In this document: one piece after another, positions 1 to 64,000 of the stretch
How positions within the stretch are numbered: the first letter of the stretch is position 1
Layout of the letters: every line of letters begins with the position of its first letter
Program-made: the position numbers and the translations under genes
The notes under the pieces: generated by a model
Databases searched by the model: none
What the model saw: the letters and a program-made list of their open reading frames with translations, nothing else
What the model was told of the DNA's origin: nothing
Origin: an uncultured Acidobacteriota bacterium
GTDB lineage: Bacteria > Acidobacteriota > UBA6911
Assembly: GCA_963809485.1 (NCBI GenBank)
Contig: CAWEJX010000019.1
Span: 1 to 64,000, forward strand
DNA length: 64,000 bases
Direction of reading: 5' to 3'

Positions 1-103
1 TGCAGTGACCGGCGAGCCGAAAATCAAGGATTGCTGGAAGCAATCTGCGGGATTAATTAGGGACTGCCGGATAGGTGGAGGGAATCTGGCAGAGGAGCCT
101 GGC

Positions 104-1219
104 TCAGGCTGACTGCGGTGATGTAAATACAAACGCAGCTCGAGCTGCGGATAAACCAACAAGCCATCTTCGGCCGAGCTGATCTGCAAAATCACGCAGG
201 CTTGAAACTAGGCCAGCCGCGAGATGGAATTTCGGACCGAAGCGGGAAATGGTATCTATCCAGGCTTGGGGATTGGCTCCAATGCGCAGCAGAATGGGTG
301 CGAGCTGGGGATCAATGGCTCCGCGTTTGTCAGCCCGCAATAGGCGCCCCGACCGGTCTACCAGATTGAAGTAATCGGCTTCAGTCATCTGCAGGATGCC
401 GCGACGGTGGGTATCTGATTGAATGGGACACAGCCAAAGGGATGAGGGGTTGAGAGAGCCGACAGGGATAGCCTCGGGATTGCAGCCGGGAATAGCTCTT
501 TTGTCTTCCGACATTGGCATGTTCTCCGCGGAAGAATCGTCCGGGTTGTGCTGAGTTAACTTGCTGGTTATCAGAGCTTTGCTGGCCATTTCGTTCTGCC
601 AGGTGCGAATCCGTTCCTGAATGCTGGTGAAGTCGCTTTCTTCGGGAGTTGGGGCCAGGCCGGCACGGATGGGATTCAGATCCACATAAACCATACAGGC
701 AGCAATGGCAGCCTCGTCGAGCAGGGCCTGACATTTGAATCGGGATTCCCAGAATCGGCCCTTGACGTTATCTTCTTTATTAGCGGCTCGGGCGATGAAT
801 TCGTTGAGGCGGCCCATAAACCAGCTGAGGCTGCAGAGTCGTTTGCGCAATACGGCGATACGTTCGGGGCAATCGGCCAGGGCGCAGATCTGGGCTTCGG
901 AAGGGGGTCCGTGCCGTATAGGGAATAGGGTAAGCCATCGGCTGGCCACCTCGCGATCGGACCAGGCGGCGGCGATTTCGAGGCAGATACGAAGAATGAC
1001 GTGGAAGTGGTTTTGCATGACGGCGAAAGCACAGACATCGATGGCAAAAATGGCGGAGAGGAACCGTAACCTGTCGACCAGCCATGCTTTGCGGTGGGAG
1101 AAGTCGCGACCGGTGTGTGCATCGAATCCATATAGAAACGCCCGGCGGACGCAGCGGCTGAAGCAGTGATAGACGCCATTTTGTCCTTCCTGGACATATT
1201 TGCTTCGTGGCAAAGTCAT
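104..1219 (-). CDS. REP-associated tyrosine (Y1/HUH) transposase, RAYT-like long form
   Basis: N-terminal YHCFSRCVRRAFL, HUH motif (VMQNHFHVIL), GRFWESRFK, catalytic Tyr in YVDLNPIRAG, typical of IS200-like/RAYT transposases. Confidence 0.88.
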   Translation of the reverse strand: MTLPRSKYVQEGQNGVYHCFSRCVRRAFLYGFDAHTGRDFSHRKAWLVDRLRFLSAIFAIDVCAFAVMQNHFHVILRICLEIAAAWSDREVASRWLTLFPIRHGPPSEAQICALADCPERIAVLRKRLCSLSWFMGRLNEFIARAANKEDNVKGRFWESRFKCQALLDEAAIAACMVYVDLNPIRAGLAPTPEESDFTSIQERIRTWQNEMASKALITSKLTQHNPDDSSAENMPMSEDKRAIPGCNPEAIPVGSLNPSSLWLCPIQSDTHRRGILQMTEADYFNLVDRSGRLLRADKRGAIDPQLAPILLRIGANPQAWIDTISRFGPKFHLAAGLVSSLRDFADQLGRRWLVGLSAARAAFVFTSPQSA

Positions 1220-1332
1220 GGTTCACTCCTTTTGATACATCTAATGGTGAATCCATGGAATGTGCCAAAGAAAATGTATAGATAAGTGGATGTTCAGGGC
1301 ATTGACAAGATTAGAAGATACCTGCCTTTTTA

Positions 1333-1438
1333 GAAACCGTGGGTAAAAACGGTGGGGAAAACGGTGGGTGTCCACGTTTTCCACGTTTTCCTCCACGTTT
1401 TCCCGTTTGTGGGTGTCCACGTTTTCCCACGTTTTCCC
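1333..1438. repeat. Stuttered short-repeat tract (GGTGGGTGTCCACGTTTT / CCACGTTTTC copies) upstream of the transposase
   Basis: Two full GTGGGTGTCCACGTTTT copies plus several partial CCACGTTTTC and AAAACGGTGG copies read directly. Confidence 0.8.
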
Positions 1439-1487
1439 TTGTCATTATAGGGTGACAACGGGAAGCGGTCGGCTCTGTAAGTGCCCC

Positions 1488-2321
1488 TTACCTTTTAACA
1501 ACGCTCAGCCTCACAACGGCGGCGGCGGCGCTGAACTTCACCGCGTCGTTCTCGTCGTCGAGTAGCGGAACGATTGCCTTCAGCAGCGCTGGATCACCTC
1601 GCTTCGCGATCGCGTCGACGACCGCGGCCCGAACAACCCACTTCGGATCTTTGGCCGAGGTGGCCAGAGCCTCGCCGCTCTTGGGATCCGGATCCCGCGC
1701 GAGCTTGGTTGCGGCTGCTGCACGGACCGGGGACGCGTCATCCTTGGTCACCGCCTTGAATACTCCGTATCCGGCACTTGCGAACGGCACGAATCCGATC
1801 CCGACCTCGAATCCCATGTTTGCCATCGCCTTCGGATCCTTGAGCATCTTCATTTGCGATTCCACCAGCCCCTCGCCGGTCTTTTTCTCGCCCAACAGAA
1901 CGGCATAATAGACCTGAAAAGCGGCGGGGTCTCCCAGCCGGAACAGGGCGTCGGCGGCCGAAAAGACGACACCCGCGTCCTTGTCTTCCTTCACCATCCG
2001 CTGCAGCTTCAGACTCGAACTCTTGGCGCCCATCTGTCCCAGCGCAGAGGCGGCCGCACTCCGCACCTCGGATTTCTCATCGGCGAGGGCACTCTCGGCC
2101 ATCTGTTGGGCGGTTTGATCGTGGACCGCTAGAGCGAGCGCGCGGAAGGTATTGACCCTCTTTTCGACGTTCTTGTCGGCTGCGCCCTGCTTCAGGATGC
2201 TCCAGGCCTTGTTCACCGGGGCCTGTGCTTGTAGCAGAACGGAGAATAACAGGATGAAGAGCAGGCCTGCAAATATGTATCTGATGCGCACAATCGTCTT
2301 CCTTTCGCTGGCAGCTCGCAA
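1488..2321 (-). CDS. Exported HEAT-repeat protein (true start probably near 2291)
   Basis: Signal peptide-like hydrophobic N-terminus; repeated VRSAAASALGQMG / VRAAAATKL / VRAAVVDAIAKRGD HEAT motifs. Confidence 0.8.
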   Translation of the reverse strand: MRAASERKTIVRIRYIFAGLLFILLFSVLLQAQAPVNKAWSILKQGAADKNVEKRVNTFRALALAVHDQTAQQMAESALADEKSEVRSAAASALGQMGAKSSSLKLQRMVKEDKDAGVVFSAADALFRLGDPAAFQVYYAVLLGEKKTGEGLVESQMKMLKDPKAMANMGFEVGIGFVPFASAGYGVFKAVTKDDASPVRAAAATKLARDPDPKSGEALATSAKDPKWVVRAAVVDAIAKRGDPALLKAIVPLLDDENDAVKFSAAAAVVRLSVVKR

Positions 2322-2612
2322 GGCAGCTGGACACCGGGGCGAGCATCCCTTATTGCTTTGTTAAATCTCACAGCAGTTGATATTATACACCGCGGCGCGC
2401 TATACATGTATTTGAACACGCCCCCCTGTGCGTTGCCGCAGCACCATGCATCGCGTCTTCATTGCCGGAATTGTCGGCGACGGGACTGCGGCGGCTCTCG
2501 CAACACAATATCCTCACGGCTCGGACGACTCGATCACAGTCAACGCTTTACAGAGTGGTTTCGAGATTACGAAATTGGATTTTTAACAAGCCGCAGAGAA
2601 AGGAATCGAGAA

Positions 2613-3644
2613 ATGGGAAAAGAACGGCAAACATTGTTATCTGCGGCATTCAATATTGCTCGCATCGCACTGGGCGCCTTCATTTTATGCCTGGTTACCA
2701 AGACAGCGGCTCCGGCGATCGATCCCCTGCCTTCATGGAACGATACTGCGCCAAAGAAATCGATCATTGCCTTCGTGCAGAAAGTTGCGAAAGAAGGCTC
2801 GCCGGATTTTGTGCCCGCGGCCGAGCGCATTGCCACATTCGACAACGACGGCTGTCTTTGGGCCGAGCAGCCCATGTATTTCCAGTTGATCTTTGCGCTC
2901 GACCGCGTGAAGGTGCTGGCACCCAAGCATCCTGAGTGGAAGACCCTGCAACCCTACGCCTCGCTACTCAAGGGCGATCTGAAGGGTGCGCTGGCCGGCG
3001 GCGAGCACGCGATCGCGGAGATCGTCATGGCCACACACGCGGGAATGACCACGCGGGAGTTTGAGCAAATCGTGAAAAACTGGGTTGCAGCCGCGAAGCA
3101 TCCCAAGACGGGCAGGCTTTACACCGAGATGGTCTATCAGCCAATGCTCGAACTGCTCGCCTACCTGCGCGCCAATGGATTCAAGACCTTCATTGTCTCC
3201 GGTGGCGGTATCGAGTTCATGCGGCCGTGGACGGAGAAGGTATATGGCATCCCGCCCGAACAAGTGGTGGGCAGCAGCATCAAAACGAAATTCGAGATGC
3301 GCGACGGCCGGCCGGTGCTTGTCCGGTTGCCGGAGTTGAACTTCATTGACGATAAGGCCGGCAAACCGGTTGGCATCAACACGAACATCGGCCGCCGCCC
3401 GATCGCCGCCTTCGGCAACTCTGACGGTGACCGCGAGATGCTGATGTGGACGCAGGCAGGCGGCGGTGCGCGCTTAATGATGCTGGTGCATCACGACGAC
3501 GCGCAGAGGGAATTCGCCTACGGCGCGGAATCGAGGGTAGGCACGTTCAGCAATGCACTCATGCTCGAGGCAAAGAAAAAAGGATGGATCGTAGTCAGCA
3601 TGAAAAGCGATTGGGAACGCATTTTCCCATTTGAAAGCAAGTGA
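2613..3644 (+). CDS. Exported HAD-superfamily hydrolase (acid phosphatase-like, sulfatase-cluster type)
   Basis: DPLPSWND, motif I FDNDGCLW, IVSGGG, AFGNSDGD; start taken at ATG 2613. Confidence 0.85.
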   Translation: MGKERQTLLSAAFNIARIALGAFILCLVTKTAAPAIDPLPSWNDTAPKKSIIAFVQKVAKEGSPDFVPAAERIATFDNDGCLWAEQPMYFQLIFALDRVKVLAPKHPEWKTLQPYASLLKGDLKGALAGGEHAIAEIVMATHAGMTTREFEQIVKNWVAAAKHPKTGRLYTEMVYQPMLELLAYLRANGFKTFIVSGGGIEFMRPWTEKVYGIPPEQVVGSSIKTKFEMRDGRPVLVRLPELNFIDDKAGKPVGINTNIGRRPIAAFGNSDGDREMLMWTQAGGGARLMMLVHHDDAQREFAYGAESRVGTFSNALMLEAKKKGWIVVSMKSDWERIFPFESK

Positions 3645-4183
3645 GCTTAATGAGCAAACGGCAAGGAGCAAAATCGAGCCGCAGTCATGCAAAGGCACAC
3701 GGCAGGAAGAAATTCCCTGTTGGCGTGGTGCTATTTCTTGCCTTGGCGGCGGTGGTGATTCCGGGCCTTTGGCTGAACCGGTCGAAGCTCGTGGAAACGC
3801 TCAACACGACGCAATCCGTTGAAACCAGAATTCATCAGGGCACCGCAGCCACTGTGCCACCGACGACCGAACTGGGATTCCAGAAGCTTACCGGCCGTTG
3901 GCTCCGCCCGGATGGTGGGTACATTCTCGAAATCAAGAGTGTGGATACAAGCGGGAAAATGGAGGCGGCCTATCTTAATCCCCGCCCAATTCATGTGGCT
4001 CGGGCGGAAGCATCGATGAACGGCACCACGACAAACGTCTTCATCGAACTGCGCGACGTGAACTACCCGGGCTCGACCTATACGCTGGTTTACGAGCCCG
4101 TAAGCAATCAGCTCAAGGGCATCTATTTCCAGGCGGCCATGGAACAGACGTTTAACGTTTACTTCGTGAGGTTGCAGCCGTGA
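3641..4183 (+). CDS. Membrane-anchored hypothetical protein
   Basis: Overlaps neighbours by 4 nt (GTGA), one TM segment, conserved-looking GRWLRPDGGY...YPGSTYTLVY domain. Confidence 0.7.
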   Translation: MSLMSKRQGAKSSRSHAKAHGRKKFPVGVVLFLALAAVVIPGLWLNRSKLVETLNTTQSVETRIHQGTAATVPPTTELGFQKLTGRWLRPDGGYILEIKSVDTSGKMEAAYLNPRPIHVARAEASMNGTTTNVFIELRDVNYPGSTYTLVYEPVSNQLKGIYFQAAMEQTFNVYFVRLQP

Positions 4184-5454
4184 ACAACCTCAATGAACCC
4201 AAATTCGTTCTTCCGCCGCAGCCAACCGGCATGCGGCATCGTTTTCACGCAATGGTGAAGCCTGCCGGTTCCATGTGCAATCTCAACTGCACATACTGCT
4301 ACTACCTCCACAAAGAGGGGTTGCTGCATCAGTCGCATGCCCCGCGGATGACCGACGAGATCCTCGAACAGCACATTCGGCAGTACATCGAGGCGCAGAC
4401 CGGCGACGAGGTGGTATTCTCCTGGCAGGGCGGCGAGCCGACCCTGCTCGGCCTGGACTTCTTCCACAGAGTCGCTGAACTGGAAGCTCGCTACAAGAAG
4501 CCCAACCAGCGCGTCGATAATGATCTTCAGACCAACGGCCTATTGCTCGACGCCGAGTGGGCGGAGTTCCTCAAACAGCACAACTTCCTCATCGGCCTTA
4601 GCTGCGACGGCCCGAAGCGGCTGCATGACCATCACCGGACCACCAGGGGCGGTGGGCCAACTCATGACAGGGTCATGGCGGCAGCCCGTCTGCTGCACAA
4701 GTACGGAGTGCCGTTCAACGCGCTCTGCGTAGTCAACCGTGAGAACGCCAAATATCCGCTCGACGTGTACCGGTTCCTGATTCGCGAGTTAGGCGTGCAT
4801 CGGGTGCAACTGATTCCATGCGTCGAGCCGAAAGTCTTTCAAGATGTGGCGCCGCAACATTGGGACGCGGCAAGCCTGCCGTTAGTGGGCGAGCTGCGGT
4901 CCCATCCGAGCGCGCCGGATTCGGTGGTGACCGATTGGTCTGTGGATCCGGACGACTGGGGCAGTTTCCTCTGCAAAGTTTGGGACGACTGGTATCGGCG
5001 GGGTCATTTCGGCAAAATACATGTAGATCTCTTCGAAACCGCAGTGGCTCAATCATTGGGCGAACCTTCACAGAAGTGCGTCACGAACGAGTTCTGCGGC
5101 AAAGGCATGGCGATTGAGCACAATGGCGACGTCTTTGCATGCGACCACTACGTCTATCCAGAATACCGCGTCGGTAATATTTCCAAAACACACTGGGGAA
5201 CCATGGCCTATTCCGAGCTGCAAAAGAGGTTCGGCTTCGCCAAACGCGACACACTTCCCCCATATTGCCGCCAGTGCCAGCATCTGAATCTCTGCTGGGG
5301 CGAATGTCCCAAGAACCGGCTGGTGCGCGCGCCGGACGGAGAGGCCGGCCTGAACTACCTGTGCCCGGGCCAGAAAAGGTTTTATACGCATATCCAGAAG
5401 GACATGCCGGAGATCCTGCGCCGCGTGCAGGAGGAACGCGCGAAGGTCCTGTAA
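4180..5454 (+). CDS. Anaerobic sulfatase-maturating enzyme (radical SAM/SPASM, anSME)
   Basis: KPAGSMCNLNCTYCYY, WQGGEPTL, QTNG, SPASM cysteines (CDHYVYP, CRQC, CWGECPKNR, NYLC); adjacent to a sulfatase. Confidence 0.92.
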   Translation: MNNLNEPKFVLPPQPTGMRHRFHAMVKPAGSMCNLNCTYCYYLHKEGLLHQSHAPRMTDEILEQHIRQYIEAQTGDEVVFSWQGGEPTLLGLDFFHRVAELEARYKKPNQRVDNDLQTNGLLLDAEWAEFLKQHNFLIGLSCDGPKRLHDHHRTTRGGGPTHDRVMAAARLLHKYGVPFNALCVVNRENAKYPLDVYRFLIRELGVHRVQLIPCVEPKVFQDVAPQHWDAASLPLVGELRSHPSAPDSVVTDWSVDPDDWGSFLCKVWDDWYRRGHFGKIHVDLFETAVAQSLGEPSQKCVTNEFCGKGMAIEHNGDVFACDHYVYPEYRVGNISKTHWGTMAYSELQKRFGFAKRDTLPPYCRQCQHLNLCWGECPKNRLVRAPDGEAGLNYLCPGQKRFYTHIQKDMPEILRRVQEERAKVL

Positions 5455-5738
5455 TGAAAGCCCATGCACGGGAGACATCGGCTTCCACCCGCAAATCGCG
5501 TGGCATGAGTCAGCCCCACAAGAAGGGCATTGGCCGCGCTTTTTTGCGTCCTCCTGAGAACAGACGCAACCGTCCGGCCTGCCCTGAGGGTTGTATATCG
5601 ACTCAACCCGAAGCCCCGTCGGCAGAGCTTTTGCAGGTCTTGCCGCCAAATGAGGTGGTTTACCTCAATGCAACCATGAACAGAGTCTACGAAATCGGAA
5701 ACGGAAAGAGTACAAACCCAACACGAAGGAGGGAAACG

Positions 5739-7364
5739 ATGAGAGCAGCAAAGGAATTTCCCGCGAGGAACGCTTGCGGGGAAATCAGCAGCACGAAGCG
5801 GTTGCTGACAACGCTGGGAGTAGCGGGCGGAGTCATGCTTTCGGCCAGCGCGATGTCGTTATGCGCGCAGGGGGCAGGCCAGGCCCCGGCAGCGAGGCAA
5901 AGCCAGAAACCCAATATCGTTATCATATGGGGAGACGACATCGGCGGATTTAACATCAGCGCTTACAACATGGGCATGATGGGCTACAAGACGCCGAATA
6001 TCGACCGCCTGGCGAAGGAAGGTGCGCTATTTACCGATTGGTATGGACAACAGAGCTGCACCGCCGGCCGCGCGGCGTTCATCACGGGACAGTCGCCCAT
6101 GCGTACCGGCCTCACAAAGGTCGGCTTGCCGGGCGCGCCCGAGGGTATGAAGAAAGAAGATCCGACCCTCGCCGGGTTGCTGAAGAACCACGGCTACATG
6201 ACCGGCCAGTTCGGCAAGAACCACCTCGGAGACCGCGACGAGATGCTGCCCACGAATCACGGCTTCGACGAGTTCTTCGGCAACCTCTACCACCTGAACG
6301 CGGAAGAAGAACCGGAGCATCCCGACTATCCAAAGGACCCGAACTTCAAAAAGCAGTTCGGCCCGCGCGGAGTAATCCATTCCTGGGCTGACGGTAAGAT
6401 AGAGGATACGGGCCCGCTGAACAGGAAGCGCATGGAGACGGTCGACGATGAGGTTACCGCAAAGGCGCTCGACTTCATGGATCGCGCCAAGAAGGCGGGC
6501 AAGCCGTTTCTGCTCTGGTGGAACTCAACCCGCATGCACATTTTCACGCATCTCAAGAAAGAGTCCGCGGGCAAGACCGGCCTCAGCGTCTATGCCGACG
6601 GCATGGTCGAGCACGACGGCCACGTAGGCCAGTTACTGGCCAAGCTCAAGGAGCTTGGCCTCGAAGACAACACCATCGTGATGTATTCCACCGACAACGG
6701 CTCGGAATCCTTCTCCTGGCCTGATGGTGGCACCACGATGTTCCGCGGCGAGAAGAACACACAATGGGAAGGCGGTTACAGGGTGCCAACGCTCATCCGC
6801 TGGCCCGGCGTCATAAAGCCCGGCACCATCATCAACGAAGTCGCTGCACATGAGGACATGATCCCTACACTGCTGGCTGCCGCGGGCGAGCCCGATGTCA
6901 AAGAGAAACTCCTGAAGGGTTATCGCGCGATGGGGCGGGACTACAAGGTCCACCTCGACGGCTACAACCTCCTGCCCGCGCTCAAGGGCCAGGGCGAATG
7001 GCCGCGCAAGGAGTTCATCTATTGGACCGACGATGGTAACGTTGCGGCATTGCGCTACGGCAATTGGAAAGCCACGTTCCTGCGGCAGAACGCGCACGGC
7101 ATGGGCGTCTGGATGGAGCCCTTCGAGGCGCTGCGGGCGCCATTGCTGACCAACCTGCGCATGGACCCGTTCGAACTCGCTCACGACATAGGCATGGATT
7201 ACGACCGCTGGTTCGTCGAACACATGTTCATGTTCGCGCCGGCGATGGCTTACGCCGGACAGTGGCTGCAGAGCTTCCGTGAGTTTCCCCCGCGTCAGAA
7301 GCCAGGTAGCTTCAACCTCGACCGTGTCATGGAAACGATGATGAACAACTCCGGCAAGCAGTAA
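5739..7364 (+). CDS. Cys-type arylsulfatase
   Basis: KPNIVIIWGDDIG, formylglycine motif SCTAGRAAFITG, FGKNHLG, STDNG, GEKNTQWEGGYRVP; RBS GGAGG before ATG 5739. Confidence 0.92.
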   Translation: MRAAKEFPARNACGEISSTKRLLTTLGVAGGVMLSASAMSLCAQGAGQAPAARQSQKPNIVIIWGDDIGGFNISAYNMGMMGYKTPNIDRLAKEGALFTDWYGQQSCTAGRAAFITGQSPMRTGLTKVGLPGAPEGMKKEDPTLAGLLKNHGYMTGQFGKNHLGDRDEMLPTNHGFDEFFGNLYHLNAEEEPEHPDYPKDPNFKKQFGPRGVIHSWADGKIEDTGPLNRKRMETVDDEVTAKALDFMDRAKKAGKPFLLWWNSTRMHIFTHLKKESAGKTGLSVYADGMVEHDGHVGQLLAKLKELGLEDNTIVMYSTDNGSESFSWPDGGTTMFRGEKNTQWEGGYRVPTLIRWPGVIKPGTIINEVAAHEDMIPTLLAAAGEPDVKEKLLKGYRAMGRDYKVHLDGYNLLPALKGQGEWPRKEFIYWTDDGNVAALRYGNWKATFLRQNAHGMGVWMEPFEALRAPLLTNLRMDPFELAHDIGMDYDRWFVEHMFMFAPAMAYAGQWLQSFREFPPRQKPGSFNLDRVMETMMNNSGKQ

Positions 7365-7632
7365 TGCCGCGCTGACTGAAAACAATCCACGTGTCGTGCC
7401 TTGCGGGCGGAATTGGCACAGCCCTCCTCGCCCGCAAGGCACGGTCCTTGCCAGAAGCACAACGTGAATTCCACCGGAGATCCCGCCGCTCAATCCACGG
7501 CAGAGACGCATCGCATGATGCGCCTCGCTCTTTCTCGGAAAAAGAGTTGAGAGATGGCGCGAGAACGGCAAATTCTGCTATATTCGCACTACGTCATTTT
7601 ATTAGCGGCCGGAAACCTTTGGAGGGAACCAA

Positions 7633-9123
7633 ATGAAAAGAGATGGACCATTGCCGGCCTTTCTCGTTTTTTTTCTGCTCATGGCGGCGGCCGCTACGGC
7701 GCAAAAGGCAGACAAACCACCGAGCGTAACCGGAGAGTCTCCCACTACGCTGCAGCAGCAAACTGCACGCAAGCCTATCGTCAGCAAATGGACCGGCGAC
7801 CTGGACGGAATGATCGAGCGGCGCCTCATCCGGATCCTTACGACCTACTCAAAGACACATTACTTTGTCGATCAGGCCACACAGCGCGGCCTGGTTTTCG
7901 ACACAGCAAGCCTGTTCGAGGAAGACCTGAACAAGAAACTCAGGAACAAGAATATCCGGGTGAACGTGGTGGTCGTTCCGGTCTCGCATGATGAACTCAT
8001 CCCGGCTTTGCTGGAAGGGCGGGGAGACATCGTGGCTGCAGGCACGATGATCACGGACCTGCGCAGAGAGAAAGTCGATTTTACCAATCCGACCAGGACC
8101 GGCGTCTCCGTCATTGTTGTCACCGGGCCCGGTGCATCCCCCGTTGCCAGGGTAGAAGACCTGGCAGGCAGGGAGGTGTACCTCCAGCTGTCCATGGTCT
8201 CCTCACAGGGCATCAAACGTTTCAATGACGAACTGGCCAAGAAAGGCCTCCCGCCCGTGAAGATCCGGCCTGCGCCCGAGGTGCTTGCCGAAGAGGACAT
8301 CCTGGAAATGGTCAACGCCGGCCTGGTCAAGACCACCATCGCGTTCGACTACCTCGCCGAGTTCTGGCAGCAGGTCTTCCCGAAAATTGTCCTCAATCGG
8401 AGCGCGGCCGTGAAAACCGACGGTCAGCTCGCCATGATGACCCGCAAGAATAGTCCGCTGCTCAAAGCCGAATTGAACGCGTTTCTCGCGCGCTATCCCG
8501 AAGGTTCCGCGCGACGGAACATGCTGCTGCAGAAATATCTGAAAAGCGTCAAATTCGCAAAAGCGGCGACATCCAGTACCGAGAGGTCCAAGCTTGAGGG
8601 CACCCTAGCATTGTTCCGCAAGTACGGGGAGAAATACACGCTTGATTACCTGCTCATGGCGGCGCAGGGTTACCAGGAATCGCAGCTCGACCAGAACGCA
8701 AAAAGCCATGTAGGGGCGATCGGCGTGATGCAGGTGATGCCGGCGACCGGACAGGAATTGAAGGTCGGAGACATCACGCAGCTCGAACCCAACATTCACG
8801 CCGGAGTGAAGTACATCCGTTTTATGATGGACAGGTACTACGCGACCGAGCCCATGGACCTGCTCAACAAGGGCTTGTTCACGTTTGCAGCCTACAATGC
8901 CGGACCAGGGCGCATCAGCCAGCTGCGCAAGCGCGCGGCCGGCCGCGGCCTTGACCCCAACAAGTGGTTCAATAACGTGGAGGTCCTGGCGGCCGAGTCC
9001 ATCGGGCGAGAGACGGTCCAGTACGTCGCCAACATCTACAAATACTATCTCGCATACCAGATGCTCCTGGAACAGCAGGAGCAGCGACTTAAGACCAAAC
9101 AACAGCCTGCCGGCAAGAAATAG
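7633..9123 (+). CDS. MltF-like lytic transglycosylase (periplasmic-binding domain + SLT domain)
   Basis: Signal peptide, PBP-like N-domain, SLT motifs QESQL, AIGVMQVMP, AAYNAGPG, ETVQYV. Confidence 0.85.
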   Translation: MKRDGPLPAFLVFFLLMAAAATAQKADKPPSVTGESPTTLQQQTARKPIVSKWTGDLDGMIERRLIRILTTYSKTHYFVDQATQRGLVFDTASLFEEDLNKKLRNKNIRVNVVVVPVSHDELIPALLEGRGDIVAAGTMITDLRREKVDFTNPTRTGVSVIVVTGPGASPVARVEDLAGREVYLQLSMVSSQGIKRFNDELAKKGLPPVKIRPAPEVLAEEDILEMVNAGLVKTTIAFDYLAEFWQQVFPKIVLNRSAAVKTDGQLAMMTRKNSPLLKAELNAFLARYPEGSARRNMLLQKYLKSVKFAKAATSSTERSKLEGTLALFRKYGEKYTLDYLLMAAQGYQESQLDQNAKSHVGAIGVMQVMPATGQELKVGDITQLEPNIHAGVKYIRFMMDRYYATEPMDLLNKGLFTFAAYNAGPGRISQLRKRAAGRGLDPNKWFNNVEVLAAESIGRETVQYVANIYKYYLAYQMLLEQQEQRLKTKQQPAGKK

Positions 9124-9185
9124 TGGCCTGAAGATCCACCGCGCCGGTCGCAAGCGTGCCACGTTCGGCATCGGCTACCGGGTCC

Positions 9186-9209
9186 GAAAAACGTGGACAC
9201 CCACTGTTT
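9186..9209. repeat. Inverted copy of the 1358-1380 motif (AAAAACGTGGACACCCACTGTTT)
   Basis: Reverse complement matches AAACGGTGGGTGTCCACGTTTT with one mismatch. Confidence 0.8.
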
Positions 9210-9353
9210 GTAGAAAGGAAAACCTAAGGAGCTAGCGCTTGTATCACTGGAACAAGGTAATATTTTCATTCACCCGCATTATTTATTCTAACGTCCTATC
9301 TCTTTGCAAAAAAAACGGTTAAAGCCACAAGCCCTGTTGCATAGAAGGGATAA

Positions 9354-9682
9354 TACACCTACGACGAGCTGGGAAACATTTCGCAGGTCAACGAGCAGGA
9401 AGCGGCCGTGAACCCGAGCATAGTAAAGACTTACAGCCACAATATCCTGTAAAAGCTGACTCAGATAGTTCGGATCGGGCAGGGCAACCCGCCGGACCCC
9501 AGATCAGGGCTTTTGCTTACGACGGTCTGGATCGTCTGACCTCGGATACGCACCCGGAGAAGGGCACGACGACCTACACGTATGACGATAATGGAAACGT
9601 ACTGAGCCGGACGGATGCCCGTGGGATTGTGGCGGTATCGACCTATGATGCTTTGAACCGGCGGACGTCAACCAGTTTCTAA
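9354..9682 (+). pseudogene. Rhs/YD-repeat gene remnant
   Basis: Manual translation: YTYDELGNISQV..., in-frame TAA, frameshift, then YDGLDRLTSDTHPEKGTTTYTYDDNGNVLSRTDARGIVAVSTYDALNRRT; no start codon. Confidence 0.8.
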
Positions 9683-10182
9683 AGCTCTTCCACGCGGACT
9701 CCTTCGCGACGCAGCAGGTCCCGCTTCATTTCCTTCCCCAGGCCGTAGTTGCCGGTGCCTCCGGTGCTCGGCACCACCCGATGGCATGGAATCAAGATGG
9801 GGATCGGATTGCGCGCCATCGCGTTGCCGACGGCACGCGCGGCTTTGGGACTCCCCACGCGGCGCGCCAGCCATACATAGGTCCGGACCTCCCCGCGCGG
9901 CACCTGCTGAAGCGCTTTCAGCACCTTCCTGTGAAATCCGGTAAGGCCGGAAATGTCCACGGGAACAGCATCAAATGCCCGGCCCGCCGCAGCCTGCCGG
10001 ACCGCGTGAATGCAGGACGCCGGGATATCCCCCCGTTCGGGTTTGACGCCCGTCAGGCGGAGGTGCATGGATTCAAATGTGGTAGCGGACTGCTTTGCGG
10101 GATGGATCATGGTAATTCCGTCCGGACCACAGGCCACCCAAAACTTGCCCGTCTCCGTTTCAACCTTGCTGTAGTTGTTCAT
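9679..10182 (-). CDS. ogt: Methylated-DNA--protein-cysteine methyltransferase
   Basis: AARAVGNAMARNPIPILIPCHRVV active-site motif. Confidence 0.9.
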   Translation of the reverse strand: MNNYSKVETETGKFWVACGPDGITMIHPAKQSATTFESMHLRLTGVKPERGDIPASCIHAVRQAAAGRAFDAVPVDISGLTGFHRKVLKALQQVPRGEVRTYVWLARRVGSPKAARAVGNAMARNPIPILIPCHRVVPSTGGTGNYGLGKEMKRDLLRREGVRVEEL

Positions 10183-10309
10183 GGCACTTCTCCATCGAAA
10201 CCCATAGGTATTTTTCATATAATATCAGCGCACCTGTGGCGCGGGGAAGATATCCCTGCCGCCGGATGCAGGAAACCAGGGGAATTTTCATTTAGATCCG
10301 GAGTCTATC

Positions 10310-11408
10310 ATGGCCAAAGCAACCAATCTACAATCTGCCGGAACCATCGCCGGCATCAAAGAGCTGCTTGGGAATCAATCGAGCTATTATCTCGACTACC
10401 AAAGCAAGACGCTGAGCAAGGACCAGCTGCACCTGCCGGGTCCTGATTTCATTGACAGGGTATGGATAAACAGCGACAGGCCGGCGCCAGTTCTGCGAAA
10501 TCTGCAGGCTTTGTTCGATCATGGAAGGTTGAGCGGCACCGGATATGTTTCCATCCTCCCGGTCGATCAGGGAATCGAGCACTCCGCCGGCGCCTCTTTT
10601 GCTCCGAATCCCATCTACTTCGACGGGGAGAATATCGTCAAGCTTGCCATCGAGGGCGGATGCAACGCTGTCGCTTCGACACTCGGCGTCCTTGGTTCGA
10701 TCTGCCGGAAATATGCCCACAAAATCCCGTTCATCCTCAAGATCAATCACAACGAGTTCATTTCCTATCCGAATACCTATGACCAGATCCTGTTTGCGAA
10801 TGTCCAGCAGGCATTCGAACTCGGTGCGGCGGCTGTCGGGCGCCACGATCTATTTCGGTTCCGAGGAATCGAAGAGGCAAATCCAGGAAGTCTCCGCCGC
10901 TTTCCATGAAGCTCATCAGATGGGAATGGCGACGATCCTCTGGTGCTACCTGCGCAACTCGGCGTTTAACAAAAAGAAGGAAGGCGGGCCCGATTATCAT
11001 GTCTCGGCCGATCTTACGAGCCAGGCCAACCACCTCGGAGTCACCATAGAGGCGGATATCATCAAACAGAAGCTTCCTGAGAACAACGGCGGGTACGAGG
11101 CCATCAAGTTCGGGAAGACGCACAAAAAAGTCTATTCGGAGCTGACCTCGGAGCACCCGATCGATCTGACACGTTACCAGGTCATCAACTGCTATATGGG
11201 ACGGGCCGGATTGATCAATTCGGGCGGAGCGAGCGCAGGCGAAAGCGATCTGGCCGAAGCAGTGAAAACGGCGGTGATCAACAAGCGTGCCGGCGGCATG
11301 GGACTGATATCCGGCCGAAAAGCTTTCCAGAGACCCATGAAGGAAGGGATTGCTTTGCTGAACGCCATCCAGGATGTGTATCTCTGCAAAGATGTGACAG
11401 TCGCCTAG
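10310..11408 (+). CDS. fbaB: Class I fructose-bisphosphate aldolase (DhnA/FbaB type), one +1 frameshift near 10838-10840
   Basis: [20 protein letters not shown] in first frame; [38 protein letters not shown] in second; extra G in GTCGGGCGCC. Confidence 0.88.
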
Positions 11409-11504
11409 CCCAAAGCATTTGTTCGCGAAACGGCTCGAATATTCGGGTGGCCGGAAGGCCGCCCGATATCCTGTACTCCCCTGGAGCAGCTCGACCTGCA
11501 TACT

Positions 11505-12242
11505 ATGCGAACAAGCCACATTCACCTTTCCGTAATCATCCCGGCATACAACGAAGAATTGCGCCTGCCTGGCACTCTGCAAAAGTCGATCGACTACCTG
11601 ACGCCGCAGACCTATAAATCGGAAATCCTCGTGGTGAACGACGGTTCCACCGACGGCACCGAGCAGATCGTCCGGCAGTACGCTTCCGCTCCGGTCGCAG
11701 TGAAATTGCTCGCGCATCCGGACGGCGCCAACCACGGCAAAGGCGCATCCGTCAAGCTGGGAATGCTGAATGCCAGGGGGGATTACCGGCTGTTCATGGA
11801 TGCCGACAATTCCACCAGCCTCGACCAGGTCAATCGATTCTGGCCCGTTTTCGATCAAGGATACGCCGTCGTCATCGGCTCGCGCGCCTTGAAGGAGTCC
11901 GTTATAGCCGTGCATCAGCCGAAGTATAAGGAAACTGCCGGCCGGATCGGAAACTGGCTTATACGCACTTTCGCCGTCCCGGGAATATGCGACACGCAGG
12001 CAGGATTCAAGGTGTTCTCGGCCCTTGCGGCGGAAGCTGTTTTCCGCCGGCAGACCATTGACCGGTGGGGATTTGACATCGAATTGCTGGCGATTGCGCG
12101 ATCCCGCGGTTTCAGGATATGCGAAGTCCCTATAACCTGGATCAATGCCCCGGGCAGCAAAGTCACGATGTCGACGTATCTGGAAGTTCTGGGCGAGATA
12201 CGGAGCATCCGGCGCAATCTCAAAGCCGGCCTGTACAGTTAA
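11505..12242 (+). CDS. GT2 glycosyltransferase (dolichyl-phosphate beta-glucosyltransferase-like)
   Basis: VIIPAYNE, VNDGSTDGT, GKGASV, MDAD, DTQAGFK, WGFDIE. Confidence 0.88.
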   Translation: MRTSHIHLSVIIPAYNEELRLPGTLQKSIDYLTPQTYKSEILVVNDGSTDGTEQIVRQYASAPVAVKLLAHPDGANHGKGASVKLGMLNARGDYRLFMDADNSTSLDQVNRFWPVFDQGYAVVIGSRALKESVIAVHQPKYKETAGRIGNWLIRTFAVPGICDTQAGFKVFSALAAEAVFRRQTIDRWGFDIELLAIARSRGFRICEVPITWINAPGSKVTMSTYLEVLGEIRSIRRNLKAGLYS

Positions 12243-12386
12243 TGATCATATATTATAAAGGCGACAATAGCTGCCTGGCTCCGCAACGGCATAAAAAGAG
12301 TGCCCAGGACATGGCCCGGGTGGGAGCGGCGCCGGGATTCCGGATTGGTTATGGCTTTCCTCTCGAGTTTCAGGAAACCAGGACTG

Positions 12387-12800
12387 TCAGGCGAAAGGGT
12401 TTTGAACTTTTACGCCGAGAATAGTCTGACCTGCATTGAGATCCTCGCTTAAAACCGTGCTACAGTCGGCCGCAGCTGCCGCCGCGAGAATCAGCGAATC
12501 CCAGAATGATATCTGATTCAAAATCGAGCAATCGATCGCTTCATGAATAATGGCTGGCGATATTTGGACGATTTCAAACACGGCGAATGTCTTCAGCACA
12601 CCCTTTGCGGCCAGCGCGGACACGCCGAGTTTGCGTGTTGCGGCTACGTAGAACTCCTGCATGACCTGTGTCGAAACCACACCGTCACCTGAATTTGCGA
12701 GCTGCACGATGGTGTCCCTGCATTTGCGCTGCTTTCCCGGCGCACCGGTGTCCTGGGCATAGACAAAGATGTTTGCGTCGAGGAAAATTTTACCTTTCAT
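12387..12800 (-). CDS. PIN-domain toxin (VapC-like)
   Basis: IFLDANIFVY, STQVMQEF, SFWDSLI, LSEDL, NPF; overlaps upstream antitoxin. Confidence 0.88.
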   Translation of the reverse strand: MKGKIFLDANIFVYAQDTGAPGKQRKCRDTIVQLANSGDGVVSTQVMQEFYVAATRKLGVSALAAKGVLKTFAVFEIVQISPAIIHEAIDCSILNQISFWDSLILAAAAAADCSTVLSEDLNAGQTILGVKVQNPFA

Positions 12801-13014
12801 GAAGCTCCTCGCGTGTCCAGTGCTGGCCGCGAGAATTCCCGGGATACGCGTCCATCAAGCGAAACATCTCGCGTATGGAAGCCTCCCGGTCTGAAAGAAC
12901 CGTCTTCTCCAGCAGCTCGCGAATCAGGGCATTGAGAGTGGTTTGGTGCCGCTGAGCATAGGCGCGCCCGGCATTCAGGGTCTCATCGTCCAGGGCAAGA
13001 GTAACATTTTTCAT
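12790..13014 (-). CDS. Ribbon-helix-helix antitoxin (VapB-like)
   Basis: MKNVTLALD...TLNALIRELL...WTREELHER, directly upstream of PIN gene. Confidence 0.8.
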   Translation of the reverse strand: MKNVTLALDDETLNAGRAYAQRHQTTLNALIRELLEKTVLSDREASIREMFRLMDAYPGNSRGQHWTREELHER

Positions 13015-13020
13015 AGACGC

Positions 13021-13049
13021 ATTATACCGTTACACATAAGCTGTGTCCA
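13021..13049 (-). promoter_or_regulatory. Sigma70 promoter of the TA operon with overlapping palindromic operator
   Basis: TGGACA-17 nt-TATAAT on minus strand, 6 nt before ATG; ACACA-N5-TGTGT palindrome overlaps -35/spacer. Confidence 0.65.
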
Positions 13050-13166
13050 CGCACATTGTGTCATCTGCCAAGGCTAAATATTTGTTCTAAATGAAAAAAT
13101 GCCCATGAAATTTCTTGGTGCCGGTCGGTGCGAAATCCGTCTTCTGCACTTTGTATTAATTTAAAG

Positions 13167-14556
13167 CTACTCCAGTTTGTATTTTTTGACTTTGTAGCGG
13201 AGTGTGTCGCGGGTGATGTGCAGCAGCCGGGCGGCCGTTGTCTTGTTGCCGCGCGCCTGATCGATCGCCTGCCGTATTAGATTCCTTCTCAACGTCGTAG
13301 AGCGACATTCCTCCCGGCGGAAGAGGATCATCGCCGTCGCTGCTCCCCTCTTCCATCGGCACAGGCATCTTCCCCCTTCCGAAATTCGAATGGGAAGGTG
13401 TTTCGCCGCAATGCGGTTACCTTCCGCCAGGATCATCACACTCTCGATGGCATTTTTCAGTTCGCGGATATTTCCCGGCCAGTCGTAGTGCATCAGGAGT
13501 TCGTCCGCTTCCCGTGTGAGGCCCTGAATATTTTTGCGGAATTTCGGTTGTAGTGCTGCAATAAAATGCGCCAGCAGTCGGAGGAATATCTTCCTTGTGC
13601 TCTCTGAGCGGGCGCAGGTGCACGGGTATGATGGCGAGACGAAAGTAGAGATCCTGGCGGAATTTCGATGTGCGCACCGCTTCCTCCAGGTTCCGGTTCG
13701 AAGCGACGATCACGCGCACGTCGACCGTGGATATTTTTTACTCCGCCGACTCGCCGGAACGACTGGCCTTCGAGGACGCGCAGGAGTTTGGCCTGCATTC
13801 CCAGACGTCATTTCGCTGATCTCATCCAGAAAGAGAGTGCCGCCATCGGCTATCTCGAACATTCCCCTTTTCTGGGTGTGCGCGTCGGTGAACGCCCCTT
13901 TTTCGTGGCCGAACAGTTCCGATTCCATCAGTGTTTCGGGGATCGCGGCGCAGTTGATCGCAGAAAATGGACGGTCGCGCCGCGAGGATTCATAGTGGAT
14001 GGCATGCGCCACCAGGTCTTTCCCGGTCCCGCTTTCGCCCAGTATCAGAATGGTGGACGCTTCGCTTGCGGCGACTTTTCGGATGAGCTCCCGGACCTCC
14101 CGGATATAACCGATAACTCCGACGATCCGGTCCACACTGAACTCGCTGCGCTGGATTTCCTGCGTGCGCGCGACTTCCGTGCGCAGACGCCTGGTTTCCA
14201 GGGCATTGCGAACGGCATTCTCCAGCTTCTCGAAGTTGATCGGTTTCTCGATGAAATCATAGGCGCCGAGCTTGAGGCTTCGCACTGCGTCATCCACGAT
14301 GCCGAAGGCGGTAATCACGATCACCGGGATCTGAACATTCCGGTTCCTCAGTTCCGAAAGCACATCGATCCCGGTCATGTCCGGCAAGCTTGACGTCCAG
14401 GGTGATCAGGTCGGGATTGTCGAGCTGGATTCGGCCCAGAGCGGTAGCGCCGTCCTCGGCCAGGCTGACATGGTATCCCCATTGTTCGAGTTTCTGCTGA
14501 AGCGACCAGCGCACGAGGCGTTCATCGTCCACTACGAGAATTGTTTCTTTCGGCAT
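13167..14556 (-). CDS. Sigma54-dependent NtrC-family response regulator (several frameshifts)
   Basis: REC (ILVVDDE), Walker [15 protein letters not shown] loop, [14 protein letters not shown], Fis HTH spread over about 6 ORF fragments. Confidence 0.85.
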
Positions 14557-16773
14557 CGAGTCGGCCTTGCGGGAAACTTTCCCGAAAATAATGGCGAATT
14601 GCCAAGGAGGTGCGTTGCCCAGCGCCGGCATCCCGCCAGCCTTGGATCCCCGGGATCAAAGGCTGCCGCCTGGAGGGCGGGGGATTTACACCTGGCGATA
14701 GGGCTGGATGCTGCACACCAGGGGAAGGCTATCACGAAAGTCGTTCCCCTGCCCAATTCGCTGCGCACCTCGATGGTGCCTCCATGATACTGCACATTCT
14801 TAAGACAGGTTGCCAGTCCCAATCCCACTCCGTCCGTGCGCGTTGTAAAAAAGGGCTGAAAGATCTTTTTCTGAAGCTCCTCCGGGAATGCCCGGGCCGT
14901 CGTCGCGCACTTCCATCCGCACGGTCTTCGCGTCATCGGTCGTAATCGAGAACTACTTCAATATGACCGCCTGAAGGCATCGCGTTCTGCGCGTTCAGCA
15001 GCAGGTTCAACAGGACCTGTTCGAGCTGGGTTTCATCTCCGGTAAATTCCGGTATCGGAGCCGTGCTGGCTGAATCGGGATCGAACAGCGCCTGGTTTTT
15101 CGGAGTCGCGCCGGCCATCGCAACGATGCGATGCACAAGCTCGGGCAGATCGATCGGATCTGTGTGAAGGCGGTTTGGGTTTGGCATAATTCAGAAGATC
15201 GCGCACGATCTTATCGATGCGGTTTACTTCATGAATCACGTCCCCGAGAATTTCCTGGTGTTTATCGGACAGAGGCAGCGAATCCCGGATCACATCGATC
15301 GCGCCCTTGATGCCTGCCAGCGGATTCTTGATTTCGTGGGCAAGTCCCGCCGATAACTCGCCGAGCGTCGCCAGGTGTTCCGCATCGGCAAGCTGTTTTT
15401 CGAGGCTCTCGAACGGAGGTGACATCTTTCACCACCGAGGAGCTGCCGATAATCTGTCCTGAATCATCGCGAATGGCGGTGCGCGTAAAAATCACCTGAA
15501 TCCGTCTGCCGTCTTTCGTGATGCGCTCGGTTTGATGGCTGCGAACCGCTCCCTGGGCCCGGAATCTGCGGGAGATCGATTCCAGTTCGCGCGCTTCGCG
15601 GAGTTCGGGCGGGACAAGGATCTGAACCGGTTTTCCCACCATTTCATTGGCGAGATATCCGAAAATGCGCTCGGCGCCTTTGTTCCAGGAAGTGACGATA
15701 TCGTTCGGATCCATCGTCATGATCGCGTCCGCCGAATCGCGGAGGATGTTGGCCATGAACCGGTTTTTCTTGGCAAGCTCATCTTCCAGACGCCGGATCT
15801 TGGTCAGGTCGTGTGCTACCGTGATCGTGCCGACAATTTCGCCCGCCGGTTTCGAATCGCGGAAGCCGACAGCACGACCGGGGTCTTTCTCCCGCCGGGA
15901 GTCACAAACTCCGTGAGGTAATCGCGGAAGCGCTTCTGTTCTTTTAAGCGCTCCATGATCGATGGACTTCGGAATTGCCTCCGACATAGAAAGATCCGAC
16001 TCGTTTGCCGACACCTTCGCTGGGAGAGACTCCCAGAATGTCGCTCGCGCCCTGACTGCAGGATGTGACGAAGCCCTTGGCATCCGTGGTAAAAACAGCA
16101 TCCAAAGAGGTCTGCTCAAGCTCGCATCCCATGTCGCTGATGATGCGCAGGCAGCGGTCAAACCGTTCCGTAAACCGGCCGCCGGCCAGCATCTTTTGGG
16201 TTGGCAGGGCTTCCTCGCCCCAATCGGCCGCAGATTGAAATTCAAATCTGCAGGCGGAATCTCCTTTCGCGCGGCAATGAGTTTCGAGGCAAATGACATC
16301 CGCGCCGAAAAATTCGCTGGCAAATCCGTTGCCGTAACCTTCGAGCGCACAGCAGACGGAATCGGCTGCCGATCCCGTATTGCTGCAGATGGTACTCGAC
16401 TTCGAAGGAGTCGAGCCACTCTCCGTTTAGATGGATTTTTCCCTCAGAGCGGTTGATTTCCAATTCGGTCCAGCCGCGCTTTAGCCATCCCTTCCAGGAA
16501 GTGTAACCTGAGCCCGGCCTGAAGCAATTCTTCGTCGGAAGGCCAGGAATACCGCTTCCGCATCTGGTGCGCGTCGTGCCTTCCGCACTGATATCCAACC
16601 CTCAAAAACTCCCCGGGTCACGTCCCATCCAAGGTTGTCCATGAGTTCGTGACGCATGGCACCGAGGGCGGCCGCAGCGAGACATGACATATCGGTTGTT
16701 CCCGAGACTGATACGTCCGGAAAATGGATCCACCTGGAAGACATCTTCGAATTTTAAGGCTTCTGCTGCGCAT
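14532..16773 (-). CDS. Sensor histidine kinase, XylR_N/V4R + PAS + PAS + HisKA/HATPase (several frameshifts; 3' end approximate)
   Basis: Fragments GRISLGNNRYV/LGAMRHELM/GEWLDSFEV (XylR_N-V4R), WNKGAERIFGY (PAS), LAHEIKNPL, QVLLNLLLNA, FQPFFTT, GVGLGL. Confidence 0.8.
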
Positions 16774-16819
16774 CGGGCTTTGCTGATATATGGGAACAGC
16801 GTCACTTCTGGTCTTCTTT

Positions 16820-17653
16820 TCCTGCCGTTGATCAGGGAGCCGAGTTCGCGCGACCGGGCGGTCGCCGCTTCGACAGCTTCCATGATGGTCGACCGGAAGT
16901 TGCCCTTCTCCAGCATTTTCAATCCGGCGAAAGTCGTCCCGCCCGGAGTGGCCACGATATCCTTCAATTCACTCGGATGCTTTCCGGTTTCCAGGAGCAT
17001 CTTCGCAGCGCCATACACTGTCTGGGCTGCCAGGAGCGAGGATTCCTTGCGGGAGATCCCCAGCTGAACTCCCGCGTCGCTGAGGGACTCGATAACAAGA
17101 AAGACAAAAGCCGGTCCGCTTCCCGAAAGGCCGGTCACGACGTCCATCAAGCGCTTCGTTTTTGATGACTCACCGCGCGCCCGACGCACTCGAAAATCGA
17201 AACGGCGCGCTGGAGATCGGACGGGGAAACATTCCGGCCCGGGACACATGGCCGCGATGCCGGCCAGCACGGACGCAGGCGCATTGGGCATGACTCGGAT
17301 GATCCCGGACTGATGGTGCATTTTGGCGGCAAGTTTTTCCGTTGTGATGCCGGCCGCAATGGAAATGAACAGGTGTCCTTCGTGGCTCGAACTGGAGAGC
17401 TCATCCAGCAGGTCATCGATATTTTGCGGTTTTACGGCGATAATAACGATCGATGCATTGCTCCACCAGTTCCACGTTGGATGAGGCATGCTTGATGCCA
17501 TAGGTTTTTGATATATAGGATCAGACGGTCCTGGCTGACATCGCTGGCCATGATATCTGTTTTTTTCACCTTGCCGGATTGTATCAACCCGCGGATCAGA
17601 ACCTCTCCCATGTTTCCCGCGCCGATGATTCCGACAACTTTTCCGCTCAGCAT
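16820..17653 (-). CDS. proC: Pyrroline-5-carboxylate reductase (frameshifted; 3' end approximate)
   Basis: GIIGAGNMG, AVKPQ, SIAAGI, RVMPN, TGLSGSGPAF, VATPGGTT. Confidence 0.88.
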
Positions 17654-17746
17654 TCAAATCTCCTTTTGTATTCTGTCCGGGGCGAAGGGCTTGCCCCTGG
17701 ATCGGTATTTTCGAAAAACATGAACGGGTTCATGCCCGCGTGCCGC

Positions 17747-19311
17747 TTACCCGGGATGCCCCGTGGCTTTGCAGATGACGGCTGTTATGTCGTCGACTTG
17801 ACGCAATCCGCTCTGAAAAATCCCGGACCGCCTTGATAAAGCCTGTTCACGATTTCCTGAGCGCTTTCCTGGCGGTTGGCCCTGAATGAACTCAAGAGCG
17901 CGTTCCACGCCGAAGGCGCTCTGGTCGGGTCTCTCTGCTTCGGTGATGCCGTCGGTCAGCAGACGCCAGAATTTCGCCCGGCTCCAGCTTGATGGGATCG
18001 CTGCAGTTGAATTTGTGATCCGGCAAAAAACCCAGCGGAATATCCGTGCTTTCCAGAGTCCGTTTGAGAGCGCCGGTGGAATCCAGGATATAGCCGGGAG
18101 TGTGCCCGGCATTGGCATATACGAGAGTTCCTGAACCAGGATGCAGGCGGCAGAATATCAATGTCGCGTAGCGGTCCTGTTCCAGGTCGGATACCAGCGC
18201 GTTGTTCATCAGGGAAAAAAGTCTCGCCGATATCGGAAATCGTTCTGCGCGAAGGCCCGCAAGATATGCCCGCAATTCGGCCATCAGCAACGCGGAGCCT
18301 ATCCCGTGGCCGGAGACATCGCCGATGGCAATCCCGACGCAGTCTCCGGCAGAGGGACAAAATCGAAATAGTCTCCGCCGGTCTCGTCCGCGGGGAACGC
18401 GGCGCCGGCAAGATCGAATCCCTCAATCCGCGGCGGAGGCATGCTGTAAAACTGCTGCTGCACGGCACGCGCCAGGCTTCATCTGAATCTGCTGATCTTG
18501 CAGCTTCCTCTGTTCGGTCACATCCTTGATGACTGTTACGAAGTGAGTGATGTTTCCGGTCGGGCCCCTCATCGGAGTGATCGTCTGTTCCGCATAAAAT
18601 ATCTCTCCGTTTTTCTTGCGGTTGGCGATGGTATGCCGGAAAACCTCCCCGGACAGGATTGTGGACCACAGCCCTTCGTAAAAGGCCTGGTCGTGCACGC
18701 CGGACTTGAGGATTCGGGGGGTGAGGCCGTCCAGCTTCCTGGCGGGAGAATCCGGTGGTCGTCTCAAAAGCCGGATTCACATATTCGATCAACGCCGGCC
18801 TTGTCCGTAATGATGATGCTGTCGGCCGTCTGTTCCACGGCATTGGTCAGCGTTTTCGGACAAGCGTTTCGGTTTCCTTCTTTTGGGTGATGTCGTGAAA
18901 CACAACGACGCTTCCGCGGATATCGCCGCTCCCGTTCTGAAGCGGTTTCGCCTGGACGGCGACCCAGATCCCCAGAGGACATTGTTCATTGCGAATGTAT
19001 ATCTCGGTTTCGGGGACTTTTTTGCCGGCAAGCGCAAGGGTCGAGGGCAATTCGTCGGCTGGATAGGGCGTCATCCCGTCAGGCTTGAAGCAGCCCTGGA
19101 CGTCGGACCAGGAATGGGGGGAATCCTCCCTTGCGGCGGGCGCCAGCACATTCTTCGCGAGCTGGTTGCAGATCAGGAATTTGCCGTCCCGATCCGCGAC
19201 GATCACACCCGCGGTAAGGTGATATAGGGTGGATCGGAGGACTTCAAGCTCGTCTTCCAGAGGCTGCAAAGACCGATTACTTGCTTTATTGGCGGTGGTA
19301 AGAGGATCCAT
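17747..19311 (-). CDS. PAS-PAS-SpoIIE (RsbU-like PP2C phosphatase), several frameshifts
   Basis: PAS fragments (IEYVNPAFETTTG, NRKKNGE), PP2C pieces YANAGH, TDGITEAE, DDITAV. Confidence 0.8.
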
Positions 19312-19528
19312 CCGGGTTTCAACTCCTGCAATTCAATGTACCATGGTTGCCATCCATTTCTCAGATGTAATTCAGAGGCATGAAACAGGTGGGGACTCAC
19401 CTCGCATTTCTCGCAGCTTTTCTGCTGCCTCTGCGGTTCAAAAAGCTTCACAGATGTTTATTGCGCGTGATTCCGGTTTTATGTTTTGTCGGTTGCGATC
19501 AGGCCCCTTTGAGGCGCCGGCAACCATA

Positions 19529-19557
19529 AAGCCTCCGGCTCTGCCGGAGAATACCTA
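19529..19557 (+). repeat. Solo IS200/IS605-like right-end hairpin
   Basis: AAGCCTCCGGCTCTGCCGGAGAATACCT resembles the right end of the MITEs at 28.3, 37.5 and 48.9 kb. Confidence 0.55.
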
Positions 19558-20749
19558 ATCCATGTTGGCAAATCCCTGTTCCAGGTCGCCGATGATGTCG
19601 CGGGGATCTTCGAGGCCGACGGACAGGCGGACGAGTTCGTCGATGATGCCCGAGCTTCATAGCGCTCCTCGCGGCTGAGGTTGTAGTAGCTGTTGAGCGC
19701 GGGGTGGGTGACAAGGGTTTCCGGGCCGCCCAGGCTCGGGCCGAGCATGCACAGTTTCAAGCCGTCGAGGAACTTGAGCGTCTGCTCGAGATTGCCGTTG
19801 ATTTCGAAGGTGACGACGGCGCCGAATCCCTTCATCTGACGTTTGAGGCCAGTTCATATTGGCGATGGCTTGGAAGACCGGGATAATACACGCGGCGTAT
19901 CTGAGGCTGCTTTTCCAGGAATTGAGCAACCTGCATTGCGGTGCTGTTCAGCCGTTCCATCCGCATGCCGAAGGTTTTGAGGCCTCGAATCAGAAGATAG
20001 CAGCTCATTGGATCGGCAACGCCGCCGGTCATGCGGCGCCACTGATAGATCGGCTCGGTAGCTTTCTCCGATCCCAACGCCGCTCCGGAAAGGACATCGT
20101 TGTGCCCGCCCAGATATTTGGTGGCGCTCTGGATGACGATGTCGACTCCCCGTTCGAGCGGCCGGCTGTTGATAGGGCGTGGCAAAAGTGCTGTCGATGA
20201 CGCTGAGCACTTTGTGTGCGCGCGCGATCCGCACAATTTCGTCGATATCGGCGATGTTGAGATACGGATTGGTCGGAGATTCGGAGATGATCATGCGGTG
20301 GAGGGAGTGACGGCCTTTTCCATGGCTTCGTAATCGCCCATGGGGACGACGGTGCAGCTGATACCAAACCGGGGCATGACGCGCTTGACCATCGCCAGGG
20401 TTTGCTTATAGGCATCGTCAGTAATGATGATGTGTTGCCCCTGGATGCAGTTGGACAGGATCGTGGCGGAGACCGCGCTCATGCCGCAGTCGAAGAGGAC
20501 GCAACGCTCGGCGCCTTCGAGGGCGGCCAGTTTGAGCTCGGCGGCCTGGCGCGTCGGGTTGCCGTAGCGGCCGTATTCGTAGTGGTCGATCTCGCCGTTG
20601 GCGAAGGAGACCATTTCGGCAACATCTTTAAAGACAAAGGTACTGGTGTAGTCAATGGGAGTCGTGATGCTGCCCATCCACCGCTTTTCGCCGCAGTGCA
20701 CCGCGATGGTGTCTCGATGTCCGGTCGGTTTTTGCTTAAACTCGTTCAT
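19555..20749 (-). CDS. PLP-dependent Cys/Met metabolism enzyme (cystathionine gamma-synthase/lyase family), several frameshifts
   Basis: YGRYGNPT, ESPTNP, DSTFATP, SATKYLGGHND (PLP Lys), SLGGPETL, ending GFANMD*. Confidence 0.85.
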
Positions 20750-20906
20750 ACAGATCTCCAAATTGCTCTAATTAGGATGGCGCGCCCCAACAGCATCCAG
20801 GTCGGGGCCGATATCAGTCGGATCCGACCGTCATCCGTCAAACGCAAAAAAATATTATTATTATCCCAAATTCCCACTTAGTTGCGATAAATCTGTGCAT
20901 TTGCAG

Positions 20907-20935
20907 TTGGACGTAAAACAGGTTTCTGCTACAAT
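20907..20935 (+). promoter_or_regulatory. Putative sigma70 promoter of selC
   Basis: TTGGAC-17 nt-TACAAT with extended TG, 12 nt before the tRNA. Confidence 0.6.
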
Positions 20936-20947
20936 CACAGCGGCAGC

Positions 20948-21046
20948 GGAGGTGAATCTGGCCTGGTGGCTGGCCTGGACTTCAAATCCAGTTGTGGTTT
21001 ACCGGAAGGTAGGCTAGGTGGGTTCGATTCCCATGCACCTCCGCCA
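20948..21046 (+). tRNA. selC: tRNA-Sec (anticodon UCA)
   Basis: 99 nt; acceptor GGAGGTG/CACCTCC-G-CCA, anticodon arm CTGGA-CTTCAAA-TCCAG, long variable arm, T arm GTGGG-TTCGATT-CCCAT. Confidence 0.95.
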
Positions 21047-21060
21047 CTCTTTTTGGCTTT

Positions 21061-21198
21061 TAACGGTTAACGGGGACGGACCACGATAAGGCCTTCGTAA
21101 GATTATAGATATCTCGGTTTTGGGGATTGTAACGGTTAACGGGGACGGACCACGATAAGGCCTTCGTAAGATTATAGATATCTCGGTTTTGGGGATTG
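21061..21198. repeat. Perfect 69-bp tandem duplication carrying the GGGGACGGACCACGATAA motif
   Basis: 21061-21129 repeated at 21130-21198. Confidence 0.9.
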
Positions 21199-21280
21199 AT
21201 AAAAGGGCTTAGGCGCAACTTTAGGCGGCATTTACGCGTGCAAGGATTTATGGAGCTTCGCTGATTTTTTAATTCAAAGA

Positions 21281-21329
21281 TTTTTCGTGGTCCGACCCCG
21301 AATCCACCCCGAATCCCACCCCGAATTTC
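21281..21329. repeat. Inverted motif TTTTCGTGGTCCGACCCC followed by three CCCCGAAT stutter copies
   Basis: Read directly; inverse partner of the 21069/21138 motifs. Confidence 0.75.
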
Positions 21330-21857
21330 TCAGGGCTTGCCTTTCCCGAATACCGGAATGATAAATTCCTTTTCCAGGTTCTCAGTGCTGAGAAAGGCTC
21401 CCACCTTTCTTGCGACAATGGTCCCATCGATATCGATGAGCAGGCTTGTCGGGAGTTTCCGGACGTCGAGCTTGACGAATAACTCCGTGTTCGGGTCCAG
21501 GAGCACGGGGAGAGCAAGAGCATACCTCTTGGCGTATCCGCGCACCCGGGAAGCGTTCTCGCCCATGTTGATCAAGAGCACCACCAATCCCTTTTCGCGC
21601 CATTGATCCTGGACCTGCCGGAGAACGCTCATTTCATTCAGGCAAGGACCACACCAGGTCGCCCAGAAATTGAGAAGCACGAGCTTTCCCCGAAAGTCAT
21701 TCATCGAGACCGCTTTCCCCCTAATGTCTTTGAGGGAAAAATCGGGGGCCTTTTCCAGGCTCTGCTCCGCGCGGCTCAGTGAGCCGGCCGCTAGAGCAGC
21801 GATCATCAGCAGGGTGGCAACCGCAGCCCGGAACCCGCAGGCTGAGTATCTTTTCAT
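21330..21857 (-). CDS. TlpA/ResA-family exported thiol-disulfide reductase
   Basis: Signal peptide, APDFSL, LLNFWATWCGPC, cis-Pro LPTS. Confidence 0.9.
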   Translation of the reverse strand: MKRYSACGFRAAVATLLMIAALAAGSLSRAEQSLEKAPDFSLKDIRGKAVSMNDFRGKLVLLNFWATWCGPCLNEMSVLRQVQDQWREKGLVVLLINMGENASRVRGYAKRYALALPVLLDPNTELFVKLDVRKLPTSLLIDIDGTIVARKVGAFLSTENLEKEFIIPVFGKGKP

Positions 21858-21896
21858 CTCCTTATCGCCACCCCATCTTTCTCGACCCCTTGCATC

Positions 21897-21915
21897 AGGC
21901 AGAAGACCTCCGCCT
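21897..21915 (-). promoter_or_regulatory. Putative bacterial SECIS element
   Basis: Minus-strand hairpin AGGCGGA-GGTCT-TCTGCCT begins 11 nt after TGA(21927-21929); loop matches fdhF-type AGGUCU. Confidence 0.75.
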
Positions 21916-21923
21916 TGTCGGTT

Positions 21924-23018
21924 CTATCACCCGACGCAGGGGATGAAAGAACGAAATCCCGTCACCACATCGTAACCCATGCAGTCGCGCTTCTCATCAT
22001 AGCGGTTCGGTGCGATATCGCTTCCCGGCAGCGAGAGTGACCATGCGGCGATGCCCCATCTAAGGCTGACCGCGTCATATCCCAGCAGGCTGAGAACAGC
22101 AGCGGCTTGTGCGCTGTCGTGTCCCGTTTCGCAGTAAACGACAATCTGCCTGTCCGGCGGAAGGCGCCGGAGATTTTCCCTGCTGAACAGAGCCCGAAGC
22201 GGAATGTGAAGGCATTTGTCTATATGGCCGAGGCAGTAGGCAGCCTCATCGCGAACGTCGAGGACGAGGGGAGCCACGTAAGGATTCTCGGAAGCATGGA
22301 GAAGGGCATAGAGCTCAGGCGCTGAAAGAGTGAAAGGTTTGCCCAAGTCACTAAAGTAAAGACGGCTTGCCGAGAGGATCGTCTCGAAGCTGTCGCGCCC
22401 TTCGCCGTTTTCAAAATCGGGGAAGTCGTAAGTCTCCTGAGGAGAGTCGAGGCGCTGCACTGTTCTATAGCTACCGCCCGACATCCAGACGGTATCCCTT
22501 GAACTCTCATATCGACCCGGCGCTGCATCACTTTGGGCCGTCCAGGCCGTCATACCCCATTTTAGATTGACCGCGTCGTAGCCGAGCAGATTCAGAATGG
22601 CCGCCGCCTGCCCTCCAATCTGCCCCGTACCGGAATAGACCACAATTTTGCGGTCTTTCGGCAGGTCCTTAAGGTATTTCCAGTCGGCTATGTTTCTCAA
22701 TGGTATATTCACGGCTCCCGGTATGTGACCAAGCGCGTACGGGTTCGGCATATCCGGGTCGGGGGTGCGCAGGTCCACTATTATGGGCCCCTTCCTGAAC
22801 GATGAGGGATCGTAGTTTCGAACGTCGAGGAGCGCCATACTGGAGATCATAGACTCATAAAGCGCCTTCGCATTGATCTCAAGGGGGCGGCCGCTTCCCA
22901 GATAGCCCTCGGCGGCCGCCCTTATCGTTTCGAAGTCGGCGTCTCCACCGTTTGGCGAAGCGCCAAAAACAATAATCACGAACAAAGCTGGAATGATCGC
23001 GAAAAGACGTTTTTTCAT
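21924..23018 (-). CDS. Exported tandem-rhodanese (sulfurtransferase) protein, probable selenoprotein ending CVGU
   Basis: Signal peptide MKKRLFAII..; two rhodanese domains (GHIPGA..VVYSGTG; GHIDKC..VVYCETG); ends TGC GTC GGG TGA TAG followed by SECIS-like hairpin. Confidence 0.8.
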
Positions 23019-23279
23019 GATCGGACCCAAACGCGGAACGGTCTGTCTCACCTCCATTTGCCTAAGGATGCGGGAGAAAGAACGTCGCGCTTTCCATAGC
23101 CCCAGCCTCCGCCGTCTCCGCCGGCAAACACAATCCTGATCTGCTGGGGCGTGAACAATTTCCCATTTCCTGCCTCCCTCAATGTGGAGACACATGCGCC
23201 GGCAAAGAAGTGTCCTTCTTCCTTTTGTATGCTTATGCTCCATTTTCTGACGCGGACGGCATCTTTGTCAAAAGCATTC

Positions 23280-23745
23280 AGAGCTGAATAGTGGCGGGAT
23301 GTGAACGTGTGACGCTTGACGGGGTCACGGGTCTGTTCAGCTGGATGAGGATAGGGACAGAGAGATCGGCTGACCATCCGTTGCCGGGACGCCACTCAGC
23401 GGATCGGATCCCGTATGCCTGTGCTGGCCCGTTCTTGCCGTTTTCATCCGTATCGCAACAAATAGCCGCCTGCATCAACGGCCGCTGACATTGGGAGAAG
23501 CCGTAAAGCGAGTGCAAAGCTGGATCGATCAGCCGTACGTTCGGATCATTCTTCCGACGGAGCAGCACCGGGATATCTTCCAGCGAATGCTCTCTGATGG
23601 AAACGCAACAGCCAATCTCGTACCGGATGCGCATCTGGCGGCACTGGCCGTGGAACACAACTGCAAGTTATGCTCCACCGACGCGGACTTTTCAAGGTTC
23701 CCCGGGCTGAATTGGCGCAACCCCGTCAGCGATAAGAAACGATAG
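23280..23745 (+). pseudogene. 5'-truncated/interrupted PIN (VapC) toxin gene
   Basis: Frame from about 23395 reads LSGSDPVCLCWPVLAVFIRIATN...LVPDAHLAALAVEH...STDADFSRFPGLNWRNP; N-terminal DxN motif and antitoxin absent. Confidence 0.7.
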
Positions 23746-23890
23746 GTGTTTTCCGGGATTCGCTCGTCGAGGCGGCAGGGCAACTCTTTCCTAACTCCCA
23801 ATTGAGAAAAGTGGTAAAAAGGACGCCACAGGTATTCCTGTCATTTGCGAAATCGAGCCCGTGGAGCAGGGGTTTTTGAAAGGACCGGAA

Positions 23891-25186
23891 ATGGCGCAAC
23901 CGCAAACAGTGGATTCCCCATTGAAGACATCGTTACAAGCCAATTTGGGACGCTATCGCTGGATTATATGCGCACTGCTGTTTTTTGCCACGACCGTTAA
24001 CTATGTGGATCGCGCGGTGCTGGGTGTGCTGGCGCCCACCCTGCGGACTGAAATCGGATGGACGGATCAGCACTACGGCTATATCACCGGGGTTTTTACT
24101 TTTGCATACGCCATCGGATACCTCTTTGCCGGATGGCTCATCGACAAGATTGGCACAAGAATCGGCTACACGCTGTACCTGGCAGTCTGGTCAATCGCTG
24201 CGGCTACTCACGGATTGGCGCGTTCCGCCTTTGATTTCGGGCTGGCGCGCCTTTGTTTGGGCATCGGCGAATCGGGCAACTTTCCGGCGGCACTCAAAAC
24301 TGTGGCCGAGTGGTTCCCCCAAAAGGAGCGGGCTTTGGCGACGGGCATTTTTAATGCCGGAACAAATGTCGGAGCTGTCGTGGCTCCCGCCGTGGTTCCC
24401 TGGATTGCGTTGCATTGGCACTGGCAGGCGGCGTTTGTGATAACAGGGCTGGCGGGCCTTGTGTGGATTTTGTTCTGGTGGCCCGTCTATCGCAGGCCTT
24501 CCGAGCATTCAAAACTCTCTCGAACCGAACTCGCCTATATCGAAAGCGATCCGCCGGATCCGCAGATACAGATTGCCTGGAGCCGTCTCTTGCCCCATCG
24601 CCAGATCTGGGCATATTCAGCAAGCAAATTCATGATCGATGCCATCTGGTGGTTTTATCTTTTCTGGTTTCCACTGTTCCTGAACGACCGCTTCGGCGTG
24701 GACTTAAAGGGCATCGGCCTGCCGCTTATCACGGTTTATCTCCTGGCCGATGTCGGATCGGTTTTCGGCGGCTGGCTCAGTTCATCTCTTATCGGCAAAG
24801 GCCGGTCCGTAAATGCCGCGCGCAAAGCAACCATGCTTATCTGCGCCGTTTTTATCCTTCCCGTGACCATGGCGCCCAATGTCGATTCGAAATGGCTTGC
24901 CGTCTGGCTGGTCGGCATTGCAGCGGCGGCCCACCAGGGCTTTTCGGCGAACCTCTTTACAACGGTGTCGGATATGTTCCCGAGAAAAGCCGTGGGATCT
25001 GTTGTGGGAATCGGAGGTTTTGCCGGTGGCATGGGAGGTTTCCTGATGAACCTGGGCGCAGGGTGGCTCAGGCAAAACACCGGCGGCTATGTGGTAATGT
25101 TCCTGATTGCAGGTTTTACTTATCTGATCGCCCTGCTGGTTTTCCATCTGCTCGCTCCAAAGCTGGAACCTGTAAAAATTGAATAA
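23891..25186 (+). CDS. MFS transporter, ExuT/hexuronate (ACS) family
   Basis: RWIICALLFFATTVNYVDR, ESGNFPAA, EWFPQKERALATGIFNAG, WFYLFWFP. Confidence 0.88.
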   Translation: MAQPQTVDSPLKTSLQANLGRYRWIICALLFFATTVNYVDRAVLGVLAPTLRTEIGWTDQHYGYITGVFTFAYAIGYLFAGWLIDKIGTRIGYTLYLAVWSIAAATHGLARSAFDFGLARLCLGIGESGNFPAALKTVAEWFPQKERALATGIFNAGTNVGAVVAPAVVPWIALHWHWQAAFVITGLAGLVWILFWWPVYRRPSEHSKLSRTELAYIESDPPDPQIQIAWSRLLPHRQIWAYSASKFMIDAIWWFYLFWFPLFLNDRFGVDLKGIGLPLITVYLLADVGSVFGGWLSSSLIGKGRSVNAARKATMLICAVFILPVTMAPNVDSKWLAVWLVGIAAAAHQGFSANLFTTVSDMFPRKAVGSVVGIGGFAGGMGGFLMNLGAGWLRQNTGGYVVMFLIAGFTYLIALLVFHLLAPKLEPVKIE

Positions 25187-25230
25187 TTGATGCAAACGAA
25201 TTGGGCGGATCAGTGTATATTTATTGGCGG

Positions 25231-25350
25231 TATTCTTCGGGGTGAGGTGGAATTCCTCAACCGGCGGTAAAAGCCCGCGAGCGCCGCTGAACGGCGCAGA
25301 ACCTGTGCGATTCAGGTGCCGACGGAAACAGTCCGGATGGTAGAAGAGTA
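25231..25350 (+). ncRNA. FMN riboswitch (RFN element)
   Basis: TTCTTCGGGGTGAGGTGGAATTCC..ACCGGCGGT..AGCCCGCGAGC..GCCGACGG..AGTCCGGATGGTAGAAGA upstream of ribBA. Confidence 0.93.
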
Positions 25351-25383
25351 TGCAAGATTTTCTCTGCAACACTCCATCCATCA

Positions 25384-25408
25384 CCCCGGTATGTGTGCGG
25401 GGTTTTTT
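25384..25408 (+). terminator. Intrinsic terminator, expression platform of the FMN riboswitch
   Basis: CCCCG..CGGGG stem followed by TTTTTT. Confidence 0.75.
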
Positions 25409-25524
25409 ATTGTCCAGCTGATCCCACACATCTTTATAGGAGTCGAGCTCTCGAGCTGGCAGGCAAAGCTCGAGCCGGACATCATGAGTCCTGACGGAAA
25501 ATTGCCACGGAGTGGGTGCAAGAC

Positions 25525-26745
25525 ATGAACGAAGATCCCAGGTTTGATTCCATCGCTGAAGCCATTGAAGATATCAGGCATGGCAAGTGTGTCATCGTGG
25601 TCGACGACGAAGACCGCGAAAATGAGGGAGACCTGATTATGGCGGCGGAGAAAGCCACGCCGGAAATGGTCAACTTCTTCGTCACGCACGGACGCGGGCT
25701 GGTCTGTGTTCCGATGACGGAGGACGATCTGCATCGCCTGGAGCTCGATCAGATGGTGCTCCGGAACACGGCCCTTCTTGGCACCCGGTTCACCGTGTCT
25801 GTGGACGCGCTCGAAGGCACAACGACCGGGATTTCCGCTTACGATCGAGCCCGGACGATCCATGTGTTGGCCGATCCTCAAAGCAGGCCTGAAAACCTGG
25901 GGCGGCCAGGGCACGTCTTCCCCCTCAAAGCCCTCAAGGGAGGCGTGCTAACACGGGCCGGCCATACGGAAGCTACCGTTGACCTGGCTCGTCTCGCCGG
26001 ATTGAGGCCGGCGGGCGTTTTATGTGAAATCATGGATGACGACGGCTCGATGGCCAGGGTGCCGCGTCTCGCGCAGATGGCAAAGCACTTCAACCTCAAA
26101 CTGATCACCGTGCGGGCATTGATTGAATATCGCCGGCGGATGGAGAAACTGGTGCAGAGAGTAACTACCGTCAGGTTGCCGACCCGGGACGGCGAATTCA
26201 GACTGCATCTGTATCGCTCCGAGGTCGACGAGCACCATCACCTTGCCCTGGAACGCGGCAAGGTGGCCGGAGAAAAGAACGTTCTGGTGAGAGTCCACTC
26301 GAGCTGTCTAACCGGCGATGTCTTCGGTTCGCTCCGCTGTGATTGCGGATCCCAGCTCCGCGAAGCTATGCGGATGATCGGCCAGGAGGGACTGGGCGTA
26401 CTGGTTTACATGCGTCAGGAAGGGCGTGGAATAGGTCTGGTCAACAAGCTTCTTGCTTACAAGCTGCAGGAGGAGGGAAAGGACACTGTCGAGGCAAACA
26501 GCGAACTCGGATTCGAGGCCGATCTGCGCGACTACGGTATCGGTGCCCAGATTCTGGCCGATCTTGGTCTTACGTCAATCCGTCTTTTAACGAATAATCC
26601 TCGTAAGGTAGTCGGGCTGAGCGGATATGGATTGGAAATCACCGAAAGGTTGCCGATCGAGGTGCCCGCTTCCGAACACGCCATCAGATATCTTGAAACG
26701 AAACGCGATAAGCTGGGGCATTTGCTGAATCTGAGTACCGACTAG
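25525..26745 (+). CDS. ribBA: Bifunctional DHBP synthase / GTP cyclohydrolase II
   Basis: [52 protein letters not shown]. Confidence 0.95.
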
Positions 26746-26880
26746 GGACGGAGATATGCGCTCCACGTGTCCTAATCGTATGCTCTCGCATTGTCAGCGT
26801 TACCGAATCCCGGAATCGCCCGCTCTGAAGAGTTTTCAGCATAGCCGGGGATTTGCCTGGGAATTGGATTTTTGCGCAGA

Positions 26881-28014
26881 CTAGAATCCTATCCCGATTT
26901 TAACACCCCACTCCCTGGAATTGTTGGCGGGTTCCCATACTCGTCCATATGGGATGCCGTCGATTATGACATCGTATGGTTCGGACTGTTCAATATCCCA
27001 GTACCTGTAAAAAGGCTCGATGGTCAAATCAAGCTTTCCGAGGTTCTTGACCAGCTTCACGCTTCCCCTGGCGCCCCATCCGTCTTTCTGATCGTTTTCC
27101 GCGTTGGCGATGCCGGGATACACGTCACCGATCCGGCTGTACTGCCATCCGTGCCAGAAAAGATCATATTCGCCCGACAGGCCCAGCGACCAGCCGCTCC
27201 CCAGCTTGAACATGCCTTCCATGCCGATAGGGCTGTAAATATATTTGGATTTTCTGTCATAGCCGCCATGCCCGGTGCTGCTTGTCTTTTCGCCCATGTC
27301 GTCAAAAAGGTACCTGTATCCAAAACCGATAAAGGGCGTGAGCCGCACCTTCTCCGATGCATGGAAATCGCGGCCGAACAAAGCCTGTGAGTCGAATAAA
27401 AATTCTCCAATGTCATCCAGCGTCCCCGTCTCCAGGGAGGAATAGTCGACATTGCCCATTTCAAGGCTTCCATTCAGCTTCAACATAAAATCGTGCTTGT
27501 GGAAGGTGTAGTCGCCATACACCCCGGCCATGATGCCGCTTTCTTCCATGATTCCGGGTTCCTTATACCCAAGATGAGAAAGCTCCACGCCCACGCCCAG
27601 CCCCCACCGGTCGACGAATAATGGTTCCCGCGCGCTTTTCGCCGGATGTGAGGGGGCGGTGGAAGGCTGAGATGGAGTCGTCGTGAAAACCTTCGGTGGC
27701 GTTTGGGCGGCTTTATCCTGCACTTCGGTTTTGGGTGCCGGCAGCTCCGGGGCCTGCGGGGTCTGCATCAATTTTATGTGCCCTGAAGCAATGTAGCCAA
27801 CAACCCTGCCGGTTTGTATTTTCACATATCCGGGCTCGTAGCCGAGAATGAGCACCGTTTCCCCGCAGGAGATCTGCCTGGCAACAAAAAGGCTACCCGG
27901 CTTTTCCCATGCGGTAACGCTCGTCTCTTCCTGGCAGACGATGACACCCTGATCCTGAGCTGTGCCAGCGGCCGTGATGAACAAGCAGAATGCGACGCCC
28001 AAAATGTATTTCAT
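26881..28014 (-). CDS. Outer-membrane beta-barrel protein with N-terminal SH3-like domain and Pro-rich linker
   Basis: Signal peptide, PQAPELPAP linker, alternating aromatic strands, C-terminal GIGF. Confidence 0.65.
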   Translation of the reverse strand: MKYILGVAFCLFITAAGTAQDQGVIVCQEETSVTAWEKPGSLFVARQISCGETVLILGYEPGYVKIQTGRVVGYIASGHIKLMQTPQAPELPAPKTEVQDKAAQTPPKVFTTTPSQPSTAPSHPAKSAREPLFVDRWGLGVGVELSHLGYKEPGIMEESGIMAGVYGDYTFHKHDFMLKLNGSLEMGNVDYSSLETGTLDDIGEFLFDSQALFGRDFHASEKVRLTPFIGFGYRYLFDDMGEKTSSTGHGGYDRKSKYIYSPIGMEGMFKLGSGWSLGLSGEYDLFWHGWQYSRIGDVYPGIANAENDQKDGWGARGSVKLVKNLGKLDLTIEPFYRYWDIEQSEPYDVIIDGIPYGRVWEPANNSREWGVKIGIGF

Positions 28015-28255
28015 GGCAACTCCATCCCCTTTCAATTCCCGGCAGGCTCTTAATTCCTTTAAAAATCCGGCTTTAACGCCTGTTTGAGATTTATCGACAC
28101 GGCGGCACAAAAAATTTACACCCAAAGGCGGGAAGTTGGATCGCCAGGACGAGCGAATGGGTCGGCTGAGGGCACAAAAACACCGAGGTATGCTGGCAAA
28201 GACGCCGATGAAGGCCGGCAATGAATCGCTTCCGCGCTCCCGGCTTTACCTTCGG

Positions 28256-28505
28256 TAATTCTATTGGTAAATCCACGGCTCTGCCGGGGGACTCAAAGAG
28301 TTTGACAGCTCCGTATTTTGAAACGCTGATAAAAGCGCTGACAAACGCGGATTTGTCCGGCGCGGAGCGCTGGCCTCTGTGGGGATCGGAAGCGCCTCAT
28401 CGGCTTTTGCCCGCGTAAGTCAGCGTTCAAGACCGGCGTAACTTCTCCAACCGCTTTGAGCGGCTCCAATCTTTCAAGCCTCCAGCTTTGAGGAGGTGCC
28501 TGACT
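28256..28505 (+). mobile_element. IS200/IS605-like non-autonomous element (MITE/PATE), copy A
   Basis: Subterminal hairpins at both ends (CGGCTCTGCCG left; degenerate CCTCC..GGAGG right), starts TAATT, ends TGACT; homologous to copies B and C. Confidence 0.7.
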
Positions 28506-28527
28506 GGCTCCGGGAGCACGGTGATTC

Positions 28528-30015
28528 TCAGGGAGCGGTGCATTTCCAGTTGGCGGCGTCCGTGAGACTCCCGGTTCCGCTGTATTCCGAGTACTTCGGA
28601 AACGGGCATATGGGGCGCATCAGGCGTGATTTGGGATTCGATCCCATGATCTGATCGGGAGGAATTCCCTCTTCGCGCCACTTCTCGATCGCGCTGATCG
28701 TGTCGAAATTGCATGGACCGTTGCCGCCGCTGCAATGTCCCATGCCGGGGACCATGAAAAGGCGCATCCAATCGTCCTGCCCGGGCCCCATCTCCTTAAG
28801 AACGCTTTCGTAATAATGAATCGTATTTTCAGGGGGAATTCCCGTGTCATTCCAGCCGTGATAGAGCAACAGCTTGCCGCCGTGCCCCTTAAAGCCTCGC
28901 AGATCCGGATCGACCGCATCCACGAAACCGGCGGCTGCGTCGATCCGCGGCATGTCCCGGTCCAGGTCAAAGCTTCGCCAGTCGTAGTCCGCATTCTGCA
29001 ATCCAAGTATGCGTACGCTGTCCCACACGAAGGCATTCGGCGCGGCATTTGTGCTTGGTATTGCGGGCAAAGCGTTGCCCAGGGATTGCCCTGCGAAGAT
29101 CCGTTCGCTTTTGCTGTTCTTCACCCCGCCGTAAAATTCCTCGATGGTTCGAAGCTGCGCTTCGGTGATGCAGGCGTCGCTTTCCTTTCCCTTGCACAGC
29201 AGAGATGAGAAATCAAAGGTACACCTGCGCGGATTGTTCAGAAAGCCTTCCTTGAGCGTGTCGCATTTGTCCATGACCGCCTTGTTCACCATCTTCGCCT
29301 TGGCTTCGGAAATGGCCTGTTCCGGGTTTCTCGACAGACGGATGGCCGTAGCGACTGCAGCGGTGTGCATGTGGATGTGGCGGTTGGCAAGCGCTCCTCC
29401 GATGATTCCGTCGAAGTCCCCGGGGTACCGTTGGGCGGACATCACAGCCTGGCGCCCTCCGGTCGAGCAGCCCTTGAAATAGGAGTATTGGAGCGGTTTC
29501 GAGTAATATGCTGCGATGACGCGCTTGGATTTGACCGCCATGTCGTGAACGGCGCGGTAGGCAAAATCGACAACTTTCTCGGGGTGGTCGAGCGCGAACA
29601 TGCCATTGGGACCATCCGATGCGGAGTGGCCGTTGTCGGTGGCGGCCGTCGCGTATCCCCGGCGCAAAGCATCCTCCATATCTCCATAGCCCTGTATGGA
29701 TCCCGCCCAGCCGCCGTTGCCGACCGCCAGAAACCTGCCGTTCCAGTTTTCGGCCGGCATCCATAGTTCCACATTGATATTGGAGTCCTCCGCAGGTTTC
29801 AGAACCATCATTACGCGGCAATGCGCCGGCAGCGATCCGGCGGAATTGGCTGCGGGCAAACCGGGCGCCGGGCCTCCCGGCCGCACGAATGGTCCTTCCG
29901 GCACCAGCCCTGCGGCGGTTATGGCAGTACGGGGGATTTCAAGGGGTTTAAGGTTTTCACATGGCGCAGCCTGCAAAGCCACGGCCAGTAGCGCGGTTTC
30001 CAAAAGCCCTATCAT
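28528..30015 (-). CDS. Tannase/feruloyl esterase family alpha/beta hydrolase
   Basis: WNGRFLAVGNGG, GCSTGG nucleophile, YHGWND, VPGMGHC, RPICPFP. Confidence 0.9.
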   Translation of the reverse strand: MIGLLETALLAVALQAAPCENLKPLEIPRTAITAAGLVPEGPFVRPGGPAPGLPAANSAGSLPAHCRVMMVLKPAEDSNINVELWMPAENWNGRFLAVGNGGWAGSIQGYGDMEDALRRGYATAATDNGHSASDGPNGMFALDHPEKVVDFAYRAVHDMAVKSKRVIAAYYSKPLQYSYFKGCSTGGRQAVMSAQRYPGDFDGIIGGALANRHIHMHTAAVATAIRLSRNPEQAISEAKAKMVNKAVMDKCDTLKEGFLNNPRRCTFDFSSLLCKGKESDACITEAQLRTIEEFYGGVKNSKSERIFAGQSLGNALPAIPSTNAAPNAFVWDSVRILGLQNADYDWRSFDLDRDMPRIDAAAGFVDAVDPDLRGFKGHGGKLLLYHGWNDTGIPPENTIHYYESVLKEMGPGQDDWMRLFMVPGMGHCSGGNGPCNFDTISAIEKWREEGIPPDQIMGSNPKSRLMRPICPFPKYSEYSGTGSLTDAANWKCTAP

Positions 30016-30071
30016 CGTTTTCTCCTGAATCCGATCATTTGTTCAATGCGAAACAACCATAGATGCCGAAA

Positions 30072-30701
30072 TCATTGGTTGCCGTCTGGAATGAGATACC
30101 TTCCCCGATGGATCTCACGCTGCCGGCACTCGAAACTGGCAGCGTCCTCCGGATTTCCGCTGCCTTTGTAATGAGCTGACAGCGGATAGGGACACAGTGG
30201 ACGGCTGCGTCCGGGGAAGGCATTGCCGGTTGCGATGACGGCGTCTGGGGCCTTGCCCTCTTCGACCCAGTCGACAATGGCGCCGAGCATATCGAACCGG
30301 TCCAGAGCCGGAACATCTCCGCCGCCCTGCATCCCGATGGGCGTCTGCACGGTTCCGTTAAGCCCGCCGCCGCCCTGGAAGAGAAACCTGCCGTTCCAGT
30401 CAGCCGGGAGCGCAAGTGCAAATCCGATCCCGTAAGGGACATTGTCAACGCCGGTACGGGACTCGATAACTCCGTCCACGCGGCAATGCGCCGGAATGAG
30501 ACCTGTATAGCCTGGGCCCGTGGGGCTTTTCGGCATCGGTGCGGCGGGGACATTTTCGGCCTTGGTGATTTCGAGACTGGCGCCCGGCATCTTCAGCTCA
30601 GAAAGCCTGGCGCACGAGTCGGTTGTCTGTGCCCGAATCATTGAAGGCATGAACGCGACGGCAAGCGCCAGAGCCGCTATTGGGAGAATTCTTTGCATCA
30701 C
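30072..30701 (-). pseudogene. Internally deleted tannase-family paralog
   Basis: N-terminal (WNGRFLFQGGGG) fused in frame to C-terminal (DWVEEGKAPD..RPLCPYP); catalytic Ser and His regions missing. Confidence 0.75.
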
Positions 30702-30740
30702 AGTCCTCCGTGGGATAGTCCCAAGTATAGCCCAAATCCA

Positions 30741-31021
30741 TAATTAGTTTCTGTCGCGAAACTCATGTTTTCATGCCAAGCCCTGGAGAGGCGGACAGAG
30801 AATAGCTCCGGGCTCGCTTCGCTCAGCCGGGGTAGGATGTTCGATAATGATGGCGTCCCGCAATTGGCAAAAAACCTTATACAGCAATACTTTCTGCCGC
30901 CCTTTTAGGGCTCTCCTCTTGCCGATTCTCACCAGGGGTTCGCTTCGCTCATCCCTGGCTATTCTCTGATCGCCCCTTGCGGGGCTTGGTCAAAAAACCT
31001 GTTTGCGACAGAAGCTGATTA
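30741..31021. mobile_element. Palindromic MITE/REPIN-like element
   Basis: Imperfect about 21-bp TIRs (TAATTAGTTTCTGTCGCGAAAC / GTTTGCGACAGAAGCTGATTA), internal CGCTTCGCTCA hairpins and GCCCC..GGGGC units. Confidence 0.65.
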
Positions 31022-31130
31022 AAAGGCGGATGCTCACCAGACGGCATTTTGGCTGGGATAGCATCGCTTCAATGGCCCGTCCCGGCGATTGTCGGGGCAT
31101 TCCAAAATGGCTCAAATCCGAATTATTGCA

Positions 31131-31159
31131 TTGACAGCCCTTACTGCATTTTCTAACAT
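31131..31159 (+). promoter_or_regulatory. Sigma70 promoter
   Basis: TTGACA-17 nt-TAACAT. Confidence 0.6.
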
Positions 31160-31183
31160 AAAACTGTTTCTTTAGATGAGGTT

Positions 31184-31423
31184 TTGAAGATGGCGAAGAA
31201 GGATTTGAAAAAGAATTTGAACATAAGATGCCCGATTTCGGGATGTGCGTGCATAAACTGCAGCCTCTACAGAGGCAAGCATTTCAACCTGTGTTTTCAG
31301 GATCATTTTGCAGGCGATAGCGCCAAGGGCACGGGTCCGCTGTTTAGTATGGGTTACTTAGCCACGGCACGCGTCGTTAAGTGTGACGGCTGCTCTACCG
31401 AATATGTGATGATGAATCCTTAG
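31184..31423 (+). CDS. Small Cys/His-rich hypothetical protein
   Basis: CPISGCACINCSLYRGKHFNLC and CDGC; preceded by promoter and GAGG. Confidence 0.6.
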   Translation: MKMAKKDLKKNLNIRCPISGCACINCSLYRGKHFNLCFQDHFAGDSAKGTGPLFSMGYLATARVVKCDGCSTEYVMMNP

Positions 31424-31806
31424 ACGGACAAGCATCATCCTTTGACGGCTCGCCAAAGCCTAAATACAGCCCAAAAAACAATTTAGGTGATTTACCCATA
31501 GCGAGAGCTCTCAGGATTGACATTAAGGCATTACCTCCCCCCCTTCTGCATGAGGGGGGGAGCGGGGCGAAAAAGCCCTCAGTTCGGTAATTGGTGTAAG
31601 ATTCCGCATTTCGCAATCCAAGCAAGAACATTGGGGAAGTTAGTCTAACCCGGCATGATCAGGAACGGAGACAGCGAAGCTTGCCGGTGATTTAAGCGAA
31701 CATACGGTTTTTCCCTCCTGTTCTCTTCGTAGCTTGTGGCAACCGGTTAATTTGCCACCCTTGAGGAGGAGAATAAAGCCGTAAAAATAAGGGGGTCCAA
31801 CCTGAA

Positions 31807-32694
31807 ATGAAGACCATTACAACTGATTTTGAATATTTACCCGCAACAACGGTTGAGGAGGCTCTCGATCTGCTTTCTCAACACAAAGACGATGATTATA
31901 AAGTCATCGCGGGCGGTCAGTCTTTAAACACCGCAATGAAACACAGACTGATTGCTCCTGAGTTTATTATTGATATTAAAGGCCTTTCGGATCTTGATTA
32001 CATCAAGTTTGATGATCAAGAAGGCCTGAAGATCGGCGCTCTGGCCACGCATCGGTCTCTTGAGAAATCGCCGATCGTTCGCGAAAAGTACCCTGTGCTG
32101 TGTGAGATGGAGGAGAATGTCGCGTCGGTCGAAACGCGAAACTGGGGCACTGTAGCCGGCGATCTTTGCAATGCCGATCCTGCAGTCGATCCTGGGCCGC
32201 CGCTGATTGCATTGGATGCAAAGCTGAAGGTAGCCAGCAAGGACGAAGAAAGAACGGTTGATGCCGAGGAATTTGCCTTGGACTTTTTTGAAACCGTGGT
32301 CCAGCCTGGCGAGATGCTTACAGAAATCCAGATCCCCGTCCTGCCGCCGAATACCGGAGCCTATTTTACAAAATACTCCCAGATTCATGGGGACTATGCG
32401 CTTGCGTCCGTGGCGGTATCAATAACTCTCGATAAAAAGAAGGAAGCATGCACCAACGCCAGAATCGGTCTGGGAGGCGTCGGCGTAAAGCCCATCCGAG
32501 CGAAGAAAGCTGAAGAGGTTCTAAAGGGCAAAAAGATCACCGAGGCTCTGCTTGCTGAGGCGGCCGAGGTAGCGAAAACCGAGATTAGCCCCGTATCCGG
32601 TATCGAGGGATCGGCGGATTACAAGCGAGAGTTGGCGGGAACTTTGCTGAAACGAGTGGGAAAAGAAGCCCTGGCGCGAGCTCAGAAGGCCTAA
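31807..32694 (+). CDS. XO-family FAD-binding subunit (CoxM-like)
   Basis: IAGGQSL, RNWGTVAGDLCNADP, GSADYKR. Confidence 0.9.
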   Translation: MKTITTDFEYLPATTVEEALDLLSQHKDDDYKVIAGGQSLNTAMKHRLIAPEFIIDIKGLSDLDYIKFDDQEGLKIGALATHRSLEKSPIVREKYPVLCEMEENVASVETRNWGTVAGDLCNADPAVDPGPPLIALDAKLKVASKDEERTVDAEEFALDFFETVVQPGEMLTEIQIPVLPPNTGAYFTKYSQIHGDYALASVAVSITLDKKKEACTNARIGLGGVGVKPIRAKKAEEVLKGKKITEALLAEAAEVAKTEISPVSGIEGSADYKRELAGTLLKRVGKEALARAQKA

Positions 32695-32717
32695 TCCATG
32701 ATAAATGGGGGAACGTT

Positions 32718-33275
32718 ATGAAACGGGAGTTAAATATTGTAGTAAACGGAGAGTCGTACAATTTCTTCATAGAGCCTAAGACTCTCCTGGTTCAGGTTCT
32801 AAGGGAAATGTTGGGATTGAGGGGAACCCATCAGGCTTGCGATAGCGGTTCCTGCGCAGCGTGCACCGTTATCGTTGATGGGAAAGCCGTCAAATCCTGT
32901 TCCATTCTAGCGCTGCAGATGAATGGGAAAGAAGTTACGACCATTGAAGGTTTGGCCGACGGCACCAATCTGCATCCAATTCAGCAGGCTTTTATTGACA
33001 ATTGGGCATTCCAATGCGGATTCTGCACGTCCGGACAGATCATGGGTGCCAAGGCGTTTCTGGACGAGAATCCCAATCCAACACGCGAGGAAATCCAGGC
33101 GGCCATGGATGGCCATCTCTGCCGTTGCACCGGCTACAACATGATTAATGAAGCTATCCGGGATGCGGCCAAAAGGCTGCAGGCACTGGAGGCGGCAAAG
33201 AAAGTGCCGGCGCAAAGGGCTCCGCAGGTACAAAAGTGGATGCAGACGGCTAAATCAGGGAAGGGGGCAGCATAA
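32718..33275 (+). CDS. XO-family 2x[2Fe-2S] subunit (CoxS-like)
   Basis: CDSGSCAAC..C, QCGFCTSG, LCRCTGY. Confidence 0.92.
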   Translation: MKRELNIVVNGESYNFFIEPKTLLVQVLREMLGLRGTHQACDSGSCAACTVIVDGKAVKSCSILALQMNGKEVTTIEGLADGTNLHPIQQAFIDNWAFQCGFCTSGQIMGAKAFLDENPNPTREEIQAAMDGHLCRCTGYNMINEAIRDAAKRLQALEAAKKVPAQRAPQVQKWMQTAKSGKGAA

Positions 33276-35596
33276 TGAAAGAATATTCCATAATAGGCAA
33301 GCCGACGCCCAATGTCGATGGGCCGGCGAAGGTTACGGGCGAAGCGGCATATTCAATCGACATCACCTTGCCAAATATGCTTTATGGCAAGCTTCTGAGA
33401 AGTCCTTATCCGCACGCCAAGATCCTCAGCATTGATACCAGCAAGGCAGAAGAGTTTCCGGGCGTAAAATGCGTTATCACGGGCAAGGATACGCCCGGTG
33501 GCAAATGGGGCTTGTGGAGGCGCTTCCGGGAGCTGGCCGATCAGCAGGCTCTCGCCACGGACAAGGTCCGCTTTATCGGGGACCCGGTGGCTGCCGTAGC
33601 GGCAACTACTGAAGAGATCGCCGAAAAGGCTTTGGACCTGATCGAGGTCGAGTATGAGCCGCTGCCGGCTGTATATGATCCGATCGAAGCCATCAAAGAC
33701 GATGCGCCCATGGTGCACGAGGATTTTCCAAGCAATATCAATGCGACCCGTCACATTGAATGGGGAGACGTGGACAAAGGATTTGCCGAAGCCGACTATG
33801 TCCGTGAAGACCGGTACGTGATTGAAGCGGCGCATCCCTGCGCGATGGAAGTGCACAATTCCGTGGCCAGCTATGACAAAGGCACCGGTAGATTGACCGT
33901 GTGGACATCCACCGGATCGCCGTACTTCGTGCAGCAGAACATTGCGGAAGCTCTGAAGCTGCGGGAAGGGGACGTCCGGGTAATAAAGCCCCATGTCGGC
34001 GGCCACTATGGCGGCAAGAATTCAACCATGCCGGACGCAGTCAATGCGGCCATTCTTTCCATGAAGACAGGAAAGCCTGTAAAGATTGTTTTCAACCGCG
34101 ACGAGGAATTTACCACCACGGAGCATCGTACCGCTCAGCATATGGCCCTGAAGATCGGCCTGAAGAAGGACGGAACGATCGTCGCTTTTGAAGCAAAGGC
34201 TATTACCAATGGAGGCGCCTTTACCGGATTGGGGGCTACGACGCTTTTTCTCACCGGCACCTTCATAACCATGCCTTACCGGATACCCAACTATAGATAC
34301 GACGGTGTTCGAGCTTACACGAATATCGTCTGGGGTACGTCGATACGGGGATTCGGCGCCGTTCCCTCGAAGTACTGCGCTGAAACTCAATTAGACCGAG
34401 CGGCCAAGGACCTTGAGATTGATCCGCTGGAAATCCGGCGTAAAAACGCTGTAGCGCCCGGTTACGAAGCTCCGGGTCAATATAAGTTTGAAAGCTGCGG
34501 TATTCAGGCTTGTATCGAAAAGATGGCCGTAAGAGTCAAAGAAAAATGGCCCAAAGTCGAGAAGGATGAAGGCATCGGATACTGCGGATTTGCCTACATG
34601 TCCGGCGGCATCTTCAACTGGATCGATACTCCGTATGCCTATTCATCGGCTCACGTAAAGGTCAACTGGGATGGAACGGTCGATCTGTATAGCCAGGCAG
34701 CCGATGTCGGTCAGGGCCACAACACGGTGGCTGCCATGATCTGTGCCGAAGAACTGGGTATTGGCATCGAGGACATCCGCCTGCATATGGGCGATACCGC
34801 TCATGCCTATACCGATCTCGGCGCCTGGGGCAGCCGGGAAACGTTGATGAACGGCAACGCGATCAAGGATGCCGCTGCCCAGATCAAGCAGAAACTCATT
34901 GATCTCGCAAGGCTGAAGCTGGGCGAGAATATCGCCTATGACCTAGTAGCGAGGAATCACAGAGTCTACCTTGAATTGCGCCCGGAAAGAGGACTCTCCT
35001 ACTACGATCTTGTAAAGGACGCGATCCGGGCAAATGATGGAGTGCCTCTCAGCGGAGTCGGCCACTACACGCCTCACAATAAAGGCATGATCTCTCCTGC
35101 CTACGGTATGGGAATCATGGCGATCAAGGCGAAAGTGGACCGTGAAACGGGTCATGTCACAGCTCAGGATGTTCTCGTAGTGCATGATTCCGGCCAGATC
35201 ATCAATCCTTTGGGTGCACGAGGCCAGGTGGAAGGATCTATTCACATGGGACTGGGGTACGGCCTGTGTGAAGAGATGCCTATGGATCAGGGCATGTTGC
35301 TGAACCCTGAATTCGTGGACTACAAGATCCTCCGGACCCGCGATATGCCGGAGATCGAGATCCTGGACGTTCCTACTTATGAGCCGAATGGCCCATTCGG
35401 CGCCAAGGAAGCTGCCGAAGCAACAATAGCGCCTGCCGCTCCTGCGCTGGCAAATGCCGTATATCAAGCCTGCGGAGCGGAGTTCTTCAGCAACGTCTTA
35501 AAACCTGAAAAGGTTTTGAAGGCACTCAGAGAAAAAGAGAAAAAAGACAAGGAAAGCGCAAAATCCAAAGCACCTTCCAAGGCAAAAGGTAAATAA
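33275..35596 (+). CDS. XO-family molybdopterin subunit (4-hydroxybenzoyl-CoA reductase alpha-like C-terminus)
   Basis: KVTGEAAY, LRSPYPHAKI, VGGHYGGK, RGFG, GQGHNT, GQVEG, GPFGAKEAAE. Confidence 0.9.
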   Translation: MKEYSIIGKPTPNVDGPAKVTGEAAYSIDITLPNMLYGKLLRSPYPHAKILSIDTSKAEEFPGVKCVITGKDTPGGKWGLWRRFRELADQQALATDKVRFIGDPVAAVAATTEEIAEKALDLIEVEYEPLPAVYDPIEAIKDDAPMVHEDFPSNINATRHIEWGDVDKGFAEADYVREDRYVIEAAHPCAMEVHNSVASYDKGTGRLTVWTSTGSPYFVQQNIAEALKLREGDVRVIKPHVGGHYGGKNSTMPDAVNAAILSMKTGKPVKIVFNRDEEFTTTEHRTAQHMALKIGLKKDGTIVAFEAKAITNGGAFTGLGATTLFLTGTFITMPYRIPNYRYDGVRAYTNIVWGTSIRGFGAVPSKYCAETQLDRAAKDLEIDPLEIRRKNAVAPGYEAPGQYKFESCGIQACIEKMAVRVKEKWPKVEKDEGIGYCGFAYMSGGIFNWIDTPYAYSSAHVKVNWDGTVDLYSQAADVGQGHNTVAAMICAEELGIGIEDIRLHMGDTAHAYTDLGAWGSRETLMNGNAIKDAAAQIKQKLIDLARLKLGENIAYDLVARNHRVYLELRPERGLSYYDLVKDAIRANDGVPLSGVGHYTPHNKGMISPAYGMGIMAIKAKVDRETGHVTAQDVLVVHDSGQIINPLGARGQVEGSIHMGLGYGLCEEMPMDQGMLLNPEFVDYKILRTRDMPEIEILDVPTYEPNGPFGAKEAAEATIAPAAPALANAVYQACGAEFFSNVLKPEKVLKALREKEKKDKESAKSKAPSKAKGK

Positions 35597-35610
35597 GGAG
35601 GAAATCGCAC

Positions 35611-35838
35611 ATGCCTAATTATCGTTGTCCAATGTGTCGCAAAATCTGTTCCGAGCATCTTGATTTGGCCAGGCACTATCTGGGACAGACCGACAAAAAA
35701 CACAAGGACTGGCTCAAAACCCAGGGGCTTTCCTATGCTGCTTTGATTAAGGCCCAGGTTACCGAATTCGGGAATAAGGGCTATCAGGCCCTGGCTGACG
35801 TACTCAAGAAAACAGCCGCCGAAGTCAACGAAGGATAG
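35611..35838 (+). CDS. Small C2H2 zinc-finger-like protein
   Basis: Strong RBS AGGAGG; CPMC-x12-H-x8-H. Confidence 0.7.
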   Translation: MPNYRCPMCRKICSEHLDLARHYLGQTDKKHKDWLKTQGLSYAALIKAQVTEFGNKGYQALADVLKKTAAEVNEG

Positions 35839-35850
35839 ACTATAAGGCCA

Positions 35851-35888
35851 CAACCCCAGGCATTGAGTCCGCTCAATGCCTGGGGTTG
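35851..35888 (+). terminator. Strong hairpin (terminator/mRNA stabiliser) after XO operon 1
   Basis: Perfect 17-bp stem CAACCCCAGGCATTGAG / CTCAATGCCTGGGGTTG; no clear U tract. Confidence 0.55.
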
Positions 35889-36083
35889 CTCGATTGCGTA
35901 AGCACCATTTAATTAAGTTCAACAAAAAATCATTCATGCAGGTTGCTGCGACGGTTGTTTCTGTACGAGCGGCTGTTTAAACCGGTTGACCATAGTCCTG
36001 CGGGTCTACAAGGGATTTGAATCAGCACAGAAGAATTCATTCGACCCATAGCAGATGCTTCTGAGAGAGAAAGGAGTTTTGAA

Positions 36084-36530
36084 ATGATTATCGACGGGCA
36101 ATTTACCCTGCAAGCGCCCATTCAAAAGGTCTGGGATCACCTGCTCGATCCCAAAACACTGGGTACCTGTGTTCCAGGTACGGAAAAAATGGAAGCCATT
36201 GATAAAGAGACGTATGAAAGCGTCGTTGCGCAGAGAGTAGGGCCATTCAAGATTAAGCTGAAATTTACGACAAAGTTGACCGAAGTGCGTCCGCCGAATT
36301 ACATCAAAGCGGTTGGCAGAGGCGCCGATGTGACCAAGCTTGGCAATTTCTCGACTGAAATCGAGGTCAAACTGAACGAAACTTCCCCCAACGTTGTCGA
36401 TGTTTCCTATACGGCCAATGTTAGCCTCGTTGGACGGCTGGCAACCTTCGGCGAGAGAATCATGCGGGCCAAGGCAAAGGAAGTTGGAGACGAATTCACC
36501 AGAAATCTGCAGGAAAAACTCAAAGGCTAG
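36084..36530 (+). CDS. CoxG/SRPBCC-family protein
   Basis: APIQKVWDHLLDP..CVPG..VGPFK..GRLATFGER; next to CoxMSL-like genes. Confidence 0.85.
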   Translation: MIIDGQFTLQAPIQKVWDHLLDPKTLGTCVPGTEKMEAIDKETYESVVAQRVGPFKIKLKFTTKLTEVRPPNYIKAVGRGADVTKLGNFSTEIEVKLNETSPNVVDVSYTANVSLVGRLATFGERIMRAKAKEVGDEFTRNLQEKLKG

Positions 36531-36841
36531 CCTGCCGAAATTCCGCGGCCCGCGGCCCGGCAAGTTGGGCCGCAATCATGATGGCCAAACGGAATATGGC
36601 GGTTGCCTCGAGAGCGATTCCTGCTCGCCCCGGATGCGGACATTCTTGAACCTGATGTCCGCATCCAACCCCGCCGGATTCAAACATATCTTTTGACCAT
36701 GCCAGGCCCGGCGATTCTGGTCCGGCGCGGCCACTCCCAATCGGCCGGCCTCGGTTCCAGGTCCGCATTCTCTTATCGAGCTTGATGGATTTCTTGCGGA
36801 GAAGACGAACCGGAACGCCAGAATTTGTGTTCTGCGAGGAA

Positions 36842-37126
36842 ATGATGGGAATCTGCAGAAGTTGTCGGAAGGAAATGTCGGACCCGGCGGTCACGGCCTG
36901 CGAGGCGAATGTTTCCGCTAAATACACGGATGGAAGTATCCTTGCGACCCTGCCTTACGATCCTAAAAAGTTCCATTTTCCCAACTGGTTTCGCTGTCCC
37001 GACTGCAATGTGGCGCCCGGCGGCAAGCATCATACGGGTTGCGATTACGAATGCTGTCCCAAATGTGGCGGTCAGTTGATCAGTTGTGCTTGTTTCGATT
37101 CTGAAAATGACAAAGGGGCGAAGTAA
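36842..37126 (+). CDS. Small Cys-rich metal-binding hypothetical protein
   Basis: CRSC, CPDC-x7-HHTGCD-x3-CPKCGGQLISCAC; RBS GAGG before ATG 36842. Confidence 0.7.
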   Translation: MMGICRSCRKEMSDPAVTACEANVSAKYTDGSILATLPYDPKKFHFPNWFRCPDCNVAPGGKHHTGCDYECCPKCGGQLISCACFDSENDKGAK

Positions 37127-37489
37127 GTGGGAATCGCCAATTACCTTAACCTGAGCGAGTTCATGAATGAAAGGCTGAAAGCCGGACATGCCGTTTCGAT
37201 CTCAGACCTGGTCCGGGAAGCCGCGGGTCGAAAGCTCATACTTGCATCCGAAGGCACCCTGGCCGGCAAGTCGGATCTGGAAAATGGGTTCATAGATCTG
37301 GTCGATGCACTTTATCGTGCCGGAGCCATCCGGCCTGAGCCTGCCAACGAATCCGAATCTCACCTGATCCGGCTCTATGAGTCCGGGAAATTGGCGGAAA
37401 ACGGATATGGCGGAGAGGAGGGCGACCGTTTTTTGGACATCAAATGGGTAGCCCTGACAGACAACCCTCCGGTAATCGTCAATCTGTAA
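37127..37489 (+). CDS. Hypothetical protein
   Basis: 120-aa ORF starting immediately after upstream stop. Confidence 0.6.
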   Translation: MGIANYLNLSEFMNERLKAGHAVSISDLVREAAGRKLILASEGTLAGKSDLENGFIDLVDALYRAGAIRPEPANESESHLIRLYESGKLAENGYGGEEGDRFLDIKWVALTDNPPVIVNL

Positions 37490-37714
37490 TTACATTGGTA
37501 AACCCCCGGCTCTGCCGGGCGACTCAAAGAGTTTGACAGCTCCGTATTTTGAAACGCTGAGAAACGCTGATAAAAGAGCCGACAAACGCCGATTTGTTCG
37601 GCGAGGGTCGGCTTTTGCCCGCGTAAGTCAGCGTTCAAGACCGGCGTAACTAGTCCAACCGCTTTGAGCGGTTCCAATCTTTCAAGCCTCCGGCTTTGCC
37701 GGAGGTACCTGACT
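37487..37714 (+). mobile_element. IS200/IS605-like MITE, copy B
   Basis: TAATTACATTGGTAAACCCCCGGCTCTGCCGGG ... CCTCCGGCTTTGCCGGAGGTACCTGACT. Confidence 0.72.
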
Positions 37715-37936
37715 CCCCCATTCCACAATCTGCATTTCCCCGCTGCTCGTTTTTGATCATCAGTCCCCAAACCTGCTTTTGCCGGGGCCCCCATCGTACC
37801 TGCCTGTCCCGCAGCCTTGTTGTTTTGGCTGTAACAATGCATGCCCGATTTGCTATCCTGTCCTCGCAGTCGTTAAATCCGATATGCCCGGGACTCCCCG
37901 GCGTGGTTCGCAGTAGAAAGCTAAGGAGGACTTTTT

Positions 37937-38662
37937 ATGCCTGATGAAGAAACCCAGAAAAGCGAGGGAGTGGGACTCAATCGAAGAAGCTTCCTCAAGA
38001 GTGCGGGAGCGGCGGTCGCCGGCGGCACTGTTGGGTCCGGCCTGACGCTTGCGACGGGCATGGCCGTTGCAGCCGAAGCCGTCGCTTCAACCATCACGAA
38101 TTTTCGGTGCCCGATCGACGGCAAGGATTTCAATACCTTCGCCGCCCTGCAAAAGCATTTTGGCGAGGCGCACCCCGGCGCCGTAATCCCGGTGACCACC
38201 AGGCTCAAGGTCAACGGAAAAGATTACGAAGTCCTGATCGAGCCGCACTGGACTCTGCAGCGCACGCTTCAGTTCAAGCTGGGTTTGACCGGCGCCAAGC
38301 AGATGTGCGACCGCGGCGTGTGCGGCTCCTGCACCGTCATCATCGACGGCAGGGCCGTATTGTCCTGCACCACGCTCGCCGTCGAGTGCGAAGGCAAATC
38401 GATCGAGACGGTCGAGGGCATAGCCGCCAATCCCAAGTGGAAGCCGCTCATTCAATCGTACTGCAAATGGGATGCCATGCAATGCGGTTATTGCACGCCG
38501 GGCTTCGTAGTTTCGGCCAAAGCCCTCCTGGACAAGAATCCCAATCCGACCGAGAACGACTGCAAGCAGGCGCTCGCCGGCAACATCTGCTGTTGCGGAA
38601 CTTACCCGAGGCACCCGACCGCCATCATGGAAGCGGCGCAGGTGATGAAGGGGGGCGCATAG
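37937..38662 (+). CDS. Tat-exported [2Fe-2S] subunit (PaoA-like) with zinc-finger-like insert
   Basis: NRRSFLK Tat signal; CDRGVCGSC..C, QCGYCTPG, ICCCGTY. Confidence 0.9.
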   Translation: MPDEETQKSEGVGLNRRSFLKSAGAAVAGGTVGSGLTLATGMAVAAEAVASTITNFRCPIDGKDFNTFAALQKHFGEAHPGAVIPVTTRLKVNGKDYEVLIEPHWTLQRTLQFKLGLTGAKQMCDRGVCGSCTVIIDGRAVLSCTTLAVECEGKSIETVEGIAANPKWKPLIQSYCKWDAMQCGYCTPGFVVSAKALLDKNPNPTENDCKQALAGNICCCGTYPRHPTAIMEAAQVMKGGA

Positions 38663-38663
38663 C

Positions 38664-41162
38664 ATGGCGGATTTGGCGGGAGTCAATGGACAAAGAGCAA
38701 AGTTTGACGTTGTGGGGAAGCCCAACCTTCCCGGCAGGCTTTCCTACTCGCTGGCCACCGGCAAAGCGAAATTCGGTGCGGACTATGTCATGGACGACAT
38801 GCTCCATGCCAAATTCCTCAGAAGCCCCTATGCCAATTCGATGGTCAAGAGCGTCGATGTTGCCGCGGCGAAAAAGATCAAGGGCGTCGTCGACGTGGTT
38901 ACGTGGGAAGACGAGGACCTGAAGAATTTCGGCCGCCGCGGGGGAATGGGATCCGGCGCTCCGAAGAGCAAAACTGAGGGATCTGCCTCCGTGGCGTTCG
39001 GCCCTCCTGCCGCGGACCCCGGCTTGGGAGCTCAAGCCGGAACCGCCGCACCCAAGCCTGCTCCGAAAGCGAAGCCGGCCGGCGATGAAGGCGGCGGAAT
39101 GATGATGTTTGGCGGACCCCAGGGCCCTTACGTCGACCAGATCGCCGATATGGAAGACGATGAAGTGGCGGTGATCATCGTTGCCGAAACCGAAGAACTC
39201 TGCGATGAAGCTTTGAAGGCCCTCAATCCGCAGTGGGAAGTACGCCCGCATGTTGTCGACATACTCGAAGGGAAAAAGCCCGATGCGCCGGTCATCCGGG
39301 ATAACCCGAGAGGCAAGGGCAACGTCACTGTTGCGAGCAACAACCGCGGGGATGTGGAAGCCGGTTTCAGGCAGGCGGATCAGATCATCGAATATGACTT
39401 CAACATGCCCGCTTTCTCCGGCCACGTTCCCAATCCTTATGCATCGGTTGCTTATTGGTATGATGACCCTTTGCAGAGTTCTGAACAGCAGAGCCTGCAT
39501 ATTGAAGGGGCTGTCTGGACGGCATCCGGGGGAAAAGACGCCGTGGGACGAATGTACGGGCTTCCCTCTGAAAAAGTTAAGCAGGAAAGTCTCTTCCAGG
39601 GCGGCAAGTATTGTGATTGGGGCCTGCGGAAAGTGCAGGAAATCACGCCGCTGCTCGCCAAAAGGGCAGGAAGGCCGGTCCGCATGACCTTAGCCCGGAA
39701 AGAGATGTACGACTTCAATATGAACCAGCGCTTCACGCACATGAAGGTTGGTATCAAAAACAACGGTTTGATCACTGCAATAGAAGACTTTTCCATCGCG
39801 GATGCCGGAGTCCCTCCCGTTTCGATGCTCGGTACTTCAGGCGACCAGGGTTACGGCCCCTATTTCACGACAAGATGCCTGAATATCAGGCAGACGATGG
39901 AAGTCGTGAACAGCAACCGCGGGAAGATGTACACCAGCGGCCAGCATTGCCCTTTCAACTGGGACTCGCTGACCATGGCGATACATTTGATTGCTGATAA
40001 ATTGGGAAAGGACCCGATCGAAATAGCGACACTGAACCTCCACGGACCCACCGATTACACGGATCCCAATCCCGTACCCAGTTTCCAGGCGTGCGTGGCG
40101 GAGGGGAAAAAACTGATGAACTGGGATTGGCATGCGGCCGGCGCGAAAAAGCTCCCCGACGGGAGATTGCACGGTGCAGGCTTCCGGTACCAGATGTGTC
40201 CGCGGCACTCCTTCTCGGGATACACCTGCAAACTGGAGCTCAGGAATGGCAAGGTGCGTTTTCCTACTCAAGGCCCATGCACCGGCATCTATGCGGTTGA
40301 AGGAAACGCAATGGTCGTTGCCGAGGAACTGGGGATCAGATATGAAGACATCAGCATCGATTTCGATCCCATGGAGGTCTTTGCTCCCGTCGGCGGTGGA
40401 AGCGACGGAACGACTGCATCCGCCTGGGCGAACAAAGAATGCGCCAACATTCTAAAAAAGCGCATATTGGAAGCCGCTATTCAAAATGCCGACAATCCTC
40501 CGGCCCCAAGCGGCTTCGGCGGTTTTGGCGGCGGGCAGTCCGCGCCCAGTCCGTTAAAGGGCTACAAACCCGAAGACCTGGACATGAAGGACGGCAATGT
40601 TTTTGTCAAGTCCGATCCGGGCAAAACGGTTCCGCTCGCCCGGGCTGTGGGGCAGGCTCATCTGTTTGCGACCTTCTCCGGCAGGCCTCCAACGGCTCTC
40701 TGGGCTACCGGCATGGGAAAATATCTCGATACCATGAACATCGCGATGTGCGAGGTTGCCGTCGACCCGGAAACCGGACTGGTGGAAATTATCCGGTTTG
40801 GAGTGGCGGCGGATCCCGGCAAAGTTATTCGCTTGACCTCACTCGAAAGCCAGATTGACCAGGTGATGGATTTCAGTGCCGGATGCCAGCTTCAGGAAGA
40901 CTATTTCTATGACAGGGCGACGGGGGTGAAGCTCAACGCGAACATGCTCGACTATAAAAAGGTCGGCATGCTGGACATGCCTCCTGTCGACCGCAAGTTC
41001 CTGGAAACGCGCGCAGGTAATGCAGCTTACGGAGCTAACGGGATTAGCCACTCTCTGGCGAATACTCATCTGGTAATTTGCGCGATTCATAACGCCATCG
41101 GTAAGTGGGTCGATCCGCCGGCCACACCGGACAAGGTTCTCAAAGCGCTGGGCAAGGCATAA
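38664..41162 (+). CDS. Divergent XO-family molybdopterin-binding subunit
   Basis: ATGKAKFGAD, LRSPYANS, RGDVEAGF, EVAVDPETG, DYK, PATPDKVLKAL. Confidence 0.88.
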   Translation: MADLAGVNGQRAKFDVVGKPNLPGRLSYSLATGKAKFGADYVMDDMLHAKFLRSPYANSMVKSVDVAAAKKIKGVVDVVTWEDEDLKNFGRRGGMGSGAPKSKTEGSASVAFGPPAADPGLGAQAGTAAPKPAPKAKPAGDEGGGMMMFGGPQGPYVDQIADMEDDEVAVIIVAETEELCDEALKALNPQWEVRPHVVDILEGKKPDAPVIRDNPRGKGNVTVASNNRGDVEAGFRQADQIIEYDFNMPAFSGHVPNPYASVAYWYDDPLQSSEQQSLHIEGAVWTASGGKDAVGRMYGLPSEKVKQESLFQGGKYCDWGLRKVQEITPLLAKRAGRPVRMTLARKEMYDFNMNQRFTHMKVGIKNNGLITAIEDFSIADAGVPPVSMLGTSGDQGYGPYFTTRCLNIRQTMEVVNSNRGKMYTSGQHCPFNWDSLTMAIHLIADKLGKDPIEIATLNLHGPTDYTDPNPVPSFQACVAEGKKLMNWDWHAAGAKKLPDGRLHGAGFRYQMCPRHSFSGYTCKLELRNGKVRFPTQGPCTGIYAVEGNAMVVAEELGIRYEDISIDFDPMEVFAPVGGGSDGTTASAWANKECANILKKRILEAAIQNADNPPAPSGFGGFGGGQSAPSPLKGYKPEDLDMKDGNVFVKSDPGKTVPLARAVGQAHLFATFSGRPPTALWATGMGKYLDTMNIAMCEVAVDPETGLVEIIRFGVAADPGKVIRLTSLESQIDQVMDFSAGCQLQEDYFYDRATGVKLNANMLDYKKVGMLDMPPVDRKFLETRAGNAAYGANGISHSLANTHLVICAIHNAIGKWVDPPATPDKVLKALGKA

Positions 41163-41915
41163 AAGAGAGTTTCCAGTTCAGAGTTTCCAGTTCCCGGTTG
41201 GATGTTTTAGGAGCCGGGAACTGAAAGCTAGGAACTCATAAAGCTTTGGGCAAGGAATAAAATAGAGTTCCCGGTTCCCGGCTGGGTGTTTTAACTGGGA
41301 ACTGGGAACTGGAAACTGGGAACTCATAAAGCGCTGGGCAAGGCATAAAAGAGAGTTTCCAGTTCAGAGTTTCCAGTTCCCGGCTGGGTGTTTTAACTGG
41401 GAACTGGGAACTGGAAACTGGGAACTCATAAAGCGCTGGGCAAGGCATAAAAGAGAGTTTCCAGTTCAGAGTTTCCAGTTCCCGGCTGGGTGTTTTAACT
41501 GGGAACTGGGAACTGGAAACTGGGAACTCATAAAGCGCTGGGCAAGGCATAAAAGAGAGTTTCCAGTTCAGAGTTTCCAGTTCCCGGCTGGATGTTTTAG
41601 GAACTGGGGACTGGAAACTAGGAACTCATAAAGCGCTGGGCAAGGCATAAAATAGAGTTTCCGGTTCCCGGCTGGGTGTTTTAACTGGGAACTGGGAACT
41701 GGAAACTGGGAACTCATAAAGCGCTGGGCAAGGCATAAAAGAGAGTTTCCAGTTCAGAGTTTCCAGTTCCCGGCTGGGTGTTTTGAACTGGGAACTGGAA
41801 ACTGGGAACTCATAAAGCGCTGGGCAAGGCATAAAAGAGAGTTTCCAGTTCAGAGTTTCCGGTTCCCGGCTGGGTGTTTTAACTGGGAACTGGGAACTGG
41901 AAACTGGGAACTCAT
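41142..41915. repeat. Tandem array of 8 hairpin-forming units (98,88,102,102,98,88,96,102 bp)
   Basis: Each unit starts AAAGCGCTGGGCAAGGCATAA (unit 2 slightly divergent) and contains TTTCCAG/GAACTGG heptamer inverted arms; starts at 41142, 41240, 41328, 41430, 41532, 41630, 41718, 41814. Confidence 0.92.
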
Positions 41916-41927
41916 AGGAGAGATGAG

Positions 41928-42878
41928 ATGAAAGCATTCAACCATACGAACGCAAAGACCCTGGCGGAAGCCAGAACCGCCCTCGCCGGCGGCAAAGCCA
42001 ACCTGATTGCCGGCGGCACTGATCTGATCGGTACGCTCAAGGACAACATCCTTCCCGCCTACCCCGCTACCCTGGTCAACATCAAGACCATCGTCCCTGG
42101 GCTCGACTACATCAAGGAGGAGGCGGGCATGCTCAAGGTCGGCGCCACCACGCGCCTGGCCGACATCGCCTCCAGTCCCGTCGTCAATCAAAAGTACACA
42201 GCCCTCGCCCAGGCAGCTTCAAGGGTGGGCACGCCGCATGTCCGGGACATGGCCACCATCGGCGGCAACATCGCCCAATTGCACCGCTGCTGGTATTTCC
42301 GCAAGCCGGAGAACCGGTTCAACTGCATCCGCAAGGGCGGGACCACCTGCTTTGCCATGACGGGCGACAACCGATACCACTCGATCTTCGGCAACGTCAA
42401 CCGCTGCATCGCCGTCCATCCCAGCGACGTGGCCCCCGCGCTCATCGCTCTGGACGCGAAAGTGGTCACCAACAAGCGCACGATCGATGCGGAGAATTTC
42501 TTTGACGTCAAGTTCCCGGGCAACACGGTCCTGGCCGTCGATGAGATCGTCACCGAGATCCGCGTCCCGGCTCCCCCGGCCGGAGCGAAGAGCGCCTTTA
42601 TCAAGTTCGCCATCCGCAAGTCGATCGATTTCCCGATCGTCAACTGCGCCGTGAGGGTGGGCGGCGCGACGCCGCGCATCTGCCTCAACGCGGTCGCGCC
42701 CAAGCCCTACCGCGCGCTCAAGGCGGAGGCGGCCATCGCGGGTAAGCCCATCAATGAGGCGAATGCGGAGGCGGCGGGCGCGGCGGCCGTGGAAGACGCC
42801 AAACCGCTTCAGGCGACCAAGTACAAAGTCCAGCTGGCCAAAGTCATGGTCAAACGGGCCCTTCTGGCAACCGTCTGA
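41928..42878 (+). CDS. XO-family FAD subunit with [4Fe-4S] insert (PaoB/HcrB-like)
   Basis: IAGGTDL, ATIGGNIAQ, CWYFR..CIRKGGTTC..CIAVHPSD, IRKSIDF. Confidence 0.9.
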   Translation: MKAFNHTNAKTLAEARTALAGGKANLIAGGTDLIGTLKDNILPAYPATLVNIKTIVPGLDYIKEEAGMLKVGATTRLADIASSPVVNQKYTALAQAASRVGTPHVRDMATIGGNIAQLHRCWYFRKPENRFNCIRKGGTTCFAMTGDNRYHSIFGNVNRCIAVHPSDVAPALIALDAKVVTNKRTIDAENFFDVKFPGNTVLAVDEIVTEIRVPAPPAGAKSAFIKFAIRKSIDFPIVNCAVRVGGATPRICLNAVAPKPYRALKAEAAIAGKPINEANAEAAGAAAVEDAKPLQATKYKVQLAKVMVKRALLATV

Positions 42879-43021
42879 TCTGAGATTCCTGATTCGAGAT
42901 TCGAGGTTGGCATCATTCAATCTCGAATCTCGAACGGTAACTGTCCATTTAGCCTGCAATACTCTCCCCGCATATCTGATCCCACGCAAAATATTCAGCT
43001 CTTGGCCTACGCCGTAAATTT

Positions 43022-43144
43022 TCGTGAGAACCGCTCTCCAGAGCGGTTCGATTCGGGGACTATCAAGTTATACCCCAATCGGACCGGTCTGGAGACCGGT
43101 CCTCACGATTTAGCATTACAGGACGGGTTTGGAGACCCGCCCTA
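43022..43144. repeat. REP-like palindrome cluster
   Basis: TCGTGAGAACCGCTCTCCAGAGCGGTTC inverse to GGACCGGTCTGGAGACCGGTCCTCACGA, third unit GGACGGGTTTGGAGACCCGCCC. Confidence 0.65.
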
Positions 43145-43288
43145 AGTAAAAGCCAAATCCACTAAATGCGCATCCATTCGGGGCTTCTTTCAGCTTTCCT
43201 TTGAAGTGCGGCTGGTGGATATTTTTCTGTTCTGATACCATTCCAGACGATGTCGCCGAAGACGGCGTGCCCGGAGGGTATAGTGGGG

Positions 43289-44566
43289 ATGGATGCCCCG
43301 GCAAAAGGCCTGACCGATGCACCGAATTGGGCGGAAGCGCTGGGCAATTCATTGGGCATTGCGCTGCGAACCCTCTGGGCTCATAAGCTGCGTTCGATCC
43401 TCACGGTTTTGGGCATTGTCATCGGAATCGCGGCGGTTGTCCTGATTGGGGCGACATTGGGGGTTGTCCGGGATTTAGCGGCCGAAAGCACCGCTCGGAC
43501 AATCGGCGCGGACACATTTATCATTGCCCAGGTGGCGTCTGTGGGCAACCTCAGCCGCAAAGAGCTTTCGGATAAGCTGCGCAAAAATCCCGAAATTTAC
43601 CGCCGGGAGGCAGAGGCGCTGGCCGCGCGCGTGAATGCCGGCACTCTCTTGGCGTCCGGCCTGGAGGAAATCGCCGATGTCAAGGCCGGAAACGATACTT
43701 TCCTGGCCGCATCGATCGCCGGCGTCACGGAAAACATCCAGGCCATCCGCAATCTCGCGCTCAGCGGCGGCCGCTTCTTCACGGAAACCGAGAACAGGCG
43801 GTCGCTCAGGGTTGCGGTGATAGGGCAGGATCTGGTCAAGGAACTCTTCCCGTCCACGGATCCCATCGGCAAACGCATCCGGATCAGGGGGCAGTCCTTT
43901 CTGGTGATAGGCATTCTGGAGAAACAGGGCTCGGCCTTCGGCTCGTCCCTCGACCGGCTTGTCTATATTCCCTTGCTCGCATTTGAAAAAATCTGGGGCA
44001 GCCGGCGTTCGGTGACAATTTATGTGAAGCGGGACGCGCCGGCCTTGCTTGACGAAGTCCAGGAGCAGGTGCGCGTTTCCATGCGTACTCTTCGCCGCCT
44101 GAAACCCGATGAGCCCGACAACTTCGATGTACTGGCTCCCGAGGCCGGCCGCAGCTTCCTGGTCCGCGTCATCGGAATAGTCTCCATGGCCATCGTGCCG
44201 ATCAGTTCCGTAGCCCTGATTGTTGCCGGCATTGTCGTAATGAACATGATGCTTGTTTCCGTGACGGAACGGACAAGAGAGATCGGGATCCGCAAATGTC
44301 TGGGGGCCAGGAGCCGCGATATCCTGGCTGAGATCCTGTTTGAGTCCACCATCCTGAGCTTTCTTGGCGGCGCCGCGGGCCTTTTCATCTCCTATCTTGG
44401 AACCATCGGATTGAGCCGCGCCTTCGCCACCGGGGTGGATATTCCCCTGAGCTACACGCTGATGGCTATGGGCACCGCCATCACAATCGGGCTCGGCGCC
44501 GGTTTTTATCCGGCATACCTTGCTTCCCGGATGCCTCCGGTCGAAGCTCTTCGATACGAGACATGA
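43289..44566 (+). CDS. MacB/FtsX-type ABC transporter permease (start approximate)
   Basis: KLRSILTVLGIVIG, GRFFTE, VMNMMLVSVTERTREIGIRK, PVEALRYE. Confidence 0.9.
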   Translation: MDAPAKGLTDAPNWAEALGNSLGIALRTLWAHKLRSILTVLGIVIGIAAVVLIGATLGVVRDLAAESTARTIGADTFIIAQVASVGNLSRKELSDKLRKNPEIYRREAEALAARVNAGTLLASGLEEIADVKAGNDTFLAASIAGVTENIQAIRNLALSGGRFFTETENRRSLRVAVIGQDLVKELFPSTDPIGKRIRIRGQSFLVIGILEKQGSAFGSSLDRLVYIPLLAFEKIWGSRRSVTIYVKRDAPALLDEVQEQVRVSMRTLRRLKPDEPDNFDVLAPEAGRSFLVRVIGIVSMAIVPISSVALIVAGIVVMNMMLVSVTERTREIGIRKCLGARSRDILAEILFESTILSFLGGAAGLFISYLGTIGLSRAFATGVDIPLSYTLMAMGTAITIGLGAGFYPAYLASRMPPVEALRYET

Positions 44567-45822
44567 AACAGATCCACTTCAAAAGGGAGAATCTGAGCTT
44601 CGCTTTGGCGAATATCATGGCGCACAGGTTCCGTTCGCTTCTGACGGTGCTCGGGATCATCGTGGGCATCGTTACAGTCGTGCTGGTGGCTTCGGTTTTG
44701 GTCGGAGTGCGGCGCAATATTGCCCTCTTATTCCAGGAGTTCGGGCCGAATAACATATTTGCCTATCATTTGAATGGTGATCCCGGCAGTCCCACAATCC
44801 GCCCCGAAGAAATAACCCGCAAGCCTTTGAAGGCGGAATTCGCGCACAAACTTGCGGAGGCATGCCCATCTTTGAAGGATGCGGCTGCGCAGATCCTCGT
44901 TCCGAACCTCGCGAATGGCCGGGCTCTGACGGCACGATACAAGGACCTGGAAAATGAAAACATCCAGGTGCAGGGCGCTACCTGGAACTTTTCCCGGGTA
45001 ACCAATGCTGAGTTGCAGTCAGGCAGAGTCTATACGCTCGAGGAAGAGCAGCGTCGCGCCAAAGTCTGTGTTTTGGGCGCCAACGTCAGCGCCTCCCTTT
45101 TCCCGGGGGGGAATGCCGTCGGACACAGTATTGTCATGGATGGGGCCGTCTACCGCGTGCTGGGTGTTTTTGAAAAGCGCAAGGGCGGTTTCTTCGGCGA
45201 GAACAGGCAGGATAATGTGGTCATGATCCCCCTCAAAACCATTCAAATGCGCTATCCCAATGCCGAAACGGTAGTGTTGTACTGCCAGGCAAGTCCGGGC
45301 CTGCGCGACGTTGCGCTGTATGAGGTTGAAGCGGAACTGCGCAGATTGCGCGGCCTCAAATCGGGGGAGGAGACGAATTTTACCTTGAGCACTTCCGATT
45401 CGATTATTCAGCAGATAAACCGCATCACGGGATTGATACAAACAGGCACGCTGGCAATATCGGGCCTCGGACTGCTGGTGGGCGGCGTGGGCGTTATGAA
45501 CATAATGCTTATGTCGGTGACGCAGCGCACGCGGGAGATCGGTGTGCGCAGAGCCGTCGGGGCGCGCCGGCGGGATATCATCTGGCAGTTCCTTCTTGAA
45601 GCGGCGCTGCTGACCACCATCGGCGGTGCAATGGGGGTTTCCATGGCAGGACTTCTGGGACTTGTCCTGGCCTATTTTGTTCCCAACCTGCCGGCAATCC
45701 CGCCGGCCTGGGCGGTTTTCTCCGGCCTGGGTGTTTCGACAGGGGTCGGAATCGTCTTCGGACTCTGGCCCGCGGTCAAAGCCGCGCGTCTGGACCCCGT
45801 GGAGTCGCTCCGCTACGAGTAG
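44563..45822 (+). CDS. MacB/FtsX-type ABC transporter permease
   Basis: RSLLTVLGIIVG, GGVGVMNIMLMSVTQRTREIG, LDPVESLRYE. Confidence 0.9.
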   Translation: MKQIHFKRENLSFALANIMAHRFRSLLTVLGIIVGIVTVVLVASVLVGVRRNIALLFQEFGPNNIFAYHLNGDPGSPTIRPEEITRKPLKAEFAHKLAEACPSLKDAAAQILVPNLANGRALTARYKDLENENIQVQGATWNFSRVTNAELQSGRVYTLEEEQRRAKVCVLGANVSASLFPGGNAVGHSIVMDGAVYRVLGVFEKRKGGFFGENRQDNVVMIPLKTIQMRYPNAETVVLYCQASPGLRDVALYEVEAELRRLRGLKSGEETNFTLSTSDSIIQQINRITGLIQTGTLAISGLGLLVGGVGVMNIMLMSVTQRTREIGVRRAVGARRRDIIWQFLLEAALLTTIGGAMGVSMAGLLGLVLAYFVPNLPAIPPAWAVFSGLGVSTGVGIVFGLWPAVKAARLDPVESLRYE

Positions 45823-45960
45823 CGAGCCCGCTGCCGTTGGGTTTCGCAAAATACTTCAATACATCGGTGAGTCCTCCGGCTATTATCTTGCTGTTACCTC
45901 ATGTGAGATTGTGGCTTTCAAGATAGATCGGGTTAGCATTTATATATTGTTTGGAACTCG

Positions 45961-47178
45961 ATGGCAGGTAGTTTGACAATAAAAAAATTTTGGGCTCAGC
46001 ATGATAAAGCGCTGCTGCGCGCTGCAATCTCAATAATGCTGGTCGCTTCATTGGTGTGGCTGGGCTATGAATTCTGGCGGCTCTGGCAGCCGGCTTTGAA
46101 AGGCGGGGTAGACCTGAGGCTTCTCCATGGATTTACCCGCGACTGGTTTGCCGGCAGGCCTATATACAGCGAATCGCATAGTGCGGTTTATCCGCCCGCC
46201 ACCTACGCCATTCTCTGGTCTATGCTGGGCTGGACGACGTTGCCGGTTGCCAAATTTCTCTATGCCGCGTCCGCGCTTTTCACTCTGGCATTGTGCATGA
46301 GTCTTGTAGTCCGGGAGTGCCGTGCGGAGGGATTTCTTCAGAGAACTTTCACCGCCCTAATCCCCGCCTCCATGTACGCTGCAGGAGCGGCCATCGGCAA
46401 TGGGCAGTTTACCATTCATGTTATTGCCCTGCTTATAGCAGGCTTGCTTCTGGCGGCGAGAGAACAGCGGGGGTTGCGTTTTTATCTTTTCGCACCGGCG
46501 CTCGTGTTGATGGCTTTTGTCAAACCCAACATCGCGGGATACTTTTTCTGGATTCTGCTGTTTGTCCCCCGTTCCCCGCTGCCGGCTTTGTTTGTCGCAG
46601 CGGGATATGCTTCCCTCACTATTTTTGCAGCGGTATTCCAGAGATCCGATTTTGTGTCGCTGATTCGTGATCTGCTTGTTCGCGGTTCGTTTGTCGGCAT
46701 CCGCGGCAGCGAAACGGGCAATGTGGCAAACCTCCATATCTGGCTTAACCGAATCGGCCTGGCGGAATGGAATCTACCGATAACCCTGGCAGTGCTGACG
46801 GCTCTCGGATTCTGGATTTACCGTCACCGCCGTGTAGAGCCATGGGTCCTGCTGGGAGTGACTGCCTATATTGCCCGGATGACGGCCTATCATCGCTGGT
46901 ATGACGACATGCTGATTTTGCTGCCGATGGTCGCCCTTTTTCTCATAGCCAGGGAGCGGTCGGCCGAATCCAGCGCCGGTATCGTTGCCGGGACCTTGCT
47001 GGCCGCTACGATGCTCGCATCCCTGGCTCCCGGGGGCCTGTTCCTTTTCCCTGCACCATGGAATTCTTTTTATGTGGCGGGGCAGGTGGTGGTGTGGATC
47101 GCGGGACTGATTTTTCTGCTCCGGCAGGCATGCGTTGAAAGGAAACGTATCATCGAAGTCGATTTGCCGAAATATTGA
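45961..47178 (+). CDS. GT-C fold membrane glycosyltransferase (GT87/DUF2029-like)
   Basis: Polytopic; VDL, YPPAT, GNGQ, VKP, YHRWYD motifs. Confidence 0.7.
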   Translation: MAGSLTIKKFWAQHDKALLRAAISIMLVASLVWLGYEFWRLWQPALKGGVDLRLLHGFTRDWFAGRPIYSESHSAVYPPATYAILWSMLGWTTLPVAKFLYAASALFTLALCMSLVVRECRAEGFLQRTFTALIPASMYAAGAAIGNGQFTIHVIALLIAGLLLAAREQRGLRFYLFAPALVLMAFVKPNIAGYFFWILLFVPRSPLPALFVAAGYASLTIFAAVFQRSDFVSLIRDLLVRGSFVGIRGSETGNVANLHIWLNRIGLAEWNLPITLAVLTALGFWIYRHRRVEPWVLLGVTAYIARMTAYHRWYDDMLILLPMVALFLIARERSAESSAGIVAGTLLAATMLASLAPGGLFLFPAPWNSFYVAGQVVVWIAGLIFLLRQACVERKRIIEVDLPKY

Positions 47179-47233
47179 ATATCGAACTGCAGAAGGCTTC
47201 GAAATTCGTCATTCGATATTCTGCGGTTCAAAA
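47172..47233. repeat. Heptamer-based inverted repeat, family shared with 61350-61540
   Basis: CTTCGAAATTCGTCATTCGATATTCTGCGGTTC matches reverse complement of the 61353-61393 segment. Confidence 0.65.
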
Positions 47234-47305
47234 AGCCGGGAAGAGAATTGTTGCACAGGAAACTGCTTTTATGAGGGCCAGGCCAAATACAGGGGATGGG
47301 CATTC

Positions 47306-48004
47306 ATGAGCCGATACCACAAAGCGTTGCTTGCGGTTTTCGCAATTGTCTGGATATGGGCGGCCATTCAGCCCAAATACCCGGATGACTGGCTTCTGGA
47401 AAACATCCTGGTATTTGTGTCGGTGCCGGCTATTGTGCTGGCGGGCTATTATTTCAGACTGTCCAATCTTTCCTACACGCTGATAACAGTCTTCATGGTC
47501 CTGCACCTGATTGGCTCGCACTACACGTATGCGGAGGTGCCGTTCGGATATGTGCTGCAAAGCTGGCTGGGTGCCAGCCGCAATATGTACGACCGGATGG
47601 TCCATTTCTCTTTCGGGCTTTTGCTCGCATACCCGGTCCGCGAGATTTTTATGAGACTGGCCCACGTCAAGGGTTTCTGGAGCTTTTATCTGCCGCTCGA
47701 TGTGGCTTTATCGCTTTCCGCCGTCTATGAGGTGATGGAATGGTGGACCGCTGAAGCAGTCAGCCCGGGAGCGGGACTCGCGTTTCTGGGAACCCAGGGC
47801 GATGTGTGGGACGCACAAAAGGATATGCTAGCCGCCGGCACCGGCGCCCTGATCGCCATGCTTATCATCGCGGCGATTAACTGGAAATATGATCCTGCCT
47901 TTGCCCGGGAAATGCGCCAGAGCTTTATCATTCAAAAAGGAGACCGCCCACTGGGGGAAGTCCGTTTTCGCGAACTGCTCAAAAGATGGCGGAAGCGAAG
48001 GTAG
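47306..48004 (+). CDS. DUF2238/YjdF inner-membrane protein
   Basis: WLLEN, HYTYAEVPFG, RNMYDRMVH, YEVMEW, FLGTQGDVWDAQKDM. Confidence 0.88.
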   Translation: MSRYHKALLAVFAIVWIWAAIQPKYPDDWLLENILVFVSVPAIVLAGYYFRLSNLSYTLITVFMVLHLIGSHYTYAEVPFGYVLQSWLGASRNMYDRMVHFSFGLLLAYPVREIFMRLAHVKGFWSFYLPLDVALSLSAVYEVMEWWTAEAVSPGAGLAFLGTQGDVWDAQKDMLAAGTGALIAMLIIAAINWKYDPAFAREMRQSFIIQKGDRPLGEVRFRELLKRWRKRR

Positions 48005-48292
48005 CCGCGGGCGGCCACACTTGAATCAACTGGCGCAATAATTACCTGTACGAGTTTGCCGCGCAACTGCTTATCCGCTGATCGTGGCTGGCTGCTGTTT
48101 TGGCCTCGCGCTGTGGGGCAGACCGGACGGGCGGCGATGGATAGCCACGGCTTACAGGTTCCGCGTTGCAGACTCCAAATCACCTCAAAACCTATAACCT
48201 GCAACCCGGAACCCGAACCGATGCGCACCGAATCACGGAATCCTGTGAGAAATTCCGGCAAGTGCTGTAGTCTGAAGGAGGACTGACGGTTG

Positions 48293-48619
48293 TTACCAGC
48301 GGGGTTCGCGATGTCCCCCCTGGCCTCCTCGATTGCCTCCCCTGCCGCCGCCAAAGCCTCCGCGGCGCTCGGTCTTGGGCCTGGCCTCATTCACGGTCAG
48401 ATTGCGTCCTTCCACCGAAAAGGAGTTCAGTTCCTCGATCGCTTTCAGGGCTTCCGGATCATTCGCCATTTCAACGAAGGCAAATCCCCGGGACCTTCCG
48501 GTCTCGACGTCGCGCATCACCGTCACCGAGTCCACTGCACCCTTCTGAGCGAATAATTCCCTAAGTTCGGTTTCGCCCATAGAGAACGGAAGATTGCCGA
48601 CAAATATTTTCTTTCCCAT
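48293..48619 (-). CDS. RRM RNA-binding protein with Gly-rich tail
   Basis: RNP2 IFVGNL, RNP1 RGFAFVEM, VNEARP. Confidence 0.92.
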   Translation of the reverse strand: MGKKIFVGNLPFSMGETELRELFAQKGAVDSVTVMRDVETGRSRGFAFVEMANDPEALKAIEELNSFSVEGRNLTVNEARPKTERRGGFGGGRGGNRGGQGGHREPRW

Positions 48620-48874
48620 CTCAACACCCTCCATAGCGCCGGCTGGATTCGAGCTCCGGCAAATTGAAAACTGAAAGCGCCTGCGGCCCAGGCCAGTTGC
48701 ATGCGATGGATTGCGGCTCAATGCAGGATTGAATGGGAATGGACGAGCCAACTGTCTTATTCTGACTCTCCGTGCCGTGCAAGCAGTGTGCGTTTTCCAC
48801 CGGACAGTCCAAAGCTACCATGAATGAAGTATAAGATACAATGGAAACGTCATCCCCGGCGGCGCATCAGCCAA

Positions 48875-49265
48875 TAATTCCATTGGTAAACCCACGGCTC
48901 TGCCGGGGGACCCATAGAGTTTGACAGCTCCGTATTTTGAAACACTGAGATACGCTGACAAACGTCGGTTTGTTCGGCGAGGGTCGGCGAGCAAAAGCCG
49001 ATGAGGCGCTTCCGATGGAGTTTTCTGCGGCGGCACTGTGGCAAACGCCGTGCGGCAAGGAGATGGAGGTTATGAGAAACCGGGCGTTTGCCACAGTGCC
49101 GCCGCAGAAAACTGTCCAGCGCGGAGCGCTGGCCCCTGAGGGGATCGGAAGCGCCTCATCGGCTTTTGCCCGCGTAAGTCAGCGTTCAAGACCAGCGTAA
49201 CTCCCCCAACCGCCTTGAGCGGTTCCAATCTTTCAAGCCTCCGGCTTTGCCGGAGGTGCCTGACT
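48875..49265 (+). mobile_element. IS200/IS605-like MITE, copy C (longest; nested internal inverted repeats)
   Basis: Same TAATT..TTGGTAAA left end and GGAGGTGCCTGACT right end as copies A and B. Confidence 0.72.
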
Positions 49266-49547
49266 TGGGTTCCAGGTTTCAGGCCGCAGATCACAAATTC
49301 CGACAGCAAGTCTCGGGCGCAGGCCTCAATTAAAAAATTTTTAGAGAGGAGCGAAATATTGGAGCATTTGCGGGGTATATATGGATATGGGCAAGTGAAT
49401 GACCGTTCCCGTGCGTTTTTAGCTCCTGCTCAAGTTCGACACTTGCCCATCTTCCTTCTGAAATACGTAAACCCTTTTATCGGTTTTGCTTAGCTTCGTT
49501 CTGACAAAAACGCCGCTATTGTTCTGCCATGCCCGCGGCGGACGCAG

Positions 49548-50645
49548 CTAGATTCCCAGAGAAATGCCTATTCCCTGGGCGGCTTTGACCAGCGGATGGT
49601 CCAGGCTGACAAAATTATAGTTGGCGATGGCTTCCTTAAGCGGCACAGAAACTATATGGAGGTGGCGGTAAGACACCATATAGCCGAACTTGCCCTCTTT
49701 CACCAGCTCCACTGCTTTGACCCCAAACTGGGTGGCAAGAATGCGATCATAGGCGATGGGGCTGCCGCCGCGCTGGATGTGCCCGAGCACTGTGACACGG
49801 GTGTCCACGTCCAACAGGGCTTTGAGCTGCTTTTGAAGAACATAACCTACTCCACCAAGCACCTGGTCCTGGCGTCCGGCTTCATCGCTTTTGCTGGCCA
49901 CTACCGAGCCGCCCTGAGCCATGGCTCCTTCGGCAATCACGATTATGGCGTGGCCTTTGCCTCGGCTGATACGGCCTTTCAGTATGTCTACCACCTTATT
50001 CACGTCATATGGAATTTCGGGAATCAGGACGATTTCGGCTCCGCCGGCCAGAGCGGCACTAAGGGCAATCCAGCCGGCGCCTCTGCCCATTACTTCCAGA
50101 ATCATCACCCGGTGGTGGCTGGATGCGGTTGTGACCAGCCGATCCACAGCCTCGGTGGCGATTTCCACTGCTGTCTGGTATCCGAATGTGAAATCAGTGG
50201 AGGATAGATCGTTGTCGATGGTTTTCGGCACGCCCACGATGTTCAGACCCTTTTCAAAGAGCTGCTGAGATATTTTCTGGGAGCCGTCGCCGCCGATGCT
50301 GATGACGGCATCGATCCCCTGGTATTGGAGGCGCCTCAGCAGGTCGTCGGAGCGGTCCACGGTGGTCCAAGCGCCATCCGGTTGTTTCACCGGCCAGGCG
50401 AAGGGCCCGCCTTTATTGGTGGTGCCGATGATGGTGCCGCCCATGACGTGAATTCCGGCAACCTTGCGCGCATCCAGGGGAACGAGTTCCATGGGTTCCT
50501 TAAGGATACCGTTATACGCGTTGATGCTGCCCACCACTTCCCAGTCGTACTCCTGGGATGCCCGCCGGACGATGGCGCGGATGACTGCATTTAATCCGGG
50601 GCAATCCCCGCCGCCGGTTACGACCAAGATGCGCTTGCCTGCCAT
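49548..50645 (-). CDS. pfkA: 6-phosphofructokinase (PfkA family, GGDGS/PKTIDND, probably ATP-dependent group III)
   Basis: GGGDCPGLN, GGTIIGT, GGDGS, PKTIDND, EVMGR, GHIQRGG. Confidence 0.88.
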   Translation of the reverse strand: MAGKRILVVTGGGDCPGLNAVIRAIVRRASQEYDWEVVGSINAYNGILKEPMELVPLDARKVAGIHVMGGTIIGTTNKGGPFAWPVKQPDGAWTTVDRSDDLLRRLQYQGIDAVISIGGDGSQKISQQLFEKGLNIVGVPKTIDNDLSSTDFTFGYQTAVEIATEAVDRLVTTASSHHRVMILEVMGRGAGWIALSAALAGGAEIVLIPEIPYDVNKVVDILKGRISRGKGHAIIVIAEGAMAQGGSVVASKSDEAGRQDQVLGGVGYVLQKQLKALLDVDTRVTVLGHIQRGGSPIAYDRILATQFGVKAVELVKEGKFGYMVSYRHLHIVSVPLKEAIANYNFVSLDHPLVKAAQGIGISLGI

Positions 50646-50800
50646 AACATTTCCTCCGGATTGATGTTGCCTATTAAATCCATTTACAATTCCCAAAGCA
50701 GCGTCTGGGGAGCCTCAGAGTTTGACGAAACCGGGATCAGGTAAGGTCGAAGTAAGCCAAAAAAGCGCTGACGAAAGCTGACAGCCAATCAGAGAAGCTG

Positions 50801-52015
50801 CTATCCCATTATTTTATGCACTGCCGGGGCTGCAATGCGGTCCATAGCCGGGATTCCGCCCAGGAGGGGCCGGCAGTAGTTCTTGAATGTCTCTGTGACC
50901 ATGTTGTTGCCGCTAAGGAAATCGTCGGGCATGCGCTTGGTCTTGGCCGCCACCTCCTCCAGTTTGACCAATTCGTATTCCACGGCATAATCGCCCACAC
51001 GCTTTATAGCCACGGAGCCGTCCACATTGTGCCAGACGGAAAACTGCACGGCTTTTTCTCCCACTTCGCGGGCTTCGCTGGCGTCCACGTCACTGATGCA
51101 ACCCAGGAAGGAGCGCTGCAGATATCCCAAAGTGTCTGCCCGAACCCGCTTGATCTTGGTTCGGACCTTGATCAGATCCGCAAGAAGATCCCCGAGGGCG
51201 CCGGTGCCGGAAAGCTGTACATTGCCATGTGCGTCTTTTTCGGCGTCGCCCGACTTAAGCGTGGTCAGCGTGGGTTGGCCGTTCGCGTCCTGGATCCCTT
51301 CGGAAACTGCAACAACGCAGCGGCCATGGCGGGAGTAATTCTCTTCGACATCCCGGATGAATTTTTCCTTGTCGAATGATCTTTCCGGGACGTAGATCAG
51401 GTGCGGCCCGTCGTCAGGGAATTTCTTGGCGAATATGGAGGCAGCCGTCAGGAACCCGGCATGTCGGCCCATAACCACGGCAATATACACCCCGGGCAGG
51501 GCCCGGTTGTCCAGGTTGGCCCCGGCAAAGGCTTGGGCCACGAATTTGGCCGCCGAGCCGAAGCCGGGGCAGTGGTCCGTCCCCACAAGGTCGTTATCTA
51601 TGGTTTTGGGCACATGTATCGTGCGCAATTCATATCCCTGGGCCTTGGCCTGCTCGTTGACTATGAGGCAGGTGTCCGCCGAGTCGTTGCCGCCGATGTA
51701 AAAGAAGTACCGGATTTCATGAGCCAGCATAACTTTGAACATCTTTTTGCAGTATTCAATATCCGGTTTATCACGTGTGGACCCGAGAGCGGATGCAGGG
51801 GTCAGAGCTATTTGCTCCAGGTTGTTTGTGGTCGCCTGGGTCAAGTCCAGGAATTCCTCGTTAAGAATGCCTCGCACGCCGTGCCGCGCGCCATACACCT
51901 TTGTGATTTCAGGGAATTTGCGTGCCTCCAGCACAACGGCGGCCAGGCTTTGATTGATGACGGCCGTGGGCCCTCCGCCCTGAGCCACCAGCGCTTTGCC
52001 GGATAATTTTGCCAT
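50801..52015 (-). CDS. Pyrophosphate-dependent phosphofructokinase (short clade)
   Basis: QGGGPTAVINQS, GGNDS (Asp104), PKTIDND, MGRHAGF, GYLQRS. Confidence 0.85.
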   Translation of the reverse strand: MAKLSGKALVAQGGGPTAVINQSLAAVVLEARKFPEITKVYGARHGVRGILNEEFLDLTQATTNNLEQIALTPASALGSTRDKPDIEYCKKMFKVMLAHEIRYFFYIGGNDSADTCLIVNEQAKAQGYELRTIHVPKTIDNDLVGTDHCPGFGSAAKFVAQAFAGANLDNRALPGVYIAVVMGRHAGFLTAASIFAKKFPDDGPHLIYVPERSFDKEKFIRDVEENYSRHGRCVVAVSEGIQDANGQPTLTTLKSGDAEKDAHGNVQLSGTGALGDLLADLIKVRTKIKRVRADTLGYLQRSFLGCISDVDASEAREVGEKAVQFSVWHNVDGSVAIKRVGDYAVEYELVKLEEVAAKTKRMPDDFLSGNNMVTETFKNYCRPLLGGIPAMDRIAAPAVHKIMG

Positions 52016-52332
52016 GCCTTCCTCTCTTAACTCTTTACAGTAAAAGTAATCCTCAGGGCTGCAGCCGGGGGTACAGAAAGAAGGCTGTCACCGCCCCTAA
52101 CCTGTTATTCACCCGCAAACCGTAAAAGGCTGTTTTTTGCCATAAAAAGTTTGTTTGCAACAAATAGTGCCGCATATGAGAGACAGCCTTTTGGAAATAC
52201 AGTGTACCCCAACCCGTTTTCAATTTCACCCGCCGCATTTGTTGCGGAACAATTTTGCATCCCCATCTTTTACAGGCACCGCAGGCAATGATACAATCCC
52301 TCCCCCATGCAATGATACGAAGGAGTATATAG

Positions 52333-53532
52333 ATGCCTGTCTCTGTACTTAAAGATATAAAAATCGTCGAATGTGCTACCTATGTCACCGGGCCTTACGC
52401 CACTGCGCTTTTGGCTGATTTGGGCGCTCGAGTCATTAAGATCGAGTCACCACCGGATGGTGATCCTTACCGTTACTTCGCCCCCGGTGAGTACTACAGC
52501 CCGAACTTCGCGCACCTGCATCGGAACAAACAGAGCATCCTGTTGGATCTGAAATCGCCTGAAGGCAAGAAGATCTGCCTGGATCTGGTCGGAAGGGCGG
52601 ATGTCTTTGTCGAAAATTTCCGCCCTGGTGTCGCAGATCGCCTCGGCTTTGGCTACGAAGCCTTGCGGGCAATGAACTCCGGACTTATCTATTGCTCCAT
52701 TTCGGCTTTCGGCAAATCGGGTCCTTATTCATCCAAGCCCGGCTTCGATACTCTGGGTCAGGCGATGAGCGGCCTTTTGGGTTTGCTCGCGGATCCTGAT
52801 GAGCCAAAGATCATGGGCGTCGCCCTATCCGATTATGTGACGGGAATTTCAGCCGCTTACGGTATTCTCGGCGGATTGATGGCGCGGCAGGCTTCCGGCA
52901 AGGGCCTGAAAGTGGAAACTTCCTTGTTGCAGGCGACCCTGTCGTTCATCGGCGAAACCGCCGCCGGTTATTTTGCAACCGGTACGATTCCCACTCGAAT
53001 TGCCAGAGTCAAGAACGGCCATGCGTTTGCGTTCGTGACGAGGGATAATCTGCCCCTGGCAATTCATTGCTCGGTGCCGGAAAAATTCTGGCTCGCACTC
53101 CTCAAAGCCGCGGATCGGATGGAACTAGCGGAAGATGCGAGATTCAAGACTCGAGATGCCCGTCGACAGAACTTCGAGCAACTGGAAAAGGAACTGGCGC
53201 CGACCTTTGTGACCAGAGACCGGGAACAATGGCTGCGCCTTCTGGAAGAAAACGATGTTCCGGCGAGCCCGTTATATAACATGAAAGAAGTTCTGGAGGA
53301 CCCGCAGGTTCTGCATCTTGGTGTAACGGAAGAAGTGGAGCACCCAAAGACGGGCAAGGCGAAGTTCGTCGGCGGCCCCGTGCGCTTTGAAGGTTTGTCG
53401 GTGGAAAAATCCGGTCCGCCGCCGCTTCCGGGCGAACACACGCGTACGATTCTCGCGGAACTCGGCTACAGCCGCGCCGACATCGAAAAACTCTCGACGA
53501 GTGGCGCCGTTCAGCTGCAGTCCAAAACTTAG
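52333..53532 (+). CDS. Family III CoA-transferase (CaiB/BaiF)
   Basis: LADLGARVIKIE, RNKQS, ENFRPG, catalytic Asp ALSDY, PPLPGEHT. Confidence 0.9.
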   Translation: MPVSVLKDIKIVECATYVTGPYATALLADLGARVIKIESPPDGDPYRYFAPGEYYSPNFAHLHRNKQSILLDLKSPEGKKICLDLVGRADVFVENFRPGVADRLGFGYEALRAMNSGLIYCSISAFGKSGPYSSKPGFDTLGQAMSGLLGLLADPDEPKIMGVALSDYVTGISAAYGILGGLMARQASGKGLKVETSLLQATLSFIGETAAGYFATGTIPTRIARVKNGHAFAFVTRDNLPLAIHCSVPEKFWLALLKAADRMELAEDARFKTRDARRQNFEQLEKELAPTFVTRDREQWLRLLEENDVPASPLYNMKEVLEDPQVLHLGVTEEVEHPKTGKAKFVGGPVRFEGLSVEKSGPPPLPGEHTRTILAELGYSRADIEKLSTSGAVQLQSKT

Positions 53533-53696
53533 GATTCGGTGCGGGACTTCGGCATTTCTTCGTCATGCCGTATTCCTCCCGGCCTAATCTGCTTTGTTTT
53601 ATCAAAGCTTACGATGAGAGTGGAATTGTCGCGCCGTGATCGGGAAGCTCTCGCGCTGAAAGAGTTTCTCTTGGTAGGCTAAGAACGAGTGAGCAT

Positions 53697-54071
53697 GTGA
53701 AAATGGATGCGAAAAAACGAGAGGTGGATCGATACGTGGATCAAGCTCCGCATGCGGCGGCCCAAAAGCTTGCGCAGCTTCGCGCCATAATCCAGTCCGC
53801 CGCGCCTAAAGCATCTGAATCCATCAGCTATGGGATGCCATTTTACGCTTACATGGGGCGCCTGGCATATTTTGGGTTGTGCAAAAAGCACATTGGCCTC
53901 TACGTGCCGCCTCCTGTTATTGCCGAACACAGCTCCGAACTGAAAGATTATGTAACCACAAAATCTGCGGTCCATTTGCCCCTGAACCAAAAACTGCCTG
54001 CAGGTTTGATCAGGAAGCTGATCAAAGCGAGAATGAGAATAAACGAAAAGCAAGGAGCAGGAAAGAAGTGA
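53697..54071 (+). CDS. DUF1801/YdhG-like protein
   Basis: VDRY, ESISYGMP, KHIGLY, LIRKLIKAR. Confidence 0.8.
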   Translation: MKMDAKKREVDRYVDQAPHAAAQKLAQLRAIIQSAAPKASESISYGMPFYAYMGRLAYFGLCKKHIGLYVPPPVIAEHSSELKDYVTTKSAVHLPLNQKLPAGLIRKLIKARMRINEKQGAGKK

Positions 54072-54605
54072 CGGCTCAGCCCCGGGCTGCTTCTGGAACC
54101 GCCAATTCTTTGGAGCTTGCATCGGATACTGCGACGGGCTTGCATCGTGCAAAGCGCGGCGGCCGGTTTTACAGCCCGAATCAAGGAAATGATTCGCTGC
54201 CGCCTGGTGCCAAGAGATTCTGGAATGAGCGCCTTGACTGGATTGGGCTGATAGATCCGGAGCCGATCCCATCCAATTCCATTTCGTTTTGAAGCGTCGG
54301 GCCGGCAGATTTCCATACGAATCCGGCATTTCCATAGTAGAATCCTCCTATTTGAACACTGGATAGCATTCGAAACATGCGCACAGCGACTTGTGGCTGA
54401 CATACGCCGAGATTTTCGTAAAATGGCTCGCCGGGTTTATAAACGGGATGCAGATTGTTCGACCTATCCTATCAATGGTTCACACCGGCTGTTGGTTTGG
54501 GGATAGCGCTTCCAGTGATCGGCAAGACCTTGCGCTGTCGGCACGCGTCGGGAACGGCCTCAACGTTTGCGGCATATCCGCTCCATTCTCTTTAAGGAGA
54601 CGCTT

Positions 54606-55979
54606 ATGGCAGAGAGATTAAATAAATCCTTGCTCTACACGTTCGGCGTTGGGGATCTGTTTTTCACCCTGATGATCAATATGGAGTTGTACTTTTTCCC
54701 GGCCTTCCTGACCGATTACGCCCAGTTCTCACTGGGCGTTGTCGGCAAAATTCTATATGTCACCAGCTTTGCCGATATCGTCTGCGCCCTCGTGGCCGGC
54801 GTGATTCTGCAAAAAGTGGCCCTGACGTTCGGAGGGCGGTACCGTTCCTGGCTGTTGATCGGCCCGCCGATTGTCGCTCCTCTGTTCATTTTGCAGTTCA
54901 CGAAGATCGGAAATGTTTCCGTGGCGGCGTGGATTATCATCGTGGGATTTATAGCAAGCCACCTTTTGTTTAACGTCGTCTATGCCGCATCGGGGTCCAT
55001 GGTGGGAAGCCTGAGCCAACGGCCCAACGAGAGGACGATATTGTCCAGCAGCAGAGCGCAGGGCATTGCGGCCGCGGGCCTGATATTCTCGGCGACCGCA
55101 TTGCCGATGATTATGTACTTCGGAAAGCGCACGAACACCGTCGTGGGTTTTTCCATCACCGTCGCCATCTACTGCATCCTCATGGTCCTGGGATACTGGT
55201 ATGTCTACAAAATTAGCGCCGCCGCGAGCGCGGAAAGCGATAAGGCGGCTCCGGTCGTCCAAAAGGAGGACCGGCCATCCTTGAAGGAAATTGTCGCTCT
55301 GGTTTTCAAAAACCCGCCCCTCCTGGTGCTGATTGTTGTCGAGACGTTCCGGAACACCTGCATGTTCATGATCACATCTTTTGCCTTCTACTATTTCGGC
55401 TATGTCCTTAAAAATTCCGCCTTCCTGTCCATCTTTATCCTGGCCATCAGTCTGGCCGCGCTGTTCGGCACGTTTGCCGCCGCGTGGATCGGGGTCAAGA
55501 TCGGCAAGCGAAACTGCTACTGGATAACTTTGGCTCTGGCGACCTTTGTTTTTATCTCCGCGGCCATGGTGGGAAAAGCCACCTGGGGGTTCACGATCAT
55601 TTTTTGCGTCGCCTATATGCTCATCATGATCGCGGGATCGATGAGCACTGCCCTGTTCGCCGACACGGCGGTCTACGGGGAATGGAAAACAAGCAGAGAC
55701 ATCCAGGCATTCATCATGTCCCTGCTGGTTCTGCCGATCAAAGTGGGGGTATTGTTGCGAAGCGCCGTCATCACGATGGGCTTGATGGCCGTAGGATTTG
55801 TGGCCAATGCAGTTCCAACAGAAAAGGTTGTCTCCGGAATCAGTTCCATCATGGTTTTCTCCCCAGCGATAGCGAGCGCGATCGCTGCCGTCATATTCTA
55901 TTTCGGGTACCGAGTCGAGGATAAGGATGTCCTGAAAATGCAGGACGATATAGGGGGTCGGACCAAGATAAATAGTTGA
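54606..55979 (+). CDS. GPH (MelB-like) MFS symporter
   Basis: RBS AAGGAG; GRYRSWLL, ERTILSSSR, ADTAVYGEWKT; 12 TM pattern. Confidence 0.82.
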   Translation: MAERLNKSLLYTFGVGDLFFTLMINMELYFFPAFLTDYAQFSLGVVGKILYVTSFADIVCALVAGVILQKVALTFGGRYRSWLLIGPPIVAPLFILQFTKIGNVSVAAWIIIVGFIASHLLFNVVYAASGSMVGSLSQRPNERTILSSSRAQGIAAAGLIFSATALPMIMYFGKRTNTVVGFSITVAIYCILMVLGYWYVYKISAAASAESDKAAPVVQKEDRPSLKEIVALVFKNPPLLVLIVVETFRNTCMFMITSFAFYYFGYVLKNSAFLSIFILAISLAALFGTFAAAWIGVKIGKRNCYWITLALATFVFISAAMVGKATWGFTIIFCVAYMLIMIAGSMSTALFADTAVYGEWKTSRDIQAFIMSLLVLPIKVGVLLRSAVITMGLMAVGFVANAVPTEKVVSGISSIMVFSPAIASAIAAVIFYFGYRVEDKDVLKMQDDIGGRTKINS

Positions 55980-56338
55980 AATAGAATAAGATAAACTACT
56001 TTTTACAGTGCCTGAATAGCCATTAGCCTGAATCTCTCACGGGATTTTCCTGAAGAGTTTGTATTTGAGCCCGTCTTTTCCGGTTATAGGTTGCAGGTAA
56101 GTTGCAGGTAAAAGGTTTCAACCCTTCATGCTGCTTTGGTACATGTAACCATCAATCGAGAGGATATGCCCGCCAGAGCCGCAGCAGCGGGAATGGGTAT
56201 GTTGTGAGAAATGCGGGCTGAGGCTCATCTTCTATTCCAATATTCCAAAAAACTGACGGATCTTTAACAGCGGTAATTATTTATCGTGGTCCGACCCCGT
56301 TTTCCAGCCCAATTTATCGTGGTCCGACCCCGTTTTCC
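55954..56338. repeat. Inward-pointing GGGGTCGGACCA(A/C)GATAAAT motifs bracketing an AT-rich insert; right motif duplicated
   Basis: 55954-55973 vs ATTTATCGTGGTCCGACCCC at 56279-56298 and 56312-56331. Confidence 0.8.
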
Positions 56339-56390
56339 GGGCCCCAGCCTGTGAGGATCCGGGATCAAAAAGGCAATTTGACTTTGCTGT

Positions 56391-58709
56391 TCATTCGCCA
56401 ACCGGCTCTTGCCAAAAAGCTGGAGTGACCCGGCCCACACGGCATAAAAGCGCTCTGCCCGGCCAACTTCCTGTGATCTGGTCACAGGCGTCCGGCTCAT
56501 CCGTCGTCAGCACGTTCACGTTCGACTGCCATAGCCCATGCAGGGACGGCTCAGCCCCGGGCTGCTCCGGGAACCACCAATTGTGTTCCGCATGCACCAC
56601 GCGCGGATCGATTCCGGAGGTGAGCTGCGCCTTCATTATGATAGCGCCTCTCGGGGTTTCGATCCTTGCCCAGTCGCCTTCGCGAAGGCCCAGTCCGGCG
56701 GCGGTTTCCGGATGAATCTGCAGAAGCGGATCGGGGTGTTGCTCGCGCAGTCCCATGCCGAACTGGCGATGCTCGGACTGAAACTGCGGCAGGAACCGTC
56801 CCCCGTTGATCAGGATAAGAGGATATTCTTTGGCAATCTCCGGGGTGCTGACCGGGCTCTCCGGAGGCTCTTCGTAGCACGGCAGGGGATCGTAACCCAG
56901 CTCCTCGAGCAGGTTCGAATAGAGTTCAAACTTGCCGCTCCGTGTGGCGAATCCGGTGACCTTGCCGGTCCGCGGATTGATCCTATCGTGGGTCCAGGGT
57001 TCCGCACTGGCGATCACATATTTGCCGGCAGCCGCCTCCGCAAACTTAATGCCCAAAGGCTCGAGGCGATAGTCGTACAGCTCCTCTTCCGTTTTCCAGG
57101 GGAAGTGCTCCCCGAAACCGAGGCGAATGGCGAGTTCGCGGAAGAAATAATAGTCGGTCTTACGCTCGCCAATCGGCTGTATGGCGCGCTCGGCGGCGAC
57201 GAGCACGGACGTGAAGTCCTCCATCGTGGATAGCGTTCCCCGCTCCAGCTTGCTGGCTGCGGGAAGCACATAGTCCGCCAGCATTGCCGTCGGCGTCATG
57301 AAGTGCTCCAACACCACATGAAGATCCAGGTTGGGGCTCTTCAGAGCCTTGTACACCAATTGGGTGTTGGCCGCATTGAGCAGGGGATTGCTGCCCCAGG
57401 TAATGAGGGCCTTCGTGGGATACGGAACCCCGTCCACAATGCTGCGCCAGATGGCCGGTTCCGGAGCAGTGAAGCTGTGCCCGCTCATGGGCAGGGGCAC
57501 GCCATAGGTTCGCTCATAAAGCGCATTCATCCGCTCATACGCGGGCCAGGTCATGAGCTTGAAGCGGTCGCTGCCCAGTTGTTTGGCGCGCTGCTCCGGC
57601 GAGCACAGTTCCGCCATCTGCATCATGGAATCGCGCATGGCCATCACGCCGTTCAAGAAAGGGCCCGGCCCCTCGGGAGCCAGTCCGGGCGCCTCGCCCC
57701 GCATGTTACCCGTTATGGCATGCAGACAGAGCTTGGCCTGTTCCACGCGCGTGGCATTGCGCCCCAACTGATCGGGCGCCAGCCCGCTGTGGATGCAGCC
57801 GGGCTTGTTGCCCGCATAGGCAATCGCGGAAGCGATGATTTGATCGACTGGAATCCACGTAATCTCAGCGACCCGTTCCGGGGTGTACTCTGCGGCTCGC
57901 TGCTTGAGCTGTTCGAAGCCGTAAGTCCATTGCTCGACGAAATCCCGGTCGTAGAGGCCGCGCCCAATGATCACCCGGATCCAGGCCATCAGCAGGGCCG
58001 TATCGGTGCCGGGGCGAATCTGTAGCCAAATATCTGCCATCTTTGCCATCTCGGTTTTCCGCGGATCGATGACGATCATCTTGGCTTCGGGCTTCTGCGT
58101 GCGCCACTTCTGCATCGGCCGCCGGCGAACCGGATTCGCCGCGGTGTAATCCCTTCCCAGCAGCACCAGGCAGTTGAGGTTCTTGATGGGAGGCGCCAGG
58201 ATGCAGGGTATGTTCGTGCCTGCAAGCGCGAAGGCCAGCGCGACCTTGTTGCAGGCACAGGCGGTCCCGGCAGCACCTACGTTGGCCGGATTGCCGAAAA
58301 GGTTCAGGAAGCGCGCGCGGATGGCATAGAAATCCGAGCGGTAGGTCCCTTCAATGGTGGACAGACTTTCCGCGCCGTATTCGCCTTTGATCGCCTGCAG
58401 TTTTGCGGCAATCTCGTCGAGCGCCTGCTCCCAGGAGATCCTCTGCCAGCGGTTCGCGCCGCGCTCATCCTGCCGCTTGAGCGGGTGCATCAGCTGGTCC
58501 GGATGGTCCAGCCACTGGCGAAAATGCGGCATCCGCTCGGCGCAGACTGAGCCGCGATTGTAAGGGAATTCCGGGTTCCCTTTGATGCTCAGGATCTTGT
58601 TGTTCTTGACACGCACCAGCAATCCGCAATTGCAGTGACAGCCCGGAGACGGCCAGCAGAGGGTCTTCTTGACTTCTACTCCTGATTCCTCGTCCGCGAC
58701 TTCGTTCAT
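56391..58709 (-). CDS. Cytoplasmic Mo/W-bisPGD enzyme (DMSO reductase family, acetylene hydratase-like)
   Basis: N-terminal Cys cluster, ISWEQALDEIA, IDPR, RPGTD, ADYVLPA, IHPETA; no Tat signal. Confidence 0.85.
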   Translation of the reverse strand: MNEVADEESGVEVKKTLCWPSPGCHCNCGLLVRVKNNKILSIKGNPEFPYNRGSVCAERMPHFRQWLDHPDQLMHPLKRQDERGANRWQRISWEQALDEIAAKLQAIKGEYGAESLSTIEGTYRSDFYAIRARFLNLFGNPANVGAAGTACACNKVALAFALAGTNIPCILAPPIKNLNCLVLLGRDYTAANPVRRRPMQKWRTQKPEAKMIVIDPRKTEMAKMADIWLQIRPGTDTALLMAWIRVIIGRGLYDRDFVEQWTYGFEQLKQRAAEYTPERVAEITWIPVDQIIASAIAYAGNKPGCIHSGLAPDQLGRNATRVEQAKLCLHAITGNMRGEAPGLAPEGPGPFLNGVMAMRDSMMQMAELCSPEQRAKQLGSDRFKLMTWPAYERMNALYERTYGVPLPMSGHSFTAPEPAIWRSIVDGVPYPTKALITWGSNPLLNAANTQLVYKALKSPNLDLHVVLEHFMTPTAMLADYVLPAASKLERGTLSTMEDFTSVLVAAERAIQPIGERKTDYYFFRELAIRLGFGEHFPWKTEEELYDYRLEPLGIKFAEAAAGKYVIASAEPWTHDRINPRTGKVTGFATRSGKFELYSNLLEELGYDPLPCYEEPPESPVSTPEIAKEYPLILINGGRFLPQFQSEHRQFGMGLREQHPDPLLQIHPETAAGLGLREGDWARIETPRGAIIMKAQLTSGIDPRVVHAEHNWWFPEQPGAEPSLHGLWQSNVNVLTTDEPDACDQITGSWPGRALLCRVGRVTPAFWQEPVGE

Positions 58710-59088
58710 TGGACTTCCTCCCTTTATTCATGGCACAGATTATCCAGCTTTCTGCAGGGCGTCAACAAACATGCCAGAGAGGGTTGGACGGTTGCAGCCA
58801 TGCAGGTGAAGAGGATGCAGCCTTGCCTCAAAATAGGAAAATGAAAAAGAGAATTTCCGGCAATTCGGAAAATGGATTAGAGTATGGGCTGTTTTGGGCC
58901 GGGAGTCAGGCTCTGCAAGGATCGGTCTGCCATCCTTTTGCTTCGAAGATCTCATACCGCCGAGCCAGCGGGGAACGCCGGCAGAAGGAGGAGAAAAGGG
59001 TGAGAACAAAAAAATGGTCCCCCATCGGGCAGAAAGTCAATTGCGCTGCAATCCAGCCCTAATTTCCTCATTGCTGCGGGAGCGCCCA

Positions 59089-60345
59089 ATGTCGCTGAAG
59101 GGTCTTTGGTCCTATGAAAACCGGCTGCTCATAATCCTCGCCGTGAGTTTTGGATTCGCATTCTTTGACCGCAACGCCGTCAACTACCTCACGCCGTACA
59201 TCGTCGGAGAACTCGGGCTGAACAACGCCCAGGTCGGCCTTCTCGGCTCCGTGCTTGCACTCAGCTGGGCGGTTGCCGGCTATGTCATCGGCCGGTGGTC
59301 CGACGCTGCCGGCGTGCGCAAACCATTTCTGGTCGGCATCCTGCTGGTCTTCTCCGCCTGCTCGGTTCTCTCGGGGCTGGCCGCCTCCTTTCCCATTCTG
59401 CTCGCTGCACGGCTCATCATGGGAATCGCGGAAGGTCCGATGCTTCCCGTCTGCCTGGCGATCATGGCCATCGAGTCTTCACCGACCCGGCGCGGCCTCA
59501 ACACCGGCGTTATACAAAGCGTATTCTCATCGTTGGTCGGGGCCTCCATTGCGCCGCTTGTGCTGGTGCAGCTCGCCGAATGGTTCAACTGGCGCGTTAC
59601 GTTCTACCTGGCGGGAGCTCCCGGGCTGCTCTGCGCCCTGGCCGTCATGCGGTACGTTCGGGAACCGCAGTCCGCAGGTGTCGCAGACAAAAAGGCCGCA
59701 GGGGCGACAGGCATCGGGGGCCAGTGGGCCATCTTCCGGGAGCGTAATATCTGGTTGTGCTGCGCGATTGCCTGCCTGATGGTGCCCTGGCTGATGCTCC
59801 ATCAGACATTCCTGCCCCTGTTCCTCACGAAAATGCGCCACCTCAGCAACCAGCAGATGAGCCAGGTGATGAGCGTGCTCGGTGTCTGCGCGGCCTTCGT
59901 GGGCTTCTGCGGCCCGGCGTTATCGGACCGCCTGGGCCGCAAGCCCGTTATCTTCGGTCTGTGTTCCATCAGCCTGGCGACGCCGCTAGCGGCGCTGTAT
60001 TTTCAGGGTTCAACGCTTTTCCTGGCCGCGATCATGTTCATCGGCTGGCTGGGCACCGGGACTTTTGCGCTCTTTATGGGGGTCATTCCGACGGAGACAT
60101 TGCCCGCGCGCCATGCCGCGAGCGGGATGGGACTGGTCATGGGCGCCGGCGAGGTCATCGGCGGATTCTGCGCGCCGCTGTTGGGCGGCTGGGCAGCAGA
60201 TCAAACCACACTGGCTGCACCGATCAAGATCGCCGCAATCTGCGCCTTCGGCGCCGCGGTTCTGTGTCTGTTCCTGAAGGAAACCGCCCCGGTGAAGGTC
60301 GGGATCCCCGCCATCCGGCCGGAATCCGCGGACTCTTTGCCGTAG
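59089..60345 (+). CDS. MFS transporter
   Basis: FFDR, GRWSDAAG, RLIMGIAEG, LSDRLGRK, LKETAP. Confidence 0.85.
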   Translation: MSLKGLWSYENRLLIILAVSFGFAFFDRNAVNYLTPYIVGELGLNNAQVGLLGSVLALSWAVAGYVIGRWSDAAGVRKPFLVGILLVFSACSVLSGLAASFPILLAARLIMGIAEGPMLPVCLAIMAIESSPTRRGLNTGVIQSVFSSLVGASIAPLVLVQLAEWFNWRVTFYLAGAPGLLCALAVMRYVREPQSAGVADKKAAGATGIGGQWAIFRERNIWLCCAIACLMVPWLMLHQTFLPLFLTKMRHLSNQQMSQVMSVLGVCAAFVGFCGPALSDRLGRKPVIFGLCSISLATPLAALYFQGSTLFLAAIMFIGWLGTGTFALFMGVIPTETLPARHAASGMGLVMGAGEVIGGFCAPLLGGWAADQTTLAAPIKIAAICAFGAAVLCLFLKETAPVKVGIPAIRPESADSLP

Positions 60346-60419
60346 CTTGGGGAATCACTCTCGCCACGCCAAAGCCTGGTGGCTTGCGCCGGGGGATGAG
60401 ATCGGGATTCCGGGCGCGG

Positions 60420-61334
60420 TTACCAGGCGGTGGCAAAATGGCTTAATGCGATCCAGATTGAGACCATTATAAGAACGGAAGCCGCCAGGCGAAGCCCGTA
60501 TACCTTCCTGCTCTGCGTTTCCAGCATCGTGCTTCCGCGATGGGTCAGGACCGCACTGATAAGCACGATAAAAATCCCCCGGGTCGACTGCAGGATATTG
60601 GGGATCACCACTCCGCTGGACAGCTTGAGCATAACCGTAAACAGCAGCGTCGCCGCTACAAGCGAAACTGCAGAGTAGACACTGAGCTGCAAATCCATGC
60701 CATTCAAGGCAAGCGGGACCTTCTTTTTCGCCAAATAGGGGATGATGCAAAGCGAAAGGACGCCGACAATAAAATTGTAGTAGATCATGAAATTATAAGA
60801 GTCCATGTAGATCAGCGAACGCTTGATATAGACATCCGTAAATCCGAATAGGATGCTGCAGGCGGTCATCAGAGCCACCGGCCGCAGCGGGAATCTGCTG
60901 CCTCCGCTTTTTGACGGAGAGTAACTGAGTATGGCGATCGAAATTGCCACTAAAACGGCGGCTGCATAGACCTGCCAGTTGTGTTTTTCATGAAGCATCG
61001 GGATTGCCAGAAGGCCGGCGAAAATCACCTTGCTTCCCATAATCGGCATTACGCTGGAAACATCACCGCAGTGGAGCGCGCTGTAGAGAAAAAGATAGGC
61101 GACAACACAGGTGATGCATGATATCCAAAGCGGAGTCCATCCTGCCGGAGAAGGGAATTGCGGTTTGACAAAAATCCAAAGCAACGGCGTAACAAGCGCC
61201 TGGATAACACTTATATAGAGAAATAATAGAAAAGGTTCCCCTATTCTGTTTTTAAGAAGCGCTTTTGAGAACGCGGAATAGATGCTGTGCGCGAAGCCTG
61301 AGGAAAGGCCCAAGAGGAACAGGACGGTATTCAT
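60420..61334 (-). CDS. EamA/DMT-family transporter
   Basis: About 10 TM helices in two repeats, GDVSSVMP motif. Confidence 0.75.
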   Translation of the reverse strand: MNTVLFLLGLSSGFAHSIYSAFSKALLKNRIGEPFLLFLYISVIQALVTPLLWIFVKPQFPSPAGWTPLWISCITCVVAYLFLYSALHCGDVSSVMPIMGSKVIFAGLLAIPMLHEKHNWQVYAAAVLVAISIAILSYSPSKSGGSRFPLRPVALMTACSILFGFTDVYIKRSLIYMDSYNFMIYYNFIVGVLSLCIIPYLAKKKVPLALNGMDLQLSVYSAVSLVAATLLFTVMLKLSSGVVIPNILQSTRGIFIVLISAVLTHRGSTMLETQSRKVYGLRLAASVLIMVSIWIALSHFATAW

Positions 61335-61349
61335 AAATGGAGCAAAAAA

Positions 61350-61540
61350 AGCGAACCGAAGAATATTGAATGACGAATTTCGAACCGCAGAAGCATAACA
61401 CATTCATTAGCGAGAATTGAGAAGCGGGAGGAATTCAATACAAGCACTTTTGAACCGAAGAATGCAGAATGATGGATTTCGACGGCAGGAGTAATAATGG
61501 CATGGGACGAACACTTCGAAATTCGACATTCTGCGGTTTG
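61350..61540. repeat. Heptamer-based inverted-repeat tract
   Basis: GAACCGAAGAAT..GAATGA..ATTTCGA copies in both orientations; same family as 47172-47233. Confidence 0.6.
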
Positions 61541-61631
61541 TTTTGGTTGTGCCCGCCCACCGCAAGAAGAGAGTTCTTGCGGTGGGCGGGCGTCCGGGAC
61601 GCTCTGCAAACAGAGCTGGCAAATATCTCTG

Positions 61632-63641
61632 CTATTTGGCGAATTGGGGTTTTCTCTTTTCCATGAACGCGGTAACCCCTTCCTTGCAGTCTGCGGCGCA
61701 GGAGATATCGCCGGCACCCACATAGGCGATCTCCAGAGCTTCCGCCAGGGTCTTGGCTTTTGCGGCCTTATTGATGATGCCGCCGATGATTCCAAGGATT
61801 TCCTTGCTGAGCGGGAGATCTCCGGCCATTGGCGCATCGGGCACGACAAACTCCGGAATATCCACGGGCCCCTCGGGAATTCTGGGTACATTCCCCTGGA
61901 GCCTGCTGACTTCCGCGATAGCCGCGTCAATTAACTCAGGGAACGTCTTTACGGCCTTTTTCACAATGCCGATTTCCATGGCCTCTGGAACCGTCAATCT
62001 TTCGGATTGGCCGATCATGGCATGGAATTTCGCCGCCGCCTTGGGCCATTTGCGATACGGGATCACGACGCCGCCCATACCGGGTATCATTCCCAAGGTG
62101 ATTTCGGGAAGTTGCATGAAGGCCTTTTCCATTGCCACCATGCTGTGGCAACGCGTAGCCAGCTCGGTGCCGCCGCCCATGGCAAGCCCGTTGAGAGCCG
62201 CAACAACCGGCTTGTTCATCTTATCGATGTACTCGAGGACTTTCGAGTTGCCGCGAGACAACGCCTGCCCCTTCTCATGGTTGCCGAAGGTTGCGACAAA
62301 TCCGCCGATATCGGCGCCGGCGCAGAAAGCCTTGGGACCGTAGCCGGTGATCACGAATCCCTTCACGGAAGCATCGGCTTCGCCTTTTTTGAGTTCGGCA
62401 AGTATCTCGTTGCAGGTCTTGTCACTCAGAGCGTTAGCCGCCTGGGGCCTGCGTTGCGTGAGGATGACTACTCCATCCTTCTTGTCGACCAGGATGTCCC
62501 GCGGGAAATCGAGGTACTCTTGAATGGGCTTTGCAGGTTTGGGGAAACCGGGGCGCTCGGCGTCGAACTTCCCAATGTAGCTCTTGACCTTTTCGACCCC
62601 GAGGCTGGCCATCAGATCGAAGATGCCTTTTTTATACCCGAGCGCGATCATGCTGCCGAAATTTAGATCGCTGCTTGTGCCGATATTTCTGTCCGCGACA
62701 TCGAAAGCCTGAGAGAAAACGCATCCCAGGAAACGCATCCGGATCCATTCGGCAATCTCAGGATCCACGTCGACCTTGGTGCCGGGCCTGTTATAAGCCC
62801 ATTTATCTACGGACAGCAGCAGCTTGGATGGTGCATAGGCGGCTCTTTCAGCCGATCTCCGGGTCTGGGACGAGTAGGTCAGCGGATTGGTCATGATACC
62901 AAAAGGCCCGGCGCCCAGAAACTCTTCGCTGATGCGGTCGATCTCCTTGCTGGTAGCCTTTTCCAGCATCCACGCGGTTTCGCTTCCCCAGCTTTCAAAC
63001 AACCGGTTAAGAACAAAGGAAAATACATCCTGGGCAGCGATTGGCGCCTTCCCGGCCTGGGCAAAGAACCAGAGAAGCCAATTAACGGTTTCCGGGTCCG
63101 CCTTTTCCCAGTTGATGACCTCCACTCCCATGCTGCGCCACGCCGGCTCGAAGAAGTGGGTATTCGTGGTTCTCCCCGGGTTATTCAAATGGCTGAAGAT
63201 TTGATACGCCTGAATGCCACTGGTGTTGGAAGTGATGAGGGCATCCTTGGCGACAACCGACTCGACCTGAGAGAGGATCTTCTTTTTCAGATCCAGGTTT
63301 TCCGTTGCTGCCTCGATCACAAGTTCGCAGTTTTTCAGCTGGCTGTAATCCGTGGTGTAGATGATATTGCCCAGGATTTTTTCCACCTGTTCGGGCCGTA
63401 TCGTTTTTCTTTCCACACCCTTTTTTGCGTATCCTTCAAATCGCGCCTTCGCTTTGTTGAGAGGTTCTTCGACCACATCCACAAGGTACAGTTTCATTTC
63501 AGGGAAAGCGGTCCGAAAACCATAGGCAATGTCGGGACCGATGGTCCCGGATCCCACCACTGCCATCTCTTTGGGTATGGGCCGGGCGGGCTTGATGAGG
63601 AAGGGGTTCTGAAAGCTTGGATACAGGTTTTTTACCGTCAT
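61632..63641 (-). CDS. Fused 3-hydroxyacyl-CoA dehydrogenase / enoyl-CoA hydratase (HCDH-ECH order)
   Basis: GSGTIG, IEAATE, SNTS, HFF, FCAGADI, GGGTE, PEITLGMIPG, EGVTAFMEKR. Confidence 0.88.
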   Translation of the reverse strand: MTVKNLYPSFQNPFLIKPARPIPKEMAVVGSGTIGPDIAYGFRTAFPEMKLYLVDVVEEPLNKAKARFEGYAKKGVERKTIRPEQVEKILGNIIYTTDYSQLKNCELVIEAATENLDLKKKILSQVESVVAKDALITSNTSGIQAYQIFSHLNNPGRTTNTHFFEPAWRSMGVEVINWEKADPETVNWLLWFFAQAGKAPIAAQDVFSFVLNRLFESWGSETAWMLEKATSKEIDRISEEFLGAGPFGIMTNPLTYSSQTRRSAERAAYAPSKLLLSVDKWAYNRPGTKVDVDPEIAEWIRMRFLGCVFSQAFDVADRNIGTSSDLNFGSMIALGYKKGIFDLMASLGVEKVKSYIGKFDAERPGFPKPAKPIQEYLDFPRDILVDKKDGVVILTQRRPQAANALSDKTCNEILAELKKGEADASVKGFVITGYGPKAFCAGADIGGFVATFGNHEKGQALSRGNSKVLEYIDKMNKPVVAALNGLAMGGGTELATRCHSMVAMEKAFMQLPEITLGMIPGMGGVVIPYRKWPKAAAKFHAMIGQSERLTVPEAMEIGIVKKAVKTFPELIDAAIAEVSRLQGNVPRIPEGPVDIPEFVVPDAPMAGDLPLSKEILGIIGGIINKAAKAKTLAEALEIAYVGAGDISCAADCKEGVTAFMEKRKPQFAK

Positions 63642-63672
63642 TTTGATGTCTCCTTCAAATGTCGTCTGCGTA

Positions 63673-64000
63673 TTAATTCACTTTGAATACCAGGGCGGCT
63701 CCAGAATCGCCCGCCGCGCAACCGGCTACCAGTCCATAACCGCCGCCTTTCAGGACCAGCTCCTCGATCAGCTCGATGGCCAACCTCGTGACCGTGGGCC
63801 CTTGAGGGTGTCCCCAAATCAGAGAGCATCCATAATTGTTGAATATTTTGTCGTCGATCCCCATCTGTTTTCGCATGATGATATCGTTAACAGAAAACGG
63901 GTTGTGGGTTTTCACCGCCTTGAGATCGGACACCTTGATGCCGGCCCTTTCCAATGCCTGATTCGATGCCGGAACCGGCGCATCCGGCATATGCGCCTTT
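63673..64000 (-). CDS. Thiolase-family protein, C-terminal part (runs off window)
   Basis: KTHNPF, NNYGCSLIWGHPQG, GCAAGD. Confidence 0.8.
   Translation of the reverse strand, partial: KAHMPDAPVPASNQALERAGIKVSDLKAVKTHNPFSVNDIIMRKQMGIDDKIFNNYGCSLIWGHPQGPTVTRLAIELIEELVLKGGGYGLVAGCAAGDSGAALVFKVN

Follow-up and report, generated by a model that had tools for sequence, protein, structure and literature searches.

A 64,000-nucleotide stretch of DNA from an uncultured Acidobacteriota bacterium (hereafter, the window) carries two neighbouring genes, one encoding a tandem-rhodanese protein with a C-terminal Cys-x-x-Sec tail and the other a TlpA-like thioredoxin-fold protein, and the tailed rhodanese appears to be a form of rhodanese selenoprotein that has not been described before. 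On balance, we lean towards the reading that the two genes form a cassette in which an exported tandem rhodanese, bearing Cys-x-x-Sec as a swinging arm, would act as a sulfur or selenium carrier or reductase and would be recycled by TlpA.

The rhodanese gene (21924..23018, minus strand; defined from the open reading frame list, Pfam and an AF2 model) encodes two domains matched by PF00581 (E = 1.5e-32; the two stretches together score 112.5 bits), with an alternative ATG start upstream at about 23057 and a promoter-like site at 23271..23242. The C-terminus reads FIPCVG and is followed by TGA (21929..21927), the sole in-frame TGA, and then by TAG (21926..21924), giving the putative tail C361-V-G-U364. 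Past this TAG, after 66 nt and on the same strand, begins the TlpA-like gene (21330..21857), which is preceded by the Shine-Dalgarno sequence AAGGAG. Both proteins are predicted to be exported: judged by eye, each starts with a signal peptide made up of a basic n-region and, after it, a run of hydrophobic residues. Because these genes are on the minus strand and the tRNA-Sec gene (selC; 20948..21046, anticodon TCA, identified by ARAGORN and by Rfam RF01852 with 70.6 bits) is on the plus strand, both converge on selC. The spacing and the convergence had been given in a preliminary description of this DNA, and both are confirmed on the sequence.

The TGA of the rhodanese tail is almost certainly a selenocysteine codon, as judged from comparison of homologous loci. 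It is present in all ten loci that have a C-x-x tail (seven genome loci, the window, and loci L113 and L114), which share 44-100% identity, and it always stands two residues after the conserved Cys, with zero to three codons between it and the real stop. In comparison, only 15 of 71 loci without such a tail end in TGA. Predicted proteins end exactly at C-x-x in 65 of the 77 two-domain homologues among the matches listed, indicating that gene callers truncate the protein at this codon.

A bSECIS-like hairpin (21897..21915, minus strand; supported by folding and covariation) with the sequence AGGCGGA-GGUCU-UCUGCCU begins at a distance of 11 nt from the UGA, so that it lies past the TAG and within the 66-nt spacer. 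For E. coli fdhF, an 11-nt spacing is the rule for the SECIS hairpin. A stem of 6-7 base-pairs and a 5-nt loop with an invariant G, located 11-15 nt 3' of the UGA, were found in all eight loci that were folded and in 10/10 tailed loci overall. In an alignment of ten sequences, 98.6% of the stem cells are paired and six of the seven pairs show changes on both sides, a level reached by none of 500 shuffles. The concurrence of a conserved TGA and a hairpin in all ten tailed loci indicates that this signal is not due to chance.

Other evidence comes from the homologue L068, a single example in which PCPTC aligns to PCVGU and thus places Cys at the Sec position; none of 147 further representatives inspected carries a CxxC tail. 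The genome of the window encodes selA, selB, selC and selD, all scoring over curated cut-offs and with one TGA in selD itself, and SelB is found in four of five Dehalococcoidales MAGs that carry the rhodanese gene. Thus, the rhodanese stands as a selenoprotein candidate with a CxxU tail, as had been proposed. We considered whether the TGA could instead be a plain stop, forming a TGA-TAG double stop after an ordinary Cys-tailed rhodanese, with the hairpin acting as a terminator or mRNA-stability element. Tandem stops are seen in genes, the spacer folds with an unexceptional energy (z = -1.3), and an Rfam search of the spacer at E values up to 10 returned no SECIS family match, a result that is not decisive either way. 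However, the hairpin has no T-run, and a plain stop does not fit with the fixed position of the TGA, the retention of hairpin spacing, loop and compensatory stem changes, the Cys-form homologue, or the full Sec machinery of the genome. We therefore regard this explanation as highly improbable.

The predicted reactive centre that is conserved in this family is the flexible C-terminal tail and not the Cys of a rhodanese loop. In the window protein, loop 1 (YSGTGQ) carries Ser and loop 2 (YCETGH) carries Cys. Among 53 family sequences, the domain-1 position is Ser in 51 and the domain-2 position is Cys in only 12, whereas the tail Cys is present in 45. The AF2 model is otherwise confident (pLDDT 86.9, pTM 0.87) but has low confidence at tail residues 355-364, and distant relatives end in tails such as GGGCG, GPCG, GGCGG or CG. 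Three relatives (L036, L037 and L038) end in C-x-x-U-G. Foldseek matches of the model are rhodaneses; those in the PDB reach a whole-chain TM of just 0.25-0.29, so no solved structure there has the same two-domain arrangement or tail.

These counts bear on an earlier proposal that the tail resolves a persulfide formed on the domain-2 Cys. When the 44 tailed members are aligned, this loop residue is Cys in 10, namely the window's own clade (the window and P0001-P0009), and Ser in 29; with Cys absent from 34 of the 44, such a step cannot be the family mechanism.

The TlpA-like protein matches AhpC-TSA (88 bits) and Redoxin (83 bits) and carries the motif WATWCGPC. Its NCBIfam scores lie below the cut-offs for both the ResA subfamily (114.5 bits, cut-off 170) and the TlpA equivalog (76.8 bits, cut-off 230), and it is therefore assigned only at the family level as a TlpA/ResA member. 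No terminator-like site was seen between the rhodanese and TlpA genes, which, together with the 66-nt spacing and shared strand, suggests that they are on one transcript. The pairing is bridged on one metagenome contig, and it is found again on the 91%-identical metagenome contig L113, where the TlpA partner is 87% identical. In L041, a Deltaproteobacteria MAG, the pair recurs in rearranged form, with identities of 47% and 50% and other genes in between, in the order DsbD_TM, SclA-like desulfurase, rhodanese-U, MauE/DoxX protein, an open reading frame without a family match, TlpA-like and YedE. In L083, the order is TlpA, one small open reading frame without a family match, and rhodanese.

A survey of neighbourhoods for TlpA and YedE covered 82 related loci, and TlpA lies within 5 kb of the rhodanese gene in three of these. 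The linkage thus effectively amounts to two or three independent lineages. At the Dehalococcoidales CxxU loci, TlpA is present in none of six, the neighbours vary, and the proteins have no signal peptide; many members of the rhodanese family are predicted to be cytoplasmic. The expectation that rhodanese and TlpA would be linked across genomes is therefore borne out for a tight pair that recurs in L113 and L041, but it does not extend to the family at large.

TlpA-like genes are common and serve many clients. The two genes could also be neighbours without a shared function, with TlpA engaged in cytochrome c or copper-protein maturation or in general envelope thiol repair, and with the tail recycled by other means. 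The 79 of 82 family loci without TlpA speak for this explanation, as do the sub-threshold ResA and TlpA scores, which point to no particular client. It accounts less well for the apparent single transcript and for the renewed linkage in L041 and L083, and we consider it unlikely. We continue to favour the cassette, in which TlpA would serve the rhodanese.

The preliminary description went further and joined rhodanese, TlpA, selC and a PLP enzyme into one extracytoplasmic Se/S-transfer system in which the tail resolves the domain-2 persulfide. The gene for this enzyme, a Cys_Met_Meta_PP family member of Cys/Met metabolism (about 20761..19555, minus strand; assigned from open reading frames, Pfam and congener comparison), is indeed divergent from selC as described. 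However, it is not intact, a feature on which that description was silent: four indels, at about 20296, 20171, 19842 and 19655, each shift the reading frame, so that the gene runs through four different frames. These indels could be real or assembly errors. The gene is intact (401-423 amino acids) in the four congeners that were checked for an open frame. The enzyme has no signal peptide by eye and hence would be cytoplasmic if made.

Furthermore, 27 congeners have no rhodanese-TlpA cassette at selC, and in 17 of them the PLP gene is adjacent to selC. As judged from these gene orders, its adjacency to selC is ancestral synteny, and the gene does not belong to the cassette. We rejected it as a member of the system because of this adjacency and the broken frame, and the proposed link between the cassette and the PLP enzyme is not supported.

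The position of the cassette beside selC appears to have a similar explanation in the history of the locus. The cassette lies in a variable block (21047..23515, about 2.5 kb; delimited by comparison with L113 and the congener G006) comprising repeats, the TlpA and rhodanese genes and approximately 500 nt upstream, within which the promoter-like site is also found. This block is present in the window and in L113. In G006, the only congener with the same right flank, homology breaks off at 21047 and returns at about 23516, and the block is replaced by 355 unrelated bases. The right flanks of selC are unrelated within 1.5 kb in 26 of 27 congeners, and three of the genomes compared (G015, G022 and G429) carry partial 3' copies of tRNA-Sec.

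At the left edge of the block, directly after the tRNA-Sec 3' end, are two tandem copies of a 69-nt repeat (21050..21187); this repeat is dispersed, with nine further partial copies in the genome, and relatives carry one copy at the locus. The right edge of the variable region is marked by debris, a C-terminal fragment of a PIN (VapC-like) gene (23491..23745, plus strand). Because no integrase-like open reading frame was found in 21047-23515, no second same-strand copy of the last 18-30 nt of the tRNA was found in the window, and the G+C content of the cassette is in line with that of its flanks, designation of the block as an island rests on the comparison with congeners. At 10055 on the minus strand, 18 nt resemble the tRNA end with three mismatches; this site was considered as an att site and rejected, since it is inverted and lies 11 kb away on the other side.

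These observations put the cassette in a stretch 3' of selC that varies between relatives and is rich in gene debris. That it lies next to selC and the broken PLP gene looks incidental, a matter of position rather than of function. Given this variability and the presence of the PLP-selC pair in congeners without the cassette, the history of the locus explains the clustering at selC better than the functional reading does. The four-part model describes the physical arrangement correctly, the domain-2 Cys is present in the window's clade, and another PLP enzyme (class V) precedes the rhodanese gene in L041. These points are opposed by the PLP-selC pairs that lack a cassette, the frame-breaking indels, the predicted cytoplasmic location of the enzyme, the scarcity of the domain-2 Cys among tailed members, and the failure to find a rhodanese orthologue in the 24 same-genus genomes searched. 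Overall, we consider the four-part model very unlikely, and its PLP and selC parts are largely refuted.

Among known systems, the nearest analogue by described architecture is SelTryp of Kinetoplastida, which likewise has two rhodanese domains followed by a predicted flexible C-terminal tail with Sec in CxxU, and which has been proposed to cycle through a selenenylsulfide (PMC1557815). SelTryp is eukaryotic, uses a eukaryotic SECIS, carries an N-terminal metallo-beta-lactamase domain, is predicted to be mitochondrial, and keeps Cys in both rhodanese loops (CXGGXR) (PMC1557815). The present family is bacterial, approximately 360-400 amino acids in length, exported or cytoplasmic, and mostly has Ser in both loops. 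Bacterial rhodanese-like selenoproteins have been catalogued as forms 1-5 with the motifs UxxS, UxxG, CxU (NF041203), UxxG and UxxxxU (TsoB), respectively (PMC13188914; also PMC9312934). They share with the present family a PF00581 domain, Sec, and an occurrence in Deltaproteobacteria-type anaerobes and metagenomes (PMC13188914, PMC9312934). In these five forms, Sec is in or near the active-site loop, and no C-terminal CxxU is among their motifs (PMC13188914). The window protein scores well below the cut-offs of the corresponding models (NF041203, 25.4 bits, cut-off 115; NF045694 for TsoB, 18.6 bits, cut-off 805).

Other proteins resemble parts of the proposed arrangement. Mammalian thioredoxin reductase ends in GCUG, with Sec next to Cys on a mobile arm that alternates between a selenenylsulfide and a selenolate-thiol pair. 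This penultimate or near-terminal Sec recalls the C-x-x-U-G ends noted above, although the fold differs and it is a flavin/dithiol centre within the enzyme, not a second protein with a thioredoxin fold, that supplies the electrons. In the periplasmic Sox system, sulfur intermediates are bound covalently to SoxY through the Cys of its C-terminal GGCGG swinging arm. The likeness is an analogy confined to the tail, in the glycine-rich Cys ends of distant rhodanese relatives, since SoxY lacks Sec and does not belong to the rhodaneses. Single-domain rhodaneses of the GlpE/PspE type, of which PspE is periplasmic, use a thioredoxin-family partner as sulfur acceptor or reductant. In these proteins catalysis relies on the loop Cys and a Sec tail is absent, whereas here loop 1 has Ser and loop 2 has Cys only in the window's clade.

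The comparisons above show the Sec assignment, with UGA decoding aided by a SelB-type hairpin past the real stop codon, as well as the anatomy of the family, the pattern of linkage and the history of the locus. For the cassette, we infer in addition the following chemistry, substrate and path of electrons through TlpA. The anion-binding cradle of the rhodanese domains would hold a substrate with sulfane sulfur or selenium (polysulfide, thiosulfate or Se derived from selenite). The tail selenolate would attack this species, which would then be carried covalently on the tail in the manner of a swinging arm. The neighbouring tail Cys would resolve the adduct to yield a selenenylsulfide, which TlpA would reduce again, itself being kept reduced by a DsbD-type protein; the genome to which the window belongs has a DsbD_TM gene. 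In the clade of the window protein, the Cys of loop 2 may provide a further, persulfide-bearing station, and in cytoplasmic family members thioredoxin would take the place of TlpA. The protein thus probably carries sulfur or selenium on its tail, and both substrate readings fit.

The selenium reading draws on two relatives. In L041, rhodanese-U is beside a cysteine-desulfurase family gene (TIGR01977, 440 bits; 357 bits with the SclA model, below its cut-off), and the YedE gene of that locus scores 422 bits with TIGR04112 (cut-off 200). In L070, a lipoprotein single-domain relative with 42% identity to domain 2 and the tail SPCGVY is located between a YedF-like gene and a Sec-containing selD, with YedE (459 bits) and a selenium-associated LysR gene (NF040786, 259 bits, cut-off 250) in the same 7 kb. 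The earlier idea of an Se/S relay therefore gains a selenium connection from these loci, but as an extracytoplasmic relay with TlpA it is weakened by the many cytoplasmic family members and the rarity of TlpA linkage.

One could go further and view the cassette as a selenium-acquisition device, in which the exported Sec/Cys-tailed rhodanese, supplied with electrons by TlpA/DsbD, would trap selenite or elemental Se or reduce it before it enters the cytoplasm and would pass Se to a YedE-type importer for SelD, in which case its place beside selC would be a further case of selenium genes clustering. The L041 flanks and the L070 cluster are consistent with such a device, and, as Ogasawara et al. 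are said to have found in 2001, rhodanese binds selenium as a perselenide in vitro. Against this, YedE is within 5 kb of just two of the 82 loci, the YedE, selD, selA and selB genes of the window's genome are on other contigs, nothing else selenium-specific was found within about 17 kb upstream and 21 kb downstream of the cassette (window positions 3641-42878), and the stretch next to selC is variable. Such a device is possible, though rather doubtful.

More speculatively, a widespread (pseudo)rhodanese family might have moved its nucleophile from the active-site loop to a mobile C-terminal arm; many members have Cys-Gly there, and no fewer than 65 protein clusters have Cys-x-x-Sec. Exported forms would then supply, outside the cytoplasm, the initial step of selenium acquisition that has so far been missing, with selenite or Se(0) reduced via DsbD/CcdA and TlpA, and Se passed to YedE and on to YedF and SelD. 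We find this improbable; if true, a selenoprotein would help supply the selenium for selenoprotein synthesis.

Only generic single-domain rhodanese matches were obtained from 24 same-genus and 16 same-class genomes (one of these, G034, is unpublished and counts towards this negative result only), from 400 further genomes of the phylum, and from 300 genomes of the class of G433; a metagenome scan with a single protein found two loci. In the papers searched, we found no description of a bacterial rhodanese selenoprotein with a C-terminal CxxU, although supplements to reviews may list more forms. The family would add to the prokaryotic selenoproteome a form with mostly Ser in its loops, a terminal Cys-x-x-Sec arm and a hairpin past the stop codon, and would give a bacterial counterpart to the unexplained SelTryp. 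Rhodanese-U and TlpA would offer a tractable two-protein system for studying the way in which sulfur or selenium chemistry is powered by the thiol-reducing pathways of the envelope, and the links to YedE, YedF, SelD and an SclA-like protein in two relatives would make bacterial selenium uptake and delivery directly testable.

The tandem rhodanese gene of the window (23018..21924, minus strand) encodes two PF00581 domains (Pfam, 112.5 bits) and begins with the N-terminus MKKRLFAIIPALFVIIVFGA, which on visual inspection looks like a signal peptide. Its C-terminus reads ...FIPCVG, followed by a TGA at 21929..21927 and then by TAG. A TlpA-like protein of the AhpC-TSA/Redoxin fold (21857..21330, minus strand; 175 amino acids, motif WATWCGPC) starts 66 bases past this TAG, behind AAGGAG, and has a signal-peptide-like start of its own. 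Both genes point towards the tRNA-Sec gene selC (20948..21046, plus strand), and a Cys_Met_Meta_PP gene assigned by Pfam (the PLP gene, ~20761..19555, minus strand) lies on the opposite side of selC from this two-gene cassette and is divergent from selC. Pfam, motif and tRNA calls confirm that the preliminary description had read this arrangement accurately, although it missed that the PLP gene is spread over four frames. Unlike the frame-split genes at 16602-20761, those on their right (rhodanese, TlpA, MFS and ribBA) are intact. An ordinary FMN riboswitch (RF00050, 103 bits) precedes ribBA (DHBP synthase / GTP cyclohydrolase II; 25229-26745). Other gene groups of the window (4180-7364 and 31807-42878) are a radical SAM/SPASM gene adjoining a sulfatase gene, in what looks like a maturase-sulfatase pair, and two sets of genes of the xanthine dehydrogenase family (FAD, 2Fe-2S and molybdopterin subunits).

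The TGA of the rhodanese gene is, with high confidence, a selenocysteine codon. The window genome carries selD (with one in-frame TGA of its own), selB and selA, each scoring above its curated cut-off. A search of 5.8 billion proteins (E up to 1e-5) yielded 637 matches, and among the 120 of these that were listed, 77 are two-domain proteins of 430 amino acids or less. For 65 of these 77, the predicted end lies exactly two residues past a cysteine (CPG, CKA, CPT and others), which is true of none of the 43 longer proteins among the matches listed. The DNA of 82 related loci was examined, 80 taken from species genomes and two from metagenomes. The C-x-x-tailed loci, namely seven genome loci (L033-L038 and L041), L113, L114 and the window, all carry a TGA at the tail, with a real stop 0-3 codons further on; 15 of the 71 remaining loci with a readable end terminate in TGA.

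A hairpin with a 6-7 bp stem and a 5-nt loop starts 11-15 nt past the UGA in all eight loci that were folded. The hairpin of the window (21915..21897, minus strand) lies beyond the TAG stop, within the intergenic spacer. In an alignment of 10 hairpin sequences, 98.6% of cells are paired and six of the seven pairs show changes on both sides; these pairing values were reached by none of 500 shuffles, and slid registers fall to 34-63% paired. One Dehalococcoidales homologue (L068) ends PCPTC-PY, with its second cysteine aligned to the UGA. SelB was found in four of five Dehalococcoidales metagenome-assembled genomes (MAGs) that carry a rhodanese gene with the C-terminal Cys-x-x-selenocysteine tail (CxxU), in three of these above the cut-off, and the genome of L041 (G433) has a Sec-containing selD.

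Family features were assessed in an alignment of the window protein with 52 of the 120 listed matches, in which two-domain forms were chosen and near-duplicates and all forms longer than 500 amino acids were left out. The catalytic position of loop 1 is serine in 51 of the 53 sequences, and that of loop 2 is serine in 35, cysteine in 12, aspartate in four and glycine in two. The tail cysteine is kept in 45 of 53, and a further cysteine (C346, in 'RDC') in 41 of 53. The preliminary description had placed a persulfide on the loop 2 cysteine, C296 in the window protein. Such a step may hold in the window's clade, but it is not general, because a cysteine occupies this position in only 10 of the 44 tailed sequences (the window, P0001-P0003, P0005-P0009 and P0020). 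Judged by eye, a signal peptide or lipobox is present in about half of the alignment; the Dehalococcoidales 'CKA-U' group, which by the same inspection has neither, should be cytoplasmic.

An AF2 model of the window rhodanese (pLDDT 86.9, pTM 0.87) is confident apart from the N-terminus, the linker between the domains and the final ten residues, whose low confidence suggests that the tail is probably mobile. Foldseek matches to the model are rhodaneses, with no solved chain sharing its overall arrangement (TM 0.25-0.29).

When 1.84 billion representatives were searched with a profile, 289 clusters matched at E up to 1e-30, and 147 further representatives were inspected. Six of these have a cysteine third from last: P0132, P0147 and P0185 carry the conserved tail of the family and stop two residues past its cysteine, as expected from truncation at the UGA, and P0157, P0158 and P0241 have tails unrelated to it. 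Another 15 of the 147 have a cysteine elsewhere within the last eight residues, often as ...CG, and tails before a TAA stop include GGGCG (L043), GPCG (L051) and GGCGG (L101). Given these cysteine-bearing tails in distant members, the wider clade appears to be characterised by a C-terminal arm bearing a reactive residue, of which selenocysteine is the extreme form. The glycine-rich single-cysteine tails of distant members (GGGCG, GPCG, GGCGG, ...CG; L043, L051, L101, P0144, P0157, P0219, P0240, P0261 and P0263) are reminiscent of the SoxY carrier arm. Separately, a related rhodanese ends ...SGEG-TGA in six Dehalococcoid loci (L045, L047, L048, L049, L050 and L107; e.g. L047:5001-7202), and the frame stays open for 364-365 amino acids where the locus permits, running on through multihaem cytochrome c sequence (Cytochrome_C7 / c3_2). 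These six loci may encode a Sec read-through fusion of rhodanese with cytochrome.

Linkage of the rhodanese to TlpA was surveyed by tblastn and with an HMM built from four TlpA sequences, using the fetched flanks of 82 loci. A TlpA-like gene was present in three of the 82, all of them among the loci used to build the HMM. The arrangement at L113 is the same as in the window, and with 91% (rhodanese) and 87% (TlpA) identity this locus is not independent of the window. The proteins of L041, from a Deltaproteobacteria MAG, are 47% (rhodanese) and 50% (TlpA) identical to those of the window. The Nitrospinae locus L083 has the order TPR protein, TlpA, small ORF, rhodanese, with DsrE nearby, and its rhodanese has no Sec tail. 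None of the six Dehalococcoidales CxxU loci has TlpA in its fetched flanks, and neighbours differ between these loci; in one of the Dehalococcoidales MAGs, two genes of UGSC, a known selenoprotein family, flank a cytoplasmic CxxU rhodanese (L033:2023-2445 and 7477-7854). One metagenome contig (run X1) spans TlpA and the 3' part of the rhodanese gene, and the single DsbD_TM gene of the window genome lies away from the window locus. The rhodanese-TlpA linkage that had been proposed is real among exported members of two or three lineages, without defining the family.

The preliminary description had further joined rhodanese, TlpA, selC and the PLP enzyme into one possible extracytoplasmic Se/S-transfer system. 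Of 29 congeners, 27 yielded a tRNA-Sec, and the left neighbour of selC in the 27 fetched loci is the PLP gene in 17, the sensor gene of window 18.1-19.2 kb in seven and without a match in three. Neither rhodanese nor TlpA occurs in any of these 27 loci, and a protein search of 24 same-genus genomes found no rhodanese ortholog. Because PLP-selC adjacency occurs in congeners that have neither gene at this locus, a system at selC was not borne out, and the proposal is reduced to the two-gene cassette. The PLP gene itself is an open frame of 401-423 amino acids in the four congeners checked. The window copy has indels of -1, +1, +2 and +2, several of which are absent from contigs of relatives in three metagenome runs, and frames are also broken further left, in proC (16602-17657) and the PAS sensor region (17900-19300). 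This frame-splitting across 16602-20761 reflects either local decay or local assembly error.

On the right flank of selC, G006 (L116) is the only congener that matches the window. Identity ends with the final tRNA base (21047) and returns at about 23516; between these points G006 has 355 unrelated bases, which carry a gene fragment. The corresponding 2.5-kb block of the window comprises two 69-nt repeats, TlpA, the rhodanese and its upstream region. This replacement, together with the variation of congener flanks, places the block in a variable, debris-rich stretch like those at tRNA integration sites. In enterobacteria, selC is an integration site. Three congeners, G015, G022 (C282) and G429 (C97), have additional copies of the tRNA-Sec 3' half, and the copy in G015 lies 14.4 kb downstream of selC (C7:1453063-1467517), as expected for islands integrated at selC. 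Signs of a recent island, namely an integrase, a duplicated tRNA end or a G+C shift, were not found for the 2.5-kb block. The 69-nt repeats are two tandem copies directly past tRNA-Sec (21050-21187), with nine further partial copies on contigs C4, C7 and C12 of the window genome. Word depth over 21012-21135 in metagenome contigs is about 500-900 in three of four runs and 52 in the fourth, and this very high depth suggests that the repeat is a dispersed short element.

A selenium-gene neighbourhood was seen in only two of the 82 loci. The order at L041 is DsbD_TM (truncated where the contig ends), a cysteine desulfurase family gene (TIGR01977, 440 bits; selenocysteine-lyase SclA model, 357 bits, below cut-off), the CxxU rhodanese, MauE/DoxX, an unknown ORF, the TlpA-like gene and the putative selenium transporter YedE (TIGR04112, 422 bits against a cut-off of 200). 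At the Dehalococcoidia MAG locus L070 (1675-8259), YedE (459 bits) is accompanied by two unknown ORFs and a YedF-like fragment; a lipoprotein rhodanese relative comes next, and then a Sec-containing selD and a selenium-associated LysR regulator (259 bits, cut-off 250). Its rhodanese relative is a single-domain lipoprotein, 42% identical to domain 2 of the window protein, with a loop cysteine and the tail SPCGVY. This compact selenium-metabolism cluster also holds a P-type ATPase fragment. In the window, nothing further that is selenium-specific was found between 3.6 and 42.9 kb, and the genome carries its YedE, selD, selA and selB on other contigs. Its YedE-family transporter (TIGR04112; C20:626857-627898) was matched as two overlapping pieces in different frames, indicating a frameshift or a split gene.

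No NCBIfam model matched the window rhodanese at or above its cut-off. Rhodanese-like selenoproteins appear as three forms in excerpts of a 2022 review (PMC9312934) and as five, with motifs UxxS, UxxG, CxU, UxxG and UxxxxU, in excerpts of a 2026 review of prokaryotic selenoproteins (PMC13188914). The relevant passages of the Olavius and Sargasso papers name 'rhodanese-related sulfurtransferase' selenoproteins, none with a C-terminal CxxU (PMC1976440, PMC1088965), and those of a 2015 comparative study of selenium-linked genes name no such rhodanese (PMC5322559). The nearest described protein is eukaryotic SelTryp, in which two rhodanese domains are combined with a flexible CxxU at the C-terminus (PMC1557815). 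Our literature search, supplements aside, found no bacterial description of a C-terminal CxxU rhodanese. From these comparisons, we rate the window protein as an apparently new form among rhodanese selenoproteins, one whose gene makes up a two-gene cassette with that of TlpA.

The observations that bear on mechanism are the Sec-decoding signal, the conserved Cys-x-x-Sec arm, the mostly serine loops and, in some lineages, an exported neighbour with the thioredoxin fold, with selenium-gene neighbours in two. We propose that the arm selenolate would attack a sulfane sulfur or selenium species held in the rhodanese cradle, and that the vicinal tail cysteine would then form a selenenylsulfide. This bond could be reduced by TlpA, itself fed by DsbD/CcdA, with thioredoxin taking the place of TlpA for cytoplasmic forms. 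Thioredoxin reductase has a GCUG tail, SoxY has a GGCGG carrier arm and GlpE works with thioredoxin, and by analogy the proposed mechanism would borrow from all three. The boldest open reading is that the cassette may have a role in selenium uptake.

Follow-up and report, generated by a model that had tools for sequence, protein, structure and literature searches.

A tandem-rhodanese gene from an uncultured Acidobacteriota bacterium points to an apparently undescribed selenoprotein family with a predicted C-terminal selenocysteine and a SECIS-like hairpin behind the stop codon

In the known rhodanese selenoprotein forms, selenocysteine (Sec) stands at or beside the active-site loop. The mini-helix of the E. 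coli fdhF SECIS lies 11 nt after the UGA, and in 1999 Arner reportedly placed the fdhF SECIS in a 3'UTR and so obtained mammalian TrxR (-Gly-Cys-Sec-Gly) in E. coli. The available part of a 2026 review lists five rhodanese-like selenoprotein forms, namely UxxS, UxxG, CxU (NF041203), a further UxxG and UxxxxU (TsoB, NF045694), and none of the five as given there has a C-terminal CxxU (PMC13188914). According to the same partial text, Sec occurs at or near the C-terminus in UXX-star families 1 and 2, in SaoC, which ends Cys-Sec-COOH, and in HgcB (GVGU), and bacterial SECIS elements are placed within coding regions (PMC13188914). Excerpts from two further papers put the apical loop of bacterial SECIS elements 16-37 nt from the UGA, report that a 3'UTR SECIS works for C-terminal Sec in E. 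coli (PMC10778597), and show that the minimal fdhF SECIS contains GCAGGTCTGC (PMC10945757).

We analysed a rhodanese gene in a 64,000-nt stretch of DNA from an uncultured Acidobacteriota bacterium (the whole stretch is referred to as the window). The original prediction held that this gene encodes a hidden selenoprotein whose terminal TGA is recoded as Sec. From the comparison of sequences presented below, we conclude that the gene very probably belongs to a real, unannotated selenoprotein family, with UGA 21929-21927 read as Sec. The features of the locus are:

21924-23018, minus strand: predicted tandem-rhodanese selenoprotein coding sequence, 364 codons, TGA 21929-21927 as Sec364 (Pfam Rhodanese, homologs)
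22956-23018, minus strand: N-terminal signal-peptide-like segment MKKRLFAIIPALFVIIVFGAS, judged by eye (pLDDT below 50 for residues 1-24)
22536-22790, minus strand: rhodanese domain 1, residues ~77-161 (best Pfam stretch 77-161)
22038-22283, minus strand: rhodanese domain 2, residues ~246-327 (active-site loop VVYCETGH aligned with 6mxv)
21927-21938, minus strand: putative C-terminal redox motif Cys361-Val-Gly-Sec364, TGC GTC GGG TGA (conserved columns, TGA in 16 of 16 loci)
21897-21915, minus strand: SECIS-like hairpin inside the 69 nt that separate the rhodanese gene from its downstream neighbour (kept at 15 of the 16 Sec-type loci, with covariation)
21330-21857, minus strand: exported TlpA/ResA/MauD-like thioredoxin-fold protein with WCGPC (Pfam AhpC-TSA 88.3 bits, Redoxin 82.8 bits)
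20948-21046, plus strand: tRNA-Sec gene, anticodon TCA (ARAGORN; Rfam RF01852 70.6 bits, gathering threshold 47)

The coding sequence starts at ATG 23018, with ATG 23057 as a possible alternative on the minus-strand sequence. At its 3' end the minus strand reads CCC TGC GTC GGG TGA (21929-21927), directly followed by TAG (21926-21924), which bears out the predicted C-V-G-TGA end with an immediate second stop; the residues before the TGA are ...F-I-P-C-V-G, and the reading frame has no continuation downstream of this end. An 11-nt gap (TAGAACCGACA) leads to a hairpin composed of AGGCGGA (21915-21909), the loop GGTCT (21908-21904) and TCTGCCT (21903-21897), its stem counting 7 bp including one G-U pair. 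The stem thus starts 11 nt and the loop 18 nt after the UGA, and both the sequence and RNAfold confirmed the hairpin that had been claimed at this distance. No U-tract lies 3' of it. The original prediction further described an outer CGAC/GTCG pairing, of which the letters are present but the pairing itself was not confirmed: GTCG is separated from the stem by 10 unpaired nt, the RNAfold MFE structure lacks the pairing, and it is not conserved, standing tight against the stem only in the close relative L015.

The long ORFs of the host genome end in TGA (1549), TAG (1080) or TAA (941). A second stop directly adjoins 46 of the 1549 TGA-ended ORFs, and 61 of 1548 TGA stops (~4%) have such a hairpin behind them; the 76-nt fold at our locus is unremarkable (z = -1.32, with 21 of 200 shuffles as stable). 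Since these base rates for hairpin, fold and tandem stop are not rare, the single locus is by itself suggestive, and it is conservation across homologs, not the one locus, that exceeds chance. The same rates fit a UGA that acts as an ordinary stop, in which case the protein would end Cys-Val-Gly, the hairpin would be an intercistronic element (for stability, processing or coupling) and the second stop would be incidental. Tandem stops and post-stop hairpins occur at 3-4% of host-genome genes, and the databases all record a C-x-x end. Moreover, a covariance model trained on 12 distant loci returned the hairpin as its top match in the window with a score that is not significant alone (13.4 bits, rough E 0.33), and a whole-genome scan with this model gave nothing at E <= 1.

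The family comparison argues against this account. All 16 family loci with a C-x-x ORF end carry TGA at the aligned position, never TAA or TAG, as against 4 TGA, 24 TAG and 23 TAA at the 51 other family loci; such locus counts overstate independence, because the 16 loci are related and several pairs, among them L019/L049 and L018/L021, are near-identical. A second in-frame stop within four codons was present at 15 of the 16 Sec-type loci, compared with 14 of the 51 other loci and 154 of 1548 TGA-ended ORFs of the host genome. This backup stop is immediate at nine Sec-type loci and follows U-GG, U-GS, U-GGE or U-GSN at six. An ordinary stop would leave unexplained both the exclusive use of TGA (16/16 versus 4/51) and the conservation of a few G-G or G-S codons ahead of the second stop.

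The hairpin follows the same division. A detector set to a stem of at least 6 bp, starting 9-16 nt after the stop and with G early in the loop, was positive at 15/16 Sec-type loci and at 0/50 other family loci. In the alignment of these hairpins (A2), 91.9% of stem cells pair and two-sided changes occur in four of the seven pairs, with pair 34:44 alone appearing as GC in 7 sequences, AU in 5 and GU in 4. None of 500 shuffles reached the covariation score, and registers slid along the alignment pair at 40-65%. In L013 the stem occupies this position with another sequence. Thus, the hairpin is conserved at the same distance in the homologs, with covariation, and it is kept whichever gene comes next, be it for a sigma factor, ThrRS, SDR, MauE or a redoxin; its persistence regardless of the following gene, like the absence of a U-tract, speaks against a purely intercistronic role.

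Relatives that end in Cys provided a further line of evidence. Five single-rhodanese relatives end E-C-P-x-C-P or P-C-P-T-C-P-H, followed by TAG, and the second Cys of this CPxC motif occupies the UGA column in alignment A3; L085 is a sixth locus ending in this way. Across 18 sequences, among them the five Cys-type proteins, the columns of C361 and U364 do not vary. Conversely, among five close homologs with a different tail, four have also lost the Cys. Neither the aligned Cys of the CPxC relatives nor this joint loss of Cys and TGA is explained by an ordinary stop, which we regard as very unlikely.

A further possibility is that decay or an assembly error has affected the 3' end, so that the locus is a truncated pseudogene of a longer protein. 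Errors or decay do occur nearby, as judged from the Cys/Met PLP gene at 19479-20761, and the homolog at L030 has a frameshift near its end. Yet the identical end recurs in 16 independent contigs, 65 of the 77 proteins from databases end C-x-x, AlphaFold models the whole chain with confidence as far as the final residues (pLDDT 86.4) and the frame does not run on downstream, all of which renders this explanation scarcely credible.

The host genome is equipped for Sec insertion. As the original prediction would have it, selA (462.6 bits), selB (wing domain, 67.7 bits), selD (345.5 bits) and tRNA-Sec are all present above curated cut-offs, selD itself being of the Sec type with an in-frame TGA. 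The tRNA-Sec gene lies ~0.9 kb from the rhodanese gene, 284 nt past the two-gene unit and on the opposite strand, and the genome of the distant homolog L002 likewise contains tRNA-Sec and selB. Genes beside other homologs fit this picture, with selB directly upstream in L019, a YedE putative selenium transporter in L053, an Fdh-alpha-like gene upstream in L013 and a TlpA-like redoxin in L009. The Cys/Met PLP gene at 19479-20761, in the same part of the window, is broken across three frames. A search of 20700-23100 against Rfam returned tRNA-Sec only, with no SECIS family in Rfam matching. The selD and FlpD hairpins of the host genome are not the same element as the rhodanese hairpin, because they have GGC loops that start 15-17 nt after the UGA.

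A scan of genome contigs yielded a single locus. Among 401 genomes of the window's phylum, two carried the family gene, one of them at only 32% identity; in the class to which G401 belongs, it was detected in 1 of 301. Of the 24 runs listed for window positions 21300-23100, all are of DNA or unknown type and none of RNA. Contigs from four runs mapping to the window belong to relatives only ~94% alike; among the 40 listed of 87 differences, none falls within 21854-21953, an observation that we did not count as evidence.

Taken together, we read the UGA as Sec because of the exclusive TGA, the backup stop, the conserved hairpin, the Cys homologs, the co-loss, the machinery, the neighbours and the geometry. 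UGA 21929-21927 would be decoded as selenocysteine and termination would occur at the next codon, UAG, giving a product of 364 residues with two rhodanese domains and the end Cys361-Val-Gly-Sec364. By analogy with the known bacterial mechanism, SelB with Sec-tRNA(Sec), together with hairpin 21915-21897, would direct the recoding.

How does this predicted protein relate to the rhodanese selenoproteins already described? It shares with the five forms, as far as these are covered in the part of the review available, the PF00581 fold, a UGA-encoded Sec, an occurrence in anaerobic or sediment bacteria and a prediction made from sequence only (PMC13188914). Whereas those forms have U-first or CxU motifs, the Sec in the window would close a C-terminal extension, 69 residues beyond the loop Cys and as part of a CxxU motif, and the loop Cys is dispensable in the window family (forms as listed in the same part of PMC13188914). 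In line with this, the protein scored well below cut-off against both NF041203 (rhodanese_LYCAU; 25.4 bits, cut-off 115) and NF045694 (TsoB; 18.6 bits, cut-off 805), and no selenoprotein model of NCBIfam (release 20) reached its cut-off with it.

The UXX-star, SaoC and HgcB families of Haft and co-workers, as described in the portion of the review at hand, resemble the window family in that Sec stands a few residues from the true stop and gene callers truncate the protein; six homologs of the window family likewise read U-x-x-stop or U-x-x-x-stop (PMC13188914). A Sec so close to the end of translation requires a SECIS located 3' of the ORF. These are nevertheless protein families unrelated to the window rhodanese, and the C-terminal-Sec models of NCBIfam were matched neither by the window protein (E <= 0.01) nor by three read-through homologs (E <= 0.1). 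With its loop at 18 nt and a G in the loop, the window hairpin falls inside the 16-37 nt range given in the excerpt of PMC10778597. It shares with the fdhF SECIS, in the excerpted description, a position shortly after the UGA and an AGGUCU apex (PMC10945757), but its stem sequence is unrelated, the predicted stem has no bulged U, and SelB binding is putative. Unlike the engineered 3'UTR SECIS used for TrxR, the arrangement in the window is natural.

We further characterized the protein itself. Pfam assigned two Rhodanese stretches (112.5 bits, cut-off 22.2), placing it in PF00581. By inspection, its N-terminus, MKKRLFAIIPALFVIIVFGAS, looks like a signal peptide, suggesting that the 364-residue product is probably exported; the alignments show lipobox-like N-termini in many homologs, and a signal peptide is absent from many Dehalococcoidia-type members. 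The sequences VVYSGTG in domain 1 and VVYCETG in domain 2, with Ser and Cys at the active position as originally described, are both present. Ser129 (22634-22632) occupies the position of the catalytic Cys and is invariant in two alignments of 28 and 61 sequences, and domain 1 is therefore predicted to be catalytically inactive. In domain 2, the counterpart of Cys295 (22136-22134) in the rhodanese structure 6mxv is the Cys of the YC..G.RSA loop, with His in place of the usual Arg. This Cys is not conserved across the family, where the position is C, S or D and many members have one of the latter two.

The tail had been likened to the swinging arm of TrxR. Mammalian TrxR indeed has a Cys/Sec pair at its extreme C-terminus that, as could be the case here, shuttles redox equivalents, linking a buried site with a partner, but the window protein has CxxU instead of the vicinal CU of GCUG, and Pfam gives Rhodanese alone, with no flavoprotein domain, which sets it apart from the TrxR type. 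Nor does the AlphaFold model suggest a long flexible arm: the C-terminal extension is predicted to be ordered, with residues 341-360 at pLDDT ~90 and only the last four residues less confident. The swinging arm is thus an analogy. Foldseek matches were all generic rhodaneses (TM 0.25-0.36 across the whole chain).

The gene downstream of the rhodanese gene, separated from it by 69 nt, is probably co-transcribed with it. Its exported WCGPC product resembles those of TlpA/ResA and MauD-MauE modules, but it scored under every curated NCBIfam cut-off (ResA 114.5 of 170, TlpA 76.8 of 230 and MauD 23.6 of 188.6 bits), and a partnership with the rhodanese tail is suggested by adjacency. L009 has a TlpA-like redoxin as neighbour, as in the window, and MauE/DoxX membrane protein genes lie 3' of the rhodanese homolog in L019, L021 and L053. 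On this basis we tentatively propose, at somewhat less than even confidence, that the tail acts as a redox arm, which the product of the neighbouring thioredoxin-like gene would recycle. The tip of the ordered extension would carry Cys361 and Sec364 as a selenenylsulfide/selenol-thiol couple, with domain 1 (Ser129) as a non-catalytic scaffold. The couple may accept sulfane sulfur or selenium species bound at or near domain 2 (Cys295 here) and release or hand on the chalcogen, becoming oxidised; re-reduction would fall to the exported TlpA/MauD-like thioredoxin whose gene lies 69 nt downstream, joined in relatives by a MauE/DoxX membrane protein. Counted against such chemistry are the variable domain-2 Cys, the members without signal peptide and the scarcity of redoxin neighbours, found in three loci only (window, L009 and L053) among those with a readable downstream flank.

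Alternatively, Sec may be inserted while C-x-x-U serves to bind or relay selenium or a soft metal or metalloid, either in a periplasmic selenium-capture protein that feeds a YedE-type transporter or as a ligand of Hg, As or Cu that the TlpA-like protein keeps reduced. The gene at L053 stands beside one for a putative selenium transporter of the YedE type (TIGR04112, 439 bits), along with the redoxin and DoxX/MauE genes; selB lies directly upstream of the homolog at L019, and tRNA-Sec adjoins in the window. Binding would also fit the dispensable rhodanese catalytic Cys, and in the part of the review available C-terminal Sec in SaoC and UXX-star families may bind metals (PMC13188914). ExtH, a rhodanese-like protein of a selenite/tellurite reduction operon in NCBIfam, weakly matches a Cys-type relative, but the window protein has no ExtH match at E <= 0.01. 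Each selenium-gene neighbour, moreover, comes from one locus, with tRNA-Sec beside none of the 18 other loci; adjacency to Sec machinery is common for selenoprotein genes of any function, and no metal-transport or resistance genes were seen in the flanks scanned. We consider a binding site possible but doubtful.

A broader reading of the Sec-containing tail, which we think unlikely, is that selenium (or sulfane sulfur) is acquired through a selenium-dependent relay, and that this exported protein is where the relay begins. The rhodanese scaffold would capture the chalcogen, the terminal Cys-x-x-Sec tip would carry it, the TlpA/MauD-MauE module would recycle the tip, and a YedE-type transporter would import the chalcogen. 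A SECIS lying wholly in the intercistronic spacer would gate rhodanese synthesis, and SelB occupancy could also tune translation of the downstream redoxin. Under such a scheme, C-terminal arms would have arisen several times, as CxxU, as CPxC, as a Gly-rich ...CG end and in a rhodanese-multihaem fusion with its own UGA.

The tandem rhodanese thus appears to represent an undescribed selenoprotein family, a sixth rhodanese form, whose selenium would sit on the very last residue, outside the rhodanese active site. Because the UGA is directly adjoined by a stop, there is no downstream ORF, and searches would therefore be expected to miss such genes. The view that gene callers overlook the Sec was upheld by the public record: of 77 database homologs (up to 430 aa), 65 are stored with a C-x-x end, which would make them one residue too short, and where a name is given it is simply that of a rhodanese protein. 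The window hairpin would be a natural counter-example to SECIS elements placed within coding regions, as a SECIS-like element wholly 3' of the stop codon. Current selenoproteome counts would then be too low for Dehalococcoidia and for bacteria of sediments and wetlands, and the presence of thioredoxin-like, MauE/DoxX and YedE genes beside the family leads to a hypothesis on how these bacteria may handle sulfur and selenium in the periplasm.

The gene under study encodes a tandem rhodanese and lies among the following features of the window.

Features of the window around the tandem-rhodanese gene
20948-21046, plus strand: tRNA-Sec, the only one detected in the genome, 284 nt beyond the rhodanese-redoxin two-gene unit
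21857-21330, minus strand: exported thioredoxin-fold gene with WCGPC (AhpC-TSA/Redoxin; ResA/TlpA/MauD type), 69 nt downstream of the rhodanese gene
21915-21897, minus strand: post-UGA hairpin AGGCGGA / GGUCU / UCUGCCU, starting 11 nt after the TGA, TAG included
ATG 23018 to TGA 21929-21927 and TAG 21926-21924, minus strand: tandem-rhodanese ORF, 363 residues before the TGA

The ORF, for which an alternative in-frame ATG lies 13 codons upstream (23057), ends in ...Phe-Ile-Pro-Cys-Val-Gly before the TGA. The hairpin has seven pairs, including one G-U, is predicted by RNAfold, and its loop begins 18 nt past the UGA. The sequence and RNAfold thus bear out how the original prediction described the ORF end and the hairpin, except for an outer CGAC/GTCG pairing, which is backed neither by folding nor by conservation. 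The protein has an N-terminus that on inspection looks like a signal peptide, and two rhodanese stretches (Pfam, 112.5 bits); Ser129 occupies the catalytic-Cys position of domain 1, and Cys295 of domain 2 matches the loop Cys in the alignment with 6mxv, a rhodanese of solved structure. An AlphaFold model (61-row alignment; pLDDT 86.4, pTM 0.87) contains both rhodanese domains, followed by a C-terminal extension that is ordered (pLDDT ~90 at residues 341-360, 69 at the last four), and its structural neighbours are solely rhodaneses.

By itself, the window locus is not more than chance, and the case depends on its relatives. After the TGA stops of ORFs of at least 300 codons in the same genome, a hairpin of this kind (at least 6 bp of stem, beginning 9-16 nt past the stop codon, with a G near the start of the loop) was present in 61 of 1548 cases; a second stop directly followed in 46 of 1549 TGA stops, and the 76-nt fold at the window locus had a z of -1.32.

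A protein search yielded 654 matches, and among the best 120, 77 were at most 430 aa long; 65 of these have a recorded end of exactly C-x-x (e.g., PCPG, KCKA, ACPT, RCTT) and none ends in CxxC. Hence, the family is systematically truncated in public data, just as the original prediction had claimed that gene callers would miss the Sec. We then sampled DNA from one genome locus (L002, a Dehalococcoidia record) and 79 metagenome loci, extending the matched C-terminal frame at each until it reached a stop; two loci left their contig. Sixteen loci (44-91% identity to the window protein) end in C-x-x, and all 16 stop at TGA, compared with four of the 51 remaining loci once a separate group B is set aside (TAG 24, TAA 23), although these C-x-x rows are related and some are near-duplicates, such that the counts overstate independence. 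The codon directly after the TGA is TAA or TAG in nine of the 16; six read TGA-GGN-GGN-stop or similar (U-G-G, U-G-S, U-G-G-E, U-G-S-N), and the frame extends further in one. Overall, a second in-frame stop falls within four codons in 15/16 C-x-x loci, versus 154/1548 genome TGA stops and 14/51 other loci. The same end recurs at one more locus, L030, the seventeenth, where a one-base frameshift (L030:1680-1790) precedes the C-T-T-TGA by a few codons; this is either due to a sequencing error or the mark of a copy in decay.

The hairpin was detected at 15 of the 16 C-x-x loci and at none of 50 other family loci; the one missed, L010, has a stem of just 5 bp. Its consensus is GGCGGA-CGUGU-UCCGCC, starting 9-15 nt after the UGA, and L013 and L030 carry another stem sequence, GUCCUUC-GUU-GAAGGAC, in the same place. 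In the nucleotide alignment of this region (17 rows), 91.9% of cells are paired, compared with just 40-65% in slid registers; four of seven pairs changed on both sides (pair 34:44 being GC 7, AU 5, GU 4), and the covariation score was reached by none of 500 shuffles. A conserved TGA and a conserved post-TGA hairpin, two checks named by the original prediction, were thus both found in homologs. A covariance model built from 12 distant loci, leaving out the window and its two close relatives, had its best match in the 64-kb window at 21932-21882, with UGA aligned to UGA (13.4 bits, rough E 0.33), and no match at E <= 1 against the whole genome.

According to PMC10778597, the apical loop of a bacterial SECIS lies 16-37 nt from the UGA, a range that takes in the 18 nt of the window hairpin, and a bacterial SECIS in the 3'UTR works in E. 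coli for C-terminal Sec. The minimal fdhF SECIS, as printed in PMC10945757, contains GCAGGTCTGC, and the window apex is GAGGUCUUC, AGGUCU being common to both. In the same genome, the UGAs of selD and FlpD are followed by hairpins that begin 15-17 nt downstream and have loops of GGC; therefore, they resemble the window hairpin in position and in having G-rich loops, but not in sequence.

At six loci, the encoded protein is lipoprotein-like, has a single rhodanese domain and ends in E-C-P-V/T-C-P-TAG or P-C-P-T-C-P-H-TAG. In the protein alignment, the second Cys of five such CPxC-type proteins falls in the UGA column, a Cys match that the original prediction had also proposed to look for, and the Cys361 and Sec364 columns are invariant in 18 sequences. 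Moreover, four of five close tandem homologs with a different tail have also lost the Cys, so the two positions go together. Six further tandem rhodaneses (L025-L029, L032) have Cys in both active-site loops and a Gly-rich tail, ...G-G-G-x-C-G then TAA, which may be a Cys-only C-terminal arm; such Gly-rich sub-families are in keeping with the idea that exported rhodaneses repeatedly carry a thiol or selenol arm at the C-terminus.

Comparison with relatives shows the UGA to be, at the level of sequence, a conserved sense position paired with Cys361, supporting its original reading as Sec. We infer that Sec is inserted as the final residue in a SelB-dependent manner and that translation then terminates at the UAG, and we consider the window gene very probably a real selenoprotein gene.

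The window's genome (G000; estimated 95.7% complete, 7.3% contamination) has selA (462.6 bits), selB (67.7 bits on the wing-3 domain) and selD (345.5 bits; contig C8:80982-81905), the three genes that the original prediction had said to confirm. Since this selD is of the Sec type, with an in-frame TGA (SAAG-U-ASK), and two FlpD/MvhD genes (C3:6544-6912; C1:482159-482530) also have one, the organism is selenoprotein-rich. Another match to FlpD carries a TAG in frame. Both tRNA-Sec (68.2 bits) and selB (78.9 bits) are present in the genome of L002 as well; tRNA-Sec adjoined the homolog at none of 18 related loci scanned.

The CxxU end is the only universal feature of the family, domain 1 always having Ser and the domain-2 position being C, S or D; thus, we consider the Cys-Sec pair to be the reactive centre. 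Tentatively, and at somewhat less than even odds, the pair would accept sulfane sulfur or selenium species held at the rhodanese pocket and then form an Se-S bond, which the neighbouring exported thioredoxin-like protein would reduce. A TlpA-like gene as in the window lies beside the homolog of L009, MauE/DoxX membrane proteins lie downstream in L019, L021 and L053, and L013 has an Fdh-alpha-like gene upstream. L019 (221-2110) has selB directly upstream, and the L053 cluster comprises the rhodanese, DoxX/MauE, an unknown gene, an AhpC/TSA redoxin and, last, a TIGR04112 YedE putative selenium transporter (1912-2982; 439 bits). These selB and YedE neighbours, together with a remark on C-terminal Sec families in a 2026 review (PMC13188914), point instead to a binding or relay role of the tail for selenium or a soft metal, which we regard as the less probable of the two and rather doubtful. 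Other loci have unrelated neighbours (ECF sigma factor, ThrRS, SDR, histidine kinase). Also in the window, a Cys/Met-metabolism PLP enzyme gene (PF01053; 19479-20761, minus strand) is broken up among three or more frames and is thus either a frameshifted pseudogene or the product of an assembly error. An 84-aa ORF (23491-23745, plus strand), whose match to a PIN domain is confined to the C-terminal half of that domain, is probably a piece of a gene for a VapC-like toxin.

At ten loci (L033-L035, L037, L039-L042, L045, L083; e.g., L040:3308-4702), rhodanese domains are fused to a multihaem cytochrome, which has 11 CxxCH motifs in the part of L040 covered. These fusions have an in-frame TGA (...TSGEG-U-AGELPPLEVW...) past which the frame goes on, and the hairpin UACCUCC-GUU-GGAGGUA starts 10 nt after it at 10/10 loci. 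No NCBIfam model scored above its cut-off, and the fusions probably form one more selenoprotein family that lacks annotation. In L040 (1466-3607), a block of two rhodanese domains is repeated exactly within the rhodanese part, which may reflect an assembly artefact or a protein that truly has four such domains.

The passages of Table 1 covered from the 2026 review, which treats prokaryotic selenoproteomes, describe five rhodanese-like forms, UxxS, UxxG, CxU (NF041203), UxxG and UxxxxU (TsoB); the C-terminal CxxU of the window protein is absent from these (PMC13188914). In NCBIfam release 20, no selenoprotein model came near its cut-off for the window protein, two database homologs and three read-through homologs. 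Our literature search found no paper joining selenoprotein, rhodanese and Dehalococcoidia, and rhodanese goes unmentioned in the papers on deep-Sep and BSepDB. The form is not described in the literature examined on bacterial rhodanese selenoproteins and SECIS elements, though Haft may have described it. Other families, unrelated to this one, in which Sec lies at or near the C-terminus (UXX-star 1 and 2, SaoC and HgcB) are already listed in that review (PMC13188914), and a SECIS behind the ORF is therefore not new in itself. The CxxU-ending tandem rhodaneses would thus make up one more selenoprotein family, in which Sec takes an unusual position.
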